64,000 bases of DNA, taken from positions 47,268 to 111,267 of IMG/VR virus record IMGVR_UViG_3300037346_000220; one strand, written 5' to 3'. The stretch is from a virus. The notes under the pieces are model-generated. The model had not been told where the DNA came from. It worked only from the letters and a program-made list of their open reading frames with translations, and did no database searches. The position numbers and the translations under genes were made by a program. Each line of letters starts with the position of its first letter. Position 1 is the stretch's first letter. Positions 1 through 64,000 of this stretch are shown one piece after another.

Positions 1-1
1 T

Positions 2-187
2 ATAGGAACTCAATTTGCTTTTATTCAAACTGGAACTGGAAGCATTGTCTTCTCCCCTATAGAGACTAATACAACTACAATCTTAAGCAAGAACAATAAT
101 AGGAAAACAGCATCACAGATCTCTCAGGCTATTCTGGTCAAAAAAGAAGCAGACGTCTGGATGCTGATGGGCGACCTTACTGCCTAG
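2..187 (+). CDS. 3' end of a fibre/adaptor protein (truncated by the window edge) ending in the conserved 'W...GDL' domain
   Basis: Manual translation: IGTQFAFIQTGTGSIVF...RKTASQISQAILVKKEADVWMLMGDLTA*. It matches the C-termini of 5443..7293 and 9019..10704. Confidence 0.8.
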   Translation: MGTQFAFIQTGTGSIVFSPIETNTTTILSKNNNRKTASQISQAILVKKEADVWMLMGDLTA

Positions 188-195
188 GAGGCAAG

Positions 196-1011
196 ATGAT
201 AGGCATAGGCGGAAAGTTTGCATCCTCTAAAGGAATGGTCGCAGTACCTTCAATTATAGGATTGACAGTATCCCAAGCTCACATAGCAATCCAGAATTCT
301 GGACTTGAAATTGGTACTCAGGGAAGCACTAGTGGGTCCTCAAGTCAAAACGGAAAACTAGCCTCTCAAACAACGCCTTCTGGAACTCTTGTAGATTACG
401 AAAGCACCATAGGGTTTGCTGTATACCTCTATACTGCCCCAAGCGCCCCCTCAGGACCTTACCTAGTATCTACAAACACTGGTCCTAACTGTGGTACAGT
501 TCTTGCAACAGGAATCATTTCACAAACCTGTGTGGGAAACAATTATGTAACTATTGTAGGAACTCAGAACGTAACAACGTACCGCTATAATTACTCCGAT
601 GGAACCTCCTCCTCTGGATACTCAGTTTGCTTTTCAGGACAGCAAGAATCATCAGTACCCTCTCAAGCCTGTGCTGATCAAAATGCCCCACTGCCCCCAC
701 CGCCTGTCCCCTCTAACTGTACATCATGCACCAATGGAAGCTATACTTACTCGGGATCTGATTCAGGTTGTGCCTCTGGTAACGCCTGGTACAGCGTCTG
801 TATTTTTAACTCTGGCTGCCAACCAGCCTCATCAACATCTAGAAACTGTGTCCCAGTTCCACGTCCACCAGAGCCCGTAAAATGCAAATGCACGGCTGGC
901 TGTGGGGCTACCTGGAGTGGTGCCTGCACTGGCGGCACCCAAGTCCAAGCCATAAGGTGCACAGCCTGTGACTGTAGCTCATCTGTACGAAGCTGGACCA
1001 ACCCCTGCTAG
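196..1011 (+). CDS. Putative virion tip protein with a PASTA-like N-terminal domain and a Cys/Pro-rich C-terminal region (18 Cys)
   Basis: SD aggagg upstream. VPSIIGLTVSQA...QTTPSGTLV is a PASTA-like pattern. It has poly-Pro linkers and a WSGACTGGTQ segment. Confidence 0.7.
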   Translation: MIGIGGKFASSKGMVAVPSIIGLTVSQAHIAIQNSGLEIGTQGSTSGSSSQNGKLASQTTPSGTLVDYESTIGFAVYLYTAPSAPSGPYLVSTNTGPNCGTVLATGIISQTCVGNNYVTIVGTQNVTTYRYNYSDGTSSSGYSVCFSGQQESSVPSQACADQNAPLPPPPVPSNCTSCTNGSYTYSGSDSGCASGNAWYSVCIFNSGCQPASSTSRNCVPVPRPPEPVKCKCTAGCGATWSGACTGGTQVQAIRCTACDCSSSVRSWTNPC

Positions 1012-1014
1012 ATA

Positions 1015-1023
1015 TGTTATACT
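1015..1023 (+). promoter_or_regulatory. Extended -10 promoter, leaderless start
   Basis: TGtTATACT-6 nt-ATG(1030). Confidence 0.6.
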
Positions 1024-1029
1024 CTGTAT

Positions 1030-1260
1030 ATGGGTATTAGATATTTTGCATTTGTAGTGGGAGAAGATGTTTCAACAGTCTTTGCTGTAGACGACGAGCA
1101 ATCATACAATAAAGCGGTTATCGCTGGCTTGCGCTCAGGACCCGTAATCATAGAGACAGATGAGTCTCAAGTTTCTTTAGGTTGGAAGTATCGAGATGGA
1201 GAGTTTCTTCCTCCGTTTTTAGGTGATGATGAGGGGCCAGGGTACGAGATAGATGACTAA
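1030..1260 (+). CDS. Small acidic protein, putative fibre assembly/maturation factor (paralog of 11732..11965 and of the C-half of 12700..13146)
   Basis: Shares the pattern A(F/V)V(V/I)xxxV...P.(I/F)(I/V)...G..Y..G.F. ATG lies 6 nt after TATACT. Confidence 0.65.
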   Translation: MGIRYFAFVVGEDVSTVFAVDDEQSYNKAVIAGLRSGPVIIETDESQVSLGWKYRDGEFLPPFLGDDEGPGYEIDD

Positions 1261-1504
1261 TGCCTGGGACAGGTACAAAGAAAAACTAGGAGACACCAGA
1301 CCTTGGGATCTTTTAAACCCCAACACAGTTTACGCAGACAAGTCTGTTGCCCAAGAGAGATACAGCATCTGCAAGGCCTGCCCAAAACTTTTACCAACAA
1401 AGCAATGCGACGAATGTAAGTGCTTTATGAAAGTTAAGGTTACTCTTGCAGAAGCAGAATGCCCATTACATAAATGGGGTAAGTCTAACCAGGAAACTGA
1501 TTAA
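1253..1504 (+). CDS. Small Cys-rich protein (CxxC-CxxCxC-CPxxKW; resembles DUF6171)
   Basis: RYSICKAC...QCDECKCFM...ECPLHKW; paralog of 13106..13309. Confidence 0.75.
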   Translation: MTNAWDRYKEKLGDTRPWDLLNPNTVYADKSVAQERYSICKACPKLLPTKQCDECKCFMKVKVTLAEAECPLHKWGKSNQETD

Positions 1505-2072
1505 GCATAGCCTTAGCTTTTTCGCTAGTAGTCCAAGCACTCCAGGAAGAGCCTCCGTCAGAGATTACATATGCAACTCTAGAGTTTACTTCAGGGCTAA
1601 AGAGTTCTTCATTAGTTTTAAGACCATGTTGCTTGAGTCTTGCTGGACCCATGCTCCCAATCATGTTGATCTGAAAAAGACCGTAAGAGTTGTCTCCAGT
1701 ACTTGAGTTTTGGTTATGAGCATAGAGCCTGTTTGTTGATTCAAGCTTTACTACAGCCCAAGCCATCTGCAACCCTTTACCAGAAAATCCAGCGTTCTCT
1801 AAAACTGATATAAGATCTGTGTCAGACAAGACCATCTTCTGAAAATCTTCTCTAAGCCAGGGCTGGGTTGTTTTGATAGAAACCTCTAGCCTGGAAAAAC
1901 TTCTAGATTCTGATAATACTTCTATAAGGTTCATTCTGTTGCCGACAGAAAGTGTTTGTGTGATTTCTAATTCTTTAGCAAAGGCTCGTGGGGTTTCAAT
2001 TTCGTTACACTGGCTAACACCAGTCAAAATTCCTGCGACGATACCAAGGGAAACAATGGCTTTTTTCTCCAT
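1485..2072 (-). CDS. Lysozyme-like/lytic transglycosylase cell-wall hydrolase with an N-terminal signal/anchor
   Basis: AWAVVKLES (catalytic Glu), DNSYGLFQIN and WSAW motifs, plus a hydrophobic N-terminus. It has its own TGgTATAAT 8 nt upstream on the - strand. Confidence 0.8.
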   Translation of the reverse strand: MEKKAIVSLGIVAGILTGVSQCNEIETPRAFAKELEITQTLSVGNRMNLIEVLSESRSFSRLEVSIKTTQPWLREDFQKMVLSDTDLISVLENAGFSGKGLQMAWAVVKLESTNRLYAHNQNSSTGDNSYGLFQINMIGSMGPARLKQHGLKTNEELFSPEVNSRVAYVISDGGSSWSAWTTSEKAKAMLNQFPG

Positions 2073-2150
2073 AAGATAACATTATACCAGGGTTATTGTC
2101 CTAAATCAACCTTGCGATGTAATCTTAAAGTATTATGGTATACTTTTACT

Positions 2151-2525
2151 ATGGCAACCCAAAGAGGATCAACGAACTCATACGAAGTAGGAAACACTCC
2201 ACCAAAAGTATCTTGGACGGTTGTCCGTGGTGACACGGCGTCATTTCGGGTATATGTAACTGACGACAATAAGGTTTCCTTAAACATTCCCGACTGGGAC
2301 ATAAAGATGGACATAAAAAGAGCTGGGACCTTGGTTATGTCTTTGAGCCCCTCAGCAATCTTAGGAGAGGCCCCAGGAGAGTTTACGGTTTCTCTTCTGT
2401 CCTCTCAGTCAGAAATTTTAGAAACAGGAGATGTCTTCGATATACAGCTAACTTCCAACCCAGCACTCTACGTATGGACAGTTGCAAGTGGCAGCTTAGT
2501 AATCTTTGAGGATGTAACAAAATAA
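2151..2525 (+). CDS. Virion structural/adaptor protein (BppU-N-like beta-sandwich)
   Basis: WTVVRGDT...FDIQL...WTVASG pattern. Start moved to ATG 2151, 6 nt after TGgTATACT. Confidence 0.55.
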   Translation: MATQRGSTNSYEVGNTPPKVSWTVVRGDTASFRVYVTDDNKVSLNIPDWDIKMDIKRAGTLVMSLSPSAILGEAPGEFTVSLLSSQSEILETGDVFDIQLTSNPALYVWTVASGSLVIFEDVTK

Positions 2526-2830
2526 TGGCTTCATCAGCTATTCTTAAGCAAACTCAAAAAGTTGAGATGCAAACAAAGTTCTTCCCTAAAGCCACATTCC
2601 TTTCTGGTGAGTCAACATCTCTGAAGATAACAGACCTTGTCCATAACACCGAAAAAGTCCAGTCCGCACATTTTTCAAACTCAAAAGCCTTTGCTAACGA
2701 AAGAGCAGCTTTAGTATCTGAAAGACTCCCATTTCGGGTGAGAATAACCAATTTGGGAGTGGCTTATGGCCCCAGCCACCCTGCTCCCATTGGAATTGCC
2801 ATACTGGGTTTGAACAACTATATACTTTAA
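2525..2830 (+). CDS. Hypothetical virion-associated protein
   Basis: Translationally coupled (TAATG) to the upstream gene; ends APIGIAILGLNNYIL. Confidence 0.6.
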   Translation: MASSAILKQTQKVEMQTKFFPKATFLSGESTSLKITDLVHNTEKVQSAHFSNSKAFANERAALVSERLPFRVRITNLGVAYGPSHPAPIGIAILGLNNYIL

Positions 2831-2862
2831 AAACTTTAAAAAATACCCCCTATAATGTATAT

Positions 2863-3309
2863 ATGGCTAGAGTATCAATCCCTTATGTAAAGACCAGGTT
2901 CGAGACTGGCGACCGCCCAGAACAGGCGGACTATCAAGACCTGATAGACACAGCAGCAGGCCAGGCAACTGATCTGGGAACCGCTGGAAACAACGAGAAC
3001 ACTATTGCTGGTATTGAAAACATCACGGTAATTGACAGCTTTGACGCTAGTCAGTGGAGACTTGTTAAGTACTTGGTTTCAATCTCAAAGACTTCATTCG
3101 GAGACAATAAGTTTTACGCAACAGAACTTTCCATACTGGTAGACGGCACAGATATATCTGTCACAGAGTACGGAGTAATAGACAATGATGGGAATATGGG
3201 CACCATCGATGTTTCTAGAACTGGAGATACCGTTGCATTGACGGTGACCCCTGATTCAGTAATCAAGCCAGTGACCGTGCGATTTGCTCGCATGGGTCTC
3301 AAGGCCTAA
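2863..3309 (+). CDS. Fibre-associated adaptor protein ('TEYG' domain)
   Basis: WRLVKYLVSIS...ISVTEYGVI aligns with the C-terminal domain of 3327..4883 (YRTAEFVVKS...ISITEYGVV). Confidence 0.65.
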   Translation: MARVSIPYVKTRFETGDRPEQADYQDLIDTAAGQATDLGTAGNNENTIAGIENITVIDSFDASQWRLVKYLVSISKTSFGDNKFYATELSILVDGTDISVTEYGVIDNDGNMGTIDVSRTGDTVALTVTPDSVIKPVTVRFARMGLKA

Positions 3310-3326
3310 CTAGGAGATTAAAAAAA

Positions 3327-4883
3327 ATGGCAACAGTTAATAAAGATTTCAAGGTAAAAGCTGGCTTAGTCGTTGAGGGTGCCTCAGGTACCATTAATGG
3401 CTATAGCGTACTAACAGAGGCTCAGGCCAGCATAGACTTCATCGTAAACACTATTGGGGGAACAGCTACATCAACATCGACTCCAAATACTGTAGTGAAG
3501 CGTGACGAGAACTCAGACTTTTCAGCAGGAGTAATAACTGCAGACATAGTCGGAAGCCTTACTGGTGACGTAACTGGAAACTCTGATACCTCAACAGCTT
3601 TAGAGACTCCGAGGACTATCTCCGTAAGTGGCGATGCTGTCGGTTCTGTATCTTTTGATGGAACATCTGACGTATCAATTGCAATCACCTTAGACTCAGC
3701 ATTTGCTACCGATGTAGAGGTTGGTACCTCTAAGAGTGAAGCTGTAACCGAAGCTGCTTCTTACACAGACGGAGAAATTTCTACTCTAGAAGCTTCCTTG
3801 CAGTCTTATGCCGATCTAGCTCAGTCAGATGCAGAGACTTCTGCTGCCTCTTACACAGACGCTCGTGAATCAGCTATTACCTCTGCATACCAAAGCTACA
3901 CAGATACAGCAGAAGCTGATGCAAACACATATGCAGACTCTGCAATCGCAGCTCTAATCGGAGGAGCCCCAGAGCTTCTAGACACTCTTAATGAACTAGC
4001 AGAGGCTATTGCCGATGACCAAAACTTCTCAGCAACAGTAGTTAACGACATTGCAGCAGGTCTTGTAACAGCTAAGGACTACACAGACACCCGTGAAGGT
4101 CTTATCACTACAGCCTACCAGGGTTATGCAGACACTGCTGAAGCCGATGCGATCTCTACCGCAGCTTCAGATGCAACTGCTAAAGCCGACACAGCAGAGT
4201 CAGAAGCAAATAGCTACACTGACACCGAAATTGCCACAGAGGTTAGCAGTCGTAACACAGCTATTACTACAGCTGTTGACGCCCTAGATACAGACGCTAT
4301 AGAGGAAGGTTCTTCAAACTTCTATTTCACTGATGAAAGAGCTCAGGATGCTGTCGCAGCCTCCATTGCTGCTGGTTCACACCAAAACATTACTGTGACT
4401 TACGATGATGCTCTTGGCTCTCTAACTCTTGTTGCAGAAAACGGAGTAGCAGATTCTGACACGGACGATTTGGTAGAAGGTTCCACAAACTTGTACTTCT
4501 CAAGTGCACGTGCGGTGGCAGCTCTGGAAGCAGTAGTCCCTAACTTTACAGAGGTAGACCTTAACTCAGTTGCAACTCAAGTAGCTGCTACTCAAACAGT
4601 CTCTACCGCAAGTCAAGTCGTAGGATATTCCTTTAGCGGTACTTCCTACAGGACAGCAGAATTTGTAGTAAAATCTGCTTCAGGTGTGCACACAGAAGTT
4701 TCAAAGGTTCTTTTAACTTTGGACACAGCAAACAATATTTCCATTACCGAGTACGGAGTAGTAGGAACTAATGGTTCTCTATCAACTCTTTCTGCAGGTA
4801 TGGATGGGAACACGGTTCAGCTACTAGTTACAACCCTTAACAACGGCACAGATGTTACAGTTGTTGGTACACTAGTAGTATAG
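3327..4883 (+). CDS. Fibre shaft protein
   Basis: Acidic Ala/Thr-rich helical repeats (AxxYTD), an APELLDTLNELA motif, two EGSxNxYF repeats and a C-terminal TEYG domain. SD aggag. Confidence 0.75.
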   Translation: MATVNKDFKVKAGLVVEGASGTINGYSVLTEAQASIDFIVNTIGGTATSTSTPNTVVKRDENSDFSAGVITADIVGSLTGDVTGNSDTSTALETPRTISVSGDAVGSVSFDGTSDVSIAITLDSAFATDVEVGTSKSEAVTEAASYTDGEISTLEASLQSYADLAQSDAETSAASYTDARESAITSAYQSYTDTAEADANTYADSAIAALIGGAPELLDTLNELAEAIADDQNFSATVVNDIAAGLVTAKDYTDTREGLITTAYQGYADTAEADAISTAASDATAKADTAESEANSYTDTEIATEVSSRNTAITTAVDALDTDAIEEGSSNFYFTDERAQDAVAASIAAGSHQNITVTYDDALGSLTLVAENGVADSDTDDLVEGSTNLYFSSARAVAALEAVVPNFTEVDLNSVATQVAATQTVSTASQVVGYSFSGTSYRTAEFVVKSASGVHTEVSKVLLTLDTANNISITEYGVVGTNGSLSTLSAGMDGNTVQLLVTTLNNGTDVTVVGTLVV

Positions 4884-4918
4884 TTTCATACAACAATAGA
4901 GGCAGGAGGAAGCAATAG

Positions 4919-5377
4919 ATGGCGCTAAGCGAAAAAGACTTTAAGGTCAAAAATGGAATCCAGGTATCTGGAGACGCTGTAATTGGTGGAACTATAACCG
5001 CAGCATCTCCAACATTGGGCAGCCATGTTGTAACTTTGGAATATTTTACAGAGAATGCAAACTCTGGCTTTAAGGCACAATCTGTTGCTCCTGTTTCCCC
5101 TACTGATGGAGACCACTACTTCGACACTGCTACCCAGAGACTAAACGTTTTTTACGATGGCTCCTGGATAACTATGGCCTCAGTAGAAGATACCCAGAAT
5201 ATCCCACAACACATTCACGACACTTCGATTGACGGTTCTGGGCTAATAGTTTCAAGATTTACAGATGCAGCATCCCCCACCAGTCCACAGGGAGCACCAG
5301 TGGATGGCGGAGGAGTTTCAACCACATCATGGGATTCAGTACTTGACGGTGGCTCAGTTTTAGATAACTTCAATTAG
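4919..5377 (+). CDS. Fibre linker protein
   Basis: N-terminal KDFKVKxG shared with 3327, a PxSPxxGDxYFD motif, and C-terminal tandem DGG motifs. Confidence 0.65.
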   Translation: MALSEKDFKVKNGIQVSGDAVIGGTITAASPTLGSHVVTLEYFTENANSGFKAQSVAPVSPTDGDHYFDTATQRLNVFYDGSWITMASVEDTQNIPQHIHDTSIDGSGLIVSRFTDAASPTSPQGAPVDGGGVSTTSWDSVLDGGSVLDNFN

Positions 5378-5388
5378 CCTAAAAAAGT

Positions 5389-5397
5389 TGGTATAAT
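5389..5397 (+). promoter_or_regulatory. Extended -10 promoter for the fibre at 5443
   Basis: Intergenic TGgTATAAT. Confidence 0.6.
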
Positions 5398-5442
5398 AGT
5401 AAAAGGCTTAAACGTGACACCCTAAAAGTAGGAGAATGGACT

Positions 5443-7293
5443 ATGGCAACAAGGATGCAACAGAGGCGTGGTACCGCAGCAGAGTGGACCAGCATTAACC
5501 CAGTTTTAGCTGGCGGAGAGATCGGCTATGAGTCAGACACTGGCCGTTTCAAAATGGGCGATGGAACAAACAATTGGGAGAACCTGTACACTTACGGCTC
5601 TATAGACTCAATTCTTGACGCAGCCCCAGAAACTCTTAATACTCTAAATGAGCTGGCAGCAGCTATAAATGACGACCCCAGCTTCTACACAAATGTCGGT
5701 CTAGCAGTCTCAACCGCAAAGACCGAAGCTATATCTGAAGCAGGAACATATGCAGACCTCCTTATTGGAGATGGAACTGTCGACGGAACATCTGGAAATA
5801 CAGTAACAGCCAGAATTCAATCTGCGATCAGTGACCTTGTTGGTGATGCACCTGGAGCACTAGACACTCTAAACGAGCTCGCAGCAGCACTTGGCGATGA
5901 CTCAAACTATGCAGCAACCATAACACAGATTGTCTCTAACATCCAGCAAAGCGTAATTGACGCAACAACGTCTCTTAACGAAGGTATAGCCCTTGCCAGA
6001 ACAGATCTGGGAGCAGATATTGACTCTGGAATCGCAGATGAAGTAACAAACAGAGACAGTGCAATCTCAGCAGCTGTAGACCTGGAGGCAACTGCCAGAG
6101 GCTTAGCCATCGCAGCAGATAGCTCAGACACCCTAGATGCGTACACTTTGGCAGTAGCTGCCGAGGCAACGGCTAGAGAAGCAGCAATCACCGACCTAGG
6201 CACAACGATAACTACAGCATATCAGGACTACGCCGATACAGCCGAATCTGATGCAATTGCGACCTCTTCGACAGACGCAAGCAGCAAAGCAGATGACGCA
6301 CAATCAGCTGCAGAGCTAACAGCTTCAATAGCTTTGACGTCTCACAATGACGCTACTACGTCTGTGCACGGTATTGCAGACACCTCGGTGCTTGCCACAA
6401 AAACAGACGTGAGTACGGCACAGACAAATGCTGAGAGTTATGCAGATGGCCTTTCAGGTAACTATGATGCAGTAGGTTCAGCTTCTACAGCTCAGGATGC
6501 AGCAGAGTCTACTGCAGCCTTAGCTCTGACAGCGCATAATGACGATACTACCTCGGTGCACGGAATTGTGGATACCTCAAAACTAGTTCTTACAGAGGCT
6601 GCAAGTCAGACAATCACTGGAGACTTTATTGTTACTGGAGATCTGACTGTTTCGGGAACGACAACCACAATCGATACTGCAAATTTTGAAACAACTGACC
6701 CTTTGATTGCACTTGGAGAAGGAAACGTTACAAATGCAGTTGACCTTGGTTTTGTCTCAACATTCAATGACGGAGTCCAGCAAATAACTGGTTTCGCCAG
6801 AGATGCGTCCTCTGATACTTGGAAGTTGTTTAAGGGAGTTACTGACGTTCCAACTACAACTATTAACTTCGCCCAGGGATCCTTGGATGACCTATCAGTT
6901 AAAGATTTGTCTGCTGCTGTCGTAAATGCTGCTTCTGTGGTATTTGCAGACGGAACAACTCAAACTGTAGCAGCAGTGCCTTCCCTGACAGTATTCTCAG
7001 AAAAGACTGCTAGTTACACTCTAGACACCATCGACCACAAGGACAACTTGGTTGAGGTAAACTCTGGTAGTGCAACTACATTTACTATCCCAACGAACGC
7101 CTCTTTGGCCTGGCCAGTAGGAGCTTCAATGGATATTCTTCAGACTGGCTCTGGTCAGGTAACTATTTCCCCAGCAAGCGGAGTAACTCTAAACTTTACT
7201 CCTGGAAATAAGTTACGCACTCAGTGGTCATCTGCTACAATACTTAAAAGGTCTGCAGACTCATGGGTTGTCTACGGCGACCTAACAGCTTAA
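5443..7293 (+). CDS. Fibre protein with an Mtd_N-like N-terminal domain and a C-terminal 'W...GDL' domain
   Basis: MQQRRGTAAEW...LAGGEIGYESDTGRFKMGDG (Mtd_N-like), two APxxLxTLNELA motifs and two HNDxTTSVHGIxDTS repeats; ends WVVYGDLTA. Confidence 0.8.
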   Translation: MATRMQQRRGTAAEWTSINPVLAGGEIGYESDTGRFKMGDGTNNWENLYTYGSIDSILDAAPETLNTLNELAAAINDDPSFYTNVGLAVSTAKTEAISEAGTYADLLIGDGTVDGTSGNTVTARIQSAISDLVGDAPGALDTLNELAAALGDDSNYAATITQIVSNIQQSVIDATTSLNEGIALARTDLGADIDSGIADEVTNRDSAISAAVDLEATARGLAIAADSSDTLDAYTLAVAAEATAREAAITDLGTTITTAYQDYADTAESDAIATSSTDASSKADDAQSAAELTASIALTSHNDATTSVHGIADTSVLATKTDVSTAQTNAESYADGLSGNYDAVGSASTAQDAAESTAALALTAHNDDTTSVHGIVDTSKLVLTEAASQTITGDFIVTGDLTVSGTTTTIDTANFETTDPLIALGEGNVTNAVDLGFVSTFNDGVQQITGFARDASSDTWKLFKGVTDVPTTTINFAQGSLDDLSVKDLSAAVVNAASVVFADGTTQTVAAVPSLTVFSEKTASYTLDTIDHKDNLVEVNSGSATTFTIPTNASLAWPVGASMDILQTGSGQVTISPASGVTLNFTPGNKLRTQWSSATILKRSADSWVVYGDLTA

Positions 7294-7315
7294 TAACTAG
7301 GAGAAGAGAAAAGAC

Positions 7316-8107
7316 ATGGCAAAAAAAGAAGCAGGCGGTAGGTCAGCATCACAGAATGACTTCCTGGAGCCACTAACACCAGTAAGCGTAACAGCTTCCA
7401 ATGTCGGCACAAGCCGAGTATACAACGACGGAGCTGCCACAGTTTCATTTTCACTTCCAGCTAACTCACCAGCTGCAACTTCTTATTTAGTTACAGCCTC
7501 TACTGGACAAACGGGGACTGGATCTTCATCTCCAGTAACGGTAGAAGGGCTGGGTTCTTCCAGCACTCCAACTTTTACAGTTGTAGCTTCTAACGCATCT
7601 GGCGACTCAGGTTCCTCATCCGCTACAACGGCTATTACAATAACCACAGTTCCAGCAACCATGGCAGCACCATCCGTTAGCACTCCAACTCCTTCATCAA
7701 GCACAAACCAAACAGGAACATCTACAGACTCAGTATCCTGGAGTGCACCAAACAATGGTGGATCCTCAATAACCACTTATCGCTGGACATCCTCTGATGG
7801 AAAGACGGGGACAGAAGCTGGAACATCTGTGTCAGTAAGCCAAGAGGGTGGCTCTGCTCAAACATATTCTGTTCGTGCAGAGAACTCTAACGGATCTGGA
7901 TCTTACTCAAACAACTCTTCAAGCATAACCACTTTTGGATTTACTCCATTTAGTTTTGCTCCTTTTGGGTTTACACCATTTAGCTTTACTCCATTTAGCT
8001 TTACCCCCTTTGGAGCTTTTGGGTTTACCCCCTTTGGAGCTTTTGGGTTTACCCCGTTTAACTTTGCTCCTTTCGGATTCGCTCCATTTAACTTTTCACC
8101 CAGGTAA
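7316..8107 (+). CDS. Putative tip protein with two fibronectin-III-like domains and a 57-aa F-x-P-F repeat tail
   Basis: VSWSAPNNGGSSITTY...YSVRAENSNGSG is an Fn3 signature. The C-terminal tail has ten F[TAS]P motifs. Confidence 0.8.
   Translation: MAKKEAGGRSASQNDFLEPLTPVSVTASNVGTSRVYNDGAATVSFSLPANSPAATSYLVTASTGQTGTGSSSPVTVEGLGSSSTPTFTVVASNASGDSGSSSATTAITITTVPATMAAPSVSTPTPSSSTNQTGTSTDSVSWSAPNNGGSSITTYRWTSSDGKTGTEAGTSVSVSQEGGSAQTYSVRAENSNGSGSYSNNSSSITTFGFTPFSFAPFGFTPFSFTPFSFTPFGAFGFTPFGAFGFTPFNFAPFGFAPFNFSPR
7934..8104 (+). repeat. Coding tandem repeat with a 15-nt unit (F-[T/A/S]-P-F-[S/G/N]), including an exact 24-nt duplication
   Basis: Units such as tttactccatttagc vary at synonymous positions. 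tttaccccctttggagcttttggg occurs at 8000-8023 and 8024-8047. Confidence 0.95.
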
Positions 8108-8118
8108 TTCCACCTGTG

Positions 8119-8127
8119 TGATATAAT
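8119..8127 (+). promoter_or_regulatory. Extended -10 promoter for the oxygenase at 8154
   Basis: Intergenic TGTGaTATAAT. Confidence 0.6.
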
Positions 8128-8153
8128 TATTAAATAGAGAAGGGGTCTTACCG

Positions 8154-8825
8154 ATGCAACCTGAAAAAGCCATGCCACAACCAATGCAAAGCCATTCTAA
8201 GTCAACTCAGCCACACAAGTTCTTTGAGTCATTTCTAGACAATGACTTGGAGTCTTTAGCAAATGAGTTACAGGCCAGGTACCAGCTAATTGAAAACGTT
8301 GAGATTAGAGGTGTCACTCCTGTCACCGAAGCAGATGGTTGGATAGACTCTGGCAGTGTTTCAACTATGAAGTGGCAACAATACAACGTCTTCCAGTTTA
8401 ACATTCCTGGTGTTCATAACCTTTACAAGGCCTTGTCTGAGATGGTTCACGAAGCCTGTAATTACTATGGAATAGATTTTGAGTCACAGAAATTTGTAGT
8501 CCAAGGCTGGTTCAATATTAACCACACAAAGACTGGGAAGCTAGATTGGCACGACCATGGCCCTGGAGGGGCCCCTCTATTTCACGGATACTATTCCGTA
8601 GCAGCAGAGCCTTCTGAGACACACTATATCGTAACGAACCAGGAAAAAAGAATTAATCATAATGTCAACAATCGTGCAATCTTGTCAGAGATGGCCCACC
8701 CACATGCTATGGCAGATTGGTCTTGGGAAGGCCCAAGAATAACAATCGCATATGATGTTCTTCCTATGGAGCACCTAATACCAGGAGGACCAGGCCAGGA
8801 GCAACATTGGATACCTCTAATCTAA
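8154..8825 (+). CDS. Putative 2OG-Fe(II) oxygenase (HxH...H type, TIGR02466/PF13759-like)
   Basis: WFNIN...LDWHDH...FHGYYSV...HPHAM...RITIAYDV; paralog of 60228..60962. Confidence 0.75.
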   Translation: MQPEKAMPQPMQSHSKSTQPHKFFESFLDNDLESLANELQARYQLIENVEIRGVTPVTEADGWIDSGSVSTMKWQQYNVFQFNIPGVHNLYKALSEMVHEACNYYGIDFESQKFVVQGWFNINHTKTGKLDWHDHGPGGAPLFHGYYSVAAEPSETHYIVTNQEKRINHNVNNRAILSEMAHPHAMADWSWEGPRITIAYDVLPMEHLIPGGPGQEQHWIPLI

Positions 8826-8962
8826 AAAAGATTTTATGCTTTATGGGAAAGCACGATATAGTCATAGCTACATGCCCATTCACTAAAGCAGAAGCCAAGT
8901 CCTGTACCAGGTGTGACTTTGGAGACTCTCACAAAAAAGACAGTGGCATGTCCTTTAGCTAA
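8807..8962 (+). CDS. Small Cys/His putative zinc-binding protein, 51 aa (absent from the ORF track)
   Basis: SD aggag plus TTG start: MDTSNLKKILCFMGKHDIVIATCPFTKAEAKSCTRCDFGDSHKKDSGMSFS. It fills the gap between genes. Confidence 0.6.
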   Translation: MDTSNLKKILCFMGKHDIVIATCPFTKAEAKSCTRCDFGDSHKKDSGMSFS

Positions 8963-9018
8963 TAAAACAATGTTATACTTAACTATCCTGGTATTTTTAT
9001 GCCAGATAGGAGATCATA

Positions 9019-10704
9019 TTGCTAATTAGGCTTCAACAAAGAAGAGGTACAGACACTCAGTGGTCTTCCTCAGACCCCGTTCTTGCTGCTGGAGAGATTG
9101 CCCTATCTACCGATGACCAAACATTCAGGATGGGTGATGGAGTAACGGCTTGGTCCTTGTTGCCATATTTTCAGAATGCAGCAGACATAGAAGTAATCCG
9201 ATTAGCCGTCTTGGCAAACGCAAACTCCTATTCTGACACAGAGCTTGATGCAGCTATCTTATCAACTGAGAGTACCCTCTCACAAGCCATCAGCGACTCA
9301 GAGACGGCAGCAAACACTTACACGGATACCGAGATAGCCTCTCTAATTGATTCAGCACCAGAAACTCTAAACACTCTTAAAGAAATAGCAGAAGCCATTG
9401 CTGAGAACGACGGAGACATCGGCACAATTCTTGCAGCTTTAGATACAAAAGCTGCAACCGACCACACGCATACCCTCTCCGACCTAACAAATGTAGACCC
9501 CTCAGGAGCTAATTTAAACGATGTTCTGTTTTTCGACGACTCCGATCAAACCTGGAAGCCAAAAGAACTTATAGGCATCGATGCCATAACTGTAACTACT
9601 GGAGTCCCCACAGGAGCAGGAGAGCTATCCTATAATTCCAACACAGGGGCTTTCAGTTTTGCTCCAGCCATAACTGGAGTTACAGCAGGATCTTTTGGGG
9701 TATTGAATAGCACAACCACGTTTGCTGCATCCACAGGATCTGTATATACTTATTGGGATGGAGCAAAGAAACTAGAAGTGTCCATAACTACGACTTCTAG
9801 TTACGTAAACCTAATAAGCCTGACCAGCGACCACTTCGGCTCGTCCTCGGTAAAGCTTGTTCGGGTGGTTGACTCTGTAGAGACAGATCTCTTCACTTGG
9901 CCAATCTTAGGTACTAGGGACTTTGGCTGGACGTACTACGATCAGCATAATCTAGACGTAGGGACAGTAGTTACCTATAGAATTAAGGGACAGGCGTCAT
10001 CAGGTACCTCGTACATTGGTCAAAACGCTGATGTTCAAATGCATGTTCAAGAAGTAGCTGGGGCTTTGGGAGGACAGCCTACAAGCCCAGACATATCCGT
10101 AGCCGTTGAGGGTACTGGAAGCACCACTGGTGGCTTGGCTTACGACGACGGACTTCTTACTTACACCCCAGTGCTTCCTGCAGCAGCAGCACTATCAGAA
10201 TTAACTGACGTAGATTTAACTGGATTGTCAGACACGGATGTCTTAGCTTATGATCTAGCCTCTGGAACTTGGTTACCAGGTTCTGCAGCATCATCTGTAG
10301 CCCAACTTTCCGACGTAGACCTAACAGGCATGATTGATAAATCCCTGTTGCAGTACTCTTCTTCATCGGATAAGTGGGAAGCTACGTCTATAGACATAGC
10401 TCCAAGTCTTGTAGCTTTTAACCCCAGGTACGGACCCTACACTTTTGAGATCACAGACAAAGACAAGATGGTAGAATGTACATCGGAGGTTACCTTCACG
10501 GTACCCAACAACTCTTCAGTAGCCTTTCCAATTGGATCAACGATAACTGTTATGCAGAAAGGTTCTGGTCAAATTACTATTGTGGGAGCTTCTGGGGTGT
10601 CTCTGAACTTCACCCCTAGCAACAAAACAAGGACCCAGTACTCTTCAGCAACTCTAGTAAAGAGAGATACGAATGTCTGGTACTTGATGGGGGACCTAGA
10701 GTAA
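9019..10704 (+). CDS. Second Mtd_N-like fibre protein with a C-terminal 'W...GDL' domain
   Basis: LQQRRGTDTQW...LAAGEI...FRMGDG, APETLNTLKEIA and LSxLxDVD repeats; ends WYLMGDLE. Confidence 0.8.
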   Translation: MLIRLQQRRGTDTQWSSSDPVLAAGEIALSTDDQTFRMGDGVTAWSLLPYFQNAADIEVIRLAVLANANSYSDTELDAAILSTESTLSQAISDSETAANTYTDTEIASLIDSAPETLNTLKEIAEAIAENDGDIGTILAALDTKAATDHTHTLSDLTNVDPSGANLNDVLFFDDSDQTWKPKELIGIDAITVTTGVPTGAGELSYNSNTGAFSFAPAITGVTAGSFGVLNSTTTFAASTGSVYTYWDGAKKLEVSITTTSSYVNLISLTSDHFGSSSVKLVRVVDSVETDLFTWPILGTRDFGWTYYDQHNLDVGTVVTYRIKGQASSGTSYIGQNADVQMHVQEVAGALGGQPTSPDISVAVEGTGSTTGGLAYDDGLLTYTPVLPAAAALSELTDVDLTGLSDTDVLAYDLASGTWLPGSAASSVAQLSDVDLTGMIDKSLLQYSSSSDKWEATSIDIAPSLVAFNPRYGPYTFEITDKDKMVECTSEVTFTVPNNSSVAFPIGSTITVMQKGSGQITIVGASGVSLNFTPSNKTRTQYSSATLVKRDTNVWYLMGDLE

Positions 10705-10705
10705 T

Positions 10706-11731
10706 ATGGGCATAAAAGCAATCTTGCGAGCAGGACAACAATCTCTTTTGAAAGAGGTTAGCCTAAACTTAAGCTCTGAACCAGACCTCTCTATTGACGC
10801 AAGCCTTGTCAACAACTCTTTAAGCTCAACAACAAGAACAAATGCTAGAGGATCCACGTGGAGTTTTACTAGAGGTACCTGGGGGATTCTGTCAGGAAAG
10901 CTAAAAGCATCTAATCCCTCAAGTTATCCCATTGCCGTAGTTGACGCATTAGTCCCAAACGTAGAAATAAATATTAAAGATATTGGACAGGGCTCTGGAA
11001 CCGCTCTTTGGTATACGGACAGCGATAACTGGTGGGGTGTCGGAGTGTATCAAGACTCTGAGAATTGTAACTGTACAACCTCATACTATAGCTGCAACTG
11101 TACTGCATACAGCTACTGTACAGGTGGCTATACAACCTGCAATTCTGGCAGTGAACAACCTAATGGCACTTGGGCTCAACACTATAGCTATCAGACGTGC
11201 GGCCCAGCTTATGTCTTTAACTACTGCTCTTCTTATGGGACTATTAACTATAATTACACCTATGGGTACACTAATACAGGCTGTACGGGGTACTCCCAAG
11301 GTAGTAACGCCGTTTGTACAACTCATCAAAATACTGTGATACATCAAAACTACGCATTTGTTTGTAACTCTTCGACCTATACTTGCAATCAGTGGGCTGG
11401 GGGCTCAAGCTGCTCAATATGTGCCTCAACAAGTTGCCAAACTTGCTACCCAGCGTATGTTAGAATGGTAAGGTCAGCATCAGCTACAGTTTCCACGTTG
11501 GCAACGTATGCAATTGATTATGTGGCAAGGTCTCTAAGAGTTTTCGTAAAAGACAAGCAAGTTACCATCCAACCATTTTCTGACGCAGCTGGGAATACAT
11601 CTATTGGAAGCGAGATAATCTATGATGCGTCAGCAGCGACAGAGACTACAAAATTTGGAATTCTGATTTCACCTTCATCTTACGATGAGCAAGGATCCAT
11701 ACAAGATATATCTATCAAAAGGAGATACTAA
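10706..11731 (+). CDS. Putative tip protein: beta-rich domain interrupted by a 16-Cys Tyr/Thr/Ser-rich insert
   Basis: All 16 Cys lie between DNWWGVGVYQ and AYVRMVRS. It directly follows a GDL-ending fibre. Confidence 0.7.
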   Translation: MGIKAILRAGQQSLLKEVSLNLSSEPDLSIDASLVNNSLSSTTRTNARGSTWSFTRGTWGILSGKLKASNPSSYPIAVVDALVPNVEINIKDIGQGSGTALWYTDSDNWWGVGVYQDSENCNCTTSYYSCNCTAYSYCTGGYTTCNSGSEQPNGTWAQHYSYQTCGPAYVFNYCSSYGTINYNYTYGYTNTGCTGYSQGSNAVCTTHQNTVIHQNYAFVCNSSTYTCNQWAGGSSCSICASTSCQTCYPAYVRMVRSASATVSTLATYAIDYVARSLRVFVKDKQVTIQPFSDAAGNTSIGSEIIYDASAATETTKFGILISPSSYDEQGSIQDISIKRRY

Positions 11732-11965
11732 ATGTCATTACCAGACATCCCAGCAATATCAGAGATAAACTCAGGCCGATACCCATTTAACATTGCCGTA
11801 GTGATTGACAATGTCGTGTACTCAGTCTTAAACCTACCAGGTTCCCAGGCAGCGCTTTACGCCGCTCAGCCAACATTTGTCCAGGTTGACTTTAATCAGG
11901 TTGTTACAGGTTCGGTCTATAACCCTGCCGATGGAACATTTACTGACCCAGAAGTAAACGAATAG
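11732..11965 (+). CDS. Small acidic protein, paralog of 1030..1260
   Basis: IAVVIDNVV...QPTFVQV...GSVYNPADGTFTDP. Confidence 0.65.
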   Translation: MSLPDIPAISEINSGRYPFNIAVVIDNVVYSVLNLPGSQAALYAAQPTFVQVDFNQVVTGSVYNPADGTFTDPEVNE

Positions 11966-12010
11966 GGGGCTAACTCGACAAACCCCCATGGGGTTTAGAT
12001 TGGACAAAAT

Positions 12011-12700
12011 GTGAAGCTTATTAGGTTTACCTCGCATAAAGATTATGAATCATCTGGACAACCTGTCCCAGCAAAGAAGACCGTGCCCCAATGGTTTAAG
12101 GATGCAGAAGTTACCTTTACCGTACCAGGGTCTAAAACTCCTATGTCAGGGTTAAAGAAATGTATACCTTACCTTGATGTTCTGACCTCAGGGTATATGC
12201 TTGTAACTCCAGCTGACATCTATATCTCTCAAAATAAGTCTGGCGATGGCATTGACGTCAAATGGGACGAGTCTCCCTCAGGAAGCTTTATAGATGAGAG
12301 GCCAAAAGAGCTTGGAGCAACAATGCCAAGACCAGAGGGCTTTGCTCCTAATCACATGGTTTGGGTAGGTCGCTGGGGTTGGAAAGTCCCTAGGGGTTAC
12401 AGTGTCCTCGTAACACACCCTTTTAATAGGTTAGATCTGCCATTCCATACTCAGTCTGCTATTATCGATAGTGATAGTTTTTTTGCCCCAGGAAACATCC
12501 CCTTCTTCATAAATAAAAGCTTCTCTGGGAAGATACCAAAAGGGACTCCTTTTGCACAGCTGCTGCCAATTAAGCGTGACAGTTGGAAGATGGTAAAAAA
12601 TGATCAGGCCTTGCTAGAAATTGCAGATCTCCAGGGGCACGTCGTCCGATCTGATGCCCCGTACAGAATGATATCTTGGTTTAGAAAGAAGTATGACTAA
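12011..12700 (+). CDS. Uncharacterised protein with dUTPase/dCTP-deaminase-like fold motifs
   Basis: PQWFK, KKCIPYLDVLTSGY, SAIIDSD (like dUTPase motif 3) and IPKGTPFAQL (like motif 4); paralog of 63120..63842. Confidence 0.6.
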   Translation: MKLIRFTSHKDYESSGQPVPAKKTVPQWFKDAEVTFTVPGSKTPMSGLKKCIPYLDVLTSGYMLVTPADIYISQNKSGDGIDVKWDESPSGSFIDERPKELGATMPRPEGFAPNHMVWVGRWGWKVPRGYSVLVTHPFNRLDLPFHTQSAIIDSDSFFAPGNIPFFINKSFSGKIPKGTPFAQLLPIKRDSWKMVKNDQALLEIADLQGHVVRSDAPYRMISWFRKKYD

Positions 12701-13146
12701 TGACTAAAAAAAGCAAAAATGTAAACAAGGACGGAATTAGGAAGCCAGTTCCTGCCATCGTAAACTTGGAAGCAGCTAGGTTCGTAAAGATCTCTACAGC
12801 CCAGCTAATAAAGATATGGCTAAGAAAAAAGATTATAGGAGAATCAGACATTGCTGGTAAGATTCATGAGCTAGAGCATAAGGCTCTAATGAAGGAGCAG
12901 ACAGAAGACCCGTCTTACAACCCCACCCCCACTTCGGTCAAGGCTTACCACCTAGCTGTAGTCGTTGAGGGCAACGTCGTAGAGATAATGAGGGCTTCAG
13001 ACGGTATGACAGAGATTCTGCTAATGTCCCCAGACTTTATAGTTTACCTTCCAAAAGAGACTGACGTCAAGATTGGAATGGAGTATAAGAACGGAGACTT
13101 TGTAGATGTCGCAGAAGAATTTGCCAAAGATACCACCACTGAATAA
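12700..13146 (+). CDS. Protein whose C-terminal domain is paralogous to 1030..1260
   Basis: LAVVVEGNVV...SPDFIV...VKIGMEYKNGDF. Confidence 0.65.
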   Translation: MTKKSKNVNKDGIRKPVPAIVNLEAARFVKISTAQLIKIWLRKKIIGESDIAGKIHELEHKALMKEQTEDPSYNPTPTSVKAYHLAVVVEGNVVEIMRASDGMTEILLMSPDFIVYLPKETDVKIGMEYKNGDFVDVAEEFAKDTTTE

Positions 13147-13309
13147 ACCTCAAGTTGCTATAAGCAAAGAAACAAGAGAGGCCAGGTATGACACTTGTAA
13201 GTCCTGTAAGTTTTTTATGAAGATAAACAGTGTGTGTAAACTATGCGGTTGTGATATGGAACAAAAGACTCACGTTCAAGAAGCTACCTGCCCAGCTGGT
13301 AAATGGTAA
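13106..13309 (+). CDS. Small Cys-rich protein (DUF6171-like)
   Basis: RYDTCKSC...VCKLCGCDM...TCPAGKW. Confidence 0.75.
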   Translation: MSQKNLPKIPPLNKPQVAISKETREARYDTCKSCKFFMKINSVCKLCGCDMEQKTHVQEATCPAGKW

Positions 13310-13325
13310 AAAAAATAGTTTATTA

Positions 13326-13334
13326 TGCTAAAAT
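13326..13334 (+). promoter_or_regulatory. Extended -10 promoter, leaderless start
   Basis: TGcTAAAAT-6 nt-ATG(13341). Confidence 0.6.
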
Positions 13335-13340
13335 AGAAAC

Positions 13341-16300
13341 ATGTCTCAACCATCGAATCTTTATGCAGAAAAGATATTTGCAGAACACCCCATAGCTCTC
13401 TGGGCCCTAGAAGAGCAGGTAGACTATCTATCATTAGTCTCTGATCCCCAAAGAGACTTCTCCCAATGGCAGCCAGTAAATTCTGAAGTCTTGTCACCAG
13501 ATAGTTCAGCCCTAGACTATCCAGCTCCTTACCCACTTTCACCCTTGGGTCTAATGTCGTTAACGACAAGCACCTCTGGGTTCACGTCCTTTGGCGCAGC
13601 GTCCCCCCTGGCATATCCAGTTATGGTTGATTCGTTTTCTTCTACGAAGGACACCTTCTGCATAGGCATTCATCTTCTAGCGGTCAGTCAAACAGTGCTC
13701 TCTATTTCAGTAGGGTACACTTATGTAGACTCAGAGACAGGCCTGCCCGTTACCAAGGCAACGTCCTTTCCAGTATCGTCAAACACTAACTGGTCTTTCA
13801 TATCAGAAACCTTTTCCGTTTCAGAAATAAACTCAGAGTCGTTCTACCCCTCAATCTCTGTAGTCTCGGCCCACCCAGAATCAATTACAGGTCCAATAAC
13901 TCACCTAGTCTATGTCAATGGTCTTACCGTAGGGCAAAACTCAGAAGAGTTCAACTACGGGTCATTAGGAATTTCTCCATCTGGTCAAGAAGAAAATATC
14001 TTTGGTGTAGAACCCAGCGACATCCTAGTTCCGTCCGATCAGTATGGGATAGTAGGGAGAAAAGCTTACTATGTCGTAAAAGGCGGAAACAATCTAGTCT
14101 CTCAGAACTCAGGGATGCCTCTTGTTTATGGCGCTCAGAATGCTACAGTCATGACAAATTCTCAGGGAACCCCCAACCTACTGATACCAGGATATGGGTT
14201 TATGAATGATTCAGGAAGAAACAAGGAGTACACTTTTGAAATGTGGTTTAGACCAAACTCTTTTGCAACATCTTCCACTAGAATTTTTGGACCAGTAGCC
14301 TCAAATGACGGGATCTACATAGATGGAGCATTCTTAAGGTTAAAGCTAGGAGGTTCTATAGCATCACACTATGTAGGCGATTCCTTCAGGCCTATGCTCG
14401 TAAACATTAAAACTCTAAAAGACTCAGCTTCCTTGCTTATTAACGGAGAGTCGGTAGCAACTATAACGTTTGATTCAGCCACCATTCCTCTACCAGCTCC
14501 TAAACTTGATGGAAAGAATCAAGACTTTTTAGCATTCTATACTTCAGACGCTGTTCCTCAGATTGATGTAGACTGCGTGGCCATCTACTCATACTCAGTT
14601 CCTTCCTTAGTAGCTAAAAGGCGAATGGCCTACGGCCAAGCTGTAGAGTTTCCAGAAAACGTAAACACGGCATACAGTGGGACAACGGCGTACTTCGATT
14701 ATAACTTTGCAGATTACACAAACAATTATTCATACCCAAATATCGGAAGATGGTATCAGGGAATTTCAGACAACCTTGTTTTTGACAATGATGTCCTCTC
14801 AACGCCAAGCTATGGGCTCCCACAGCTAGTTATGCAGGATGAGACAACTTATAAGAATTGGGTTTCTGAAAACTCTGATAATCAGGTGGTAGACGAAGAC
14901 CTGTTCTTCAGCTTTAGCTCACCTGGCTACCTGTACTTTGAAAAACTTAGAATGCTTACTCAAGATACCAGGGCTATCTATATGGTTTTTGAAACCTCAG
15001 GATACTCAGAGAACAAGCAGGTATTGCTTAGAGTTGAAGACAACTTGACAACCAACAACTTCGAGGTATCTGTTACTGGATCAGATGTGTCTTACACCCT
15101 AAACTACCAAGGGGTAGAGACTTCCCTATACACGGAGTCAGACCTGATAGCAAACACAAAAGCCTTTGCAGGGATAGACATAGACGGTTTGGCAAAGTAT
15201 TTCGGAAGAACCTTTACTGCATTCTTTGGTAACAAGTCACGCCTCAGTGTTTATGTTGGATCAGACAAAGACTTTGAGAGCCCATTCTCAGGAAAGATTT
15301 ACTCTATAAATTTCTGTACCAACAAAAACTTTCAGAAGGTCTCAGCCTTTTTCCAAGATCCAGAGATCATTAGCACAGACTTTGTTGCTGACGCAGGAGA
15401 TAACTACTTTGGCACTGACGCATCGACATGGTTCAGAACCTTTGACGGAGGCTTTGTAGATTCTTTTAGCCTAGATGGAGCAGCTAGCCACATAGCGAGT
15501 TATAGCCTAAGAGCTAAAAGCATTTTTGATAATTACTCTATAGACATCCTAGCAGATTCTTATTGGGAAGATTACATTCCCCTAAAGCATTTTGCACAGT
15601 ATGTCACCAACAGTGACTCAGGATCTTATTATGACTTGGATTTTTTGCAGTTTAACGTGGGATACCCAGCAATTAGAAAGTTCTTAGCTGGAAGTTTTGA
15701 TACGTCTAATAGCTCCGTAAAGAGTTATATAACTTTTCAGTACTTAGCTACAGGAGCGACAGCGCAACCAGGATACTTTACAGAGACCATGAGCGCACCA
15801 CAGAGCGGTATTGTAGAGCCTGGAGATAACTGGATGACAACAAGGTACGAGGTTGTCAATGGTTCGATCATCTACCTTCCAAAGAACATAGACTTTTTAG
15901 ACATAGCTTTGGTGACAAGCTTAGAGATAGTTTCCCAGGGCATCAGTTTAGATAAGATAAAGATAAAAAGCCTAGAGTATGCATCTCAGGCTTTTAATGG
16001 AGACACCTCAAACCCTATTGGTACTCGGTTTGGTCTCCCTGTGTTTCCCTACAGAAAATACAACCTTTACTACGACTATAAGACTAGGAACCCATACAAG
16101 ATATACAAGAGGGGCTCTCCTTATCTTTACTTGACGTCAGACAGCGGAATCAAAAAGGTGGGAGAGCAAGAGAGGGTCACAGACAGAGGGCTTTCAATAC
16201 CAGTTAACTTAAACCTATCAGAAAAGTATAGGGTGGTATCTATGCAAATGGCAATGAGGTTTGACGAAGAATCTTTCCCCGACAAGGTCAGAGTATTTGA

Positions 16301-16877
16301 GGTTGAAGCAAAGAACTCATATATTAAGTTTTACTTAGCCAAGGTTGGAACTTCAGGAAAGAGGGCAAAGCTGTATGCCGTCAATGCAGCAACAGGCGCA
16401 GTAAACGACGGTGTCGCTTTTTATCTTAATGGAAAGCTTGTCCGTCAACCTGTGATCAATCTAGACCAATGGAACATGCTAGGAGTAACATTCTCGACAG
16501 TTCTCAATTTTGACTCATACTCTGGGGGTATCAGAATTACTGGTCCTCTAATGGTTAATAATGTTTCGCAGTATCAGTCTACAAACCTACAGGAAATTCA
16601 GGAGCAAGACTTTAGGCAATGGTCTGAGGTCGCCACTAACCCAGCAGACATATCAGGACTTGGCTGGAAGTTCTGGAGCAATACATATATTTGGAATGGG
16701 GTTCTAGTAAAGTCCTCTACAAATATCTATGGAATAACTCCTGACGATATATATAGGACTTACATAGGGACAAATAAGATAATCGTTGACGACAATCAAT
16801 CAATATCTATAGGAAATTACGAGTATTCAGCTTATGCTGACATCAAGTGGACCACATCTGTTGCCACTCCCGTATAA
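13341..16877 (+). CDS. Large virion structural protein with ConA/LamG-like beta domains
   Basis: 1178 aa and beta-rich, with EHPIALWALEE, YTFEMW and LLINGE patterns. It sits between the fibre genes and the portal. Confidence 0.6.
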   Translation: MSQPSNLYAEKIFAEHPIALWALEEQVDYLSLVSDPQRDFSQWQPVNSEVLSPDSSALDYPAPYPLSPLGLMSLTTSTSGFTSFGAASPLAYPVMVDSFSSTKDTFCIGIHLLAVSQTVLSISVGYTYVDSETGLPVTKATSFPVSSNTNWSFISETFSVSEINSESFYPSISVVSAHPESITGPITHLVYVNGLTVGQNSEEFNYGSLGISPSGQEENIFGVEPSDILVPSDQYGIVGRKAYYVVKGGNNLVSQNSGMPLVYGAQNATVMTNSQGTPNLLIPGYGFMNDSGRNKEYTFEMWFRPNSFATSSTRIFGPVASNDGIYIDGAFLRLKLGGSIASHYVGDSFRPMLVNIKTLKDSASLLINGESVATITFDSATIPLPAPKLDGKNQDFLAFYTSDAVPQIDVDCVAIYSYSVPSLVAKRRMAYGQAVEFPENVNTAYSGTTAYFDYNFADYTNNYSYPNIGRWYQGISDNLVFDNDVLSTPSYGLPQLVMQDETTYKNWVSENSDNQVVDEDLFFSFSSPGYLYFEKLRMLTQDTRAIYMVFETSGYSENKQVLLRVEDNLTTNNFEVSVTGSDVSYTLNYQGVETSLYTESDLIANTKAFAGIDIDGLAKYFGRTFTAFFGNKSRLSVYVGSDKDFESPFSGKIYSINFCTNKNFQKVSAFFQDPEIISTDFVADAGDNYFGTDASTWFRTFDGGFVDSFSLDGAASHIASYSLRAKSIFDNYSIDILADSYWEDYIPLKHFAQYVTNSDSGSYYDLDFLQFNVGYPAIRKFLAGSFDTSNSSVKSYITFQYLATGATAQPGYFTETMSAPQSGIVEPGDNWMTTRYEVVNGSIIYLPKNIDFLDIALVTSLEIVSQGISLDKIKIKSLEYASQAFNGDTSNPIGTRFGLPVFPYRKYNLYYDYKTRNPYKIYKRGSPYLYLTSDSGIKKVGEQERVTDRGLSIPVNLNLSEKYRVVSMQMAMRFDEESFPDKVRVFEVEAKNSYIKFYLAKVGTSGKRAKLYAVNAATGAVNDGVAFYLNGKLVRQPVINLDQWNMLGVTFSTVLNFDSYSGGIRITGPLMVNNVSQYQSTNLQEIQEQDFRQWSEVATNPADISGLGWKFWSNTYIWNGVLVKSSTNIYGITPDDIYRTYIGTNKIIVDDNQSISIGNYEYSAYADIKWTTSVATPV

Positions 16878-16895
16878 TGTGGTATACTATTGTAC

Positions 16896-17264
16896 ATGGA
16901 AGAGAATAATAACGGGCAAATTGGTAAATCAAAGATTACAGTCTTAAACAAGGACTACCCCTGGGGTATTTATTTTTGGAAGAAAGCAAACGGGAAGCCT
17001 TATACAGACGGCCACGGAAGTGTTTTAAACATTCCTTCACACAAAGGTGACGTTCTTCAGCTTCAGAAGCTAACAAACGAAGCGACAGCCCTAGGCCATG
17101 GTGATGGATCTTACGAGTTTATAGCAGGTGCTGGCCGAGTTTCAGAAGAAGAGTATTCTGAGCAGGTAGATCGAATGAAGCAAGGACTCCTTCCAAACCT
17201 TAATGACTTAGGAGCTGTCCAAGCAGCCAAAGACACCATATCTCTTTATGGAGATGAGGAATAA
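16896..17264 (+). CDS. Hypothetical protein upstream of the portal
   Basis: ATG lies 7 nt after TGgTATACT. It is coupled to the portal gene by TAATG. Confidence 0.65.
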   Translation: MEENNNGQIGKSKITVLNKDYPWGIYFWKKANGKPYTDGHGSVLNIPSHKGDVLQLQKLTNEATALGHGDGSYEFIAGAGRVSEEEYSEQVDRMKQGLLPNLNDLGAVQAAKDTISLYGDEE

Positions 17265-18865
17265 TGACTGACTACGAAGTTCCATTTATTCAGGCAAACT
17301 TAGATCAAGAACAAAAGTCCGAAGACTTATTTAAAAAGCAAGACCCGTTTAACAAAAGCTGGGACATGCTTAAGGGCTTGGTCAACATCGAGCCAAATTT
17401 TAAGCGTAGAACTAGCAGAATCTCCAAAATTGCACCACCTACAGACAACTATCTCGCAACAGCAAGAGCAATTCCTACAGGTGAAGGCGCAGCCTCAAAA
17501 GAGATTAATCCTGGAAGTGTATACAATAATGGCTACGGACTCTTTGACGTAATCACACCACCATGGAATCTTTACGAGCTAGCGAACTACTATGATACCT
17601 CGTTTGCGAACCACGCAGCTATTGACGCAAAGGTCGAAAACATTGTGGGCCTGGGTTATGATTTTGAGACAAACCAGAGAACAATGCTGAAGCTTGAGAT
17701 GAACAACGACAAAGAGGCCACAGCAAGAGCTAGGAAGAGAATTCAGAGAGTAAAGGTTGAGCTTAGAGATTGGCTAGAGAACCTAAACGATCAAGACTCA
17801 ATGACTCACACACTCATGAAGTTCTATACAGATGTGCAAGCAACTGGAAATGGCTACCTAGAAGTAGGTCGTAAAACAAACGGAGACATTGGTTATGTGG
17901 GACACATCCCAGCTACGACCATGAGAGTACGTAGACTCCGTGATGGTTACGTACAGATTATTGGTCAAAAGATTGTGTACTTCAGAAACTTTGGGGCAAA
18001 GAACAAGAACCCTATAACCACTGACCCAAGGCCCAATGAAATTCTTCATTACAAAGAGTACTCGCCTCTTAATACGTTTTACGGTATTCCAGACATAATG
18101 TCTGCCATATCTTCCTTACACGGAGATCAACTTGCAAGTCAGTACAACATTGATTACTTTGCTAACAAAGCAACTCCAAGATACATTGTTACTCTTAAGG
18201 GTGCAAAGCTTTCAAGCGATGCCGAAGATAAGCTATTCAGATTCTTACAGACTAGCCTAAAAGGTCAGTCCCACAGAACACTGTACATTCCTCTACCAGG
18301 AGATACAGAGAATAGCAAGGTAGAGTTTAAAATGGAACCCATAGAGAACGGTGTCCAGGAAGCCTCATTCAATGAGTACCGAATGCGAAATCGTGACGAT
18401 ATCCTTGTAGCCCACCAGGTACCTCTTTCTAAGATTGGAGGAGGAGACGGAGCAAGCATTGCAGCAGCTCTCGCTCAAGACCGTACGTTTAAAGAGCAGG
18501 TAGCCAGACCAGCACAGACAAATCTAGAAAAAATGCTCAACAGGATTGTTCGTGAAAAGACAGACATCTTAGAATTAGCTTTTAACGAACTAACTCTGAC
18601 GGATGAAATTGCTCAGTCACAGATTCTAGAGACATATGTAAAGACTCAGGTCATGACTCCTAACGAAGCAAGAGAGGCCTTAGGATTGCCACAACGACCA
18701 GATGGAGATAAAATGTTTGACTTATCTCCTCGCCAAGCAACCGACGCAAGAGCCAACCTTGCACAAAACCGTGAAAGAGATAGTGAAAGATCTAATAACC
18801 AGGCAGATTCATCTGGTACAATAGATGGTAGGAATGCACAAGGAGAGGGTAGGGCCAGTAACTAG
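17264..18865 (+). CDS. Portal protein
   Basis: TGNGYLEV, EILHYK...YGIP, YFANKATP, ILVAHQVP and MTPNEARExLGLP motifs of HK97/PBSX-type portals. Confidence 0.93.
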   Translation: MTDYEVPFIQANLDQEQKSEDLFKKQDPFNKSWDMLKGLVNIEPNFKRRTSRISKIAPPTDNYLATARAIPTGEGAASKEINPGSVYNNGYGLFDVITPPWNLYELANYYDTSFANHAAIDAKVENIVGLGYDFETNQRTMLKLEMNNDKEATARARKRIQRVKVELRDWLENLNDQDSMTHTLMKFYTDVQATGNGYLEVGRKTNGDIGYVGHIPATTMRVRRLRDGYVQIIGQKIVYFRNFGAKNKNPITTDPRPNEILHYKEYSPLNTFYGIPDIMSAISSLHGDQLASQYNIDYFANKATPRYIVTLKGAKLSSDAEDKLFRFLQTSLKGQSHRTLYIPLPGDTENSKVEFKMEPIENGVQEASFNEYRMRNRDDILVAHQVPLSKIGGGDGASIAAALAQDRTFKEQVARPAQTNLEKMLNRIVREKTDILELAFNELTLTDEIAQSQILETYVKTQVMTPNEAREALGLPQRPDGDKMFDLSPRQATDARANLAQNRERDSERSNNQADSSGTIDGRNAQGEGRASN

Positions 18866-18924
18866 TTTTTGCTAATATTACAAAAACGTAACAATTTAGC
18901 AAAAAGGGTCTATAATATAGTAGT

Positions 18925-20292
18925 ATGACTATTTTAAAAGCACAGTGGGATTCAGACGGCGATAAGCTGCGACTTTCAATGCCCTTTTCCAAGGTTGATA
19001 AAGAGCGTAGAATTGTGTCTGGGTTTGCCACTTTAGACAACGTAGACAAGCAAGATGACATAGTCACTGCCGATGCCAGCCTCGACGCATTTAAAAGATT
19101 TCGTGGGAATATTAGAGAGATGCACCAGCCACTAGCAGTTGGCAAGATGGTAGCTTTTAAAGAAGACAAATACTTTGACCCAGAAAGCAACAAGTTCTTT
19201 TCTGGAGTTTACGTTTCTGCTTACGTATCTAAGGGTGCACAAGACACTTGGGAAAAGGTTCTAGACGGAACCCTTTCTGGTTTTTCCATTGGTGGGAGAA
19301 TGAACAAGTGGGACGACGCTTATGATGCAAAGATGGACAAGCCTATTCGTATTATTAAAGAGTACGACTTAGTAGAGCTCTCCTTGGTAGATACCCCAGC
19401 AAACCAGTTTGCAAACATTCTGTCCGTTGAAAAAGTAGACGGAGCTGACGTTCTTAAAGGCGATTTTGTAGACATCGAGATAGAAAATGTCTTCTACGAT
19501 GAAGAGTCTGGACTCGTTGTTCTCTCAACAGAAGAGACAGCTCAAACCCCTATTGATGGTTCTGAAATGAAGAACATAGGTTTCGTTGAAAAGAATGATA
19601 ACGAAAAAACAGAAATGATGAAGTTCTTAGTTGATAGTGCTAAAGGCATTAATCTTTCTAAGATGACAAAGGAGGTAAGTCCTATGACTGACAAAATGAA
19701 TGAGGTAGCAGAAGCTGCCGTAACAAAGTCAGATGAGGTCGCTCCAGAGGCAGATGCCCTAGTAGAAGCAGTAGCTACAGAAGATGTAGCAAAAGCAGAC
19801 ACACCAGAGGTTGCAAAGACAGAGAACATGGAAGAAGACGAAGAAAAGTCTTACTCAGATGATGAGGAAGAAAAGAAGAAGTCTGAAACTATGGATGAGG
19901 AAGAAGAAGAAATCAAGACTGCAAAGTCAGATTCTCCAGAAGCCACTGTTGAAGTAACTGAAGAGGTATCAAAATCAGATGATGTATCAAGTGGGATAGC
20001 AGAGCTAACTTCTACAGTTACATCAGCCTTTAGCGATCTGACAGCAGTCGTAAAATCTCTAAATGAGGAGATTGCTGATCTGAAGAAATCACTAGGCCTA
20101 GCAACTGCAAAACTTGAGGATGCAGAAGTTGGTTTTAATGAGCTTGGGAAGAGGGTAGACGCAGTTGAGTCTGACACCGCTTTCCGCAAATCTGGCGATC
20201 TCGGCGAGATTGTACAGGAAACTCAGATGGAAAAATCTGAGCAATCCCTATGGGGCGGTCGTTTCCTCAAAACTGCCGATTTATTTAAATGA
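18925..20292 (+). CDS. Prohead protease fused to a scaffolding domain
   Basis: RIVSGFA...DKQDD, REMH, GFSIGG and ELSLVDTPAN motifs, followed by an acidic/coiled-coil C-terminal half. Confidence 0.9.
   Translation: MTILKAQWDSDGDKLRLSMPFSKVDKERRIVSGFATLDNVDKQDDIVTADASLDAFKRFRGNIREMHQPLAVGKMVAFKEDKYFDPESNKFFSGVYVSAYVSKGAQDTWEKVLDGTLSGFSIGGRMNKWDDAYDAKMDKPIRIIKEYDLVELSLVDTPANQFANILSVEKVDGADVLKGDFVDIEIENVFYDEESGLVVLSTEETAQTPIDGSEMKNIGFVEKNDNEKTEMMKFLVDSAKGINLSKMTKEVSPMTDKMNEVAEAAVTKSDEVAPEADALVEAVATEDVAKADTPEVAKTENMEEDEEKSYSDDEEEKKKSETMDEEEEEIKTAKSDSPEATVEVTEEVSKSDDVSSGIAELTSTVTSAFSDLTAVVKSLNEEIADLKKSLGLATAKLEDAEVGFNELGKRVDAVESDTAFRKSGDLGEIVQETQMEKSEQSLWGGRFLKTADLFK
19684..20292 (+). CDS. Nested in-frame scaffolding protein (internal start)
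   Basis: Strong SD aaggaggt (19669-19676) lies 7 nt before in-frame ATG 19684, at the protease/scaffold boundary. Confidence 0.65.
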   Translation: MTDKMNEVAEAAVTKSDEVAPEADALVEAVATEDVAKADTPEVAKTENMEEDEEKSYSDDEEEKKKSETMDEEEEEIKTAKSDSPEATVEVTEEVSKSDDVSSGIAELTSTVTSAFSDLTAVVKSLNEEIADLKKSLGLATAKLEDAEVGFNELGKRVDAVESDTAFRKSGDLGEIVQETQMEKSEQSLWGGRFLKTADLFK

Positions 20293-20324
20293 ATAAACTA
20301 AACAATCACTTAGGAGGTGACAAT

Positions 20325-21446
20325 ATGTCGGAAGAAATTATCAAGAACAACCCAGACACAGCTGGCGACGACTCAGGACTATATAACGGAGAAGGTGCTT
20401 TTGCTTCTGGAGGTATTGGTGGAGTAACTACTCCTGGAGCTTCAACTCTAGGAAATATTCCAACTGCAAACATGGGAGTAACAAGCGGTGGTAATGCCGT
20501 CAACCCTTCTGGTGATGCTGGTAGTGGTATCCTACGCCCTGAACAGGCACGTCGTTTTATTGACTACGTATGGGATGCAACAGTTCTCGCCAAGGATGGT
20601 CGTCGTGTTACAATGCGAGCGAACACCATGGAGCTAGAAAAGGTTAATGTTGGAGAGCGTGTTATCCGTGCAGCAGCACAGGCAACTGGCGACTACAACA
20701 ACACAGGCGCTACCTTTACAAAGGTAGAGCTAACCACAAAGAAGATTCGTTTGGACTGGGAAGTCTCTGCTGAATCACTAGAGGATGGAGTCGAGGGCGC
20801 AGCCCTAGAGGATCACCTAGTACGTCTAATGACAGGTGCTTTTGCAAATGACATCGAGGACCTAGCCATCAACGGCGACGGTACTACTGGTGACTTCTTG
20901 TCAATCATGGACGGGTTCGTAAACAGGTCTAAGACTGGTGGAGCACACGAGTCAATAGTTACTGTAGAGAACAACTCATGGACCCCAGAGGTCATGCAGA
21001 ACCTTATCCTGGCTATGCCACGTAAGTACCGTGCTATCAAGAACAACCTAAAGTTCTATGCAGGTACAGACGCATTCCAGGGTATCGTTAAGAACAACGG
21101 AACACTTGCAGACGCTATTGCTGAGGCCTTCGGATCTCACCCAGGCGCTGCTGGTACTCCATCGGGACGTGACCGTTACCTAGACGGCGCAGACCAGACA
21201 TTCGGTGGAGCTCGCTCTACCCGTGTTCTTGGTGTGCAGGTACAAGAAGTACCTTACTACCCAGCTGGCTTCGTTGATCTAACCTTCCCACAGAACCGTG
21301 TTTGGGGTTTCCAGAGAGACATCACTGTAAACCGTGAGTACAAGGCTAAGAAGGACACCATTGAGTACACCGTATTCGTACGTTTCGGTATTCAGTGGGA
21401 AGAAGAGGACGCAATTGCTTGGGCTGACGCTGCAGCAGATGCATAA
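20325..21446 (+). CDS. Major capsid protein (HK97 fold)
   Basis: SD aggaggtga. Contains GILRPEQARRFID, VELTTKKIRL and FANDIEDLAINGDG. It follows the protease and precedes a terminator. Confidence 0.92.
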   Translation: MSEEIIKNNPDTAGDDSGLYNGEGAFASGGIGGVTTPGASTLGNIPTANMGVTSGGNAVNPSGDAGSGILRPEQARRFIDYVWDATVLAKDGRRVTMRANTMELEKVNVGERVIRAAAQATGDYNNTGATFTKVELTTKKIRLDWEVSAESLEDGVEGAALEDHLVRLMTGAFANDIEDLAINGDGTTGDFLSIMDGFVNRSKTGGAHESIVTVENNSWTPEVMQNLILAMPRKYRAIKNNLKFYAGTDAFQGIVKNNGTLADAIAEAFGSHPGAAGTPSGRDRYLDGADQTFGGARSTRVLGVQVQEVPYYPAGFVDLTFPQNRVWGFQRDITVNREYKAKKDTIEYTVFVRFGIQWEEEDAIAWADAAADA

Positions 21447-21465
21447 TCTATAACTAAATAACCTT

Positions 21466-21504
21466 AAGGGGGGCTGGGGCATCTCGCCCTGGCCCTCTTT
21501 TTTT
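21466..21504 (+). terminator. Intrinsic terminator after the capsid gene
   Basis: aaggggggctggggc-atctc-gccctggccctctt followed by a T run. Confidence 0.85.
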
Positions 21505-21552
21505 ACTTAATTCAGTGATATAATTATCATATAGAAAGCAAAGGAGAATCAA

Positions 21553-22041
21553 ATGTCAGATTTCAAAGAACACGCCCGTGACGGCGACGGAGACGGTCTA
21601 GTTCAGGACGGTACAGAATGGGAACGTCCAGTGGCAGAAGAGGCAGAAGAGGCTCAAAAAGAGTCAGAAGCTGAACTGTTCGCAGAAGAGCTAGGAATTG
21701 AGGCTTCTGTTTCAGAAGCTGTAGAGGAAGAGTCAGTAATCAGTACTCCTACTTATAAGTCAGATAAGGGCTCAAAAAAGAAAGCTATGACTTCAGTAGC
21801 TGACGGAGTAATTGGAACCGACGTTCCGTCAAAGCCAAAAGCCAAGGTTACCAACCAGGTAAAGAACATTACAGACAAGACAGTAGCTATCTACTCTGGT
21901 CGTAATGTCCGCTGGGAAGGTGTTGGAAAGATCAACAAGGGTTACAACATCTTAGACCCTGAGACTGCAGATCTATGGATCGGTAAGCTGTCTCACGTTA
22001 GACTTGCTACTCCAGAAGAGGTTTCTAGGGAACTAGGCTAA
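21553..22041 (+). CDS. Hypothetical head-associated protein with a DxDxDG motif
   Basis: DGDGDGLVQDGT Ca-binding-like loop; SD aaggag; own -10 element. Confidence 0.6.
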   Translation: MSDFKEHARDGDGDGLVQDGTEWERPVAEEAEEAQKESEAELFAEELGIEASVSEAVEEESVISTPTYKSDKGSKKKAMTSVADGVIGTDVPSKPKAKVTNQVKNITDKTVAIYSGRNVRWEGVGKINKGYNILDPETADLWIGKLSHVRLATPEEVSRELG

Positions 22042-22045
22042 CCTC

Positions 22046-22933
22046 ATGGAGATATTGAGGGTTCCACCATATAACACCATTAGTGCATCGATAGATGTCT
22101 CTGTCGCAGGAGATTCCTACGAGGTGTCTATTATTAATATGGTGGACTCCTCTTTATCAACAGTCACAGTAGTAGCATCAGCAAATTCAAAAGTTGCTAT
22201 TCCGCTACCTTCAGACTATGACTCAGAGTTTTTGTTACAGATAGATGAAGAAGAGCACCAAGTAGAAGTTACAAGACCATACGTAAACCCCAAGACTAAA
22301 GCCGACACCGCATCAGCAATCGCAGAGTATGCAGGTAACGAAGAGATCGCAAGAGCAATAATTGACTCGATCATAAAAGAAGGATTCTATTACAAAAAGC
22401 ATGTTCTAGAGATGATAGGAATGGGTTCAGACTACTTGCCTATATGGGTAGAGTCAAGAAAAGTTTTGCAGGTGTACGAGAACAACGTTCTTATCTTTGA
22501 TGCCTCTGCCCCCTCCTCATACTCCAGAGCATTTGCAATCTCTGCAGATAAGACATCGGTCATAGAAACTACTTATGACGCTGGAAGCGTAAATCGTTTA
22601 GAAAGTGCGGTAATCATGATCCCACTAGCAGCTACAGACTCCAACCACATGACATATTACAACAGTGGCTTTGTTAAGAATTCAGACTATAAGGTTATCT
22701 TGGCAGCAGGATACAAAAACGTACCATCAGACATCGTAAAAGCCACCGAGCTTTTAGTAGAGGATATTTCGTGTGGCAAGTTGGACTATTACAAAAGGTA
22801 CATATCAGATTACAGCACTGACCAGTTTAAGATAAAGTTTGATAACCGAGTATTCGAAGGAACAGGAAACATAATGGTAGATAAAATACTTTCAAAGTAT
22901 TACAAGTCTATCACTAGACTAGGGGTCCTGTAG
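22046..22933 (+). CDS. Head-tail adaptor (putative)
   Basis: Position after the capsid gene; AGYKNVPSDIVKAT...VDKILSKY resembles gp6/gp15-type adaptors. Confidence 0.65.
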   Translation: MEILRVPPYNTISASIDVSVAGDSYEVSIINMVDSSLSTVTVVASANSKVAIPLPSDYDSEFLLQIDEEEHQVEVTRPYVNPKTKADTASAIAEYAGNEEIARAIIDSIIKEGFYYKKHVLEMIGMGSDYLPIWVESRKVLQVYENNVLIFDASAPSSYSRAFAISADKTSVIETTYDAGSVNRLESAVIMIPLAATDSNHMTYYNSGFVKNSDYKVILAAGYKNVPSDIVKATELLVEDISCGKLDYYKRYISDYSTDQFKIKFDNRVFEGTGNIMVDKILSKYYKSITRLGVL

Positions 22934-22934
22934 C

Positions 22935-23384
22935 ATGTCCGTAAATGAGACCCCAGATTTCTTGTACCCCACATTGGCAACAGTTTTCTACCCCTTAGTT
23001 GAGCAGGGGGCCTACGGAAACATTAAGAAACAGTGGATAGCCGACAGGATAGTTGCTGTGAGCATGAACAGCCAGGGATCTGCCATGAGCGAGGATGTCA
23101 AGCCAAACGTAAACATCACCCAAGAAGTTACCCTCGTGGGAAGAACGAAGACAGACCTGAGAGTCTCCAGTAAGCTTGCAAAGACTTCAATAACAAACAT
23201 CGTAGTTAGTAATTTTTGTGACAAGAATGGGAATCAGATCTATATCGAGACAGCAGGCATTAGGATAGGGAAGTCAACCATATTTGAGGTAGCTGGTCAA
23301 GAGCCATTCCTAGGACCTTTCGGCAACGTAGAGTATTACAAGGTTATGCTTAAAAGATCTGAGAACCAGTCAGTAGATATTTAA
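22935..23384 (+). CDS. Head-tail stopper (putative)
   Basis: Synteny, size and a YGNIKKQW pattern. Confidence 0.5.
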   Translation: MSVNETPDFLYPTLATVFYPLVEQGAYGNIKKQWIADRIVAVSMNSQGSAMSEDVKPNVNITQEVTLVGRTKTDLRVSSKLAKTSITNIVVSNFCDKNGNQIYIETAGIRIGKSTIFEVAGQEPFLGPFGNVEYYKVMLKRSENQSVDI

Positions 23385-24062
23385 ATGAAAGTCTCGTATA
23401 ACACGGCAAAGTTTGCCAGAGAGATGAATAACATCATAGACTACTCCATAGGCTTTCTCGAGGGTGCCCAAAAGGGAAAGACCATGTTCCTGAGGAACCT
23501 AGGAGAGAACGCCACAGAGATAATGAAAGAGTTCGTGGACTCAAGTGCTAGGATAAATCCAGAGTCTCTTCACCACGTATATGAGTGGTACAAGAACGGC
23601 AGCCCAGAAGCCAGACTCTTTGATATAAACTATACAGTTAGTAACTTGGGACTCTCTTTTAAGTCATCACTTAGCCAGTCTTCATCAGTAAAAGCTGGAT
23701 CGAAAGTACCATTTTATGACAAGGCGAGAATCATGGAAGAGGGTATTCCTGTTACCATAAGGCCCGTTTCATCTCAAGTTCTAGTTTTTGACGTGGATGG
23801 AGAGACTGTGTTTACAAAAAAAGAAATCAGAGTAGAAAATCCAGGTGGAGTAGAAGTCCAAGGATCTTTGGAAAGAACGCTAGACATGTTTATGAGACAA
23901 TACTTTACTCAAGCATTCCTGTATAATAGTGGTATAGCAAAACACTTTAGCAATGGCACCATGTTTAAGAATAACATGAGATCGGGCAAGAGTCTAGGTA
24001 AGCCAAAAGGTATTGAGACAGGCTATCGCTGGATCGTTAACGTATCAAAGGGAGCTCTATAA
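23385..24062 (+). CDS. Neck/tail-completion protein (putative)
   Basis: Synteny; ARIMEEG...I.P...VLVF motif. Confidence 0.5.
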   Translation: MKVSYNTAKFAREMNNIIDYSIGFLEGAQKGKTMFLRNLGENATEIMKEFVDSSARINPESLHHVYEWYKNGSPEARLFDINYTVSNLGLSFKSSLSQSSSVKAGSKVPFYDKARIMEEGIPVTIRPVSSQVLVFDVDGETVFTKKEIRVENPGGVEVQGSLERTLDMFMRQYFTQAFLYNSGIAKHFSNGTMFKNNMRSGKSLGKPKGIETGYRWIVNVSKGAL

Positions 24063-24619
24063 TGACAATTTTTTATCCACCAGCTTTTATTAATGGATAC
24101 ATGAAAGAAAAGATTACGGATTACTTTTCTGAGAATCCCCTCAACGGGTTTACGGGTGACACTAACCTGCCCTTCTTCCCCACCAGTCCTACAGCTATAG
24201 AAGACTTGACAGCAAGCTTCCCAAATGGTGGTGGGCAGTTCGCAGTCTACGATAGAATGATGAAAATGAGAAGGTCCCCATTCCCACACATCAAGTCAGA
24301 GCAGCTGCTTTATTACTTCTATGCAACTGGAGAAAATCCCATTCCGTTCATGATCGAGCTAGCTCAAAAGGTTCAAGACCTTCTAGACAATGAGGATGAG
24401 TCTGCTCAAGATCTTAATGCTTGGATAAAAGCAAAGCAGTCTTCAGCATCACCTCTAGTCGATGATTCAGGAACCCCACTCCCCCTTCCATTCTTTCACA
24501 AGATAAAAATTTACCAGCTTGAAGAGAGCAGAGACATTGTTGATTTTGGCACAGCCAGAACCTTTGCAGGTAATAAAATAATTATTGACTATGACTGGCA
24601 TAAGAGTAGTTCTTCATAA
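24062..24619 (+). CDS. Tail terminator (putative)
   Basis: Immediately precedes the major tail gene, and the size fits. Confidence 0.45.
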   Translation: MTIFYPPAFINGYMKEKITDYFSENPLNGFTGDTNLPFFPTSPTAIEDLTASFPNGGGQFAVYDRMMKMRRSPFPHIKSEQLLYYFYATGENPIPFMIELAQKVQDLLDNEDESAQDLNAWIKAKQSSASPLVDDSGTPLPLPFFHKIKIYQLEESRDIVDFGTARTFAGNKIIIDYDWHKSSSS

Positions 24620-24624
24620 ACCTC

Positions 24625-24633
24625 TGGTATAAT
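24625..24633 (+). promoter_or_regulatory. Extended -10 promoter for the major tail gene
   Basis: Intergenic TGgTATAAT. Confidence 0.6.
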
Positions 24634-24690
24634 TGTAATTGAGGAAACAAACGCCCTTTCTATCTATTAAGAAAAAGAGGTGAAAGAAAT

Positions 24691-25338
24691 ATGGCATATA
24701 CACGTGGTACGAGTGCAAACATCATTGTTGGTGCAGCAGCTCTATTTACATACGAACTTGGCGAGTTGAATGACGCAGCCATGCCAGCCTACGTTGATAA
24801 CGAATCCCTAAAGGATACGCTTGAGGCAGATGCTGACTTCCGAAATGTTGGTTACACCAGCAACGGACTGGAGCTACAGTTCCAGCCAGACTTCGGAGAA
24901 GTAAGCGTTGACCAGGTACTAGACGTTGCAAAACTTTACAAGCAGGGTATGCAGGTTAACCTGAATACATCGTTTGCAGAGGCAACACTAGAGAACCTAC
25001 TGTTTGCAGTAGCTGGACAGGATGACGACCTAGTCGACGTAGTCGGCACAGGTGGAACATCTTCCACACTAAGCACCCTAAACCTGTCCGCAGGTGACAT
25101 CGGTGAGTGTCCAGTAGAGCGTGGTTTGGTTGCTGTTGGTCCAGGTACAGGAGACTGTGCTGCTGGTTCAGCAATTGAGCGAGTCTATGTTGCATACCGT
25201 GCACTCTCAATCGAGAGCGTTACAGTATCAGCTAAGCGTGACGAAGCAACAATGTTTGAGGTAAGCTTCCGCTTGCTACCAAACAACGCTGCATCATACG
25301 GAAAGATCGTTGACCGCACACTAGAAATGCCTGCGTAA
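24691..25338 (+). CDS. Major tail (tube) protein
   Basis: NIIVGAA, VGYTSNGLEL, VDQVLD and EATLENL motifs. It has its own promoter and terminator and precedes the chaperones and tape measure. Confidence 0.85.
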   Translation: MAYTRGTSANIIVGAAALFTYELGELNDAAMPAYVDNESLKDTLEADADFRNVGYTSNGLELQFQPDFGEVSVDQVLDVAKLYKQGMQVNLNTSFAEATLENLLFAVAGQDDDLVDVVGTGGTSSTLSTLNLSAGDIGECPVERGLVAVGPGTGDCAAGSAIERVYVAYRALSIESVTVSAKRDEATMFEVSFRLLPNNAASYGKIVDRTLEMPA

Positions 25339-25363
25339 GCAGACCAAAAGATTAGTTAGATTT

Positions 25364-25395
25364 CCCCCTAGTGTAATGCTAGGGGGTTTTCTTTT
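25364..25395 (+). terminator. Intrinsic terminator after the tail tube gene
   Basis: ccccctagtg-taa-tgctaggggg followed by ttttctttt. Confidence 0.85.
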
Positions 25396-25403
25396 GCTAT
25401 AAT
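25395..25403 (+). promoter_or_regulatory. Extended -10 promoter, leaderless start of the long chaperone
   Basis: TGcTATAAT-6 nt-ATG(25410), abutting the terminator T tract. Confidence 0.65.
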
Positions 25404-25409
25404 AGAAGC

Positions 25410-26102
25410 ATGGCAACTAGAGTATATAATTCAGGATACGTCTACACAGTAGACGGGGTAGAGATTTACGTAACCCCACTTAAAATAAAGTTTCTCCGTG
25501 ACTTCATGGTTGAGTTCGCAGAGGTAAGGACTTCTAAGGGGGCTAACGATGATGTAGCTCTTAAGCATCTCATAGAGTGCATAAGAATATCTATGAGACA
25601 GTACTGCCCCTCAATAAAGACATCCGAAGAAGTCGAGGACAACTTTGATGTTCAAACTCTTTACGAAATACTCAATTACGCAGCAGACATCAGTCTGAGT
25701 ACAGAAAAGCCTGAGCCAATATCTGATCAGGCTAAAGAGTCAGAAGCAAGCTGGGAAACTTTTGACCTTGCCAGTCTAGAGGCAGAAGCTTTTCTTCTGG
25801 GAATTTGGAAAGACTATGCGGAGTTGGAGAGTTCTATTTCCTTGCCAGAACTAAGTAAGACCATAGAGATGAAGAGAGAGCTTGACTACGCAGAGAAGAA
25901 GTTCTTGGCAGCTATGCAGGGTGTTGACCTGGATGAGCAGACGGGTAAGAAAGAGGCTAACGCATGGGAAGAGATGAAGGCCAGAGTATTCTCACGTGGA
26001 AAGACCTCAGACCCTGACGATATTATAGCCTTACAGGGAAACAACGCTGCAAAGGCTGGTTTCGGTATAGGTATGGGCCTGTCGTATGAGAAGATCGGAT
26101 AA
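25410..26102 (+). CDS. Tail assembly chaperone, long GT-like form
   Basis: The N-half aligns with 26166..26480 (PLK...L.EC..I.MRQY.P) and is followed by an extra C-terminal domain. Confidence 0.7.
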   Translation: MATRVYNSGYVYTVDGVEIYVTPLKIKFLRDFMVEFAEVRTSKGANDDVALKHLIECIRISMRQYCPSIKTSEEVEDNFDVQTLYEILNYAADISLSTEKPEPISDQAKESEASWETFDLASLEAEAFLLGIWKDYAELESSISLPELSKTIEMKRELDYAEKKFLAAMQGVDLDEQTGKKEANAWEEMKARVFSRGKTSDPDDIIALQGNNAAKAGFGIGMGLSYEKIG

Positions 26103-26117
26103 TCCGTCCCCTAACTA

Positions 26118-26126
26118 TGCTATAAT
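26118..26126 (+). promoter_or_regulatory. Extended -10 promoter for the short chaperone and tape measure
   Basis: Intergenic TGcTATAAT. Confidence 0.6.
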
Positions 26127-26165
26127 TGTGTAGACTAATAAAGGTCTATGGAGAGGTAAACACAA

Positions 26166-26480
26166 ATGGCTACAACAACTATCGGGCAAACCGAGATCGA
26201 ACTAATGGATGGAACTAAGCTAACCGTTCGTCCCCTAAAGGTTTCACTGCTACGCTCATTTTTGAAGAAGTTTGGAGAAATTTCTGAGGTTGCTACAGAC
26301 AATGACAAGTCAATGGACATTCTTATGGAGTGTGTGCAGATTGCAATGCGTCAGTACAAGCCAGAAATTGCGGATGATCTAAAGGCTCTTGAAGAGAACC
26401 TAGATCTTCCAACTGTTTACAAGGTGGTAGAAGCAGCATCAGGCATAGTCCTAGATGATGCCAATGTTCTTGCAACATAA
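26166..26480 (+). CDS. Tail assembly chaperone, short G-like form
   Basis: Lies between the tube and tape measure genes; SD ggagagg; paralog of the N-half of 25410..26102. Confidence 0.7.
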   Translation: MATTTIGQTEIELMDGTKLTVRPLKVSLLRSFLKKFGEISEVATDNDKSMDILMECVQIAMRQYKPEIADDLKALEENLDLPTVYKVVEAASGIVLDDANVLAT

Positions 26481-26503
26481 TAATTAACACGAGGTGCTAG
26501 TGA

Positions 26504-29500
26504 ATGGCTGATTTCGAAGCTAAATTCGGCGTAAACATAGATACAACGGCAGCTCTTGCATCGATTAAGCAACTTCAGTCTCAAATATCAACCTTTCATC
26601 GGCAGCTTGCAAAGGGGTCGGCAGTCAACACTGCTAGCCAACAGAACCTACAACGTAACTTAATATCCGACATAAACTCATCTGGTAAGTTTAATGCCAG
26701 TATGCAAAGAGTGCATTCCACCACAGAGAACTTCACGAATGCTCTTGAGAAAAACAAGCTGTCTATGGGGCAGTACTTTAGATACGCTGGTGGGGCATCT
26801 AAAACCTTTGGTCGTAAATTCATTAGTGAGTTTAACACCATAAACAAGGTAGCACGAGAACGTGTAAAAACCCTGCAGACCCAATACATTGCCATGGGTC
26901 GAGACGCTAATGGGGCACTACAATCTATAGCAGTCAGACCTTTGAGTCTGGACATGAACAATCTCGCCACTAAAACAGCTATAGCAGCCCAGAAGCAACA
27001 AATCTTTAACCAACTGCTTAGGCAGGGGTCTACCAACCTACTGAACTTCGGAAAGAATACTCAGTGGGCTGGTAGACAGCTTATGGTTGGTTTTACTATT
27101 CCTCTAGCAATCTTCGGATCCATGGCTGGTAAAACATTCATGAAGGTCGAAGAAGAAGCTATTAGATTTAGGCGTGTATACGGAGAGCTCTTCACCCCAC
27201 CAGAAGAAGCCAACGCCATGATTGACCAGCTTAAAGAGTTGGCCTCAGAGTTTACCCAGTATGGAGTATCCCTAGAATCAACCCTGGCACTAGCCTCAGA
27301 CGTAGCTGCCATGGGTAAGACAGGGGCAGACCTAATGGCCCAAGTATCAGAAGCTACAAGGCTGTCCGTGCTGGGATCTGTGGATCAAGCAAAAGCCCTA
27401 GAGGCTACGATCTCTGTAACAAACGCTTTCGGAATCTCGGCAGAAGACTTAGCAGGAAAGATAGACTTTCTTAACGCTGTAGAGAACCAGACAGTGACGG
27501 CCATTGAAGACTTAACCATAGCTATTCCAAAAGCTGGTCCAGTTATCCAACAGCTTGGTGGAAGCGTAGAAGACCTAGCCTACTTCTTGACCGCCATGAA
27601 AGAGGGTGGCATCAATGCCTCAGAAGGAGCTAACGCTCTAAAGTCGGGTCTTGCCAGAATAATTAACCCAACCATGAAAGCATCAGAAATGATGAAGGGT
27701 CTGGGAATTAACATTAATGGTATTGTTGAGGGCAACGCAGGAGACATAAAGACAACCGTAACAGAGCTTGCTTTTGCGCTAGATGAATTGCAGCCTTTGC
27801 AAAGATCGAGAGCTATTGAAGAACTTTTTGGAAAGTTTCAGTTCGCAAGAATCTCAACCCTATTCCAGAACATAACAAAAGAGGGTAGCCAGGCAGCAAG
27901 GGTTCTAGATTTAACTAGAGCTTCAACTCAAGAGCTTGCAAACCTATCTTCCAAAGAGCTTGGAGCTGTTTCAGAGTCAACCACCTTCGCATTCAAGAAG
28001 GCTTTTGAGGACTTGAGGATTGCAATTGCTCCTATTGGAGAGCAATTCATCAAAGCAGCCACACCTATTATTCAGTTTGCTACTAAACTTCTTAGCCAAT
28101 TCGATAAGATGGGTGACGGAGCAAAGAACTTTGTCGTAATCTTAACAGCTGTCCTGGGACTAATAGCACCCGTAGCTCTGATGACGTTTGGTCTTCTTGC
28201 TAACGGCGCAGCAAACATTCTTAAAGGTTTTGCAGCTCTAAGAACTATGTTCCTAAGAACAGCTCAGGACACCAGCGTACTGGGAAGCCAAACTCAGTAC
28301 CTGACACAGGAGCAACTGATAGCCAACGCAGCATCAGCATCTCTTGAGCAGTCACACATGAGGCTAACTCAGCAGTTCACATCCGAGACTACAGCTGTAT
28401 CCCTATTGACAGCAGCATACGAAAAAGCAGCTCTCGCTGCATCAAGGCTAACAGCAGTTCGTCCCATGCCAACATCCATCGGAAAAGGTGCGGTCAAAGG
28501 ATACGCTTCTGGTGGAATAATCTCAGGTGAGGGAACAGGGACTTCAGACTCTATCTTGGCGCAGGTCTCTAATGGAGAAGCTATCATACCAGCCAAGGTA
28601 GTAAGCAAGAATCCAGGATTTTTTGCTAAGCTTATTTCAGGAGGAATCCCAGGATTTGCTAAAGGCGGAATTCTCGGAGGTAAGGTCAACGTCGGAGGCA
28701 AAGAGTATGGTGTCCCAGATGGAAGAAGTTCAGGAGCCATGCAGTCCAGAATACAAGGTCTCGCCGATGCAGGGACATCCCTTGACTCCCTGACCTCTGT
28801 TATGGATAAGCTAGAGGCCCAATCAAAATTAACCGCAGCAGCCCTTAAAGCAGAGGTCAGAGCCAGAGGCCTGTCTCCAAAAGGTGGCCCAAGCGAGGTA
28901 CAGAGAGCTCACCTTACCCTGCCTACAAAAAATGCAGACGGATCTATGGGTCTTTCTGGTCTAACCAGAGAAATGTCCAGAGAGCAAAACATAGCACTTA
29001 GGACTGGGCAGAATAAGGATCAGTTCTTAAAAGAGTATTCTTCAAGAAAAGGTGGCCTGACCGCTGCAGGAGAAGCTGGCATGCGACAGACGGGAGCCCT
29101 AGGACCCAGGGAATCTATGTCTTCGGATATGGTAGCTACCATGCAACAGCTTGATGACGAAATAGGAAAGTTAGCCCACGAGCTCTCTGTAGACGGTTTA
29201 GTATCTGACGCCGAGCTAGCAAAAGCTGCAGACATCGTAATCAGAAAAGCAGAGTCTAAGTCAGGGAATACGGGAACTGCAGGCAGTGCTCTAAGAGAAA
29301 GACAAAAAGCCCAAGTAGCTACTAGGTCAGCAATATCATCAAAGATGAATGCGGAAAACATTAGGTCTGGAAAAACTTCTCTTCGAGGTAATGGTGTCAC
29401 TCTCGTTGATTCAAATGGAGCAGTTCAAGGCAAACTGCACAAGGCTGATGCTGATAGGGCTCACGCTGCTAGATCTGCTCAGGAGAAAAGAGAGATCACA

Positions 29501-32500
29501 GCTGCTTCTAGGGTAAGTAGCTCAACGACAGCTCTAGCTGGACAAAGGTCCTACACAGGATATAAGCAGATGTCTTCACCAGCAAATAGCCAGTCTGCCC
29601 TTATCAAAAAGGGAGCTGAAGACACAAAAGCCTATAACAAGGGAGTCCAAAGCAACAAGTCTCAAGACCAGTATATGCAGAACAGAGATCGGAAGAGCCC
29701 ACACAGGCTCGCTGCCAAAGATGGATCCGATGACGCTAAAGCTTACAACCAGGGAGTAAAGTCTGGGTCTAGGAGATCCTCAAGTGCTGGCCAGCAGAGG
29801 CAGTCTGGAATCATAGATGCTGCAAGTCAGAAGCCAGCAGGCAAAAGAAGGTCCTCAACTCCTCAGCAAAACACGTCTGGAGATGCAGCGAGAGCTGCGG
29901 TTGCACAAAGGCAATCCGTTATAGCGACCCAAGCCCAAAGCGCAGCTACAAAAAACAGCACTGCAAGACTTCAGAAGATGTCAGGGGCCCTAAGCGGAGG
30001 AATGTTTGCTCTTACCTCTCTTGCAGGTGCAGGAATGATGGCAGGTGGAAAGCTTGGAGAGGTATCTCAGAAGGTCTTCCAGTTGTCAGGAGTCTTCTTT
30101 GCCTTAATCCAGATAACTCAGATGCTTACAAAAGAAAGTTTCTTGCTTTCCGTAGCCAACAGAAAAAGAGCAGCCTCAGAAGCTGCAGCCACGGTCGCTG
30201 CCGCAGGTGGAGGGGGATTGAAGAAGGGGCTTGCAGGAATCAGCGCTTTCGTTGGAGGTCCTATGAAAATGGCTTTTGTCGCAGCTGGTCTAGCTGTGGC
30301 AGGACTTATCGCTGTGTTCCTGCACTTTAAGAAAAAATCTGATGAAGCAGCAAAGAGGGTAGAGAATCTAGGGAAAGCTTCAAACTTTAGCGCAGAAAAG
30401 CTACAAGCTCTGGGTACGCTTTTTGGAAAAGACATAAACACTAGCTCCCCTGGTTCGTTAGGTGGCAGGACAAACGGAAAGAATGCAGACCAGAAGAAGC
30501 AGATTGACGAGTTGTCAAAGAGTGAAGAGCTAAAGGCTCAGTTTGGAGATGAGATTGCTGGACTTGAATCCGCTTCTAATGCTCAGGCTAAGTCAATAAT
30601 GAGGTCTTTAGCTTTTGCCTTAGCCTCTGGAGGGGTAGACGAAGAGTCCGCAGGAATAATTCTACAGTCAATAGCCATCGCAGCAGAGAAGGGAAACTTA
30701 GGTCTAGATTTTTCTAAGATTCCAGTTACAATCCCCGACTTAACAAAAGACAGACTCGAAGTTTCTGAATCCGCTAATAGCGCTTTCGACAGTGCCTTAG
30801 TGCGAAACACTCCGAACCCCACAGATGTTCAAAAAGCAAGACAGGTATTTGAGGAATTTGGACAGCAGCTAACTCAAGATGTTATATCCACGGCCTCTGA
30901 CCTGGGGTCTCTAAGGACTGAGTTTGAGAACTCAGCGATGTCAAGTCTAGACTTCTCCACTAGTGTGACAAAGTTGCTAAGGCCTTTGACTAGTCTAGAA
31001 GAAGAAATGCAAAAACTATTGCTGCCTAACCTAGCTGAGCAGTTGAACCTAGATCCAGAAGCCTTTGTTAACGTTGAAAACTTAGCTGGAGCTCTCTCAG
31101 TTCTTAAAGCAGTAGCCATGGGGATTGACATCGACGCCTCGTTCCTGGAGACATTCAATAAAAGACCTAAGAACTCCGAAGACAAAAAAGAGCAAGCCTT
31201 GGCTCAAAGAGAGCTAAACAAGATCATAGAGAAGAACATAGAGCTTACAATTAAGGGCAGAAAAGCTACCGAAGATAAAATCATTACCGATCAAGCAGCA
31301 GCTGACCTAGCCGACCTTGAAGCAGAAGTCATAGCAGCTAAAGAGAAGAAAGCAGCTTTTGAAGCCTTGGTTCTCGCAGGCAAAGACCAAACAGAAGCTT
31401 TAGAGATGGTATCAAACGGTAACATGCTAGTAGCTCTAACCTCAGCAATTGCTGCAGATGAGGTTAATCGCTTAAACAACAACATGGGAGATACAACCGC
31501 TGTGGAGGACGTTATGGCTTTGTTTGCAGAGCTGGCAGCCCAAGAGTTGCCTTCCTTTGACCGAACCTCAGGCTCAGGAGATAAGAGCCCCTACCAGCTA
31601 GCCATTGAGTCACTAAAAGAAGAAAGAGCTCAGATAAAGAATAACCTAAAAGCTTACGGACTACTACGTAAAGCTGGTATGGATATTTCTGCAGCTTCTG
31701 ATGCAGCGTCTGACTCAACCTTAGCTCTTGCTCTAGCTACTACAAAAGTAGGAAGTAAGAAGTATAAGGAGATCTTGTCTCTTGTAAAAGAGATTGACGT
31801 AGTAAGCAAGAAGAATGCTTTGAGAGAACTCCTTGGTGGCAGGTCAGAACAGATTCAGATGCAATCTCAGTTCTTAAAGATAGTTCCGATTCTTAGTAAG
31901 ATGGGGGTTGAGGCACAGGACATAGTCGACATTCTTGGAAATGCAGACTTAGCAAAGGCTTTCATTGCAGATCTTAAAGATGGAAAGCTGGATGCTGCAG
32001 CACTGAAAAACTACCTAAAGCAAATTGAAATGATGAAGTCTCTTGAGATTCAGGTAACTCTTACGACTCCTGAAGGTCAGGCAGCAGCTGTAAGCGAAGC
32101 CTTTTCTAATATCTCAGAATGGTTCGCAACAAAGAAAGCAGCCATAGATATTCAGTTCCGACCTCGGTTCGACGCTGCAGGTAAAATAATAAAAGAAGCA
32201 GAAGAGGCTATCGAATCCTATACAGACAAAGTAAGCGAAAACGAATACCAGTTGTCTGGAATAGAAAGGTCTGAAGATGCTATCAACGAAAAATACGAAG
32301 CAAGAATTAAGTCTCTGGAGGCAATTCAGAACGTAAACAAGCTCATTCAGTCACAAGAGAAGGCGTCTCTAAACGTAGCTGACGCACTGTCTCGTGGTGA
32401 CATAGCTGCTGCAGCACAGGCGGTACAGGAAGCCAGGTCCCAGGCAGCTTCAGACCAAGCTGACACGATGAAGGCAAACATTGACACAGCTAAGGAAAGA

Positions 32501-33343
32501 GAGTTAGCTTCCATAACTTCGACCAGTGGCCAAACGAGGGTTGAGCTGGAGAAGCAGATTGCTGGCTGGAAGCAAGAGATTGAAAGAATTGAGCACGATA
32601 CCTTGGTCCCAGCCCAGAGGTCTCTAAACATAGCGGAAAAAGCAAGAGACGCACAGTTTGACACTCTGACCTATCTGGGTAGAACAGAAACGCAGTGGGG
32701 AGACATTGAGAACGCAACTAACCTAGCTCGAGTTGAAGCAGAGTCTTACATGGATGCAATAAAGAAAGCTTTGGCTCTTCTTCCAGGACTAACTGGAGGT
32801 AAAGTAGACTTAGGTATGGGTCCCGTAGACAAGGGCAACTCCAACGACTCTGAGACAGCAGAGCTTAACAGGCTAATTCAGATTACTAGAGACAGAGTCC
32901 GTAGTGGCAACTTTGAAGATGCAGCCATGGGGAAAAGGCTCGAGAGCATAAACATTGAAAGAATTAAAAAAGTTAGAGGCTTGACTGGAGATCAAAATAC
33001 TATGGGTGGCAGAGGATACGCCATGGGTGGAGTGGTCAGAGGATATTCTATGGGAGGCCTGGTTCCCAAGTACTTTGCTAGCGGAGGCTTTGCTATGGGT
33101 TCTGACACTGTTCCAGCAATGCTGACTCCAGGAGAGTTCGTAATGCGCAAGTCAGCAGTAAAGAGTTTCGGGGTAGATAAGATGAAGTCAATGAATAATG
33201 GAACATCCTCAGCTGATTCAGTGTATAATTATAGCTTGAACGTAAATGTTAAGTCAGATGCCAACCCTGACCAGATTGCTAGTGCAGTGATGCAAAAAAT
33301 AAAGAGTATAGACTCTCAAAGAATACGTGGAGGTAGGTCGTAA
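26504..33343 (+). CDS. Tape measure protein
   Basis: 2279 aa, helical and Ala-rich, with a TP901-type core (GSEGANALKS-like segment), hydrophobic segments and GTSDS...NGE / SDTVPAMLTPGEFV motifs. Confidence 0.93.
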   Translation: MADFEAKFGVNIDTTAALASIKQLQSQISTFHRQLAKGSAVNTASQQNLQRNLISDINSSGKFNASMQRVHSTTENFTNALEKNKLSMGQYFRYAGGASKTFGRKFISEFNTINKVARERVKTLQTQYIAMGRDANGALQSIAVRPLSLDMNNLATKTAIAAQKQQIFNQLLRQGSTNLLNFGKNTQWAGRQLMVGFTIPLAIFGSMAGKTFMKVEEEAIRFRRVYGELFTPPEEANAMIDQLKELASEFTQYGVSLESTLALASDVAAMGKTGADLMAQVSEATRLSVLGSVDQAKALEATISVTNAFGISAEDLAGKIDFLNAVENQTVTAIEDLTIAIPKAGPVIQQLGGSVEDLAYFLTAMKEGGINASEGANALKSGLARIINPTMKASEMMKGLGININGIVEGNAGDIKTTVTELAFALDELQPLQRSRAIEELFGKFQFARISTLFQNITKEGSQAARVLDLTRASTQELANLSSKELGAVSESTTFAFKKAFEDLRIAIAPIGEQFIKAATPIIQFATKLLSQFDKMGDGAKNFVVILTAVLGLIAPVALMTFGLLANGAANILKGFAALRTMFLRTAQDTSVLGSQTQYLTQEQLIANAASASLEQSHMRLTQQFTSETTAVSLLTAAYEKAALAASRLTAVRPMPTSIGKGAVKGYASGGIISGEGTGTSDSILAQVSNGEAIIPAKVVSKNPGFFAKLISGGIPGFAKGGILGGKVNVGGKEYGVPDGRSSGAMQSRIQGLADAGTSLDSLTSVMDKLEAQSKLTAAALKAEVRARGLSPKGGPSEVQRAHLTLPTKNADGSMGLSGLTREMSREQNIALRTGQNKDQFLKEYSSRKGGLTAAGEAGMRQTGALGPRESMSSDMVATMQQLDDEIGKLAHELSVDGLVSDAELAKAADIVIRKAESKSGNTGTAGSALRERQKAQVATRSAISSKMNAENIRSGKTSLRGNGVTLVDSNGAVQGKLHKADADRAHAARSAQEKREITAASRVSSSTTALAGQRSYTGYKQMSSPANSQSALIKKGAEDTKAYNKGVQSNKSQDQYMQNRDRKSPHRLAAKDGSDDAKAYNQGVKSGSRRSSSAGQQRQSGIIDAASQKPAGKRRSSTPQQNTSGDAARAAVAQRQSVIATQAQSAATKNSTARLQKMSGALSGGMFALTSLAGAGMMAGGKLGEVSQKVFQLSGVFFALIQITQMLTKESFLLSVANRKRAASEAAATVAAAGGGGLKKGLAGISAFVGGPMKMAFVAAGLAVAGLIAVFLHFKKKSDEAAKRVENLGKASNFSAEKLQALGTLFGKDINTSSPGSLGGRTNGKNADQKKQIDELSKSEELKAQFGDEIAGLESASNAQAKSIMRSLAFALASGGVDEESAGIILQSIAIAAEKGNLGLDFSKIPVTIPDLTKDRLEVSESANSAFDSALVRNTPNPTDVQKARQVFEEFGQQLTQDVISTASDLGSLRTEFENSAMSSLDFSTSVTKLLRPLTSLEEEMQKLLLPNLAEQLNLDPEAFVNVENLAGALSVLKAVAMGIDIDASFLETFNKRPKNSEDKKEQALAQRELNKIIEKNIELTIKGRKATEDKIITDQAAADLADLEAEVIAAKEKKAAFEALVLAGKDQTEALEMVSNGNMLVALTSAIAADEVNRLNNNMGDTTAVEDVMALFAELAAQELPSFDRTSGSGDKSPYQLAIESLKEERAQIKNNLKAYGLLRKAGMDISAASDAASDSTLALALATTKVGSKKYKEILSLVKEIDVVSKKNALRELLGGRSEQIQMQSQFLKIVPILSKMGVEAQDIVDILGNADLAKAFIADLKDGKLDAAALKNYLKQIEMMKSLEIQVTLTTPEGQAAAVSEAFSNISEWFATKKAAIDIQFRPRFDAAGKIIKEAEEAIESYTDKVSENEYQLSGIERSEDAINEKYEARIKSLEAIQNVNKLIQSQEKASLNVADALSRGDIAAAAQAVQEARSQAASDQADTMKANIDTAKERELASITSTSGQTRVELEKQIAGWKQEIERIEHDTLVPAQRSLNIAEKARDAQFDTLTYLGRTETQWGDIENATNLARVEAESYMDAIKKALALLPGLTGGKVDLGMGPVDKGNSNDSETAELNRLIQITRDRVRSGNFEDAAMGKRLESINIERIKKVRGLTGDQNTMGGRGYAMGGVVRGYSMGGLVPKYFASGGFAMGSDTVPAMLTPGEFVMRKSAVKSFGVDKMKSMNNGTSSADSVYNYSLNVNVKSDANPDQIASAVMQKIKSIDSQRIRGGRS

Positions 33344-33996
33344 TGGCAAGCAACGCTTATGTTACTGGTAGGCAGAAGTATGCAAGACCTCAAGCTGTGC
33401 TTTGGTCAGAGACAGAGCCTGTTCTGACAAACGGGTTATACCTGCCATCGGGTTCCGAGCCAGGTTCTAATAATTGGATCAAAGGCAATGACGAGTTCAT
33501 AATCCTCTCTGACCACAACAGGCAACCTATTGATGTTGCTATAGAGAGAATAGAAAACAGGCAAAGGACTATTAACGGAAGAATGCGATCTCACCATATT
33601 GCAGACAAGATAACTCTAGCCCTGTCTTGGGACATGCTTCCTTCAAAATCTTACGCTTTAGACCCTAAGTTCGATACCGAGGGAAAGACTGAATACCTTG
33701 GCGGTTCTGGAGTCCCAGGTAAAACAGACATGGAGTATACGGTTGACGGTGGCGCTGGAGGCGCAGAGCTTCTTCACTGGTACAACAATCACCAAGGATC
33801 TTTTTGGGTAATGCTCTCTTACGACAATTACAAGGACACTGTTTTTAACGGAACAGACATGTACTCAGACCTGGCTATACAGAGGTACACTCAGGTAAAA
33901 GAAATGTTCGTTTCAGACTTTACCTATAGCATCCAAAAGAGGGGTGCTGGAAACTTAGATCTTTGGAATCTGTCCGTATCTCTGGAAGAGGCCTAA
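33343..33996 (+). CDS. Distal tail protein (putative Dit)
   Basis: First gene after the tape measure; RQRTINGRMRS and WNLSVSLEE motifs. Confidence 0.6.
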   Translation: MASNAYVTGRQKYARPQAVLWSETEPVLTNGLYLPSGSEPGSNNWIKGNDEFIILSDHNRQPIDVAIERIENRQRTINGRMRSHHIADKITLALSWDMLPSKSYALDPKFDTEGKTEYLGGSGVPGKTDMEYTVDGGAGGAELLHWYNNHQGSFWVMLSYDNYKDTVFNGTDMYSDLAIQRYTQVKEMFVSDFTYSIQKRGAGNLDLWNLSVSLEEA

Positions 33997-36900
33997 ATGT
34001 ATAATAGTCCAGAACTCAGTTCTCACATAAACACATCTGCAACAATAAAGTCTCAGACCCTAATCTTGGCTGAGTGGAATATGAACTTTGCAGATAATAT
34101 AGAATTGGTAGGAAACTACAGATTTCGTCCAAGGGATGAAACAAAGTTCTCAAACATCCCTAATTCCTTTGATCCCTATGACACTGGTGGATACTACACA
34201 AACGCCACCGATGCGGATGTCGTAATCCAAGGAGGATACCTAGACCAAACACTAAGCAGTCAAGAGTTAATTCCCACAGCCTTTCTTTCTATAAAGCAAA
34301 AAGAAAAACTTCTATATTCTTTAGATGACTGCTTTGCAAGGTTCAGGCCAAGGTCTGGAATAAACAAGCTTCGCATTGGAGTAAATAACAACTATACTCA
34401 CTCTGCAAACATGTATATGTCTCAGAGACCAAGGTACTATGCTTCAGATAAGAAAGACAAGTTTAAGTACTGGACGTCATACAGGACAGAGGGTGGCATA
34501 GAGTATGGGATTGCTAATGATCAGCAGGGCAGTAAGTTCTACATAAGTGATGCAGCCCCCTTCGTAGTATACAAAGAGCCTGTGCCAGCTAACAGAGTTG
34601 TCGTAAAGATGCAGACGAATATTGGTTCCATAGATCTGGGACCCTTCTCTACAGAGGACGGAGCAATAGATGATCCTTTATACGGAGAGCTCTATCAGAC
34701 GACACCTGTTGACTGGGAAATCCAGTACTTAGATGCCGATAACTCCTGGGTAAACGCACTATCATTCTTATCATCTGACAGGAGAAGAGATGGGTCTCCT
34801 ATCATCGGTTCCGACGGATATGTGGAGATTGGATACGGCCTAGACATACCAGAAGCTTTTGTAGAAAGTTTTAGCGTGGTGGGAGAAGTTTCCGACTTTC
34901 TTTCTTTAGTGCCATCCGACAGGGTCGGAGACGCATACCTGGTCAGGGATAACGCTTCTGACGGTGGGACATACCACGTATGGACAGGAACGTATTACAT
35001 GTCATTTGCTTCAAGTTATTCTTGGAGGCTCACCGACTATGAGAATGACTCTTATAAGATCATAACATCTAAGATCGTAAACGCAGATAGCTTTGTCTCC
35101 GTGTCTGGACTTCCAGAGTACAGAGAGTTCAAGTACATCAACGGTCTTCGGGTAGTGGCCAAGACCATGAATAACCTAAACTCCACTTTTGACCTTATCG
35201 AGCTATCGCCTAGGCTGGTTGCGGATATCTCAGATTATACAGAAGCTTTGTCTATACAAAAGAACGCCTCAGACTTAGGTATTAGTGGTTTGCCAGTTGG
35301 ACAGCTACTAGCCTCCACGGGATCTATAACAATCTTTGACCCCGACAGAGCCTTTGACAAAAACAATAAAAAAAGTCTTATCTCTAAGTATGCTGCAAAC
35401 AACCTCAGCATATCAATCTTTGATGCCTTTTTTGGCGTGGATGGGGTCGATTACTACGTTCCGATAAAGACTCTATACGCAGATGGATTCCCCCAGATAG
35501 AACACGCAAACAGAAAAGTAACTATTAATCTAAGGGACAAGTTTTTCTATTTCGAGTCCCTCCAGGCACCACAAGTATTCCTCCCAGATATATCGCTCTC
35601 TTATGCAATATCAGTATTGCTAGACTCGATTGGATTTTCTAATTACGTATTCAAGAGACTAGATTCAGAGTCTGATCCTGTAATCCCCTTCTTCTACGTT
35701 CCACCAGACAAGACAGTAGCCGAAATTCTTAATGAGTTGGCGGTGTCTACCCAGTCAGCAATGTACTTTGACGAGGACAACAACTTCATAGTTTGCTCCA
35801 GAGGTTACATGCTTCCAGGATCTGGGGAAAGACTTTCGGATACAGTTATATACGGAAGCAAGGATGACTCAAAAAACCTAGAGTCAATCATTGACGTAGC
35901 CCAGCAGGGAATGGAAGTCTTTAACGACGGGAACATAAACTTCTCCGTAAACTATATTCAGAAGAGTTACGGAACAATAAGGCAAGCCTACGTAATGGAC
36001 AAAGATAAGACCTGGATCTATAAGCCAGTGCTGCTCTGGGAAGTTCCATCGGAGGACACAACTAAGGCTATTAATGAAAGCTCTTCCACTCAGTCTGGGT
36101 ACGTACTAGGGGCTATGCCACTTAATACAAGTGTTACGGACGTAATCCCCTACGTGTCTAATGGAGAAGTCAGGAATAACATTATTGACATTGGAGAAGC
36201 TGTCTACTGGCTATCTAGGTATAGTGGTTACTTCTACGCTAACGGAGAAATTATAAGATTTGATGCAGTTGAGTACAGCGTTCCTCAAAGAGTGACAAGT
36301 AACAATGCCACCTCAGCAAGTAACGTTTGGCTAACAAGTACACAAGACTACAAAGAGTATTTCTCCCAGCTACCTTTTAATGGAAAGATCTATCCAACAG
36401 GAAGAATTCGGATTTACGCAGAGCCTAACTTTGAGTCTAACCAGGGGCTAGTCAGCTTAAAAAATGGAGAAGTGGCTAAACATGGTAGAGGCCAATTCGG
36501 AACAGAGGTGACCTCCCACTCTGCAGGAATAGACAATTACTGGACAGGACTTTCTTCAATTTCTGGAACAGTCTCTGACCCATTCAGTAAGAGGGCCCTA
36601 GACGCAGCACAAGCTACAGGTCTAGCATCCTTTGCGATCAACGTGTCTGATACTGGTTCATCTGGAACTACAGATATCCTAGAGGTTAAGTCAAGAGCTT
36701 CTAAGTCCTATAGGTCAAGTACCATCAAAAACTTTTTGTCTAACACCTACGAGATGGAGTCCACTGACTCCCAAGCTCTCTATAGCCCAGACACCCTGCA
36801 AGCTTCAGCTTTGGTCTTTAACGGACCTAGCCTTGCATCTGACCAACTGTCAAAGAACCACGTATCTTATGTCTACAAGTCTCTTGCAGGAAGAGAAACT

Positions 36901-38343
36901 TCAATGACAAGCTTTGGGACTCGAATGAGGATTATTGGCAAGATAGAAAACAGCGAGACAACTTCTCAGTCCCCAGCAGGAGGCATGCCATACTATACAG
37001 TATCAGGTGGCTCAGCAAATCAGGATGCCTCCATATCTGGTGGATCAGGTGGGCTAGGAGTTCTGATAGAGCCAACATACGGAACTGGATACTACTTTGA
37101 GCTAGCAGCCTTGTCAGATAGAAACATTGAGAACTATGACACTGGAAACATTTATAACATAGCTTTTTACAAAAGCACAAAGTCAGGATCAGGGAATAAG
37201 ATACAGTTCCAGACTCACTACCTTTGGAACGGACTCTCTAGTGTCCTAGTCGATGACGGCAAGTTTACTGGACAAGGAAGAATTTTAGCAGAAGAAAACA
37301 CCACAGTATACGACCTGGCAGTAGAGTATGAAGACTTTGCTTCCTACAGAAGGTTTTACTTATACATCAACGGAACCCAAATTGCAACCGTAGATGATAA
37401 AGATCCCCTTCCTGTATATCAGAACATGTCTATGTTTGTCAGGGGTTCCTCACGGTGCATGTTTGAGCATGTGTTTGCTTTGTCAAATAACTACGGAGAG
37501 AACCCCTCTTCAAAGATTGATGCTCCAATCTCCACTGCCTTTGGAACTCAGTCAATAACCTCAAACGAAGCCTTTAGAAAGTATTCTATCTCTGGTCTAG
37601 TTCAGTCGACATACCTGTCTGGGATAAGTAGCTCAGGAACAAAGTACAACATTTTTTACGATGAGTTCGGGACCATAATGAGAGAGGCAGCCTACTTTGA
37701 CATAAAGTATGATAAAGCTTACCCAGCTCTCTACGCCAGACTATCTCCTACGTTTAACAAGCTAAGAGGCTACGTGGTATCTGGATTCCAAGGAAACCCC
37801 TATGGGGCAGAGTTCTTAATCTTTAACGCTACAGATACACAGTTAGTCCTAGATGAGACAAGTGGAAACTACCTAAGGATCCAGGGTGTTACTTTTACCC
37901 AGTCAGGCCAGACTGCATTATCCGTAGACGAGTTCTACCAAAAGCACAGCGACCTAAGAGACACCTCGTTTGTCAATGATCCAGAAATCAGGTCTCCGCT
38001 ATTAGTAAAAGAAGAATACAAGAACATAAAAGATAGCAGAATGAAGTATGGAAGAAGAGAGTTCACTCTTGACGCAAACTACTTGCAGACAAATGAAGAC
38101 GCAAGGTCAATGATGTCATGGGTCATGTCAAAAGTATCTAAGGAGAGATTGGCTGTAGGAGTAGATATATTCCCTAACCCTATGATACAGCTGGGAGATA
38201 TCGTAAACATATACTACAAAGACTCTGACGGTACGGACAGAATCTTGCCAGAAACTATTCAGTTTGTAGTATACTCAATATCATACACAAAGAATAGTGG
38301 CGACAGTTCCTCTATGATGTTATACCTAAGTGAGGTAGGATAA
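33997..38343 (+). CDS. Large tail tip/hub protein
   Basis: 1448 aa; LNELAVSTQSAMYFDE and NPMIQLGDIV hub-type patterns; synteny. Confidence 0.65.
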   Translation: MYNSPELSSHINTSATIKSQTLILAEWNMNFADNIELVGNYRFRPRDETKFSNIPNSFDPYDTGGYYTNATDADVVIQGGYLDQTLSSQELIPTAFLSIKQKEKLLYSLDDCFARFRPRSGINKLRIGVNNNYTHSANMYMSQRPRYYASDKKDKFKYWTSYRTEGGIEYGIANDQQGSKFYISDAAPFVVYKEPVPANRVVVKMQTNIGSIDLGPFSTEDGAIDDPLYGELYQTTPVDWEIQYLDADNSWVNALSFLSSDRRRDGSPIIGSDGYVEIGYGLDIPEAFVESFSVVGEVSDFLSLVPSDRVGDAYLVRDNASDGGTYHVWTGTYYMSFASSYSWRLTDYENDSYKIITSKIVNADSFVSVSGLPEYREFKYINGLRVVAKTMNNLNSTFDLIELSPRLVADISDYTEALSIQKNASDLGISGLPVGQLLASTGSITIFDPDRAFDKNNKKSLISKYAANNLSISIFDAFFGVDGVDYYVPIKTLYADGFPQIEHANRKVTINLRDKFFYFESLQAPQVFLPDISLSYAISVLLDSIGFSNYVFKRLDSESDPVIPFFYVPPDKTVAEILNELAVSTQSAMYFDEDNNFIVCSRGYMLPGSGERLSDTVIYGSKDDSKNLESIIDVAQQGMEVFNDGNINFSVNYIQKSYGTIRQAYVMDKDKTWIYKPVLLWEVPSEDTTKAINESSSTQSGYVLGAMPLNTSVTDVIPYVSNGEVRNNIIDIGEAVYWLSRYSGYFYANGEIIRFDAVEYSVPQRVTSNNATSASNVWLTSTQDYKEYFSQLPFNGKIYPTGRIRIYAEPNFESNQGLVSLKNGEVAKHGRGQFGTEVTSHSAGIDNYWTGLSSISGTVSDPFSKRALDAAQATGLASFAINVSDTGSSGTTDILEVKSRASKSYRSSTIKNFLSNTYEMESTDSQALYSPDTLQASALVFNGPSLASDQLSKNHVSYVYKSLAGRETSMTSFGTRMRIIGKIENSETTSQSPAGGMPYYTVSGGSANQDASISGGSGGLGVLIEPTYGTGYYFELAALSDRNIENYDTGNIYNIAFYKSTKSGSGNKIQFQTHYLWNGLSSVLVDDGKFTGQGRILAEENTTVYDLAVEYEDFASYRRFYLYINGTQIATVDDKDPLPVYQNMSMFVRGSSRCMFEHVFALSNNYGENPSSKIDAPISTAFGTQSITSNEAFRKYSISGLVQSTYLSGISSSGTKYNIFYDEFGTIMREAAYFDIKYDKAYPALYARLSPTFNKLRGYVVSGFQGNPYGAEFLIFNATDTQLVLDETSGNYLRIQGVTFTQSGQTALSVDEFYQKHSDLRDTSFVNDPEIRSPLLVKEEYKNIKDSRMKYGRREFTLDANYLQTNEDARSMMSWVMSKVSKERLAVGVDIFPNPMIQLGDIVNIYYKDSDGTDRILPETIQFVVYSISYTKNSGDSSSMMLYLSEVG

Positions 38344-38344
38344 G

Positions 38345-38821
38345 ATGGCTTCAGCAACACCAGAACTTCCCCAGATTATTGCAAAGACATATGCTACATC
38401 CAGCGAAGACTTTTTAAAGCCAGCTACGATAGACCTAATGCTTGATAGTTCAGAAGTAACTATAGAGCTAATGACAAACCTAATCTTTGAAGAGATAGGT
38501 GGGCAAGAGCTAATTAGTCTTAGTAGGCATGACATGCTTAACGGGCAAGATGTGTCCTACCAGCCCATAAGAAACATGAACAGGATAGCCTTGCAGTATA
38601 GCCCTCGATCCTTAGTTCCCCTATCGGGCTCTTCTGACGAGTTCTTTAAAAACTTTGCAATTAACATAGATGAAAAGCTTCCTACAGAAGAATACTCGGT
38701 GGGATACTTCGAGGATGTTACTGGAGATATCGTCATAAACTTAAACAATATTTCCCAAGATGAGCAAGTAGAGATCCAGGTTATTTCATCTACAAGGCTA
38801 TTTAATGATACAATATACTAG
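38345..38821 (+). CDS. Tail-associated hypothetical protein
   Basis: Contiguous within the tail operon. Confidence 0.55.
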   Translation: MASATPELPQIIAKTYATSSEDFLKPATIDLMLDSSEVTIELMTNLIFEEIGGQELISLSRHDMLNGQDVSYQPIRNMNRIALQYSPRSLVPLSGSSDEFFKNFAINIDEKLPTEEYSVGYFEDVTGDIVINLNNISQDEQVEIQVISSTRLFNDTIY

Positions 38822-38829
38822 GAACAACT

Positions 38830-39978
38830 ATGATTACTAATACTGGAAAAACTATACTTGCCAAATATCTTATTGGCCAAGCACCTGCCTATGCCTCGTA
38901 TATTGCAGTAGGTTGCGGACCAAACGCACTCTTGAAAACAGACGTAATCCCCTCAGAAGAATTTGCAGTAAAGACAAGCTTAGACTTTGAGATGTTCAGA
39001 GTTCCCATAATCTCTAGGGGTTACGTACAGGATGATGGAGTATCGAAGATAGTTTTGACGGCAGAGCTACCGACCTCTGACAGGTACGAAATCACCGAGC
39101 TTGGAGTTTATTCAGCAGGCTCAAACCCTTCAGCAGGAGCTTACGACTCCAGGATGGTCTATGCCTTTAGCAGCAACGAAAGTTGGGAACAGCACACAGG
39201 AGAAACCATCTCTCAAATACCAAACATTTTGGTATCTCTAGGAGACGAAGTAACAACTTATAACATTGTACAAACTGCTAATGCATTCTTTACTAACGCA
39301 GACAATAAGACAATGTCTAACACTGCCAGGATAGGTAGAAACGAGACCCCCAGGTACTTAAACAGTACTCTTTTTATAGCAGGAAACTCCTCCACTTTGA
39401 CCTATGATGGAACACACCTGACACCAACCAGCGGTAGCCATGTACACATTACAGGTATTTCTGCAGACTACAATAAGAACTCTCCAGAGGATGAGCTAAG
39501 GCTAGTATTTTCTGTAGTCAACAGAGAGGCTAACTCAGCTCTCATTCCCGACTCAGTAAAGATTATAGTTGAGTTCACCTCTGCAGACACTTCACTAGAA
39601 TCGGGAGACTGGGCCAGGATGGAAGTTGTCGTGGATGACATCTCTTCCTCGGATGCCTCAACCCAAAAGCATGACTTTACAAATGACAGATATGTTAACT
39701 ATACTATTCAGCTAAATGACCTGAGTACCAGTGAAGGCTTTTCCTGGCAGAATGTGTCGACAGTTAAGGTCTACGCTTCCGCAGAGGTGGGTGGGGTAGT
39801 CACAAATGATTTCTACATCGCTCTTGACGGCCTCAGGCTTGAGAACGTAACAAGCTTTAATCCTATATATGGACTTTCTGGATACTCCGTGATTCAGACT
39901 TTGGACGCTACGCCAATTACAAAATTTGCCAATACGGCAAACTTGGTAGAGTTTAGGTTTGGCCTGGGGGTAGAATAA
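38830..39978 (+). CDS. Minor tail/baseplate protein
   Basis: MITNTGK...YIAVGCG...EITELGVY N-terminus, typical of baseplate and fibre-anchor proteins. Confidence 0.6.
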   Translation: MITNTGKTILAKYLIGQAPAYASYIAVGCGPNALLKTDVIPSEEFAVKTSLDFEMFRVPIISRGYVQDDGVSKIVLTAELPTSDRYEITELGVYSAGSNPSAGAYDSRMVYAFSSNESWEQHTGETISQIPNILVSLGDEVTTYNIVQTANAFFTNADNKTMSNTARIGRNETPRYLNSTLFIAGNSSTLTYDGTHLTPTSGSHVHITGISADYNKNSPEDELRLVFSVVNREANSALIPDSVKIIVEFTSADTSLESGDWARMEVVVDDISSSDASTQKHDFTNDRYVNYTIQLNDLSTSEGFSWQNVSTVKVYASAEVGGVVTNDFYIALDGLRLENVTSFNPIYGLSGYSVIQTLDATPITKFANTANLVEFRFGLGVE

Positions 39979-40409
39979 TGGCAATCAAAAAAGCCAAGTT
40001 CCCAGCATCCCAGCTCCCAGCTATCAACGCAGAAACCGAGGGGTATCTGTTTAGGTTTCGAATTGTGTCTGAAGATAAGAACAGAACCTCTGCGTGGTCA
40101 CCTGTATACTCCCTAGACCCTGATTACGTTTATGACTTGGGTGTAGCAGCTCTCACCGTGTCAGGTTCAATTCTCACAGTATCTTGGGATGCAGTAAATA
40201 TTGTTATTAACGAAGAGAACGTTAGGCTAGTGAACAACTATGATATATGGGTTAGCTGGAACGGATCTGACTACGAGTTTTACGGATCAACTCCTGTAAC
40301 GTATGCGAATATCTTAAAGCCTGCTTCTGCAACAGCAAACGCTGTGAGAATCTACCACAAGACTAACCCCCCTACAGAAATACCAAAGTTTAAGCTATAC
40401 GACATATAG
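39978..40409 (+). CDS. Minor tail protein (Fn3-like)
   Basis: FRFRIVSEDKNRTSAWS and LTVSWDAV...YDIWV patterns. Confidence 0.5.
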   Translation: MAIKKAKFPASQLPAINAETEGYLFRFRIVSEDKNRTSAWSPVYSLDPDYVYDLGVAALTVSGSILTVSWDAVNIVINEENVRLVNNYDIWVSWNGSDYEFYGSTPVTYANILKPASATANAVRIYHKTNPPTEIPKFKLYDI

Positions 40410-40437
40410 CCATCGCCTTGTGCTATAATTAACTACT

Positions 40438-40881
40438 ATGGCTAGAATACCAACACCCACAAGAGGACAACCTCTCGACGTATCGTACATCTATCAGATC
40501 GTTGAAGCAATCAACGAACTTGCTAACCTGGCGTCTTCATCAACCTATAAGTATGCCTCCATAGATACTACCTCTGGAGCCCAGAACATGCTTATGACGG
40601 AAACCCGTCTTACCGCAGGTGAGATTGCGGTATATCCAACCTTGACGTCTATCACAGCAAAGACTTCCAAAGCGTTTTCTTATTCATTCAAGGGCGAGTA
40701 TAAGTATCCTCCAATCGTAACAGCTACGCCTGTTCTGATCGAGGGCACATCGGCTGGTCAAGACATGTCTGTTATCATAACTAGTATTACAACTTCAAGA
40801 GTGGACGGTAGCGTTACCTTCAACACTGGTGGTACAATCGCAGCTAAGGTTGATATCATTGCCGTGGGCGTACCCCTATAA
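40438..40881 (+). CDS. Minor tail protein (putative)
   Basis: Last structural gene; F...YKYPPIVTAT...IIAVG beta pattern. Confidence 0.5.
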   Translation: MARIPTPTRGQPLDVSYIYQIVEAINELANLASSSTYKYASIDTTSGAQNMLMTETRLTAGEIAVYPTLTSITAKTSKAFSYSFKGEYKYPPIVTATPVLIEGTSAGQDMSVIITSITTSRVDGSVTFNTGGTIAAKVDIIAVGVPL

Positions 40882-40885
40882 AACT

Positions 40886-41425
40886 ATGAATCGTAAAGGT
40901 AGTATTGAGGACGAGGAGTATAACTCTAAGCCAGCTATTCTTGGTAGCAAGAGAGTTTGGTTTCTTAACGGGTACCTAGTAAGATCTCACCACATAAACA
41001 AGTCAAACGGAATTATGTCCGTGTATAACATAATCGAAGATAGAATTGAAAGCTGCCTAATAGGAGACTTTAAGAAGAATCGAAAGAAAGCTTTTACTGT
41101 AGGGCAGACCGCAGAGCTAGTTAACCGACACAAAAAGTACATGCCATCTCTAGTTAAGAGAGGCGTCATCCCTCCAGCAACTGGATCACAAAAGGGGGGA
41201 GGCACTGCTTGGCAAGTAAGAAGTTATTACTCAGAAACCCAAGTCCACGAGATTCGTGATATACTTGCATCCTACCACATCGGCCAGCCTCGCAAAGATG
41301 GGTTGATCACAAATAACATGACACCCAATAAACAAGAGTTGACAAGACGAATGGGCGATGGTATACTGACATATACAAGAACAGAAGATGGGAGATTCAT
41401 TCCAGTTTGGTCTGAATCAATTTAG
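40886..41425 (+). CDS. HTH DNA-binding protein (MerR/excisionase-like)
   Basis: FTVGQTAELVNRH...LVKRGVIPP...RSYYSE. Start moved to ATG 40886 to avoid an overlap. Confidence 0.65.
   Translation: MNRKGSIEDEEYNSKPAILGSKRVWFLNGYLVRSHHINKSNGIMSVYNIIEDRIESCLIGDFKKNRKKAFTVGQTAELVNRHKKYMPSLVKRGVIPPATGSQKGGGTAWQVRSYYSETQVHEIRDILASYHIGQPRKDGLITNNMTPNKQELTRRMGDGILTYTRTEDGRFIPVWSESI
41339..41367 (+). promoter_or_regulatory. sigma70/sigmaA-type promoter embedded in a CDS, upstream of the replication genes
   Basis: TTGACA-17 nt-TATACT with an extended TG. Confidence 0.75.
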
Positions 41426-41439
41426 AGAGAGAAGTTGTT

Positions 41440-41649
41440 ATGGAAAACGAAATCACCAAAGTCAAAGTTGGGCTAGGATACACTCTTAACCTCGGTAACT
41501 TTCAATCGTTACGTATTGACCTAGAGATTACAGATAACAAGCGTGAGGGCGAAAACACAACAGAAGCCTTTGATCGTGTATACGCATTCGTAGAGGATCG
41601 TCTGGCAGAAAAAGTCAAGGAAGCCTCCGCTGAGCTAGAAAACAAGTAA
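41440..41649 (+). CDS. Hypothetical protein
   Basis: GYTLNLGNFQSLRID; coupled to the next gene. Confidence 0.65.
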   Translation: MENEITKVKVGLGYTLNLGNFQSLRIDLEITDNKREGENTTEAFDRVYAFVEDRLAEKVKEASAELENK

Positions 41650-41957
41650 TGGCAGACCGCAAGGAAAGGTTTGCCTTGCTGAGTCGATACGCTAAGCTCC
41701 ACGCTTTGAAGTATGAGGCAAGGTCCCAACTAAACCTAAACGTAGAACAATGGGCCTCAGATGCCCTAGTAGAATCTTACGGTTTACAATTCTGTTATGA
41801 TCTGCTAGACTATTACTTCGAAGTAGCCCAAAATCCGACATGGAAATATTTTGCAAATTACGCACAGAACATTAACGATAAGCGTAATCAATACCAGCAA
41901 GATTTATACGACAGACAGCAACGCAGAGTTGCAGCGAAGAAGTGGTTAAGTGAGTAA
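41649..41957 (+). CDS. Hypothetical protein (possible helicase loader)
   Basis: Directly precedes and overlaps the DnaB gene; function inferred from position only. Confidence 0.5.
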   Translation: MADRKERFALLSRYAKLHALKYEARSQLNLNVEQWASDALVESYGLQFCYDLLDYYFEVAQNPTWKYFANYAQNINDKRNQYQQDLYDRQQRRVAAKKWLSE

Positions 41958-43170
41958 CGCAGAGTCCAAAGTCATATCCGCAGTCCTAAAAGACAAGCAG
42001 GTTCACGTTTTGCTACAGGCGAACGTTCAGAACTTGATGGTAACTCACGGAGATATCTGGGATTTTATAAGAACATATTTCGAGCGCAACGGGTCCACTC
42101 CACCTGTTGATCTAGTCGTTGATAAGTTTAGAGACTTTATTCCAGAGGACGGCATCGGAGCAACAAAGTATCACCTAGAAGAGCTACAGTCTGAGTTTAT
42201 GAACTCAAGCCTTAAAGAGCTTATCCGTAATGCAGCAGCAGACATTCAGGCAGACAAGTCTCCAGAAGCCTTAGAGCTTTTAATTTCAAAGACTGCAGAG
42301 TTAAAGAAAAACGCATCCACCGTCCGAGACATTGATGCTACTGACCTCGGAGATGCTGTTGCCTATTACGAAAACGCAAAGAAGATGGCAGCCTTGGGTA
42401 TCCAGGGAATCAGAACTGGCTTGCCAGGATTTGACGATTACCTCCCAGCAGGGATTACCCCTGGGCAATTAGGAGTGTTCCTTGCGTATCCAGGTATCGG
42501 CAAGTCTTGGTTGTCCCTATACTTTGCGGTACAGGCATGGAAGCTCGGTAAGACCCCCATGGTAGTAAGCCTAGAGATGAGCGAGACAGAAGTTCGTAAT
42601 CGTGTATTTACAATTATGGGTGAAGGGCTCTGGTCTCATCGTAAGCTATCTGCTGGTGAAATTGAGATTGAAGATCTTAAGAATTGGCACAAGAGCAAGC
42701 TTGAGGGCAAGCCTGAGTTTCATATCATATCTAATGACTCTGGTGGAGAAGTAACCCCATCAGTTCTTCGTGGAAAGATTGACCAGTACAAGCCAGATTT
42801 TATTATTGTTGACTACCTTCAGCTAATGTCTCCTAACCAGAAATCTGAGAATGAGACTGTAAGAATGAAGAATCTTTCTCGTGAGCTGAAGCTAATGGCT
42901 ATTTCAGAGGAGATCCCAATCCTGGCTATATCCTCAGCGACCCCTGACGACGTCACCAAGCTAGACACAGTCCCAACCCTAGGTCAAACTGCCTGGAGCC
43001 GTCAAATCGCCTACGATGCCGACTGGGTGCTTGCTCTGGGTAGGGGACCTAACTCCGATGTCATAGAATGTGTGTTCAGAAAGAACCGTAATGGGTTCAT
43101 GGGCGAGTTTTTAGTTCAAGCTGATTTTGATAAAGGTTGGTATAAGTACAAAGACTATCAAGAAAGCTAG
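41950..43170 (+). CDS. dnaB: Replicative DNA helicase (DnaB-like)
   Basis: Walker A AYPGIGKS, SLEMS, IIVDYLQLM, YDAD and KNRNG. Confidence 0.93.
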   Translation: MSNAESKVISAVLKDKQVHVLLQANVQNLMVTHGDIWDFIRTYFERNGSTPPVDLVVDKFRDFIPEDGIGATKYHLEELQSEFMNSSLKELIRNAAADIQADKSPEALELLISKTAELKKNASTVRDIDATDLGDAVAYYENAKKMAALGIQGIRTGLPGFDDYLPAGITPGQLGVFLAYPGIGKSWLSLYFAVQAWKLGKTPMVVSLEMSETEVRNRVFTIMGEGLWSHRKLSAGEIEIEDLKNWHKSKLEGKPEFHIISNDSGGEVTPSVLRGKIDQYKPDFIIVDYLQLMSPNQKSENETVRMKNLSRELKLMAISEEIPILAISSATPDDVTKLDTVPTLGQTAWSRQIAYDADWVLALGRGPNSDVIECVFRKNRNGFMGEFLVQADFDKGWYKYKDYQES

Positions 43171-43182
43171 TATAATAGATGC

Positions 43183-43509
43183 ATGGATTACTTGCATCAC
43201 AAGCCGATAAAGAAGTTCTCGTTAGAGGGAACAATTCACGACGATGCCTCTTTCATAAGATTAAAAATAGAATACGTAAACTTACTAAAAAGCGAGATGA
43301 GACTTTCTGGCTATGTACAAAGAATAGATATTGACCCAGACTTCACAATAGGGTATAATGAAAAAACAGAGTACTACAACTTCGAACTAACACTATATGG
43401 AATATACACAGGAAAGAAAAAGAGTGAATGGATAGAGTCAGTAAACGCAACACAGGTCATCTATACTCCGAAGAGCAAATCAAACGAGTTCTCACAGGAG
43501 CAGGCCTAA
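43183..43509 (+). CDS. Hypothetical protein
   Basis: ATG lies 6 nt after TATAAT; located between helicase and primase. Confidence 0.6.
   Translation: MDYLHHKPIKKFSLEGTIHDDASFIRLKIEYVNLLKSEMRLSGYVQRIDIDPDFTIGYNEKTEYYNFELTLYGIYTGKKKSEWIESVNATQVIYTPKSKSNEFSQEQA
43331..43359 (+). promoter_or_regulatory. Promoter embedded in a CDS, upstream of primase
   Basis: TTGACC-17 nt-TATAAT. Confidence 0.6.
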
Positions 43510-44372
43510 CTATAGAGGGTGAAGTCGACGTAGACTTTCTCCTTTTTTGCCCATTCCATCCAAACCATCGCACCCCAGCTGGAGAAGTCGATAAATCAAA
43601 GGGAACCTTCTTTTGTTTTTCATGTCACAAAGTTGCAGACTTGATAGAGCTAGTCATGCACACATCCTCCAGAACATATTTTGAGTCTGCTAGATTTATT
43701 AAGAGTAAAGAGACTGAGATTAATCTCGCTATGGAGATTGACAGGCAGCTATACGTAAAGCCCCTATATGTTCCCTACGACGACCTTCAGATCATAAGGC
43801 TCTCCTCAGAAGCTTTAGAGTCCACACGAGCTAAGGAATACTTTTCTGGTAGAAAAATTACAGAAGAGTCTATGCGAAAGTTTAGACTTGGATTCTCTGA
43901 GAGGCAGGACATGGTGACAGTCCCAGTCGCAGCACCAGACGGAACTAGCATTGGGTTTGTGGGTAGGTCGGTAGAGGGGAAGTCATTTAAGAACACTCCA
44001 GGTCTGCCAAAAAGTAAAGTATTGTTCAACCTTCATAGGATAAAAACATCCAACAGTGTATATGTTGTCGAGTCATCCTTTGATGTCATTAGGCTTGATC
44101 AGTGTGGCCTACCAGCAGTTGCTACTCTAGGATCTAACGTATCCTCAATACAAATAGGACTTCTTCAAAAGTACTTCAATAATATTTTTGTTATTGCAGA
44201 CAACGATGAGGCAGGTGGGAATATGGTAACTAAGCTTCAAGATAAGCTTAAGGGCCGTGTATCCGTAATAAAGATAGACAAAAAATATAAAGACGTTGGA
44301 GACATGCCAGACGAAGAGATTAAAAAGTTAGACATTGCGTTTGACAAATCTATAGAGGGCATGCTACAATAA
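43428..44372 (+). CDS. dnaG: DNA primase (CHC2 zinc finger + TOPRIM)
   Basis: CPFH...CFSC, VVESSFD and ADNDEAG. Confidence 0.9.
   Translation: MDRVSKRNTGHLYSEEQIKRVLTGAGLTIEGEVDVDFLLFCPFHPNHRTPAGEVDKSKGTFFCFSCHKVADLIELVMHTSSRTYFESARFIKSKETEINLAMEIDRQLYVKPLYVPYDDLQIIRLSSEALESTRAKEYFSGRKITEESMRKFRLGFSERQDMVTVPVAAPDGTSIGFVGRSVEGKSFKNTPGLPKSKVLFNLHRIKTSNSVYVVESSFDVIRLDQCGLPAVATLGSNVSSIQIGLLQKYFNNIFVIADNDEAGGNMVTKLQDKLKGRVSVIKIDKKYKDVGDMPDEEIKKLDIAFDKSIEGMLQ
44341..44370 (+). promoter_or_regulatory. Promoter for the SSB gene
   Basis: TTGACA-18 nt-TACAAT with an extended TG. Confidence 0.65.
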
Positions 44373-44402
44373 AAACAACTGAAAAACTAACAGGAGAAAA
44401 CC

Positions 44403-45056
44403 ATGAGCGTAATCAAAGGGCTAAAAGATATCAATGCAATACTTGATAAGCCAAAGTATGAATCAACAGGTCAGAAGATCCGTTGGGTAAAGCTAGCAGA
44501 CGGTCAAGCAGCAAAGATCCGTTTTGTAGAAGAGCTTGACACAGAATCAGCAAGTTATAACGATGACAGGGGACTGTCAGTAGTTATTTCAGAGCACACC
44601 AATCCAAAAGACTACAAGCGAAAAGCTGCTTGTACCCAGGAAACAGAAGGTCGCTGCTTTGCTTGTGAGATGTCTCGTAAAGAGCCTAAAGCTGGTTGGA
44701 GAAACAAGCTCCGCTTTTACTGCAACGTTCTTATGGACGATGGAATGGAAGAGCCTTACGTAGCCGTATGGTCTCAGGGAGTTTCGAAGCAATCAGCCTT
44801 TAACACGATTCGGGAGTACGCCCTAGAAACTGGTAGCGTGTCAAACCTGGAGTGGAAGCTAAAGCGTAACGGAGTCGGAACTGAGACTAACTACACGCTT
44901 CTTCCTACAAAGCCAGACTCAGAGCCGTACACATGGCCCGACCTTGAGCTTCCAGACCTAGAGAAGGTTGTTCGTGAAGTTCCTTATGCAGAACAAGAAG
45001 CCTTCTACCTGGGCTTTGATCAGCCATCAGTCACATCCGCCAACATTGATTGGTAA
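44403..45056 (+). CDS. Single-stranded DNA-binding protein (gp32-like, Zn-binding)
   Basis: H...C...CxxC, KLKRNGVGTETNY and an acidic/aromatic C-terminus; lies between primase and polymerase. Confidence 0.7.
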   Translation: MSVIKGLKDINAILDKPKYESTGQKIRWVKLADGQAAKIRFVEELDTESASYNDDRGLSVVISEHTNPKDYKRKAACTQETEGRCFACEMSRKEPKAGWRNKLRFYCNVLMDDGMEEPYVAVWSQGVSKQSAFNTIREYALETGSVSNLEWKLKRNGVGTETNYTLLPTKPDSEPYTWPDLELPDLEKVVREVPYAEQEAFYLGFDQPSVTSANIDW

Positions 45057-45070
45057 TTAACTAACATTCT

Positions 45071-45101
45071 TGGGGGTAGCAATCACGCTGCCCCCATTTT
45101 T
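45071..45101 (+). terminator. Intrinsic terminator after the SSB gene
   Basis: tgggggtagc-aatcac-gctgccccca followed by ttttt. Confidence 0.85.
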
Positions 45102-45117
45102 GTTTCTCTTCAGCCCC

Positions 45118-45146
45118 TTGACAATAACAAACAACTGTGTCATAAT
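45118..45146 (+). promoter_or_regulatory. Promoter for dnaE
   Basis: TTGACA-17 nt-CATAAT with an extended TG. Confidence 0.7.
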
Positions 45147-45176
45147 CTTAATAATACAAAACATAGAAGGAAATCA

Positions 45177-48100
45177 ATGAGTTACGCTGGACTACACGTA
45201 CACACGCACTATTCACTATTCGACGGTATTGCTACTCCACAAGAGTATGTCGACAGAGCCGTAGAGCTGGGTATGCCAGCCATTGCTATCACCGACCACG
45301 GAAGTCTCTCTGGACACCGTGAGATGTATCGTGCTGCAAAGGCAGCAGGCATCAAGCCCATCCTCGGAATCGAGGGATACATTACTAAGGATCGCCTTCT
45401 CCACGAAGACAAGAAGCACTTGAATGATCCACTAGACCTGAACTACAACCACCTAATTATTCTTGCAAAGAATGACAAGGGTTTAGAGAACCTAAATAAG
45501 CTAAACGAACTTGCTTGGACTGAAGGATTTTATCGTAAGCCTCGTATTGACTGGGTAATCCTGGAACAGTACAAAGAAGGACTGATCGTAACCTCTGGAT
45601 GTCTCTCTGGTGTCCTAGCAAAAGCCATCGAGGCCGATGAGCTAGCCTACGCAAAAGAGCATGTCCAGTGGTGTAAGAAGACTTTTGGAGATGACTACTA
45701 CATAGAGGTAATGCCTCACAACCCACCAGAGATCAACAAGACTCTTTTGGCACTCGCAGATGAGTTTGGAGTTACTCCAGTAGTCACACCTGATTGCCAC
45801 CACTCAGATCCAGGGCAGAAAGACATTCAGGAGCTAAAGTTAATCCTAAATTCCTACTCTAATAAGACTCTTAAAGATGTTACTTATGAGAAGTCAACTA
45901 AGCACGAGAAGCTAAACGACCGTCTAGATTACCTGTACGGCGCAGATCGCCCAATGACCTTTAAGCGATTTGACATATACCTACTGTCTGACGAAGAGAT
46001 GCACACAGCCATGAAGGCTCAGGGTATTGACCGAGAAGACATGTACCAAGCAACTAGAGACATTGTTGCAAAGGTAGAAGACTACGACATTAGAGACCAC
46101 CAAGACCTCTTGCCAGTACAGTATCAGAACCCAGACAAAGAACTTTATGACCTAGCAATTGCAGGACTAAAGATCAGAGGCCTAGATACAAACCAAGAGT
46201 ACCTTGACCGTTTGGATGTAGAGCTGAAAGTTATTAAGGACAAGAAGTTTGGTCCTTACTTCCTAGTCGTAAGGTCTATGATTGCTTGGGCTAAGAAAGA
46301 AGATATCATGGTTGGGCCTGGTCGAGGCTCTGCTGCTGGCTCTTTGCTTTGCTATGCTCTAGAGATTACAGATATAGATCCTATAGTTCACGGGCTCCTA
46401 TTCTTTAGGTTTATTAACCCAGACCGTAATGACTTCCCAGATATTGATACTGACATTCAGGACACCAGAAGAGAAGAAGTTAAGGATTACCTGACTAGGC
46501 AGTATCGCCACGTGGCATCTATTGCGACCTTCCTCGAGTTTCGTGGTAAGGGAATGATTAGAGACATTTCACGTGTCCTCAATATCCCCTTGATGGATGT
46601 GAACAAGCTTCTTAAACTTGTCGATGACTGGGAAGACTTTACTATGTCTAAGCAGTCTGCGTGGTTTCGTGAAAAGTATCCAGAGGTAGAGGTATATGGT
46701 AACCAACTCCGTGGTCGGATCCGAGGCACAGGAATTCACGCTGCTGGTGTTGTAACTTCTAAGGAGCCAATATTTAAATATGCCCCTCTAGAAACAAGAA
46801 CCTCTCCAGGAACTAAAGAAAGAATTCCTGTAGTCGCTGTAGACATGGCTGAGGCAGAGAGAATTGGTCTAATTAAGATTGACGCTCTAGGCCTCAAGAC
46901 TCTGTCCGTGATTCAGGATACACTTAAGATTGTCGCTAGTAGGACTGGTAAGAAGATTGACCTCCATGATATAGATATGGATGACAAAAATGTCTACGCC
47001 ATGCTGTCCGATGGTCACACAAAGGGTGTCTTCCAGTGTGAAGCAACTCCATATACAAATCTTCTAGTTAAGATGGGGGTGAAGAACTTCTCAGAGCTGG
47101 CAGCTTCTAATGCCTTGGTCCGCCCTGGCGCTGCAAACACTATTGGTAAAGATTACATTGCTCGCAAGCAGGGTAGGCAGAGTATTAGCTACCACCACAA
47201 AGTGTTCAAGGAGTTCACGGAAGAGACTTATGGTTGTATCTTGTACCAGGAGCAGGTCATGCAAGCGTGTGTCCACCTTGGAGGAATGACAATGGCAGAA
47301 GCAGACACTGTTCGTAAGATCATTGGAAAAAAGAAGGATGCCAAAGAGTTTGACCAGTTTAGGGATAAGTTTGTAAAGGGAGCATCTCAGTTTGTATCCC
47401 CAAACGTCGCAGGAGACCTCTGGAGCGACTTTGAGGCCCACGCAGGATACTCTTTCAATAAGTCTCACGCCGTGGCTTACTCGACGCTCTCATACTGGAC
47501 TGCATGGTTAAAGTATGTCTATCCTCTAGAGTTCATGTATTCAGTGCTCAAGAATGAAAAAGATAAGGATGCCAGAACTGAGTATCTTATCGAGGCTAAG
47601 CGTATGAATATTCCCGTAAGGCTTCCTCACATAAACGACTCTGATGCCGACTTTAAAATTGAAGGCAAAGGAATAAGATTTGGTCTAACCGCTATAAAGT
47701 ATATATCCGACAACATTGCTGGAAAGTTTATGGAAGCTAGGCCATTTTCATCGTACAAGGAACTTCAGGAATTCACAACCTCAAAGGGTAACGGGGTAAA
47801 CACTAGAGCCCTATCATCTCTAAAGATTATTGGAGGAGCAACCTTCGATGATAATCCTAGGAATGACGAAGAGATTAAAGAGAATCTATACGAGTACTTA
47901 AACTTGCCAGAGTTTAATATTCCTGTGCCTTCGCACTACCACGCCTTTATGGACGAGGTATGTGACTTCGAAGAAAAGGGATCTTTTGTCTTAATGGGAA
48001 TGGTCAAGAGCATAAAGCGTGGAAAGGGTTGGTCTAGGGTAGAACTTTTGGATAAAACTGGAAGCGTAGGTATCTTTGACGATGAGGACACCACTATTGA

Positions 48101-48461
48101 GCCAGGACAGACTTACCTGTTGTTGGCAAGTGATAACAGAATTGTTACAGCTATACCAGCAGCTGAGATAAAGGATTCTAAGGCCTCAATTATTAGGTTC
48201 TTAAACTACAAGACATTGCCCTTTAAGGACGATGAGTTGTACGTTGTAGCATTTAACACCAGGGTTACGAAAGCAGGCAAGAAAATGGGATCCCTCACCC
48301 TTGCCGATGCTTCACGTGACCTCCACCCAGTCACTGTATTTCCTACGGCATTTCCAAAGGCATACATGAAGATTAAAGAAGGAACAGCTTATAGGTTCTC
48401 TCTAGGAAAAACGAAAGATGGAACAATTATTTTGGAGGATGTATTAGATGACAACGTTTGA
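45177..48461 (+). CDS. dnaE: DNA polymerase III alpha subunit (family C)
   Basis: PHP motifs HVHTHYS and TDHG, plus GRGSAAGS, PDIDTD, HAAGVV and FNKSH. Confidence 0.96.
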   Translation: MSYAGLHVHTHYSLFDGIATPQEYVDRAVELGMPAIAITDHGSLSGHREMYRAAKAAGIKPILGIEGYITKDRLLHEDKKHLNDPLDLNYNHLIILAKNDKGLENLNKLNELAWTEGFYRKPRIDWVILEQYKEGLIVTSGCLSGVLAKAIEADELAYAKEHVQWCKKTFGDDYYIEVMPHNPPEINKTLLALADEFGVTPVVTPDCHHSDPGQKDIQELKLILNSYSNKTLKDVTYEKSTKHEKLNDRLDYLYGADRPMTFKRFDIYLLSDEEMHTAMKAQGIDREDMYQATRDIVAKVEDYDIRDHQDLLPVQYQNPDKELYDLAIAGLKIRGLDTNQEYLDRLDVELKVIKDKKFGPYFLVVRSMIAWAKKEDIMVGPGRGSAAGSLLCYALEITDIDPIVHGLLFFRFINPDRNDFPDIDTDIQDTRREEVKDYLTRQYRHVASIATFLEFRGKGMIRDISRVLNIPLMDVNKLLKLVDDWEDFTMSKQSAWFREKYPEVEVYGNQLRGRIRGTGIHAAGVVTSKEPIFKYAPLETRTSPGTKERIPVVAVDMAEAERIGLIKIDALGLKTLSVIQDTLKIVASRTGKKIDLHDIDMDDKNVYAMLSDGHTKGVFQCEATPYTNLLVKMGVKNFSELAASNALVRPGAANTIGKDYIARKQGRQSISYHHKVFKEFTEETYGCILYQEQVMQACVHLGGMTMAEADTVRKIIGKKKDAKEFDQFRDKFVKGASQFVSPNVAGDLWSDFEAHAGYSFNKSHAVAYSTLSYWTAWLKYVYPLEFMYSVLKNEKDKDARTEYLIEAKRMNIPVRLPHINDSDADFKIEGKGIRFGLTAIKYISDNIAGKFMEARPFSSYKELQEFTTSKGNGVNTRALSSLKIIGGATFDDNPRNDEEIKENLYEYLNLPEFNIPVPSHYHAFMDEVCDFEEKGSFVLMGMVKSIKRGKGWSRVELLDKTGSVGIFDDEDTTIEPGQTYLLLASDNRIVTAIPAAEIKDSKASIIRFLNYKTLPFKDDELYVVAFNTRVTKAGKKMGSLTLADASRDLHPVTVFPTAFPKAYMKIKEGTAYRFSLGKTKDGTIILEDVLDDNV

Positions 48462-49455
48462 AGAAGCTCTAGCAATGCTCAACCCGAAGCTTAGGAAGAA
48501 GGTTGCGTCAGGTATTGGCATTAAAACTGAATTCCAGGCTACCCCTAGTATGGGCCTGAATAAGGCCTTAGGTGGCGGACTGCCTTATGGAAGGCAGGTT
48601 CTTCTCTGGGGTAGCAAGTCCAGTGCAAAGTCATCTTTATGTCTTCAGACAGTAGCGATGGCACAGAAGGATGGAAAGCTTTGCGCATGGGTAGATGCCG
48701 AGATGTCTTACGATGAAGAGTGGGCACTTGCTCTAGGAGTAGACACCTCACAGTTAATATACTCTGAGGCCAGAAGCACTAATGACATGGTCGATGTAGT
48801 AGTCGGTCTTCTAAATGCAGGAGTCGATATGATTGTCATTGATAGTATTAGTTCTCTTCTGCCAGCGGTATACTTTGAAAAAGATTCTGATGAGCTAAAG
48901 CAGCTGGAGAATACAAAGCAGATAGGTGCAGAATCTAAAGACTTGAAGCATGCTTGGTTAATGATCAACTATGCAAACAACAGAGAAAAGCCAGCACTGA
49001 TCATGGCAATTTCTCAGTCTAGGACTAACATTGGTGGGCTGTATGCTACTCAGCAGCCATCTGGTGGTCAGACTACTCAGTTCATGTCCTCGACAATCAT
49101 AAAGCTATTCTCTTCAACTTCTGATAACAATGCTATCAAGCATAAGATTCCCGTAGGAGACAAGCTTATCGAGCAGAAGGTTGGCCGAAAGGTGCGCTGG
49201 GAAGTAACCCACTCAAAGACATCTGCTCCAGGAGAGACCGCAGAGTACGACTTCTACTTTAAGGGAGACCTTATAGGAATAGATACCGTTGGAGACCTAG
49301 TAGACACAGCAGAGATGATGGGGCTAACAGAGCGTGGAGGAGCTTGGTACAAGCTTCCTAACGGTGAAAAAGCTCAGGGTAGGGATGCCTTTATCAAGTA
49401 CGTAAAAGAAAACCCAGAGTACCAAGAAGAGTTAAGGGGGAAGATCCTTGGCTAA
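48448..49455 (+). CDS. recA: RecA/UvsX-like recombinase
   Basis: LGGGLPYGR, atypical P-loop GSKSSAKS, WVDAE, IVIDS and GGAWY. Confidence 0.85.
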   Translation: MTTFEEALAMLNPKLRKKVASGIGIKTEFQATPSMGLNKALGGGLPYGRQVLLWGSKSSAKSSLCLQTVAMAQKDGKLCAWVDAEMSYDEEWALALGVDTSQLIYSEARSTNDMVDVVVGLLNAGVDMIVIDSISSLLPAVYFEKDSDELKQLENTKQIGAESKDLKHAWLMINYANNREKPALIMAISQSRTNIGGLYATQQPSGGQTTQFMSSTIIKLFSSTSDNNAIKHKIPVGDKLIEQKVGRKVRWEVTHSKTSAPGETAEYDFYFKGDLIGIDTVGDLVDTAEMMGLTERGGAWYKLPNGEKAQGRDAFIKYVKENPEYQEELRGKILG

Positions 49456-49624
49456 CGGTAAGTATGAGATCTTTGCTGGTGAGTTTCCATGCCATACATG
49501 CAAGGTAATAGTCAAAAGCCTTAGGCTTTATGTAGATACAAAAGAAACTACCTGGCTGTGCCCTGAGAGGCACTTGTCTTCTGTGTCTTTTGCTCAAAAG
49601 AAAAGCAGGAAAAACTATGAGTGA
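49448..49624 (+). CDS. Small zinc-ribbon-like protein, 58 aa (absent from the ORF track)
   Basis: TTG start: MANGKYEIFAGEFPCHTCKVIVKSLRLYVDTKETTWLCPERHLSSVSFAQKKSRKNYE (CxxC...CxxxH). It overlaps both neighbours by 8 nt. Confidence 0.65.
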   Translation: MANGKYEIFAGEFPCHTCKVIVKSLRLYVDTKETTWLCPERHLSSVSFAQKKSRKNYE

Positions 49625-49904
49625 ACGAGGAGAGTCAAAGCGCATTGGTGCTAAGCAGCACAAGAACTCAGGACGAAACATGGTCAAGGGTGATGCTAGC
49701 TGGGAAAACTTCGTTGTTGACTTTAAGGAGTATCCTAAAGGCATAACCGTAAACAAAGACATCTGGGCCAAAGCTGTAACAGACGCTATGACACAGGGCA
49801 AAGATCCAGCTCTCATCCTTGTGCTAGGAGAAGGAAACCAGAAGGTCAGGCTTGCAGTTATTGAGTTTGAGATCTTAGACCAGCTAGTTAAGGGTGTATA
49901 CTAA
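49617..49904 (+). CDS. Small PD-(D/E)xK nuclease, possible Holliday junction resolvase
   Basis: SE..E...NSG...KGD...VDFKE pattern; start moved to ATG 49617. Confidence 0.6.
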   Translation: MSERGESKRIGAKQHKNSGRNMVKGDASWENFVVDFKEYPKGITVNKDIWAKAVTDAMTQGKDPALILVLGEGNQKVRLAVIEFEILDQLVKGVY

Positions 49905-49908
49905 TAGT

Positions 49909-50697
49909 ATGAATAAATTTACTGCCCCTGGTATGTGGGATTACCTAACAGATATGAGCAAGTTCAATGAAACCTTGCCAATCTACGTGGAAAAGCCATT
50001 CTCTGAAGATCAGATAGACAGAGTCAAAGCTATCATAGAAAACCTTCTTAACGTAAAACCAGAACATTACCTTGTTCCAGGTGGACAAGAAGAATACCGT
50101 GGTAAAAACTGGTATGACCCAAAGAAAGTTTCTCACATGTCCAGAGAGATGGTAGAGTTCTTAGCCCCAATGGACCTCGAATTAACCATGGACAAGTATG
50201 CCAAGCACCTACACCAAGATGAAATTAAGCTATGCCACTACAGTTACATAGACTATAACCCAGTTCATGGAGATGGAAAATATGCTCCCTCCCTACCTCC
50301 ACATATAGACAACACTGAGACACTGGTCACGTTTAACTACATGCTAGACGGAAATATTGATTGGGAGATTTATATTGATGGCAAGTCCTACGATCTAAAG
50401 GTCGGAGATGCCATAATGTTCAGTGCAGTGAATCAGCCTCACTTTAGGCCAAAGCGTAACTGGAAAGACGGGGAGTTCGTAAAGATCCTTACTTTTGATT
50501 ACTCTCCCCTAACAGATTGGAGATTCTTAAAACAAGATTTCCCTCTTGACCCCTTAAAGTTTCAGGGTAGGATTGCAGCATACAACAAAGCTCTTTCCAA
50601 TGAGCCCAAGATGCAAAGCGCATGGTCAATGTATAATCAGTTAGGCACGGCCCTGGGTTATGACACAAACACTCACGGTTCCTTGGATAGTGTATAA
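49909..50697 (+). CDS. Putative 2OG-Fe(II) oxygenase (HxD...H type)
   Basis: LPPHIDN...W.IYIDG...QPHFRP; ATG lies 6 nt after TATACT. Confidence 0.7.
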   Translation: MNKFTAPGMWDYLTDMSKFNETLPIYVEKPFSEDQIDRVKAIIENLLNVKPEHYLVPGGQEEYRGKNWYDPKKVSHMSREMVEFLAPMDLELTMDKYAKHLHQDEIKLCHYSYIDYNPVHGDGKYAPSLPPHIDNTETLVTFNYMLDGNIDWEIYIDGKSYDLKVGDAIMFSAVNQPHFRPKRNWKDGEFVKILTFDYSPLTDWRFLKQDFPLDPLKFQGRIAAYNKALSNEPKMQSAWSMYNQLGTALGYDTNTHGSLDSV

Positions 50698-50705
50698 TAG
50701 TTATT

Positions 50706-51278
50706 ATGACTATTCAGCAAAATCTAATTATATCTAACGTCTTGTCCGATGCTGAGATCCATTCGGTATATGAGCACATAAATAACACACCAGTAGATAA
50801 GACACAGGTGATAAACCATATAGGTCACAGAGCATACCATAGCTGGTTGCCCCAGAGCGTAGTAGACAAGCTTACATCAGTAGCCCAATCCACTACAAAA
50901 AGAGGCCTTGAGCTTAGAGAGCTTTCTTTCGCCAGGTATAGTCACGAGCTATCTCCTAGACTTCAGCCACATCTAGATTCAGGGTTTAAGGAGCAAAGGC
51001 TAACCTTTGATCTTCAGATTGGAGGTAACGTTCTCTGGCCAATCTCAGTAGAAGGCTCGGAGTTTACTTTAGTAAATAACCAAGCCTTAACTTTTGCAGG
51101 AACCCACCAAATTCACTGGAGGCCCAAGACTACTTTTCTAGAGGGGCAATACCTGGACATGGTATTTTGTCATTATTCGTTTGTCGATGATGAGCCAAAC
51201 TCTCTAGGAGATGAGCACTACTTGCCATTGAGAGCAAGGTGTGATAAACTAATACAGATATACAATAATGAAAGTTAA
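50706..51278 (+). CDS. Putative 2OG-Fe(II) oxygenase (HxD...H type)
   Basis: LQPHLDS...WPISVEG...QIHWRP; tandem paralog of the upstream gene. Confidence 0.7.
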   Translation: MTIQQNLIISNVLSDAEIHSVYEHINNTPVDKTQVINHIGHRAYHSWLPQSVVDKLTSVAQSTTKRGLELRELSFARYSHELSPRLQPHLDSGFKEQRLTFDLQIGGNVLWPISVEGSEFTLVNNQALTFAGTHQIHWRPKTTFLEGQYLDMVFCHYSFVDDEPNSLGDEHYLPLRARCDKLIQIYNNES

Positions 51279-51281
51279 CTA

Positions 51282-51587
51282 ATGGATAAAGAAACTACAA
51301 CAATTGATATGCTCAATGGGCTAAGTGAGATCGCAGATTTCATGGAAGACGAAGAGCTGACAAAAGCCTTAGTGACCATATCAAAGTTAGTGTTGAGACC
51401 AGATATTCCTATGAATGTTGCGGTAATAGAAATTGTTAGGCTGCAAGCAATTGCAGCAAAAATGTCCTTCAGGGCTACCTGGATGGTAAACGTAGATAAA
51501 GGAGATAGAGCGAAGAAGAACATCTACTTCACAGCAGCAGAATCAATTAACAATCTTGTATCTGCACTCAAGTATATTATTCGCTAA
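51282..51587 (+). CDS. Hypothetical helical protein
   Basis: Fills the operon gap before the exonuclease. Confidence 0.6.
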   Translation: MDKETTTIDMLNGLSEIADFMEDEELTKALVTISKLVLRPDIPMNVAVIEIVRLQAIAAKMSFRATWMVNVDKGDRAKKNIYFTAAESINNLVSALKYIIR

Positions 51588-51594
51588 AAACGTT

Positions 51595-52410
51595 ATGGCT
51601 AAAAACTTACTAGATCAAATTATGATAAAGGCTTCGGCAGCAACTGCCTACAAGAGGTCGTTCGTTGACGTCGATGCCCTAAGTGAAAAGATTAAGACTG
51701 GATATACAATTAAGCGTGTGTCCAAGCACACCCAGAAGAAAACCTTTGCTCCATCTACCGTAGCTTACGGCCACGGGGAATGTCCTCGATACTGGTACCT
51801 AGCTTTTGACGGTACAACTTTTACCGACAGTGCAGATGCCTACGGTGGAGCTAATATGACAGCTGGTACAAAATCTCACGAGAGAATACAGGAAGCCATG
51901 GGCAACGTCCCAGACTTTTTGGTTGACTCTGAGTTTAGGATTACAGCTAACGATCCACCCATCTTTGGGTTTGGAGACGTTATTCTAAACGTAGACGGTA
52001 AAGAACTGTTGGGTGAGATTAAGACTATGCCTAATGAGGGCTTCGAGTATCGTAAGGCAGCAGGAAGACCTAAGACTGGTCACCTAGTACAGCTTCTAAT
52101 TTATATGAAAATCTTAGGTAAGGAAGAAGCAGTTCTTATTTATGAAAACAAAAACAATCATGAGCTACTGATTTTACCAGTAGTTCTCAATGATTATTAC
52201 ATTAAGTGGGTTAATGGCACGTTTGACTGGTTAAGGTCAGTTCGTAAGGCATGGACAGACAGGACATTGCCTGAAAAGAACTACAGGTCAAACTCAAGGA
52301 TTTGCAAGGGATGCCCCGTAAAGGCTACTTGTGATCTTGCTGGTAAGGGAGATATAAAAATACTATCCCTGGAGCCTATAAATGAAGAGCAAGCACTGTC
52401 AGTGGTGTGA
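51595..52410 (+). CDS. Cas4-like PD-(D/E)xK exonuclease
   Basis: ECPRYW, GFGD...GEIKT, QLLIY and CKGCPVKATC (four-Cys Fe-S staple). Confidence 0.8.
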   Translation: MAKNLLDQIMIKASAATAYKRSFVDVDALSEKIKTGYTIKRVSKHTQKKTFAPSTVAYGHGECPRYWYLAFDGTTFTDSADAYGGANMTAGTKSHERIQEAMGNVPDFLVDSEFRITANDPPIFGFGDVILNVDGKELLGEIKTMPNEGFEYRKAAGRPKTGHLVQLLIYMKILGKEEAVLIYENKNNHELLILPVVLNDYYIKWVNGTFDWLRSVRKAWTDRTLPEKNYRSNSRICKGCPVKATCDLAGKGDIKILSLEPINEEQALSVV

Positions 52411-52696
52411 TAACACCTTTGCCTCCGTAATATCCTATCAAGTTTATTGCTCGGCAGAATGCCGTGAGGCAGCCACAAAAGAAAAAATAGCAGCACGATA
52501 TGTGCAGACTAGAACCAATAGAAGGATTGGCAAAACAAGGTTGTGCAAAAATTGTAATGCCAATCTTTCTATCTATAACGATGACCCAGTTTGTGCACGG
52601 TGCACCATAAATCCAAAAGATCTTGGCATCGCTATAAAAGACCTGAAGGGGTTGGCAAATGGAAAAGATAGTCAAGCTGTCAAAAAAGAAGATTAA
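52382..52696 (+). CDS. Zinc-finger protein
   Basis: CQWC...YCSAEC and CKNC...CARC. Confidence 0.65.
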   Translation: MKSKHCQWCDNTFASVISYQVYCSAECREAATKEKIAARYVQTRTNRRIGKTRLCKNCNANLSIYNDDPVCARCTINPKDLGIAIKDLKGLANGKDSQAVKKED

Positions 52697-53255
52697 TCCT
52701 AGGCCTAAGCCAAGGAGAATCTGCTCAATTGACGCTAGTACAAATAGCCTTGCTTTTGCAATCTTCGATGATGTAAAGCTGACACACGTAGGCAAGATTG
52801 AATTCGAAGGCAACAACGCATACGAAAAACTCGTTGACGCAGCAAAGAAGTCAGGATCATTCTTTAAGCTATTTGAGATAGATGCAATAGTTATAGAACA
52901 TACGATCTTTATTAATAGTCCAAAAACAGCTGCTGACTTAGCCTTAGTGCAGGGAGCTATGCTAGGAGCTGCAGGCCAGAGTGGAGTTCCAACGGCAGGG
53001 TCAATCAATCCCATCGCTTGGCAAACATATCTTGGAAACAAGAAGCTTAGCCAAGAAGAAAAGCTTGCCATCATGAAAGAGTTCCCAGAGAAGTCTACTT
53101 CCTGGTACAAGGCATATGACAGAGATTTCAGGAAGCAAAGAACAATCAGACTAGTAAACATCCACTATAATAAAACCATTACTGATAATGATGTAGCCGA
53201 TGCCGTAGGTGTGGGACACTATGCTATCAATAACTGGGATAAGTTAGGGACTTGA
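52659..53255 (+). CDS. RuvC-like Holliday junction resolvase
   Basis: SIDASTN, IVIEH and DNDVADA acidic residues. Confidence 0.8.
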   Translation: MEKIVKLSKKKINPRPKPRRICSIDASTNSLAFAIFDDVKLTHVGKIEFEGNNAYEKLVDAAKKSGSFFKLFEIDAIVIEHTIFINSPKTAADLALVQGAMLGAAGQSGVPTAGSINPIAWQTYLGNKKLSQEEKLAIMKEFPEKSTSWYKAYDRDFRKQRTIRLVNIHYNKTITDNDVADAVGVGHYAINNWDKLGT

Positions 53256-53269
53256 CAACAAGGACAAAA

Positions 53270-53422
53270 ATGGCTAAACTATATACAAGCAAGGTGTGGC
53301 TAACGAAGAGATACGTAATGGATAAAAAGACACCACAAGAGATTGCAAAAGAGTGTGGAGCCAGTCTTGAAACCATATATGTATATCTTGCAAAACACGG
53401 ATTAAGGAAATCACGTAGATGA
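53270..53422 (+). CDS. Small HTH protein, 50 aa (absent from the ORF track)
   Basis: MAKLYTSKVWLTKRYVMDKKTPQEIAKECGASLETIYVYLAKHGLRKSRR; ATGA overlap with the next gene. Confidence 0.75.
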   Translation: MAKLYTSKVWLTKRYVMDKKTPQEIAKECGASLETIYVYLAKHGLRKSRR

Positions 53423-53682
53423 GCTTACAAACAGAACAAGATATTGAACGGGTAGCTAACCAGGTAAAAGAACTCCTAGTGGCTAAGAATCGATCCTACG
53501 GTGACTCAGCATTGCACCCCAGCAGGATCTTCTCCAAGTCAGACAACGTTGAGCAACTTTTGGTTCGAATTGACGACAAGCTATCAAGGATTCAGAACGG
53601 TCACGACTGGCCTGGGGACAACGAGATCGACGACCTAATCGGATATCTGGTACTATTAAAGATCGCAAAGGAGAGATCATAA
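53419..53682 (+). CDS. DUF1599/Nmad1-like nucleotide-modification-associated protein
   Basis: KNRSYGDS...VRIDDKLSRI...DLIGYLVL. Confidence 0.75.
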   Translation: MSLQTEQDIERVANQVKELLVAKNRSYGDSALHPSRIFSKSDNVEQLLVRIDDKLSRIQNGHDWPGDNEIDDLIGYLVLLKIAKERS

Positions 53683-53975
53683 TGGGTAGACGCAAGCTAT
53701 CAACCGTAGTTCACCACAGTATCTTTGAAACGAAAACCAGCTTTGAGCTCAACGGCTTTCTAATAACTGCTGGTGACCTCGTAAAGGTTAAGGGCGAATA
53801 TGGGACAAAGTTTAAGGTTCGTGGACTAACTACCAACACAGAGACTGGGGCTCAATGGATAGACACCTTTGAGATGATTCGTGGCCAAGCCTCAGCTTTT
53901 AGAGCGTTTAAGATAGACAGAATTAAGAGAGTGCCTCAAAGAGGAAAGAGAGCCAAGCGTGTCAACGGAATCTGA
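53682..53975 (+). CDS. Hypothetical basic protein (SH3-like pattern)
   Basis: GDLVKVKGEYG...WID; translationally coupled. Confidence 0.55.
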   Translation: MGRRKLSTVVHHSIFETKTSFELNGFLITAGDLVKVKGEYGTKFKVRGLTTNTETGAQWIDTFEMIRGQASAFRAFKIDRIKRVPQRGKRAKRVNGI

Positions 53976-54489
53976 TTTAGTAGTACACCTGGATCAAGTT
54001 AACTCTGTAGTTACGGAGTACTTAAAGGGTAGCGATCCCACCAAGATATCTAAAGACTTGGCCATGCCTAGGCAAAAGGTAGTTGGGTATATCAATGAGT
54101 GGCGAGCAATGGCTTCAGACAACGCTGCTATCCGTGCTAGAGCTAAGGAAGCTCTTGTCGGTGCAGACACCCATTACTCTAAGCTTATAGAAAAAGCCTA
54201 CGAAGTTATTGACGAGTCTACCATGATGGGAAACCTACAGGCCAAAACTGGAGGTATCAAGTTAGTCATGGATCTAGAGTCTCGTCGTATAGATATGCTT
54301 CAGAAAGCTGGCCTGCTAGAAAATAAAGAATTAGCAGAAGAGATGGTTGAAATTGAAGAACGCCAGCAGATTCTTATTCAGATACTAAAAGATGTTGCTT
54401 CACAGCATCCAGAGATCAGGGATAAGATCATGGCTCGTCTATCTCAGGCTACAAAGCCAGGAGAGACAGTAACGATTGTGAATGAATAA
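53959..54489 (+). CDS. Terminase small subunit (putative)
   Basis: N-terminal HTH plus coiled coil, coupled to the large subunit gene. Confidence 0.7.
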   Translation: MSTESDLVVHLDQVNSVVTEYLKGSDPTKISKDLAMPRQKVVGYINEWRAMASDNAAIRARAKEALVGADTHYSKLIEKAYEVIDESTMMGNLQAKTGGIKLVMDLESRRIDMLQKAGLLENKELAEEMVEIEERQQILIQILKDVASQHPEIRDKIMARLSQATKPGETVTIVNE

Positions 54490-56267
54490 TGTTTGATGAT
54501 TTCTTAGAAGCCCTTGAGGACACACCCTTTGCAGAGATACCCGTAGATGCAAAGACCTTTGCAGAGGGAGTAGACTACCTGGGGCTACCTCCCCTGTCTC
54601 CTAGCCAGTATGACATCGTAGAAGCTATGAGTCAAATATACAGGAAAGCAGATCTTGTTTCCCTGATGGGATTCGAAGAGGGAAGTCAGTACTACAAAAA
54701 ATATACTAAGAATGAGGTTATCCTACAGCTTGGAAAGGGTAGCGGAAAAGACTTTACCTCTACTGTAGCCTGTGCATACATTGTGTACAAGCTTCTATGC
54801 CTAAAGGACCCAGCAAGATACTTCGGAAAGCCAGCTGGAGACGCTATAGACATTATTAACATTGCTATCAACGCTCAGCAGGCAAAGAACGTTTTCTTTA
54901 AGGGATTTAAATCTAAGATTGAAAGATCTCCTTGGTTCCAAGGAAAGTACTATTCAAAGATGGATAGCATAGAGTTTGATCACTCCATAACAGTTTACTC
55001 TGGTCACTCAGAGCGTGAGTCTCACGAGGGACTAAACCTATTGCTTGCAGTACTGGACGAGATCTCAGGCTTCGCTGCTGAGGTAGGAACTGGCAATGAC
55101 CAAGGTAAGACCGCAGACAATATATATAAAGCCTTCCGTGCCTCAGTTGATTCTAGATTTCCAGACTTGGGAAAAGTAGCTCTGCTGTCCTTTCCCCGTT
55201 ACCCAGGAGACTTTATCTCTCAAAGGTATGATGCAGTCATTGCTGAGAAAGAAGTTATAACCAAGCACCACACGTTTGTCATGAACGAAGAGCTGCCAGC
55301 CGACGCTGCAGGAAACTCTCTAGAAATTTCTTGGGACGAAGACACAATCATAAGTTATAAATTCCCAGGGATGTTTGCACTTAAGAGACCAACCTGGGTG
55401 ATAAACCCTACTCGAAGCATTGATGACTTTAAGGTTTCCTTTTACACAGATCTTGGCGACGCCATGCAGAGGTTTGCTTGTGTTCCTACGTTTGCGTCCG
55501 ACGCATTCTTCAAGCAGCGTGACAAGGTCCAGGACGCCATGACAATCAGAAATCCCTTAGACCAGTTCAGAAGATTTGATGACACCTTTATCCCTGACCC
55601 TACCAAGAAGTATTTTGTTCACGCCGACCTCGCCCAAAGGCATGACAAGTGTGCCGTAGCTATAGCTCACGTAGAGAAGTGGGTAAACATTCAGGTAATT
55701 AAAGACTACGAGCAGGTCGCCCCTGTAGTAGTTGTCGATGCTGTAGCTTACTGGGAGCCTAAGGTGGAGGGTCCAGTGGATCTATCCGAGGTAAAGCAGT
55801 GGATTCAAAACCTTAGGAGGATAGGGTTCGACATAGGAATGGTTAGCTTTGACCGTTGGCAGTCATTTGATATTCAGAACGAGCTAAAGCAGGTAGGCAT
55901 AAGAACCGAGACAGTCTCAGTCGCTAAGAAACATTACGAAGACATGGCAATGTTAATCTATGAGGAAAGACTTGCTATGCCTGCTATTGATCTCTTGTTC
56001 GAAGAGCTTACAGAGCTTAAGATTATGAAGGGGAACAAGGTTGACCACCCTAGAAAATCCTCCAAAGACCTTGCAGACGCAGTTTGCGGAGCAATCTATG
56101 GTGCCATAGCTCACACACCAAAGAACCTTAACCAAGAAGTTGAGATTCATTCCTTTAAGGATAGGCCAAAAGAGCTCACGGCTGGGGAAAAAACTAATAA
56201 TGTGATACACTATAAACCTAGCGAAAAACAAATTGATGAATACCTAAGTCAATTCAATATGTTATAA
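54489..56267 (+). CDS. terL: Terminase large subunit
   Basis: Walker A GKGSGKD, Walker B AVLDE, nuclease HADLA...FDRWQS...SKDLADA. Confidence 0.92.
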   Translation: MFDDFLEALEDTPFAEIPVDAKTFAEGVDYLGLPPLSPSQYDIVEAMSQIYRKADLVSLMGFEEGSQYYKKYTKNEVILQLGKGSGKDFTSTVACAYIVYKLLCLKDPARYFGKPAGDAIDIINIAINAQQAKNVFFKGFKSKIERSPWFQGKYYSKMDSIEFDHSITVYSGHSERESHEGLNLLLAVLDEISGFAAEVGTGNDQGKTADNIYKAFRASVDSRFPDLGKVALLSFPRYPGDFISQRYDAVIAEKEVITKHHTFVMNEELPADAAGNSLEISWDEDTIISYKFPGMFALKRPTWVINPTRSIDDFKVSFYTDLGDAMQRFACVPTFASDAFFKQRDKVQDAMTIRNPLDQFRRFDDTFIPDPTKKYFVHADLAQRHDKCAVAIAHVEKWVNIQVIKDYEQVAPVVVVDAVAYWEPKVEGPVDLSEVKQWIQNLRRIGFDIGMVSFDRWQSFDIQNELKQVGIRTETVSVAKKHYEDMAMLIYEERLAMPAIDLLFEELTELKIMKGNKVDHPRKSSKDLADAVCGAIYGAIAHTPKNLNQEVEIHSFKDRPKELTAGEKTNNVIHYKPSEKQIDEYLSQFNML

Positions 56268-56281
56268 CCAAAGGTTTGTAT

Positions 56282-56675
56282 ATGTCTATTAAAATTGTAT
56301 ATTTTTCAAACTATTCAGGAAACACCAAGAGATTTGCGGAGAAGCTAAATGGAAGCTCTATTCCTATTCCTATTAAGTCTAGCAGTGACGGGGTCCTTCT
56401 TATGGATAGCCCTTATGTGTTGTTTGTACCGACTTATGGTGGCGGTAGTGATTCACACGCAATCCCAAAACAAGTTCGAAGATTCTTAAATAACAGAAAC
56501 AATCGTGAACATCTCCAGGGGGTAGTTGGCTTCGGCAATACCAACTTTGGAGAAGACTTTTGTAAAGCAGCGCACATGATATCTAGCAAAACAGGAGTAC
56601 CGCTCATTGCCAAGGTAGAAATATTCGGTACACAAGATGACTTAGAAAAAGTCAAAGATAGGTTGGAGATGCTCT

Positions 56676-56686
<11 letters not shown>
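56282..56686 (+). CDS. nrdI: Class Ib RNR flavodoxin NrdI
   Basis: [18 protein letters not shown] and [10 protein letters not shown]. Confidence 0.93.
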
Positions 56687-59790
<3,104 letters not shown>

Positions 59791-59807
59791 CTAAATAGAT
59801 TAAGATG

Positions 59808-59837
59808 AGGGGTCTGGCTTCGGCTAGGCCCCTTTTT
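59808..59837 (+). terminator. Intrinsic terminator after nrdF
   Basis: aggggtctggc-ttcg-gctaggcccct followed by tttt (cUUCGg tetraloop). Confidence 0.9.
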
Positions 59838-59888
59838 ATATACTCTAGTATAATAGGAATATAGCCAACCCCACCCCAAGGAGTTATA

Positions 59889-60152
59889 ATGGAATTCAGA
59901 CAAGTAGATAAGGCAAAGCTTTTTAAGAACATTGCCATAAGAATTACAGCAGTATTCATAGCCTCCGCACTAGGAGTCCTGGGTGCTGGAGCTATCGTCG
60001 GCGTAGGTGTTGGTGAGTCAGTAGTCATGGCTGGAATCCTGGGCGTAGCCAGTGTAATAGAAAGACTAGCTAGAGGATTCATAAACGACGGCAAGCTGAC
60101 ATTGGAAGAAATTGATAACGCCTTCTCTCCAAGAGATAGTAGCGGTATGTAA
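59889..60152 (+). CDS. Small membrane protein, possible holin
   Basis: Two Gly/Ala-rich hydrophobic stretches and a charged C-terminus; SD aaggag. Confidence 0.5.
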   Translation: MEFRQVDKAKLFKNIAIRITAVFIASALGVLGAGAIVGVGVGESVVMAGILGVASVIERLARGFINDGKLTLEEIDNAFSPRDSSGM

Positions 60153-60163
60153 GTCTTGAGGAT

Positions 60164-60203
60164 TCTTCCTGGATAGTGTATACTTATTGTCTAGGAAGAT
60201 TTT
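60164..60203 (+). terminator. Terminator-like hairpin with a -10 hexamer in its loop
   Basis: tcttcctggatagt-gTATACTt-attgtctaggaaga followed by tttt. Confidence 0.6.
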
Positions 60204-60227
60204 CCTACGTTTTAGAGAAGAGACTTA

Positions 60228-60962
60228 ATGATAGAAGATAAAGATGTAATCCTTAGCCCCTGGAGCTTTGACAAGAACGTCAAGCCACAGAAGTTTTTCG
60301 AAAGATTCTTAGATAACGATCTATCTTACACAGCCGAAAGACTCAAGATTGAGTACGAAAGAATAGCTAATGCTGAGATGATTGGAGTTACCCCTCAAGA
60401 CCCAGATAACGATATTTTTGTATATACAAAGTCGGTATCCACTCAGAAGTCTAGAGAGTACAATGCTTTTCAGATGTACTACCCCTTCATGCATGACCTG
60501 CTGTCTGCAGTTACAGACATGACAAGAGAAGCGTGTAAGTACTATGAGATTGATTACAACTCAGAGCAGTGGATGGCACAAGCCTGGTTTAATATTAACA
60601 GTAGAGAGAAGGGTGGAAAGTTGGACTGGCACGACCACCTTGACCCAAACATAACAGTACCAGCTTTTCATGGGTACTACTCTGTAAATGCTGAGCCTTC
60701 AGAAACACACTACAATATTAACGGTACAAACGTAATCAACGTAAACCAGAACAACAGGGCCATCCTTTCAATGGTTGGCTTCGAACACGCACAAGCACCC
60801 TGGAAATGGGATGGAGAGAGAATAACCATAGCTTACGATGTGGTTCCATTGAAGATCATGGAGCAGGAAGCCTACCTATCCTCCAAGTATATAAAGCCAG
60901 AAGAGAGGTTCTGGGAGCAGCACTACTTCCCTCTTCCTAAGATTTACGATCAGTCAAGTTGA
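60228..60962 (+). CDS. Putative 2OG-Fe(II) oxygenase (HxH...H type), paralog of 8154..8825
   Basis: KFFERFLDNDL, GKLDWHDH, FHGYYSVNAEPSETHY and RITIAYDV. Confidence 0.75.
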   Translation: MIEDKDVILSPWSFDKNVKPQKFFERFLDNDLSYTAERLKIEYERIANAEMIGVTPQDPDNDIFVYTKSVSTQKSREYNAFQMYYPFMHDLLSAVTDMTREACKYYEIDYNSEQWMAQAWFNINSREKGGKLDWHDHLDPNITVPAFHGYYSVNAEPSETHYNINGTNVINVNQNNRAILSMVGFEHAQAPWKWDGERITIAYDVVPLKIMEQEAYLSSKYIKPEERFWEQHYFPLPKIYDQSS

Positions 60963-60987
60963 CAGATCTGATCTCTTAAGGTATACT
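60959..60987 (+). promoter_or_regulatory. sigmaA-type promoter for a leaderless gene
   Basis: TTGACA-17 nt-TATACT-6 nt-ATG. Confidence 0.75.
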
Positions 60988-60993
60988 CTAGAT

Positions 60994-61170
60994 ATGGATA
61001 AAAATATTAGTTTGGGAGACTGGCTAGAGATTGGACAAGAAAAGGGTTGGATATCACAGCCCTTCTGTTTCACTCATGACGGCGACTCCTACATGACAGA
61101 AGAAGAAGAAGCCGAATGGGAAGAAGGGGGTGACCCATGTTGTCAAGTCGTAAAGTTCTTGCAGTACTAG
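60994..61170 (+). CDS. Small acidic Cys/His protein, 58 aa (absent from the ORF track)
   Basis: MDKNISLGDWLEIGQEKGWISQPFCFTHDGDSYMTEEEEAEWEEGGDPCCQVVKFLQY, starting directly at the predicted TSS. Confidence 0.7.
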   Translation: MDKNISLGDWLEIGQEKGWISQPFCFTHDGDSYMTEEEEAEWEEGGDPCCQVVKFLQY

Positions 61171-62213
61171 GCTCTACCATTGTTTTAGCTGCAACGTTAG
61201 TAGCATGCACACCAGCTGATGCTGCTGCCACTTGCACCTTGGTAAACAAGTATTACCCTAATGGGGTATCGGCAAGCAAGTATTCCAAGAATGTTGGAAC
61301 AGATATCATGCCACCCAAAGTCAGGTCAAGTGTCTACAAGAAATATAAGTATTTAGACTTAGATAGAGATACCATTGTATGCGAAAAAGAAATTACAGAC
61401 AAACAGCTGTTGGCTTTTAATAGTCTGTATGCTTCAGGGCCCACCACGGGAGGAAGCTTAGAGGGTATCAACTTCTTAGTATCCAACAATGTAAGCAAAG
61501 AAGTCCTTAAGCATGAGAAGAGTCTACTAAAGATTGCTACGTCTGTTTGGGCTTCCTATCAGGTGAAGGATGTGAGCGTTGCATACTTTACTCGTAAAGA
61601 CGCAGTATGGTTACAGGATATCCTTTCTCAGTATGGGGGAAGAATGTCTCCAGGTAAGACTGTTCAGCAGTGGCTAGACACTTACCCAAATCAGTGCACG
61701 GTAGCTTTTGCAACCAAGGGTCTAGATGAAAAGCCAATATTCTACCTATGCGTTGATGATAAGGTAAGAGACAATTCATATGATCAAACAGGAATTCATG
61801 AGTACTTTCACCTAGTCCAGGACAGTATTGGCATTAGCGGTGCAAACGCACCCTCTTGGTTGATAGAAGGTTCCGCTGCCTACTTTGGAGCAACCCTTGC
61901 CACAAAAGACTACAAGTTCGCTAAAAAGTTTGCAGGGTACACAGGCAAGGTGTATGTTCAAGATGCTATTTCCGTGATGAGAAAGCTAGAAGATCCAGAT
62001 AGAAGATTCGATGGATACAAGCTAAATCATTACGGTATGGGTTCGTTAGCTACACAACTACTCATAGCTGATTACGGATACGAAAAGTTTATGGAATTCT
62101 TAAAAGCAATCCCCAACGAGGGTTGGAAAGAATCGATGATCTCAAATTTTGGAATTGATTCAGAATCGTTTTACAAAAACTATGCAGATTACCTGAAAGT
62201 ACTGTATAATTAA
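61137..62213 (+). CDS. Secreted or lipoprotein zincin metallopeptidase-like protein with an Excalibur-like Ca-binding domain
   Basis: Signal peptide with LVAC lipobox, C...LDLDRDTIVCE, and HEYFH...WLIEGSA. Confidence 0.7.
   Translation: MLSSRKVLAVLGSTIVLAATLVACTPADAAATCTLVNKYYPNGVSASKYSKNVGTDIMPPKVRSSVYKKYKYLDLDRDTIVCEKEITDKQLLAFNSLYASGPTTGGSLEGINFLVSNNVSKEVLKHEKSLLKIATSVWASYQVKDVSVAYFTRKDAVWLQDILSQYGGRMSPGKTVQQWLDTYPNQCTVAFATKGLDEKPIFYLCVDDKVRDNSYDQTGIHEYFHLVQDSIGISGANAPSWLIEGSAAYFGATLATKDYKFAKKFAGYTGKVYVQDAISVMRKLEDPDRRFDGYKLNHYGMGSLATQLLIADYGYEKFMEFLKAIPNEGWKESMISNFGIDSESFYKNYADYLKVLYN
62205..62210 (+). promoter_or_regulatory. -10 element for the ncRNA-tRNA transcript
   Basis: TATAAT; the predicted +1 (62217) coincides with the first base of stem 1. 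Confidence 0.6.
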
Positions 62214-62216
62214 GTA

Positions 62217-62356
62217 GTCATCATGCTTTTATCACTCAAGGATATTCGCTGCATGAGGACTTAAGAGAATTATCAGACAGTGCGAAAGTGTTGTCTTAAT
62301 GGCTTAATAGCTATTACAGGTGTTGTCCCTACCTGGGTGCTCGTATCAAGGGGCAC
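62217..62356 (+). ncRNA. Candidate structured non-coding RNA (five hairpins) upstream of tRNA-Thr
   Basis: Begins 7 nt after TATAAT. Stems: 62217-26/62251-60, 62275-83/62288-96 (GAAA loop), 62297-304/62309-16, 62317-21/62331-35, 62337-42/62351-56. Confidence 0.65.
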
Positions 62357-62358
62357 AA

Positions 62359-62432
62359 GCCCCCTTAACTCAGTTGGCCAGAGTGCCACTCTTGTAAAGT
62401 GGAAGTCGTCGGTTCGAATCCGACAGAGGGCT
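62359..62432 (+). tRNA. tRNA-Thr(UGU), CCA not encoded
   Basis: Acceptor GCCCCCT/AGAGGGC (one mismatch), D arm ACTC/GAGT, anticodon arm CCACT-CTTGTAA-AGTGG, T arm GTCGG-TTCGAAT-CCGAC. Confidence 0.95.
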
Positions 62433-62452
62433 CAAAGATAGAAAGGTTTTTC

Positions 62453-63133
62453 GTGGAAGAAAAGAAAATTCTTCAAGAGACAGTAGACTATGACAAAGAT
62501 GCCTGGGTGACAAGTCCAGATCCAGACTTTAAGACTCTGTATGCCGATGTCCGAGCCCCAGAAAACTGGGTATCTTTTGAAACAGTTGCCACAGGCAGGT
62601 ATGCTAAAGAAGTAATCAAGCCACTTAGTAACTACAACTCCGTCCTAGTCCCACCACCAGAGCTAAAGAGTATTGTAGGAAACATCGTAACCCTTAGGTA
62701 CAGAACATTTGCAGACATCTACGTAATCGATAAGGGTGAGTCAGGTAACTTCTACAATGTAGATAGACCGTGGGTAAGACAATACTATATGACAGCAAAG
62801 GATTACCCAGTACCTGAGGATGCATGGAGCAAGACCTACAAGTTCTACACCCCTTGGTTCCTTGACTACAAGGTAGAGGTTACTTACAAGCCAATCTTTG
62901 ATGAGGAGACGCCTTTCTATGTTCAAGAAACTAGAGACATGTGGCATCCAGTACATAAAGAAGTCGTTATAGCCAATCCCCACTTTGTCCCATTTAACTT
63001 TAAGAAGGTAGGATCTCACATGAAGGACGCTGATTATGGAGTCATAGAGATTGGTTCCCCAATGTTTGACATGGAGTTCGTAGCAGATGATATAATATTA
63101 GAGAAGGTCAGGAGCTTCTATGCCAATAATTAA
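62453..63133 (+). CDS. Uncharacterised protein, possible distant member of the dUTPase-like-fold family
   Basis: GTG start after SD gaaagg (the ORF-track start overlaps the tRNA). YKFYTPW and GVIEIGSPMFDM resemble GVIKQGTPLVQI. Confidence 0.55.
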   Translation: MEEKKILQETVDYDKDAWVTSPDPDFKTLYADVRAPENWVSFETVATGRYAKEVIKPLSNYNSVLVPPPELKSIVGNIVTLRYRTFADIYVIDKGESGNFYNVDRPWVRQYYMTAKDYPVPEDAWSKTYKFYTPWFLDYKVEVTYKPIFDEETPFYVQETRDMWHPVHKEVVIANPHFVPFNFKKVGSHMKDADYGVIEIGSPMFDMEFVADDIILEKVRSFYANN

Positions 63134-63842
63134 ATTTTACCCATTCAATGATGCAACAGCAGAGTTTGCGCCACCCCCTAAACCAGGTATAAGGTTTGTT
63201 CCAGATTGGTACAAGTCCCAACCAGGAAGCAAGGATGATGAAAAGTCAATACCTATGGGGTTTGCAACCTCAACCGTAAAGCGCTGCATGCCAATCTTCG
63301 ATGCTATGACAGCAGGATATATATTAGGAGCGCCCTGTGACATATACTTAGACGCAACTGACCCAGAGAAGCTTTCATGGTCTGTACCTCTCAACGTAAA
63401 GAAGTATGAGCATGAGTTATTCTCTTTCCACTCTCCAGAACAGTATGAGAGCTATCCTATTGATCCTTCAGGGTACCACAAGCAACTGCTAAGGGTTATG
63501 CCTACCTGGGCAGTTGGAACTGAAAAGGGGTATAGCGCTTTCTTTATGAACCCTCACCACGCAGACGAATCTCCTCTATGGGCCTTCTCTGCCCTGGTTG
63601 ACACTGATGAGTTTGTTAGTGATGGACACCTATCTTTTCTGGTAAAGAAAGACTTCAAGGGTGTCATAAAGCAGGGAACTCCTTTAGTGCAGATACTACC
63701 AATAAAAAGAGAAGACTGGAAGATGGAAACAGCCTCAGCACCTGAAGCCAGGAAGCTGTTCTCAACTCAAAGAAATATCCTCAGGAGCACGTTCATGAAC
63801 GGATATAAGAATAAGTTTAGGTCTAAGAAAGAATACAAGTAG
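63120..63842 (+). CDS. Uncharacterised dUTPase-like-fold protein, paralog of 12011..12700
   Basis: PDWYK, KRCMPIFDAMTAGY, SALVDTD and IKQGTPLVQILPIKREDW. Confidence 0.65.
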   Translation: MPIIKFYPFNDATAEFAPPPKPGIRFVPDWYKSQPGSKDDEKSIPMGFATSTVKRCMPIFDAMTAGYILGAPCDIYLDATDPEKLSWSVPLNVKKYEHELFSFHSPEQYESYPIDPSGYHKQLLRVMPTWAVGTEKGYSAFFMNPHHADESPLWAFSALVDTDEFVSDGHLSFLVKKDFKGVIKQGTPLVQILPIKREDWKMETASAPEARKLFSTQRNILRSTFMNGYKNKFRSKKEYK

Positions 63843-63843
63843 T

Positions 63844-64000
63844 ATGTCGGAAGACTTTAAAAAGATATCTTTTACACCTAGCAGGAAAAATGATGATGGG
63901 CTGTTGCTACCTCCCGAACCTGCCTCATGGCATATCCCAGAGTGGTACAAGAGTTTGGCTAAGTTTGAAAGATCAAACAGTGAAAAACAACTCTTCCCCG
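63844..64000 (+). CDS. 5' part of a further paralog (truncated by the window edge)
   Basis: MSEDFKKISFTPS...PPEPASWHIPEWYKS matches the family N-terminus (I.F.P...P.P....P.WYK). Confidence 0.7.
   Translation, partial: MSEDFKKISFTPSRKNDDGLLLPPEPASWHIPEWYKSLAKFERSNSEKQLFP

Follow-up and report, generated by a model that had tools for sequence, protein, structure and literature searches.

In an uncultured salt-lake phage with a genome of ~111 kb, three fibre genes encode a common end domain, each is followed by a tip gene and then by helper genes, and the type of helper tracks the chemistry of the preceding tip. Our best explanation is that these are three modular receptor-binding appendages with dedicated, tip-specific accessory factors, a reading to which we assign, as a whole, a probability of roughly 0.6. 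It is built on what is observed directly: repeated domains, gene order, cargo–helper statistics, gene fusions and block exchange. That the fibre and tip modules are real is almost certain, and it is likely that the helpers are functionally tied to their own tips.

Three fibre–tip cassettes with a common GDL domain

Features of the locus are collected in Table 1; positions refer to the window, i.e. the whole 64,000-nucleotide stretch of DNA that was analysed, and genes are called by their first nucleotide. The host is probably an actinobacterium, since the genome encodes WhiB, a PASTA domain and a class Ib-type ribonucleotide reductase large subunit (RNR_N domain). A megablast search with 13.4 kb of the locus found no match among cultured phages, promoter and terminator sites were no commoner in the locus than in shuffled sequence, and the listed sequencing runs that hold this DNA included no RNA run.

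Table 1. Coordinates of the fibre, tip and helper features in the window
Feature	Position	Strand	Remarks
Fibre 1, C-terminal GDL domain	2..187	+	211-aa gene, start upstream of window at G000 46819; matches phrog_8780 C-terminus
Tip 1: conserved N-terminus, PASTA, Pro linkers, 18-Cys C-terminal array	196..1011	+	last residue Cys
Small helper family ('small_1030')	1030..1260	+	8-nt overlap with next gene
DUF6171 six-Cys protein, tip-adjacent subtype	1253..1504	+	N-terminal W-x-x-Y-K-x-K-L-G-x-T-R-P-W-D motif
Fibre 2: Mtd_N, coiled/repeat shaft, GDL domain	5443..7293	+
Tip 2: conserved N-terminus, two Fn3-like domains, FxFxP aromatic repeat tail	7316..8107	+	tail is last 57 aa
Divergent protein, predicted 2OG-oxygenase fold	8154..8825	+	invariant H133, H135, H184, R195, T197
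Fibre 3: Mtd_N, shaft, GDL domain	9019..10704	+
Tip 3: conserved scaffold, hypervariable ~130-aa insert with 16 Cys	10706..11731	+
77-aa protein, marginal small-helper-family member	11732..11965	+	E 5e-3; position conserved in L191, L194
DUF6065-like protein, predicted dUTPase-like fold, invariant Cys (C51)	12011..12700	+	cf. Iyer et al. 2010, PMC2938197
Small helper family domain (residues 64-136) with N-terminal extension	12700..13146	+	41-nt overlap with next gene
DUF6171 six-Cys protein, divergent copy	13106..13309	+
Tip 3 and four helpers, exchanged together as one block between co-occurring strains	10731..13340	+

An earlier note on this DNA had described three proteins with the same C-terminal domain, here called GDL, each preceding a tip with unusual cargo, and both observations hold. 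With window 6901-7290 as the query, the genome contains three GDL copies: that of 9019-10704 is 50% identical (E 1e-30) and that ending at window 187 is 38% identical (E 1e-15). The cargoes are PASTA plus 18 Cys, Fn3 plus FxFxP repeats, and the 16-Cys insert. Both long fibres start with an Mtd_N domain (PF18454; 41.4 and 37.4 bits, gathering cut-off 26.3). Relatives of GDL are encoded in at least 586 IMG/VR stretches, and 274 records of cultured phages, 223 of them from Gordonia phages, contain annotated 'minor tail proteins' that end in this domain; in such records a small overlapping gene comes next. A PDB sequence search with the GDL profile gave nothing significant. We propose that the GDL domain would carry the product of the next gene as a distal tip, docked physically; within the tip, the N-terminal part is conserved and the distal cargo hypervariable. 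That the tip is part of the fibre is indicated by three related loci (L095, L121 and L126) in which GDL, Pro linker and Cys knob are fused in one chain.

Cysteine-rich tips and their companion genes

Tip 1 contains a PASTA domain (PF03793; 27.2 bits, gathering cut-off 23.2). Its Cys-free orthologues (L009 and L027) come with neither the small protein nor DUF6171. Counting against a cargo–helper pairing, L007 (6 Cys) has the small protein and lacks DUF6171, L053 (4 Cys) has neither, and tip 1 has Pro linkers, yet no hydroxylase gene adjoins it. Relative to a Cys-free orthologue in L008, all 16 Cys of tip 3 fall in its insert; that orthologue is without the small protein and DUF6171, and the dUTPase-fold gene is kept.

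The grouping of 1253 and 13106 into one CxxC-CxxCxC-CP family is borne out: both match DUF6171 (PF19668) at 27.2 and 30.9 bits, just over the Pfam cut-off of 27, and the six Cys of the pattern CxxC...CxxCxC...CP are invariant in 30 sequences. A PDB sequence search with the DUF6171 profile returned nothing significant. An NSE1 RING-like identity was rejected, as the PDB match (E 0.009) weakened to 0.27 with the 30-sequence profile, and so was a BsaP match at E 0.07, its score being far under its cut-off. A search of bacterial genomes was uninformative, with just 23 DUF6171 relatives, most of them on short MAG contigs, and our literature search found no paper naming DUF6171 or DUF6065.

Of the three proposed paralogues 1030, 11732 and 12700, the first and last are related at the profile level alone (E 2e-5 to 3e-5) and 11732 is marginal; pairwise BLAST gave no match for any pair, and Pfam (E 10) and NCBIfam searches with the small proteins gave nothing. 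In most related loci the small family protein is placed between the tip and DUF6171, and because their genes overlap the two may act as a pair. They would serve the Cys-rich knobs by folding, metal loading or disulfide formation before release, and we regard the odds that they act on the knob as even.

The claim that all tip 3 helpers match those of the first cassette fails at 12011, a dUTPase-fold protein found behind Cys-free orthologues as well. A structure search (VIA-align; Z up to 9.3) returned dUTPase/dCTP deaminase family chains as all of the top 22 matches except for herpesvirus UL82/pp71 and ORF10, and Foldseek agrees; the structural comparisons predict a dUTPase-like fold, and 12011 is not an oxygenase. 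Searches against Pfam at E 10 (including PF19541) and NCBIfam found no match, and DUF6065 is an Atlas lead only (12-23% of cluster members).

Helper type follows cargo type across phages

We assembled a DUF6171-centred set of 55 dereplicated IMG/VR loci and called a tip Cys-rich if it had at least 6 Cys. By this definition the tip upstream of DUF6171 is Cys-rich in 44/55 loci (80%), as compared with 8% of background genes; DUF6171-paired tips have an even Cys count in 43/48 cases and end no more than 3 aa from a Cys in 43/48. In the same loci, a Pro repeat tends to be followed by a PF13640-like gene (34/5/3/13; odds ratio 29; p 2e-6 by Fisher's test), with PPFF and PT-type repeats pairing with prolyl-hydroxylase-like PF13640 genes in relatives. 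The loci are from related phages: branch-disjoint pairs on a tree without branch support gave 8 same, 1 opposite and 3 ties (p 0.04), and the weakly resolved DUF6171 tree offers 2 independent pairs on supported branches, which is underpowered. GDL-centred loci likewise associate at least 6 Cys with DUF6171 (5/3/3/61, p 2e-4). Helper type follows cargo type across hundreds of phage contigs, as the earlier note had predicted.

The predicted swapping of cassettes is also observed. Co-occurring strains match at 96-100% identity in the flanking genes and at 36-53% in tip 3 and its four helpers, and the exchange joint recurs in three further salt-lake runs. As modules the cassettes are real, and the tip proteins are fast-evolving.

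The earlier note had named helper families occurring independently of cargo as evidence against its proposal. Related loci show the double pairing instead, but copies also occur away from tips, which weakens the tie between helpers and tips. Both 8154 and 12011 have paralogues 47 kb away, at window 60228 and 63120, near ribonucleotide reductase genes; three PF13640 genes are found elsewhere in this genome; a third DUF6171 copy (G000 40614-40850, - strand) sits behind an unrelated 296-aa gene with no tip adjoining; and short DUF6171 copies occur inside oxygenase arrays of relatives. Together with the non-structural context of DUF6171 in Synechococcus phage S-CBWM1, and with the interpretation of phage dioxygenase arrays as secondary-metabolite pathways (Iyer et al. 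2010, PMC2938197), these copies are what one would expect if the helpers were passengers of a recombination hot spot in a fibre region that tolerates insertions, acting on host molecules or small metabolites. We consider this improbable, since it leaves unexplained the double dissociation (Cys-rich tips with DUF6171 and the small protein, Pro repeats with PF13640), the loss of helpers at the same position in Cys-free orthologues, and the joint divergence of helpers and tip within one exchanged block.

Tip 2 and the oxygenase-fold protein 8154

Tandem repeats of 15/24/30 nt (7932-8059) encode the FxFxP tail of tip 2; the Fn3 match of this tip (PF00041) scores 20.5 bits, under the cut-off of 25, while orthologues reach 32.5 and 51.6 bits. 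The gene behind it had been called a 2OG-Fe(II) oxygenase. The fold part of that call stands: the AF2 model of 8154 (pLDDT 83, pTM 0.84) is a double-stranded beta-helix with 3bvc, 2rg4, PHD2 and P. putida P4H as best Foldseek matches (E 1e-5 to 1e-3, TM about 0.6), and 8154 is accordingly modelled as a 2OG-oxygenase-fold protein. Curated sequence models add nothing to it: Pfam (E 10; including PF13640, PF03171 and PF13759) and NCBIfam gave no match. In the region of the iron triad and the basic residue that would bind 2OG, H133-D134-H135, H184 and R195-x-T197 are invariant at the expected strands, with His rather than Asp at +2 (HxH in place of the canonical HxD). A PDB sequence search with the 8154 profile found nothing significant.

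Wherever a tip 2 orthologue was found immediately before an 8154 orthologue, the tip contains an aromatic repeat region. We suggest that 8154 would hydroxylate the aromatic repeat tail; covalent modification of the tail by this protein is somewhat doubtful. The candidate target residue is not pinned to Pro, because 8154 orthologues are also found behind Tyr-Asn repeat tails without Pro (L012 and L195).

The absence of the canonical Asp is compatible with a dead or co-opted oxygenase fold, the helpers being non-enzymatic assembly chaperones or extra structural subunits (cf. gp38), with no covalent tailoring. Their place right behind the fibre or tip gene and their overlapping starts are typical of fibre chaperones, and among named Atlas clusters the small family lies nearest to N-terminal domains of tail-fibre assembly proteins (weak, 0.76-0.78). 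However, the Caudo_TAP and Caudo_TAP_N HMMs matched 0/26 small-family members at E 1, and the assignment of the family as tail-fibre assembly protein was rejected; 8154 has invariant His, Arg and Thr residues at the sites that canonically hold the metal and 2OG; and in relatives the slot behind the tip is filled by bona fide PF13640 oxygenases, GT61 and radical-SAM/SPASM genes. This makes the chaperone interpretation a little less probable still than that of passengers.

The earlier likening to a RiPP precursor with its enzymes does not carry over and is a loose analogy: the tips are multidomain proteins of 263-341 aa, fused or docked to fibres, with no leader/core, and radical-SAM/SPASM genes appear in few related loci (next to DUF6171 in L038 and L113/L114; when this genome and the first 80 loci were scanned for the radical-SAM motif, L038 alone matched). 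Radical-SAM/SPASM genes adjoining DUF6171 and the Hint-type self-cleaving domains behind repeat tails in relatives would suit released or secreted Cys-rich or repeat peptides (effectors, bacteriocin-like RiPPs) matured by their neighbours, but the GDL fusions, the Fn3, PASTA and Ig-like domains, the siting of the tip genes within the fibre module and the lack of any pattern resembling a leader or signal peptide make this highly improbable.

Discussion

In the reading that we prefer, of fibre appendages with tip-specific accessory factors, each chemical step, be it modification or helper-dependent folding, is one that we infer. A wider version is speculative and in our view unlikely: a dedicated 'tip-tailoring' system of aquatic phages in which the DUF6171/small protein pair would mature disulfide- or metal-rich knobs in the cytoplasm, separate oxygenase clades (PF13640 for Pro repeats, HxH for aromatic FG-like tails) would hydroxylate tails, Hint domains would activate the tail C-terminus in relatives, and tip plus enzymes would be exchanged as one host-range cassette, displaying enzyme-tailored peptides on virions.

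A separate adhesin or chaperone gene right behind the fibre gene is familiar from T-even gp38 on gp37 (T2, S16) and from Tfa of lambda, Mu and P2. As in T-even gp38, the putative adhesin here combines a conserved attachment part with hypervariable receptor-contact segments; unlike gp38 and Tfa, to which they have no sequence relation, the tips described here have Cys knobs or repeat tails and are accompanied by zinc-finger-like and oxygenase-fold genes. In the cytoplasmic disulfide pathway of poxviruses (E10R-A2.5L-G4L), small viral CxxC proteins serve disulfide-rich virion proteins in a reducing cytoplasm. By analogy, DUF6171 might play a similar role, although there is no homology and it may simply bind zinc. 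Mycobacteriophage virions are reportedly glycosylated by glycosyltransferases on capsid and tail-tube proteins (Freeman et al. 2023, as cited by others); there, as we suppose here, actinophage enzymes modify their own virion proteins, but that system involves no oxygenases, DUF6171 or fibre tips.

Few 'auxiliary' genes in aquatic viromes are as abundant as those for prolyl-hydroxylase-like and other 2OG oxygenases. PMC9301287 calls the role of such viral oxygenases 'cryptic', and cites Eriksson et al. 1999 for a prolyl 4-hydroxylase and viral Pro-rich repeats in chlorovirus PBCV-1. Both there and here, a virus-encoded 2OG oxygenase, putative in our case, meets virus-encoded repeat peptides as candidate substrates; PBCV-1 differs in being a eukaryotic virus with no known fibre-tip link, and 8154 in not belonging to PF13640, in having HxH and in that the tails may lack Pro. 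Cyanophage Syn9 has tandem dioxygenase arrays with a conserved-Cys dUTPase-fold protein, for which secondary-metabolite synthesis was proposed (Iyer et al. 2010, PMC2938197). The combination of classical 2OG dioxygenases with a dUTPase-fold protein (12011 with its invariant C51) recurs here, but in this locus the genes are tied to fibre tips and swapped along with them.

Our literature search found no publication describing this tip–helper system. The locus and its relatives provide concrete candidate substrates (repeat tails and Cys knobs) for the oxygenase and zinc-finger-like genes of aquatic phages, and they place DUF6171 and the small family, both uncharacterised, in a genomic context for the first time. 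If the proposal is true, phages would modify their host-recognition structures chemically and exchange each tip with its enzymes as a single host-range module, which would bear on host-range prediction and on the design of stable binding scaffolds.

The GDL domain, a common fibre end

The ORFs agree with the list in the earlier note, and a genome-wide search recovered the C-terminal GDL domain in exactly the three copies it had claimed, one per fibre (see table). Both long fibres carry Mtd_N at the N-terminus and have many tail-fibre PHROG matches. The domain is encoded in at least 586 IMG/VR stretches and in 274 cultured-phage records, mostly of Gordonia phages, where proteins carrying the 'minor tail protein' annotation end in it; one of their genes, in Gordonia phage Toast, is overlapped at its 3' end by a 144-aa gene. 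In three related loci (L095, L121 and L126) a single chain runs from the GDL domain through a Pro-rich linker into a Cys-rich knob, and this Rosetta-stone evidence argues that the tip continues the fibre distally.

The shaft of fibre 2 is variable in length, since 16 nt of it are exchanged for 160 nt in other salt-lake runs and the protein has 616 aa here vs 664 aa in the related locus L191. The fibre module begins before the window, with three collagen-like G-X-Y repeat proteins (346, 72 and 240 aa). A lysozyme-like SLT_3 gene lies inside the module, convergent with cassette 1; relatives carry a lysin at the equivalent position, and that of L008 is NlpC/P60-like by eye.

Features of the fibre module, related loci and genome context (window coordinates unless stated)
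Feature	Position	Description	Identity to L191
GDL copy 1		in 211-aa gene starting upstream of window	
Tip 1	196-1011		
Lysin	1485-2072 (-)	SLT_3	
Fibre 2	5443-7293		96%
Fibre 2 shaft replacement	5735-5752		
Tip 2	7316-8107		99%
8154	from 8154	oxygenase-fold model	100%
Fibre 3	9019-10704		98%
Tip 3	10706-11731		48%
11732	from 11732	small family, marginal	42%
12011	from 12011	dUTPase-like fold	53%
12700	from 12700	small family	36%
13106	from 13106	DUF6171	47%
Next large protein after 13106	13341-16877	1178 aa	98%
Portal	17264-18865		
Ribonucleotide reductase genes	56676-59790		
Paralogues of 8154 and 12011	60228 and 63120		
Oxygenase island	60228-63842 and record 1-5314	across record ends	
Third DUF6171 copy	record 40614-40850 (-)	= L004:2615-2851 (-)	
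Collagen-like proteins	L004:4813-6854	upstream of window	
Hint/intein-like domains	L235:2298-3569, L231:3171-4913	relatives of tip 2	
Radical-SAM/SPASM or GT61 genes	L038:11002-12006, L011:9515-10408	behind DUF6171	
Synechococcus phage S-IOM18 genes	L167 (HQ317383.1) 4669-6928	behind fibre genes	

Tips and helper proteins

The description of the three tips held throughout: PASTA scores above cut-off in tip 1, which has 18 Cys and shares its N-terminus and PASTA with its orthologues; tip 2 has Fn3-like domains, and tandem repeats in its DNA give rise to an FxFxP tail; and all 16 Cys of tip 3 fall within its insert. In five relatives of tip 2 (L235, L231, L239, L256 and L263) a Hint/intein-like domain immediately follows the aromatic repeat tail, with Cys at +1 after '...F-R' and 'SHN' at its end (Pfam Intein_splicing, 25-27 bits, under cut-off). 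Self-cleavage by Hint would yield the '...F-R' end that many Hint-less tails also show (the tail of this phage ends in NFSPR).

Among the helpers, 1253 and 13106 do form one family, DUF6171, for which no relative of known structure was detected. The proposed paralogy of 1030, 11732 and 12700 stands in part: BLAST found no link among the three, and a 46-sequence profile searched against this genome joins 1030 (E 7e-18) and 12700 (E 2e-5), but 11732 is marginal (E 5e-3; next match E 2). The 2OG-Fe(II) oxygenase assignment of 8154 is backed by its predicted model (pLDDT 83), whose structural matches are 2OG oxygenases, PHD2 and bacterial P4H among them, but the protein has no Pfam match and its motif is a non-canonical HxH (H133, H135, H184, R195 and T197 are invariant). 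Prolyl hydroxylation is not a likely reaction for 8154, because its orthologues also accompany Pro-free tails (L012, L195). The predicted structure of 12011 has a dUTPase-like fold and fits the 'dUTPase-fold protein with a conserved cysteine' of cyanophage dioxygenase arrays (Iyer et al. 2010, PMC2938197).

Association of cargo type with helper type

We assembled three sets, each of 80 loci: one around the GDL domain, one around DUF6171 and one around 8154. The recurrent order in DUF6171-centred loci is GDL fibre, Cys- and/or Pro-rich tip, small-family protein and DUF6171, often followed by PF13640 oxygenases and sometimes by a dUTPase-fold protein, GT61 or radical-SAM/SPASM gene. In some relatives (L038, L113, L114, L011, L107 and L112), DUF6171 is followed by radical-SAM/SPASM or GT61 glycosyltransferase genes.

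With redundancy removed at 60% identity, the DUF6171-centred loci gave 55 tips; 44 of these had at least 6 Cys, vs 8% of 827 background genes. Cys number was even in 43/48 complete tips, a bias also present among background genes having 4 or more Cys (104/138), and in 43/48 tips the C-terminal end lay no more than 3 residues from a Cys. A Pro-rich repeat in the tip predicted that a PF13640-like gene would follow (34/5/3/13, odds ratio 29, p 2e-6). When branch-disjoint pairs were drawn from the DUF6171 tree, which has weak support, 8 agreed in direction, 1 disagreed and 3 tied (p 0.04), and a stricter pair test had two usable pairs only. In GDL-centred loci, DUF6171 stood behind 5/8 tips with at least 6 Cys vs 3/64 other tips. 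The suggestion that cargo type predicts helper type is supported across phage loci, Cys-rich tips going with DUF6171 and Pro repeats with PF13640-like genes.

The cleanest evidence for this link comes from orthologue contrasts. Where a tip 1 orthologue ends in FG-type repeats without Cys (L009, L027), both the small protein and DUF6171 are missing, and L008, with a Cys-free tip 3 orthologue, keeps the dUTPase-fold gene and lacks the same two. Exceptions are L007 (6 Cys), with the small protein and no DUF6171, and L053 (4 Cys), with neither. Behind tip 2 orthologues whose tails have FxFxP, FGVFGF or Tyr-Asn repeats stands an 8154 orthologue; behind those with PPFF tails, a PF13640-like gene. 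The 8154 orthologues have 62 non-redundant neighbours, and all Fn3 tips among these had an aromatic repeat region; the other neighbours belong to an oxygenase island matching that of the 8154 paralogue here.

Tip 3 and its helpers are exchanged together

Contigs of three other salt-lake runs are ~98% identical over window 5443-10731, after which 10731-12310 is exchanged for 1506 other letters; the left breakpoint lies 25 nt inside the tip 3 gene. The proteins of L191 follow the same pattern (see table), so the ~2.6-kb block of tip 3 and four helpers is one unit of exchange, in agreement with the swappable modules proposed earlier. The right border of the block is marked by a conserved protein with a weak Laminin_G_3 match, encoded after cassette 3 and before the portal.

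The record (111,267 bp; window, bases 47268-111267) has direct terminal repeats at its ends, and the phage DNA was found repeatedly in metagenomes of salt lakes that date from 2017-2021. The host is likely an actinobacterium, because the portal is 47% identical to Streptomyces phage portals and the genome encodes WhiB, PASTA and the RNR_N-bearing large subunit of a ribonucleotide reductase.

Discussion

The earlier note read the helpers as factors that tailor the tips. In this genome and its relatives, however, the helper families are not restricted to tips: 8154 and 12011 have paralogues, three PF13640 genes lie elsewhere in this genome, and relatives carry short DUF6171 copies within oxygenase arrays. 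This non-exclusiveness, the HxH motif and the Pro-free tails count against tip tailoring, as does the failure to detect any relative of DUF6171 with known structure. The oxygenase island here holds both paralogues and two PF13640 genes, and adjoins the ribonucleotide reductase genes. This genome also has a third copy of DUF6171, which is of a different subtype. It stands behind an unrelated 296-aa gene without family match, with no Cys-rich tip adjoining, and L005 and L007 share this gene pair.

Most likely, the fibre tips are modular appendages, each with a hypervariable cargo that depends on its cognate accessory factors. The genes for the small protein and DUF6171 overlap, and their partner knobs are Cys-rich, C-terminal and even in Cys number; the two proteins would plausibly aid folding, metal loading or disulfide formation of these knobs. 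Oxygenase-fold proteins are predicted, plausibly, to hydroxylate the repeat tails. We found no literature naming DUF6171 or DUF6065. Viral use of prolyl hydroxylase has been called 'cryptic' (2022 virome paper, PMC9301287); phage dioxygenase arrays were proposed to serve secondary metabolism, and only for bacterial operons was it proposed that collagen-like or tail-collar proteins are hydroxylated (Iyer et al. 2010, PMC2938197).

Synechococcus phage S-IOM18 encodes a 9-Cys protein, a CPQC thioredoxin-like protein, DUF6171 and an oxygenase-like protein with H-N-D-H; this cultured cyanophage is a possible experimental model. New here are the double dissociation of helpers by Cys vs Pro, the GDL-knob fusions, an HxH oxygenase-fold clade tied to aromatic tails and the strain-level swap of a tip-helper block.

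Follow-up and report, generated by a model that had tools for sequence, protein, structure and literature searches.

A tail fibre predicted to assemble in series through gp9/gp34-type and DGG/Mtd_N joints in a siphovirus-type actinobacterial phage

In the long tail fibre of phage T4, a small trimeric socket protein (gp9) takes the N-terminus of the fibre protein gp34 coaxially into its C-terminal beta-sandwich, and the fibre itself is composed of several gene products whose gene order (34-35-36-37) is also their order of assembly. A different arrangement is found in Bordetella phage BPP-1 (Bbp9/Mtd) and in the HylP hyaluronidases of streptococcal prophages, where an N-terminal Mtd_N cap is present on a trimeric receptor-binding or enzymatic protein and the Mtd_N gene directly follows a tail-protein gene with a short h-D-(L)-G-G-x-x C-terminus. 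Mtd sits at fibre ends. In XD-domain branched complexes (CBA120 TSP1-4, G7C gp66/gp63.1 and Klebsiella KP32-type), small trimeric beta-sandwiches and short conserved N-termini join receptor-binding proteins. A literature search that covered few subscription journals returned no paper on serial sockets or on DGG/Mtd_N contact.

The window analyzed here is a stretch of 64,000 nt from the IMG/VR virus record IMGVR_UViG_3300037346_000220, in which five ORFs on the + strand (P0001 to P0005) compare with these systems. P0001 (2863-3309, 148 aa) is a gp9-like socket protein that matches phrog_967 ("baseplate wedge tail fiber protein connector", E 1.5e-7); residues 1-45, modeled with low confidence, are the presumed virion anchor, and residues 46-148 form a TEYG beta-sandwich (ISVTEYG at residue 101) equivalent to the C-terminal domain of T4 gp9. 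P0002 (3327-4883, 518 aa), the first fibre segment, starts with the plug MATVNKDFKVKAG (residues 1-13), continues as an Ala/Thr-rich shaft of varying length among relatives (499-786 aa) and ends in a TEYG socket domain (~430-518, ISITEYG at residue 474) that shares 32% identity with P0001 over 71 aa (E 5e-8). The 152-aa adaptor P0003 (4919-5377) starts with MALSEKDFKVKNG, of which residues 1-12 are the plug (MALSEKDFKVKN), carries an invariant HIHDT at residue 98 and ends with PVDGGGVSTTSWDSVLDGGSVLDNFN, a tandem tail with DGG at residues 129 and 143 and DNFN as its last letters. P0004 (5443-7293, 616 aa) is the distal fibre, with an Mtd_N cap at residues 6-42 (Pfam PF18454, E 1.4e-10, 41.4 bits against a gathering cut-off of 26.3 bits), a shaft and a C-terminal GDL domain (~515-616) terminating in ...WVVYGDLTA. 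After a gap of 22 nt follows P0005 (7316-8107), the "tip", which has a short basic N-terminus with SQNDFLEP, two fn3-like domains and F-x-F-x-P aromatic repeats from residue 207. Re-reading the sequence confirmed the place of every motif that the initial annotation had claimed for these five ORFs. Compared with cultured phages at the DNA level, the region matched only 77 nt of the P1/P7 gpS constant part, and tblastn of P0003 against cultured phages gave no match.

We propose that genes 2863-7293 probably encode a serially assembled appendage of an uncultured, siphovirus-type actinobacterial phage, resembling the T4 long tail fibre. P0001 would act as a small trimeric socket, its N-terminal ~45 residues presumably fixed to the virion, and the first ~12 residues of P0002 (M-x4-KDFKVKxG, as in T4 gp34) would dock coaxially on its TEYG domain. 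The second socket copy at the C-terminus of P0002 would accept the identical type of plug on P0003, whose C-terminal DGG tail would in turn be bound by the cap (Mtd_N) of P0004, as BPP-1 mounts Mtd on its Bbp9 fibre. The GDL domain of P0004, an XD1-type beta-sandwich, may itself be the tip that binds glycans, or may be where the hypervariable follower P0005 is seated. Underlying this proposal are in silico results on folds, motif identities, adjacency in independent lineages and a controlled complex model, which paired the C-terminus of P0002 with P0003 and covered one of the four proposed contacts; we infer all physical contacts, the trimeric state, where on the virion the appendage attaches (at the tail tip or the neck) and what P0005 does. 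A multi-segment appendage with gene order matching assembly order had been suggested in the initial annotation and is supported for P0001 > P0002 > P0003 > P0004; the joint to P0005 is putative.

The fold of the P0001 TEYG domain (AF2 pLDDT >90 for residues 50-148) points to T4 gp9. Residues 35-148 had gp9 as their top match (1qex 163-284; VIA Z 13.0, rmsd 3.3 A, 106 aa, 20% identity), Foldseek returned gp9 with an E of 7.7e-6, and the gp9-like chain of the KP1 baseplate (9f4a_LA) matched with Z 10.9. By fold comparison, the domain is the eight-stranded beta-sandwich of gp9 residues ~165-288. A search of PDB sequences with the TEYG profile gave no match. Assignment as a T4 gp10-like XD2/XD3 branching domain was considered and dropped, the fold search having returned gp9 and tailspike C-terminal domains. 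On the plug side, the N-terminus of T4 gp34 (MAEIKREFRAEDGLDAGG, from NC_000866) is in register with MALSEKDFKVKNGIQVSG, with K/R6, D/E7, F8, K/R9, G13, L/I14 and G18 in common, and the pattern M-x4-[KR]-[DE]-F-[KR]-x3-G-[LI] was found at the start of P0002 (MATVNKDFKVKAGL), P0003 (MALSEKDFKVKNGI) and T4 gp34 (MAEIKREFRAEDGL).

Modeling of cognate against control pairs, a check proposed in the initial annotation, was run for the P0002 C-terminus and P0003 and favoured the cognate pair. Three copies of P0002 residues 389-518 with three copies of P0003 scored ipSAE 0.91, 0.91 and 0.92, compared to 0.00 for the best of three controls. Among solved complexes, 58 of 80 attain this ipSAE mark, as do 2 of 110 mismatched pairs; the calibration is only rough here because custom alignments were used. 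Contacts agreed 100% between runs (partner pLDDT 69) and placed the P0002 TEYG strand 468-481 (ANNISITEYGVVGT) against P0003 residues 1-12, with socket interface residues 459, 468-481 and 488-492. The score is the model's own confidence and could partly reflect generic beta-strand addition. Within P0003, the plug residues are more conserved than the remaining residues (0.87 vs 0.67), and N, E, Y, G and T of the P0002 socket strand reach 0.89-1.0 even in variants 26-33% identical overall; averaged over the whole P0002 interface, conservation is barely higher than in the rest of the domain (0.67 vs 0.64).

Gene adjacency was assessed in ~70 distinct related IMG/VR loci, where a plug-start ORF followed 120/120 distinct TEYG-ended ORFs, compared to 13 of 1,083 other ORF pairs, a coupling much more frequent than chance would give. 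All 13 exceptions follow divergent P0002-type domains that lie below the reach of the profile and still have the (T/V)E(Y/F)G strand. Since these loci share ancestry, the 120/120 count alone is not independent evidence; independent support for the pairing is provided by a second lineage and by cultured phages. The second lineage (L150-L164) comprises relatives of P0158 (36-52% identical) on contigs of up to 354 kb with different synteny. Here, a plug-start ORF came after 22 of 23 distinct TEYG-ended ORFs, as against 2/51 other ORFs with such a start; the ORF after the 23rd begins with MTTYQTDFKVKNS. One of these loci (L158) has as many as three sockets in a chain, and the unrelated locus L150 repeats the order socket protein > plug...socket > small plug protein > Mtd_N fibre. 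The small plug proteins ahead of Mtd_N genes in this lineage end in ...YADLNLP or ...TLDLGSF, not in DGG. The adjacency expected from the initial annotation was conserved in related loci and in an unrelated lineage, and its TEYG/KDFKVK joint gains support from the gp9 fold match, the gp34 motif, the controlled complex model and this second lineage. Overall, a socket and plug of the T4 gp9/gp34 type, predicted to be used twice in series, is well supported.

The TEYG domain also occurs in tandem, with 5-7 copies in some proteins, and is therefore not always a socket. TEYG-domain representatives numbered 404.

The second joint, DGG tail to Mtd_N cap, is not a curated family and was recognized by a rule: the upstream gene ends with h-DGG within its last few residues. 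P0003 follows this rule, ending with ...VLDGGSVLDNFN directly upstream of the Mtd_N gene P0004, and an Mtd_N gene came next for every P0003 homologue. Six unrelated Mtd_N fibres with a second Mtd_N gene downstream themselves end in L(V/T)LDGG(G/T)(V/L). For cultured phages, annotated CDS ends were combined with a six-frame count of frames of at least 50 aa. The annotated gene directly upstream of Mtd_N ended in h-DGG-xx-stop in 7 of 10 phages sampled, while 3/10 Mtd_N genes had no upstream DGG gene, and among 1,052 frames from 14 cultured-phage loci only 8 were DGG-ended, all 8 preceding an Mtd_N gene. Among cultured phages, the joint recurs in those of Arthrobacter, Gordonia, Microbacterium, Clavibacter, Streptococcus and Xanthomonas; in Arthrobacter phage BruhMoment, three successive genes form such a chain (gp34 > gp35 > gp36), and two tandem DGG motifs are found in P0003 and in gp29 of Arthrobacter phage Popper. 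Adjacency in seven cultured phages of different hosts, together with Bbp9/Mtd of BPP-1 as the known analogue, upholds the DGG/Mtd_N pairing of the initial annotation, and we consider a predicted joint of tail and cap to be well supported by adjacency and analogy. The T4 gp37 N-terminus gave no Pfam match as Mtd_N; the DGG tail may have kin in the T4 gp36 end (...VQDFGYY) and the gp34 segment VFDGG.

A third joint, between the GDL domain and the tip, had been suggested as well and was not established. The GDL domain of P0004 (AF2 pLDDT 91) is a nine-stranded mixed beta-sandwich of the type seen in XD1, the gp9 middle domain and the StcE-CpaA module, and its VIA matches were 9ny6_C (197-292, Z 14.3; the C-terminal domain of the Pa223 capsid spike), 9f4a_Le (9.7), 7rej_A (9.2), 6o38_A (8.7) and 4dny_A (7.0). 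The aligned part of CBA120 TSP4 (7rej_A residues 79-182, 21% identity) corresponds to XD1 (residues 80-178), and a docking jellyroll of the XD2/XD3 type was not recovered. Glycan-binding proteins were represented by StcE (Z 7.0) and CpaA (6o38, Z 8.7), and the only match among PDB sequences was a chance-level one to Afp1 (E 0.23). For TSP4 and gp9, XD1 is described as a spacer; in StcE and CpaA, glycans are bound by this fold (PMC8825819). Two further GDL-ended proteins with followers lie in the window, all on the + strand. One, whose start precedes the window, is represented by its 61-aa C-terminal end (2..187, ...VWMLMGDLTA; 211 aa in an identical contig) and is followed by a 271-aa protein (196..1011) with an N-terminal PASTA domain (Pfam E 3.8e-6, above cut-off) and a Cys-rich C-terminus. 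The other is P0007 (9019..10704), a second Mtd_N...GDL fibre, with the Cys-rich follower P0008 (10706..11731) starting 2 nt past its stop codon.

These observations bear on an alternative that we rate close to, and slightly below, an even chance, in which the GDL domain is the distal glycan-binding tip and the follower (P0005, P0008 or the PASTA protein) is a chaperone or assembly factor, or an independently attached adhesin. Tail-fibre assembly genes come after fibre genes in many phages. The XD1 fold, with its spike and glycan-binding relatives, is consistent with such a tip, and there are at least three follower families, with no N-terminal motif in common. Likewise, among cultured phages of Gordonia, Shewanella and Agrobacterium and in PhiJL001, the position of the GDL domain is C-terminal in every case, and the genes that come next are not homologues of one another. 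However, a follower gene is always present and tightly coupled to the GDL gene (gaps of 0-34 nt or overlapping stops), and GDL domains group by follower family rather than by carrier protein type, a pattern confounded by shared ancestry. Members of the tip family, moreover, combine ~20 conserved N-terminal residues with hypervariable C-ends, as in docked secondary receptor-binding proteins, and JKSyngboy gp38 carries the annotation "minor tail protein"; these points count against the alternative.

Serial assembly also has to be weighed against branching, in which P0002 and P0003 would each occupy separate P0001-type sockets, gene order would not strictly be assembly order, and the two DGG motifs of P0003, or a segment of P0006, would carry both P0004 and P0007 in a forked or multi-fibre apparatus. 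We regard this as unlikely, even though the P0002 and P0003 plugs are almost identical, differing in their family consensus only at positions 5, 10 and 12. Because of this near identity, nothing found explains why P0002 does not add to itself, and of the "three orthogonal pairs" in the initial annotation, two joints are supported while their orthogonality is weakened by the plugs and the GDL/tip pair is unproven. The plug sequences likewise offer no explanation for a fixed chain length. Branching could further account for the tandem DGG motifs of P0003 and Popper gp29, for BPP-1 fibres reported to carry two Mtd trimers each (PMC2408619), and for the presence in the window of two Mtd_N fibres and a single DGG-tailed adaptor. 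The N-terminus of P0007 matches Mtd_N-type PHROG families, and P0009 (8154-8825), directly upstream, has no DGG tail. A look-alike of the P0003 tandem tail, DAG...W...FDGG, lies inside P0006 (13341-16877, +, 1,178 aa) at residues 683-709 (15387..15467, +, ADAGDNYFGTDASTWFRTFDGGFVDSF); it is present in 3 of 5 homologues, with a clean indel in the other 2, and is a possible docking site for the second Mtd_N fibre. Against branching, the P0002 socket domain is kept in all ~70 relatives, always directly ahead of P0003, which is hard to explain if it were empty, the tandem motif persists in relatives with a single Mtd_N fibre, and the L112/L144 contig carries the P0006 segment but no orphan Mtd_N fibre within the stretch examined. 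Least probable by far is that the shared termini reflect common descent and the folding needs of trimeric fibres (N-terminal nucleation strands, C-terminal knobs) with each protein anchoring alone, for although the TEYG fold is also a terminal domain of Acinetobacter and Klebsiella tailspikes without a known partner and the gene after the TEYG-ended fibre of cyanophage S-SM2 has no plug, this would leave unexplained the plug-start genes almost exclusively behind socket-ended genes in two unrelated lineages, the 8/8 DGG-ended frames before Mtd_N genes and the complex model relative to its controls, and it is at odds with the known T4 gp9/gp34 and BPP-1 Bbp9/Mtd arrangements.

Returning to serial assembly, we suggest tentatively, and with somewhat less than even confidence, that all tailed-phage morphotypes share a few reusable, position-coded joints: the gp9 socket with the gp34 plug, DGG with Mtd_N, and perhaps an XD1-type end with a follower peptide. 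If so, fibre length, order and branching could be read from gene termini, and a socket fused to the distal end of a fibre would be a device for turning a single attachment into an extendable chain. Should these joints prove real, sequence alone could serve to reconstruct the receptor-binding apparatus of uncultured phages (which protein sits on which, and which is distal), shaft and tip exchange by recombination at conserved termini would be accounted for, and defined, portable connectors would become available for swapping receptor-binding modules between laboratory phages. The gp9/gp34 principle, known from one myovirus, would then reach a siphovirus-type actinobacterial phage and include serial use in one fibre.

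Compared to T4, the predicted appendage shares the socket fold (Z 13.0) and the register of the gp34 N-terminal motif, and it would share a small trimeric socket protein with coaxial fibre docking, a fibre of several gene products in assembly order, and a small adaptor ahead of the distal fibre (gp36 in T4, P0003 here). In contrast to T4, a further copy of the socket domain forms the distal end of a fibre segment, so that the joint would be used twice in series, the socket gene adjoins the fibre genes (T4 gene 9 is far from gene 34), and no gp35-like monomeric knee is present. The gene set is of siphovirus type, with a 2,279 aa tape measure and neither a sheath-sized nor a T4-type baseplate gene among the ORFs scanned, which are part of those in the window. 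T4 gp9 consists of an N-terminal coiled coil, an XD1 middle domain and a C-terminal domain and sits on baseplate gp7, whereas P0001 has only ~45 low-confidence N-terminal residues and the C-terminal domain, with no XD1 domain; it would work like gp9 and is not a full gp9 orthologue. P0004 resembles the BPP-1 and HylP proteins in its N-terminal cap and in the gene that precedes it, but the tail here is tandem (two DGG and DNFN) and carried by a dedicated adaptor that also has a gp34-type plug. The GDL domain has the XD1 fold of CBA120 TSP4; in the XD-domain complexes, however, the docking surfaces are XD2 and XD3 at the N-terminus of the anchor spike, whereas the XD1-like domain here is C-terminal and its partner putative. 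By description, a hypervariable follower acting or sitting on the C-terminal domain of a fibre can be likened to T2/S16-type gp38 on the gp37 tip and to Tfa genes, although the follower genes here encode fn3 or PASTA proteins whose ends are of aromatic-repeat, Cys-knot or Hint-like type. What is new is that both joints are combined in a single predicted chain and that its carrier is a siphovirus-like phage of actinobacteria.

All open reading frames and motifs described in the initial annotation were present in the run of five consecutive fiber-type genes on the + strand (P0001, 2863-3309; P0002, 3327-4883; P0003, 4919-5377; P0004, 5443-7293; P0005, 7316-8107) and in P0006 (13341-16877). P0001 (148 aa) has a domain around ...I(S/T)(V/I)TEYG... 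(the socket) that recurs at the C-terminus of P0002 (32% identity across 71 aa, E 5e-8), and the M-x4-KDFKVKxG motif (the plug) opens P0002 (MATVNKDFKVKAG) and P0003 (MALSEKDFKVKNG). P0003 ends in PVDGGGVSTTSWDSVLDGGSVLDNFN, P0004 has an Mtd_N match above the Pfam threshold and a C-terminal domain finishing in YGDL (the GDL domain), and P0005 begins 22 nt after P0004. A HIHDT motif in P0003 (residues 98-102; window 5210-5224) was invariant across 43 of 43 aligned homologues. Metal-binding HxH sites occur in the T4 gp37 and gp12 fibers, which an HxH motif on a trimer axis would recall.

Searching 1.84 billion representative proteins identified the TEYG domain in 404 representatives, nearly always at the extreme C-terminus and joined to N-termini of the plug type, the Mtd_N type, the 'LKKSSVAG...GELAINYADGKLYYK' type or the P0001 type. 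Residues 50-148 of P0001 were modeled by AlphaFold2 (53-row alignment) with pLDDT above 90, and structural comparison ranked T4 gp9 first, through its C-terminal domain (Z 13.0, rmsd 3.3 Å, 106 residues, 20% identity). The next matches were a baseplate chain of Klebsiella phage KP1 that resembles gp9 (Z 10.9) and, at Z 8.4-9.8, C-terminal domains from several Acinetobacter and Klebsiella tailspikes. The N-terminus of T4 gp34 (MAEIKREFRAEDGLDAGG, from the T4 record) shares residues with the window plugs in register (K/R6, D/E7, F8, K/R9, G13, L/I14 and G18). Given the fold match and this motif, the TEYG/KDFKVK pair most likely corresponds to the gp9/gp34 joint. Complex prediction for P0002 residues 389-518 with P0003, in three copies each (six chains, a separate alignment each), gave scores of 0.91, 0.91 and 0.92, compared to 0.00 in all three controls (the partner was exchanged in two and the socket in one); the mark applied is one that solved complexes reach in 58 of 80 cases and mismatched pairs in 2 of 110, a calibration that is only rough here given the custom alignments and six chains. 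Contact agreement between runs was 100%, with pLDDT values of 69 for the partner and 95 for the other chains. The confident interface of the model comprised P0002 residues 459, 468-481 (ANNISITEYGVVGT) and 488-492 on the socket side and P0003 residues 1-12 and 15 on the plug side, i.e., the predicted contact falls on exactly the two motifs that the initial annotation had paired. Conservation was higher in the plug (0.87) than in the rest of P0003 (0.67) and, averaged over the whole interface, barely higher in the socket (0.67) than in its domain (0.64); residues N, E, Y, G and T of the socket strand were 0.89-1.0 conserved, even in P0002 variants with only 26-33% overall identity.

Gene adjacency was assessed in 138 loci from two IMG/VR scans, which represent a single lineage with inherited synteny and provide no independent replication. 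The order g2112, g2525, P0001-type, plug...socket, plug-bearing P0003-type, Mtd_N fiber and follower was kept in all sufficiently long loci, and each of the 120 distinct socket-ended ORFs preceded a plug-start ORF (120/120). P0001 was 76-100% identical across loci where P0003 identity was only 40-53%, and P0002 homologues kept both ends around a variable middle (499 to 786 aa). The lineage shows selection acting on the protein termini. A second lineage of 15 loci was assembled from relatives of P0158, a plug...socket protein recovered in the representative-protein search; these are different phages (contigs up to 354 kb) with different flanking genes, and the relatives are 36-52% identical to each other. 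Here a plug-start ORF directly followed the socket-ended ORF in 22 of 23 distinct cases, the 23rd follower starting MTTYQTDFKVKNS, and plug-type starts were found in only 2 of 51 other ORFs (Fisher's test p ~2e-15, the loci being interrelated). One locus (L158) encodes three consecutive socket-ended proteins of 989, 1,068 and 1,573 aa, with a plug after each of them. Another (L150) reproduces the whole order of the window, running from a socket protein through a plug...socket protein of 1,033 aa and a small, 187-aa plug protein to an Mtd_N fiber that Pfam confirms. The adjacency expected of cognate partners was conserved in both lineages; that of the second lineage, together with the gp9 fold match, the gp34 motif and the controlled complex model, supports the predicted socket/plug joint. 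Counter-examples do exist: the socket-ended fiber of cyanophage S-SM2 is followed by an unrelated gene, and tailspikes bear a fold of the gp9 C-terminal type as a terminal knob. As 5-7 tandem TEYG/gp9-C-type domains occur in single chains (e.g., P0024, 1,033 aa; P0089, 1,215 aa), the domain can probably also act as a repeated bead besides a terminal socket.

For the second joint, tblastn with the P0004 cap matched 631 cultured-phage records, ten of which were sampled for the end of the upstream gene. A DGG end was observed in the annotated gene just before the Mtd_N gene in Arthrobacter phages BruhMoment (gp35, ...LTVDGGTP) and Popper (gp29, 65 aa, ...TTLDGGNATSTYDGSFNFDGGSAA, tandem like P0003), Xanthomonas phage FoX4 (gp33, ...EYVIDGGGA), Gordonia phage Huffy (gp28, ...GADFDGGEL) and Microbacterium phage Hubbs (gp39, ...NDGLDGGTP), in the gene upstream of Mtd_N in Clavibacter phage 33 (...EYVLDGGGA), and before the HylP hyaluronate lyase in Streptococcus phage Javan521 (gp48, ...QIILDGGNQ); it was absent in 3 of the 10 records (cyanophage ACG-2014d, crAss001 and Gordonia phage PatrickStar). 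In 14 cultured-phage loci with 1,052 stop-to-stop frames (minimum 50 aa), a DGG-x(1-3)-stop end was seen in only eight frames, and an Mtd_N gene came immediately after 8 of 8. BruhMoment gp34 is the eighth of them and produces a chain gp34 > gp35 > gp36 (L165, 1676-5202) in which gp34 (68 aa) ends VIDGGTP, gp35 has an Mtd_N start and the LTVDGGTP end, and gp36 has an Mtd_N start; this cultured phage is a ready experimental system. Within the lineage of the window, an Mtd_N gene followed each P0003 homologue, and relatives with two Mtd_N fibers in series provided six distinct first fibers (280-702 aa), which beyond the cap are unrelated to P0003 and which all end ...L(V/T)LDGG(G/T)(V/L). In BPP-1, founder of the Mtd_N Pfam family, bbp9 (...LADLGGIA) is followed by mtd, an adjacency resembling that of the window, and Mtd is located at the tail-fiber ends (PMC2408619). 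From these adjacencies, which support the proposed pairing, we infer a contact between DGG tail and Mtd_N cap.

The second Mtd_N fiber of the window (P0007, 9019-10704) is preceded by P0009, which has no DGG tail; P0007 may dock on the second motif of P0003 or on the DAG...DGG segment of P0006 (residues 683-709, ADAGDNYFGTDASTWFRTFDGGFVDSF), both putative sites. This segment was kept in 3 of 5 P0006 homologues and missing as an indel in the other two. P0006 itself (1,178 aa) adjoins the portal gene on its upstream side, has a weak Laminin_G_3 match only (E 0.004) and no PHROG match, and is conserved in four further viral contigs (28-42% identity). P0009 (8154-8825, 223 aa), with His-rich motifs, lies after the first follower and ahead of the second Mtd_N fiber and matches phrog_2696 with no Pfam match. 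Segments of T4 gp34 (...WSSFVQVFDGG... ~50 residues before its end; L149 14380-14679) and gp36 (...VQDFGYY at its end; 15869-16534) faintly resemble the W...FDGG...DNFN tail of P0003, by homology or chance.

The third proposed joint, between the GDL domain and the next gene, is general as an adjacency but unproven as a plug/socket code. Every GDL-ended gene of the own lineage has a tightly coupled follower, and in cultured Gordonia, Shewanella and Agrobacterium phages and PhiJL001 a C-terminal GDL domain precedes non-homologous genes at 0-5 nt. Followers belong to at least three families: an fn3 'tip' with a conserved SQ(A/S)(S/A)NDFL-P start, a PASTA-domain type and the Cys-rich type of P0008 (10706-11731). 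GDL domains group by follower family (8 label changes vs 33 in shuffles; tree search incomplete), which can be explained by shared ancestry. The AlphaFold2 model of the domain (pLDDT 91) has an XD1 fold and matched the Pa223 capsid spike C-terminal domain (Z 14.3), a KP1 baseplate chain (Z 9.7), CBA120 TSP4 residues 79-182 (Z 9.2, 21% identity), CpaA (Z 8.7) and StcE (Z 7.0). XD1, the fold of the gp9 middle domain, is described as spacing domains apart in TSP4 and gp9 and as binding glycans in StcE and CpaA; the docking faces of TSP4 and gp10 are XD2 and XD3 (PMC8825819). A GDL tip that binds glycans, with a chaperone or adhesin encoded by the next gene, fits at least as well as a docked tip.

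Hypervariable C-terminal modules are common to followers across families, and unlike modules are swapped among their C-ends (window 7934-8107; L005-L137): F-x-F-x-P repeats in the window, and PFFP repeats, FYN repeats, (GV)n runs and Cys-rich knots, with the same kinds on fn3-type and PASTA-type followers. Many 'tip' and PASTA followers of related phages end in a Hint/intein-like module whose last residues, at the extreme C-terminus, are ...F(F/I)AGNI(L/V)VHNK (e.g., L069:12857-14140, L109:1147-2343 and L014:13580-15202), with Pfam matches all below threshold (Intein_splicing, E 1.2e-6; Hint_2, E 2.7e-4; PT-HINT, E 3e-3). For a protein of a virion appendage, an end with autoprocessing or ligating activity would be unusual, if true.

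The window, which derives from an uncultured phage, also encodes a portal (17264-18865), a tape measure (26504-33343, 2,279 aa), prohead protease, major head protein, minor tail proteins, DnaB, PolIII alpha subunit and ribonucleotide reductase. The phage looks like a siphovirus because no sheath-sized gene was found from the head genes to the tape measure. An actinobacterial host would fit both the PASTA domain encoded in 196-1011 and the occurrence of GDL and Mtd_N relatives in phages of Gordonia, Arthrobacter and Microbacterium. With the fiber genes located upstream of the portal gene, either the tail tip or the neck may carry the appendage.

Overall, the first two joints are supported as predictions, the first from fold, motif, modeling and gene neighborhoods and the second from gene neighborhoods and the BPP-1 analogue. 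A gene order that mirrors the order of assembly is likewise supported for P0001 through P0004. The initial annotation had described three orthogonal pairs; two joints are supported, and orthogonality is unproven because the P0002 and P0003 plugs are nearly identical (family consensus MATVNKDFKIKSGL and MATVEKDFKVKNGL, differing at positions 5, 10 and 12). The appendage would work like the T4 long tail fiber (gp9, gp34, gp35, gp36 and gp37) with a BPP-1-type Mtd attachment. Unlike T4 gp9, P0001 lacks a coiled coil and an XD1 domain and is not a full orthologue, and no T4-type baseplate genes were found around it among the ORFs scanned. The literature searched, mostly outside subscription journals, gave no description of serial gp9-type sockets or of a DGG/Mtd_N contact. 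In contrast to the published cases found, a fiber segment of the window (P0002) bears a fused socket domain at its distal end, and the first joint would therefore be reused in series; both joint types are combined in one chain via a dedicated 152-aa adaptor (P0003), and this chain is carried by a siphovirus-type, probably actinobacterial, phage.
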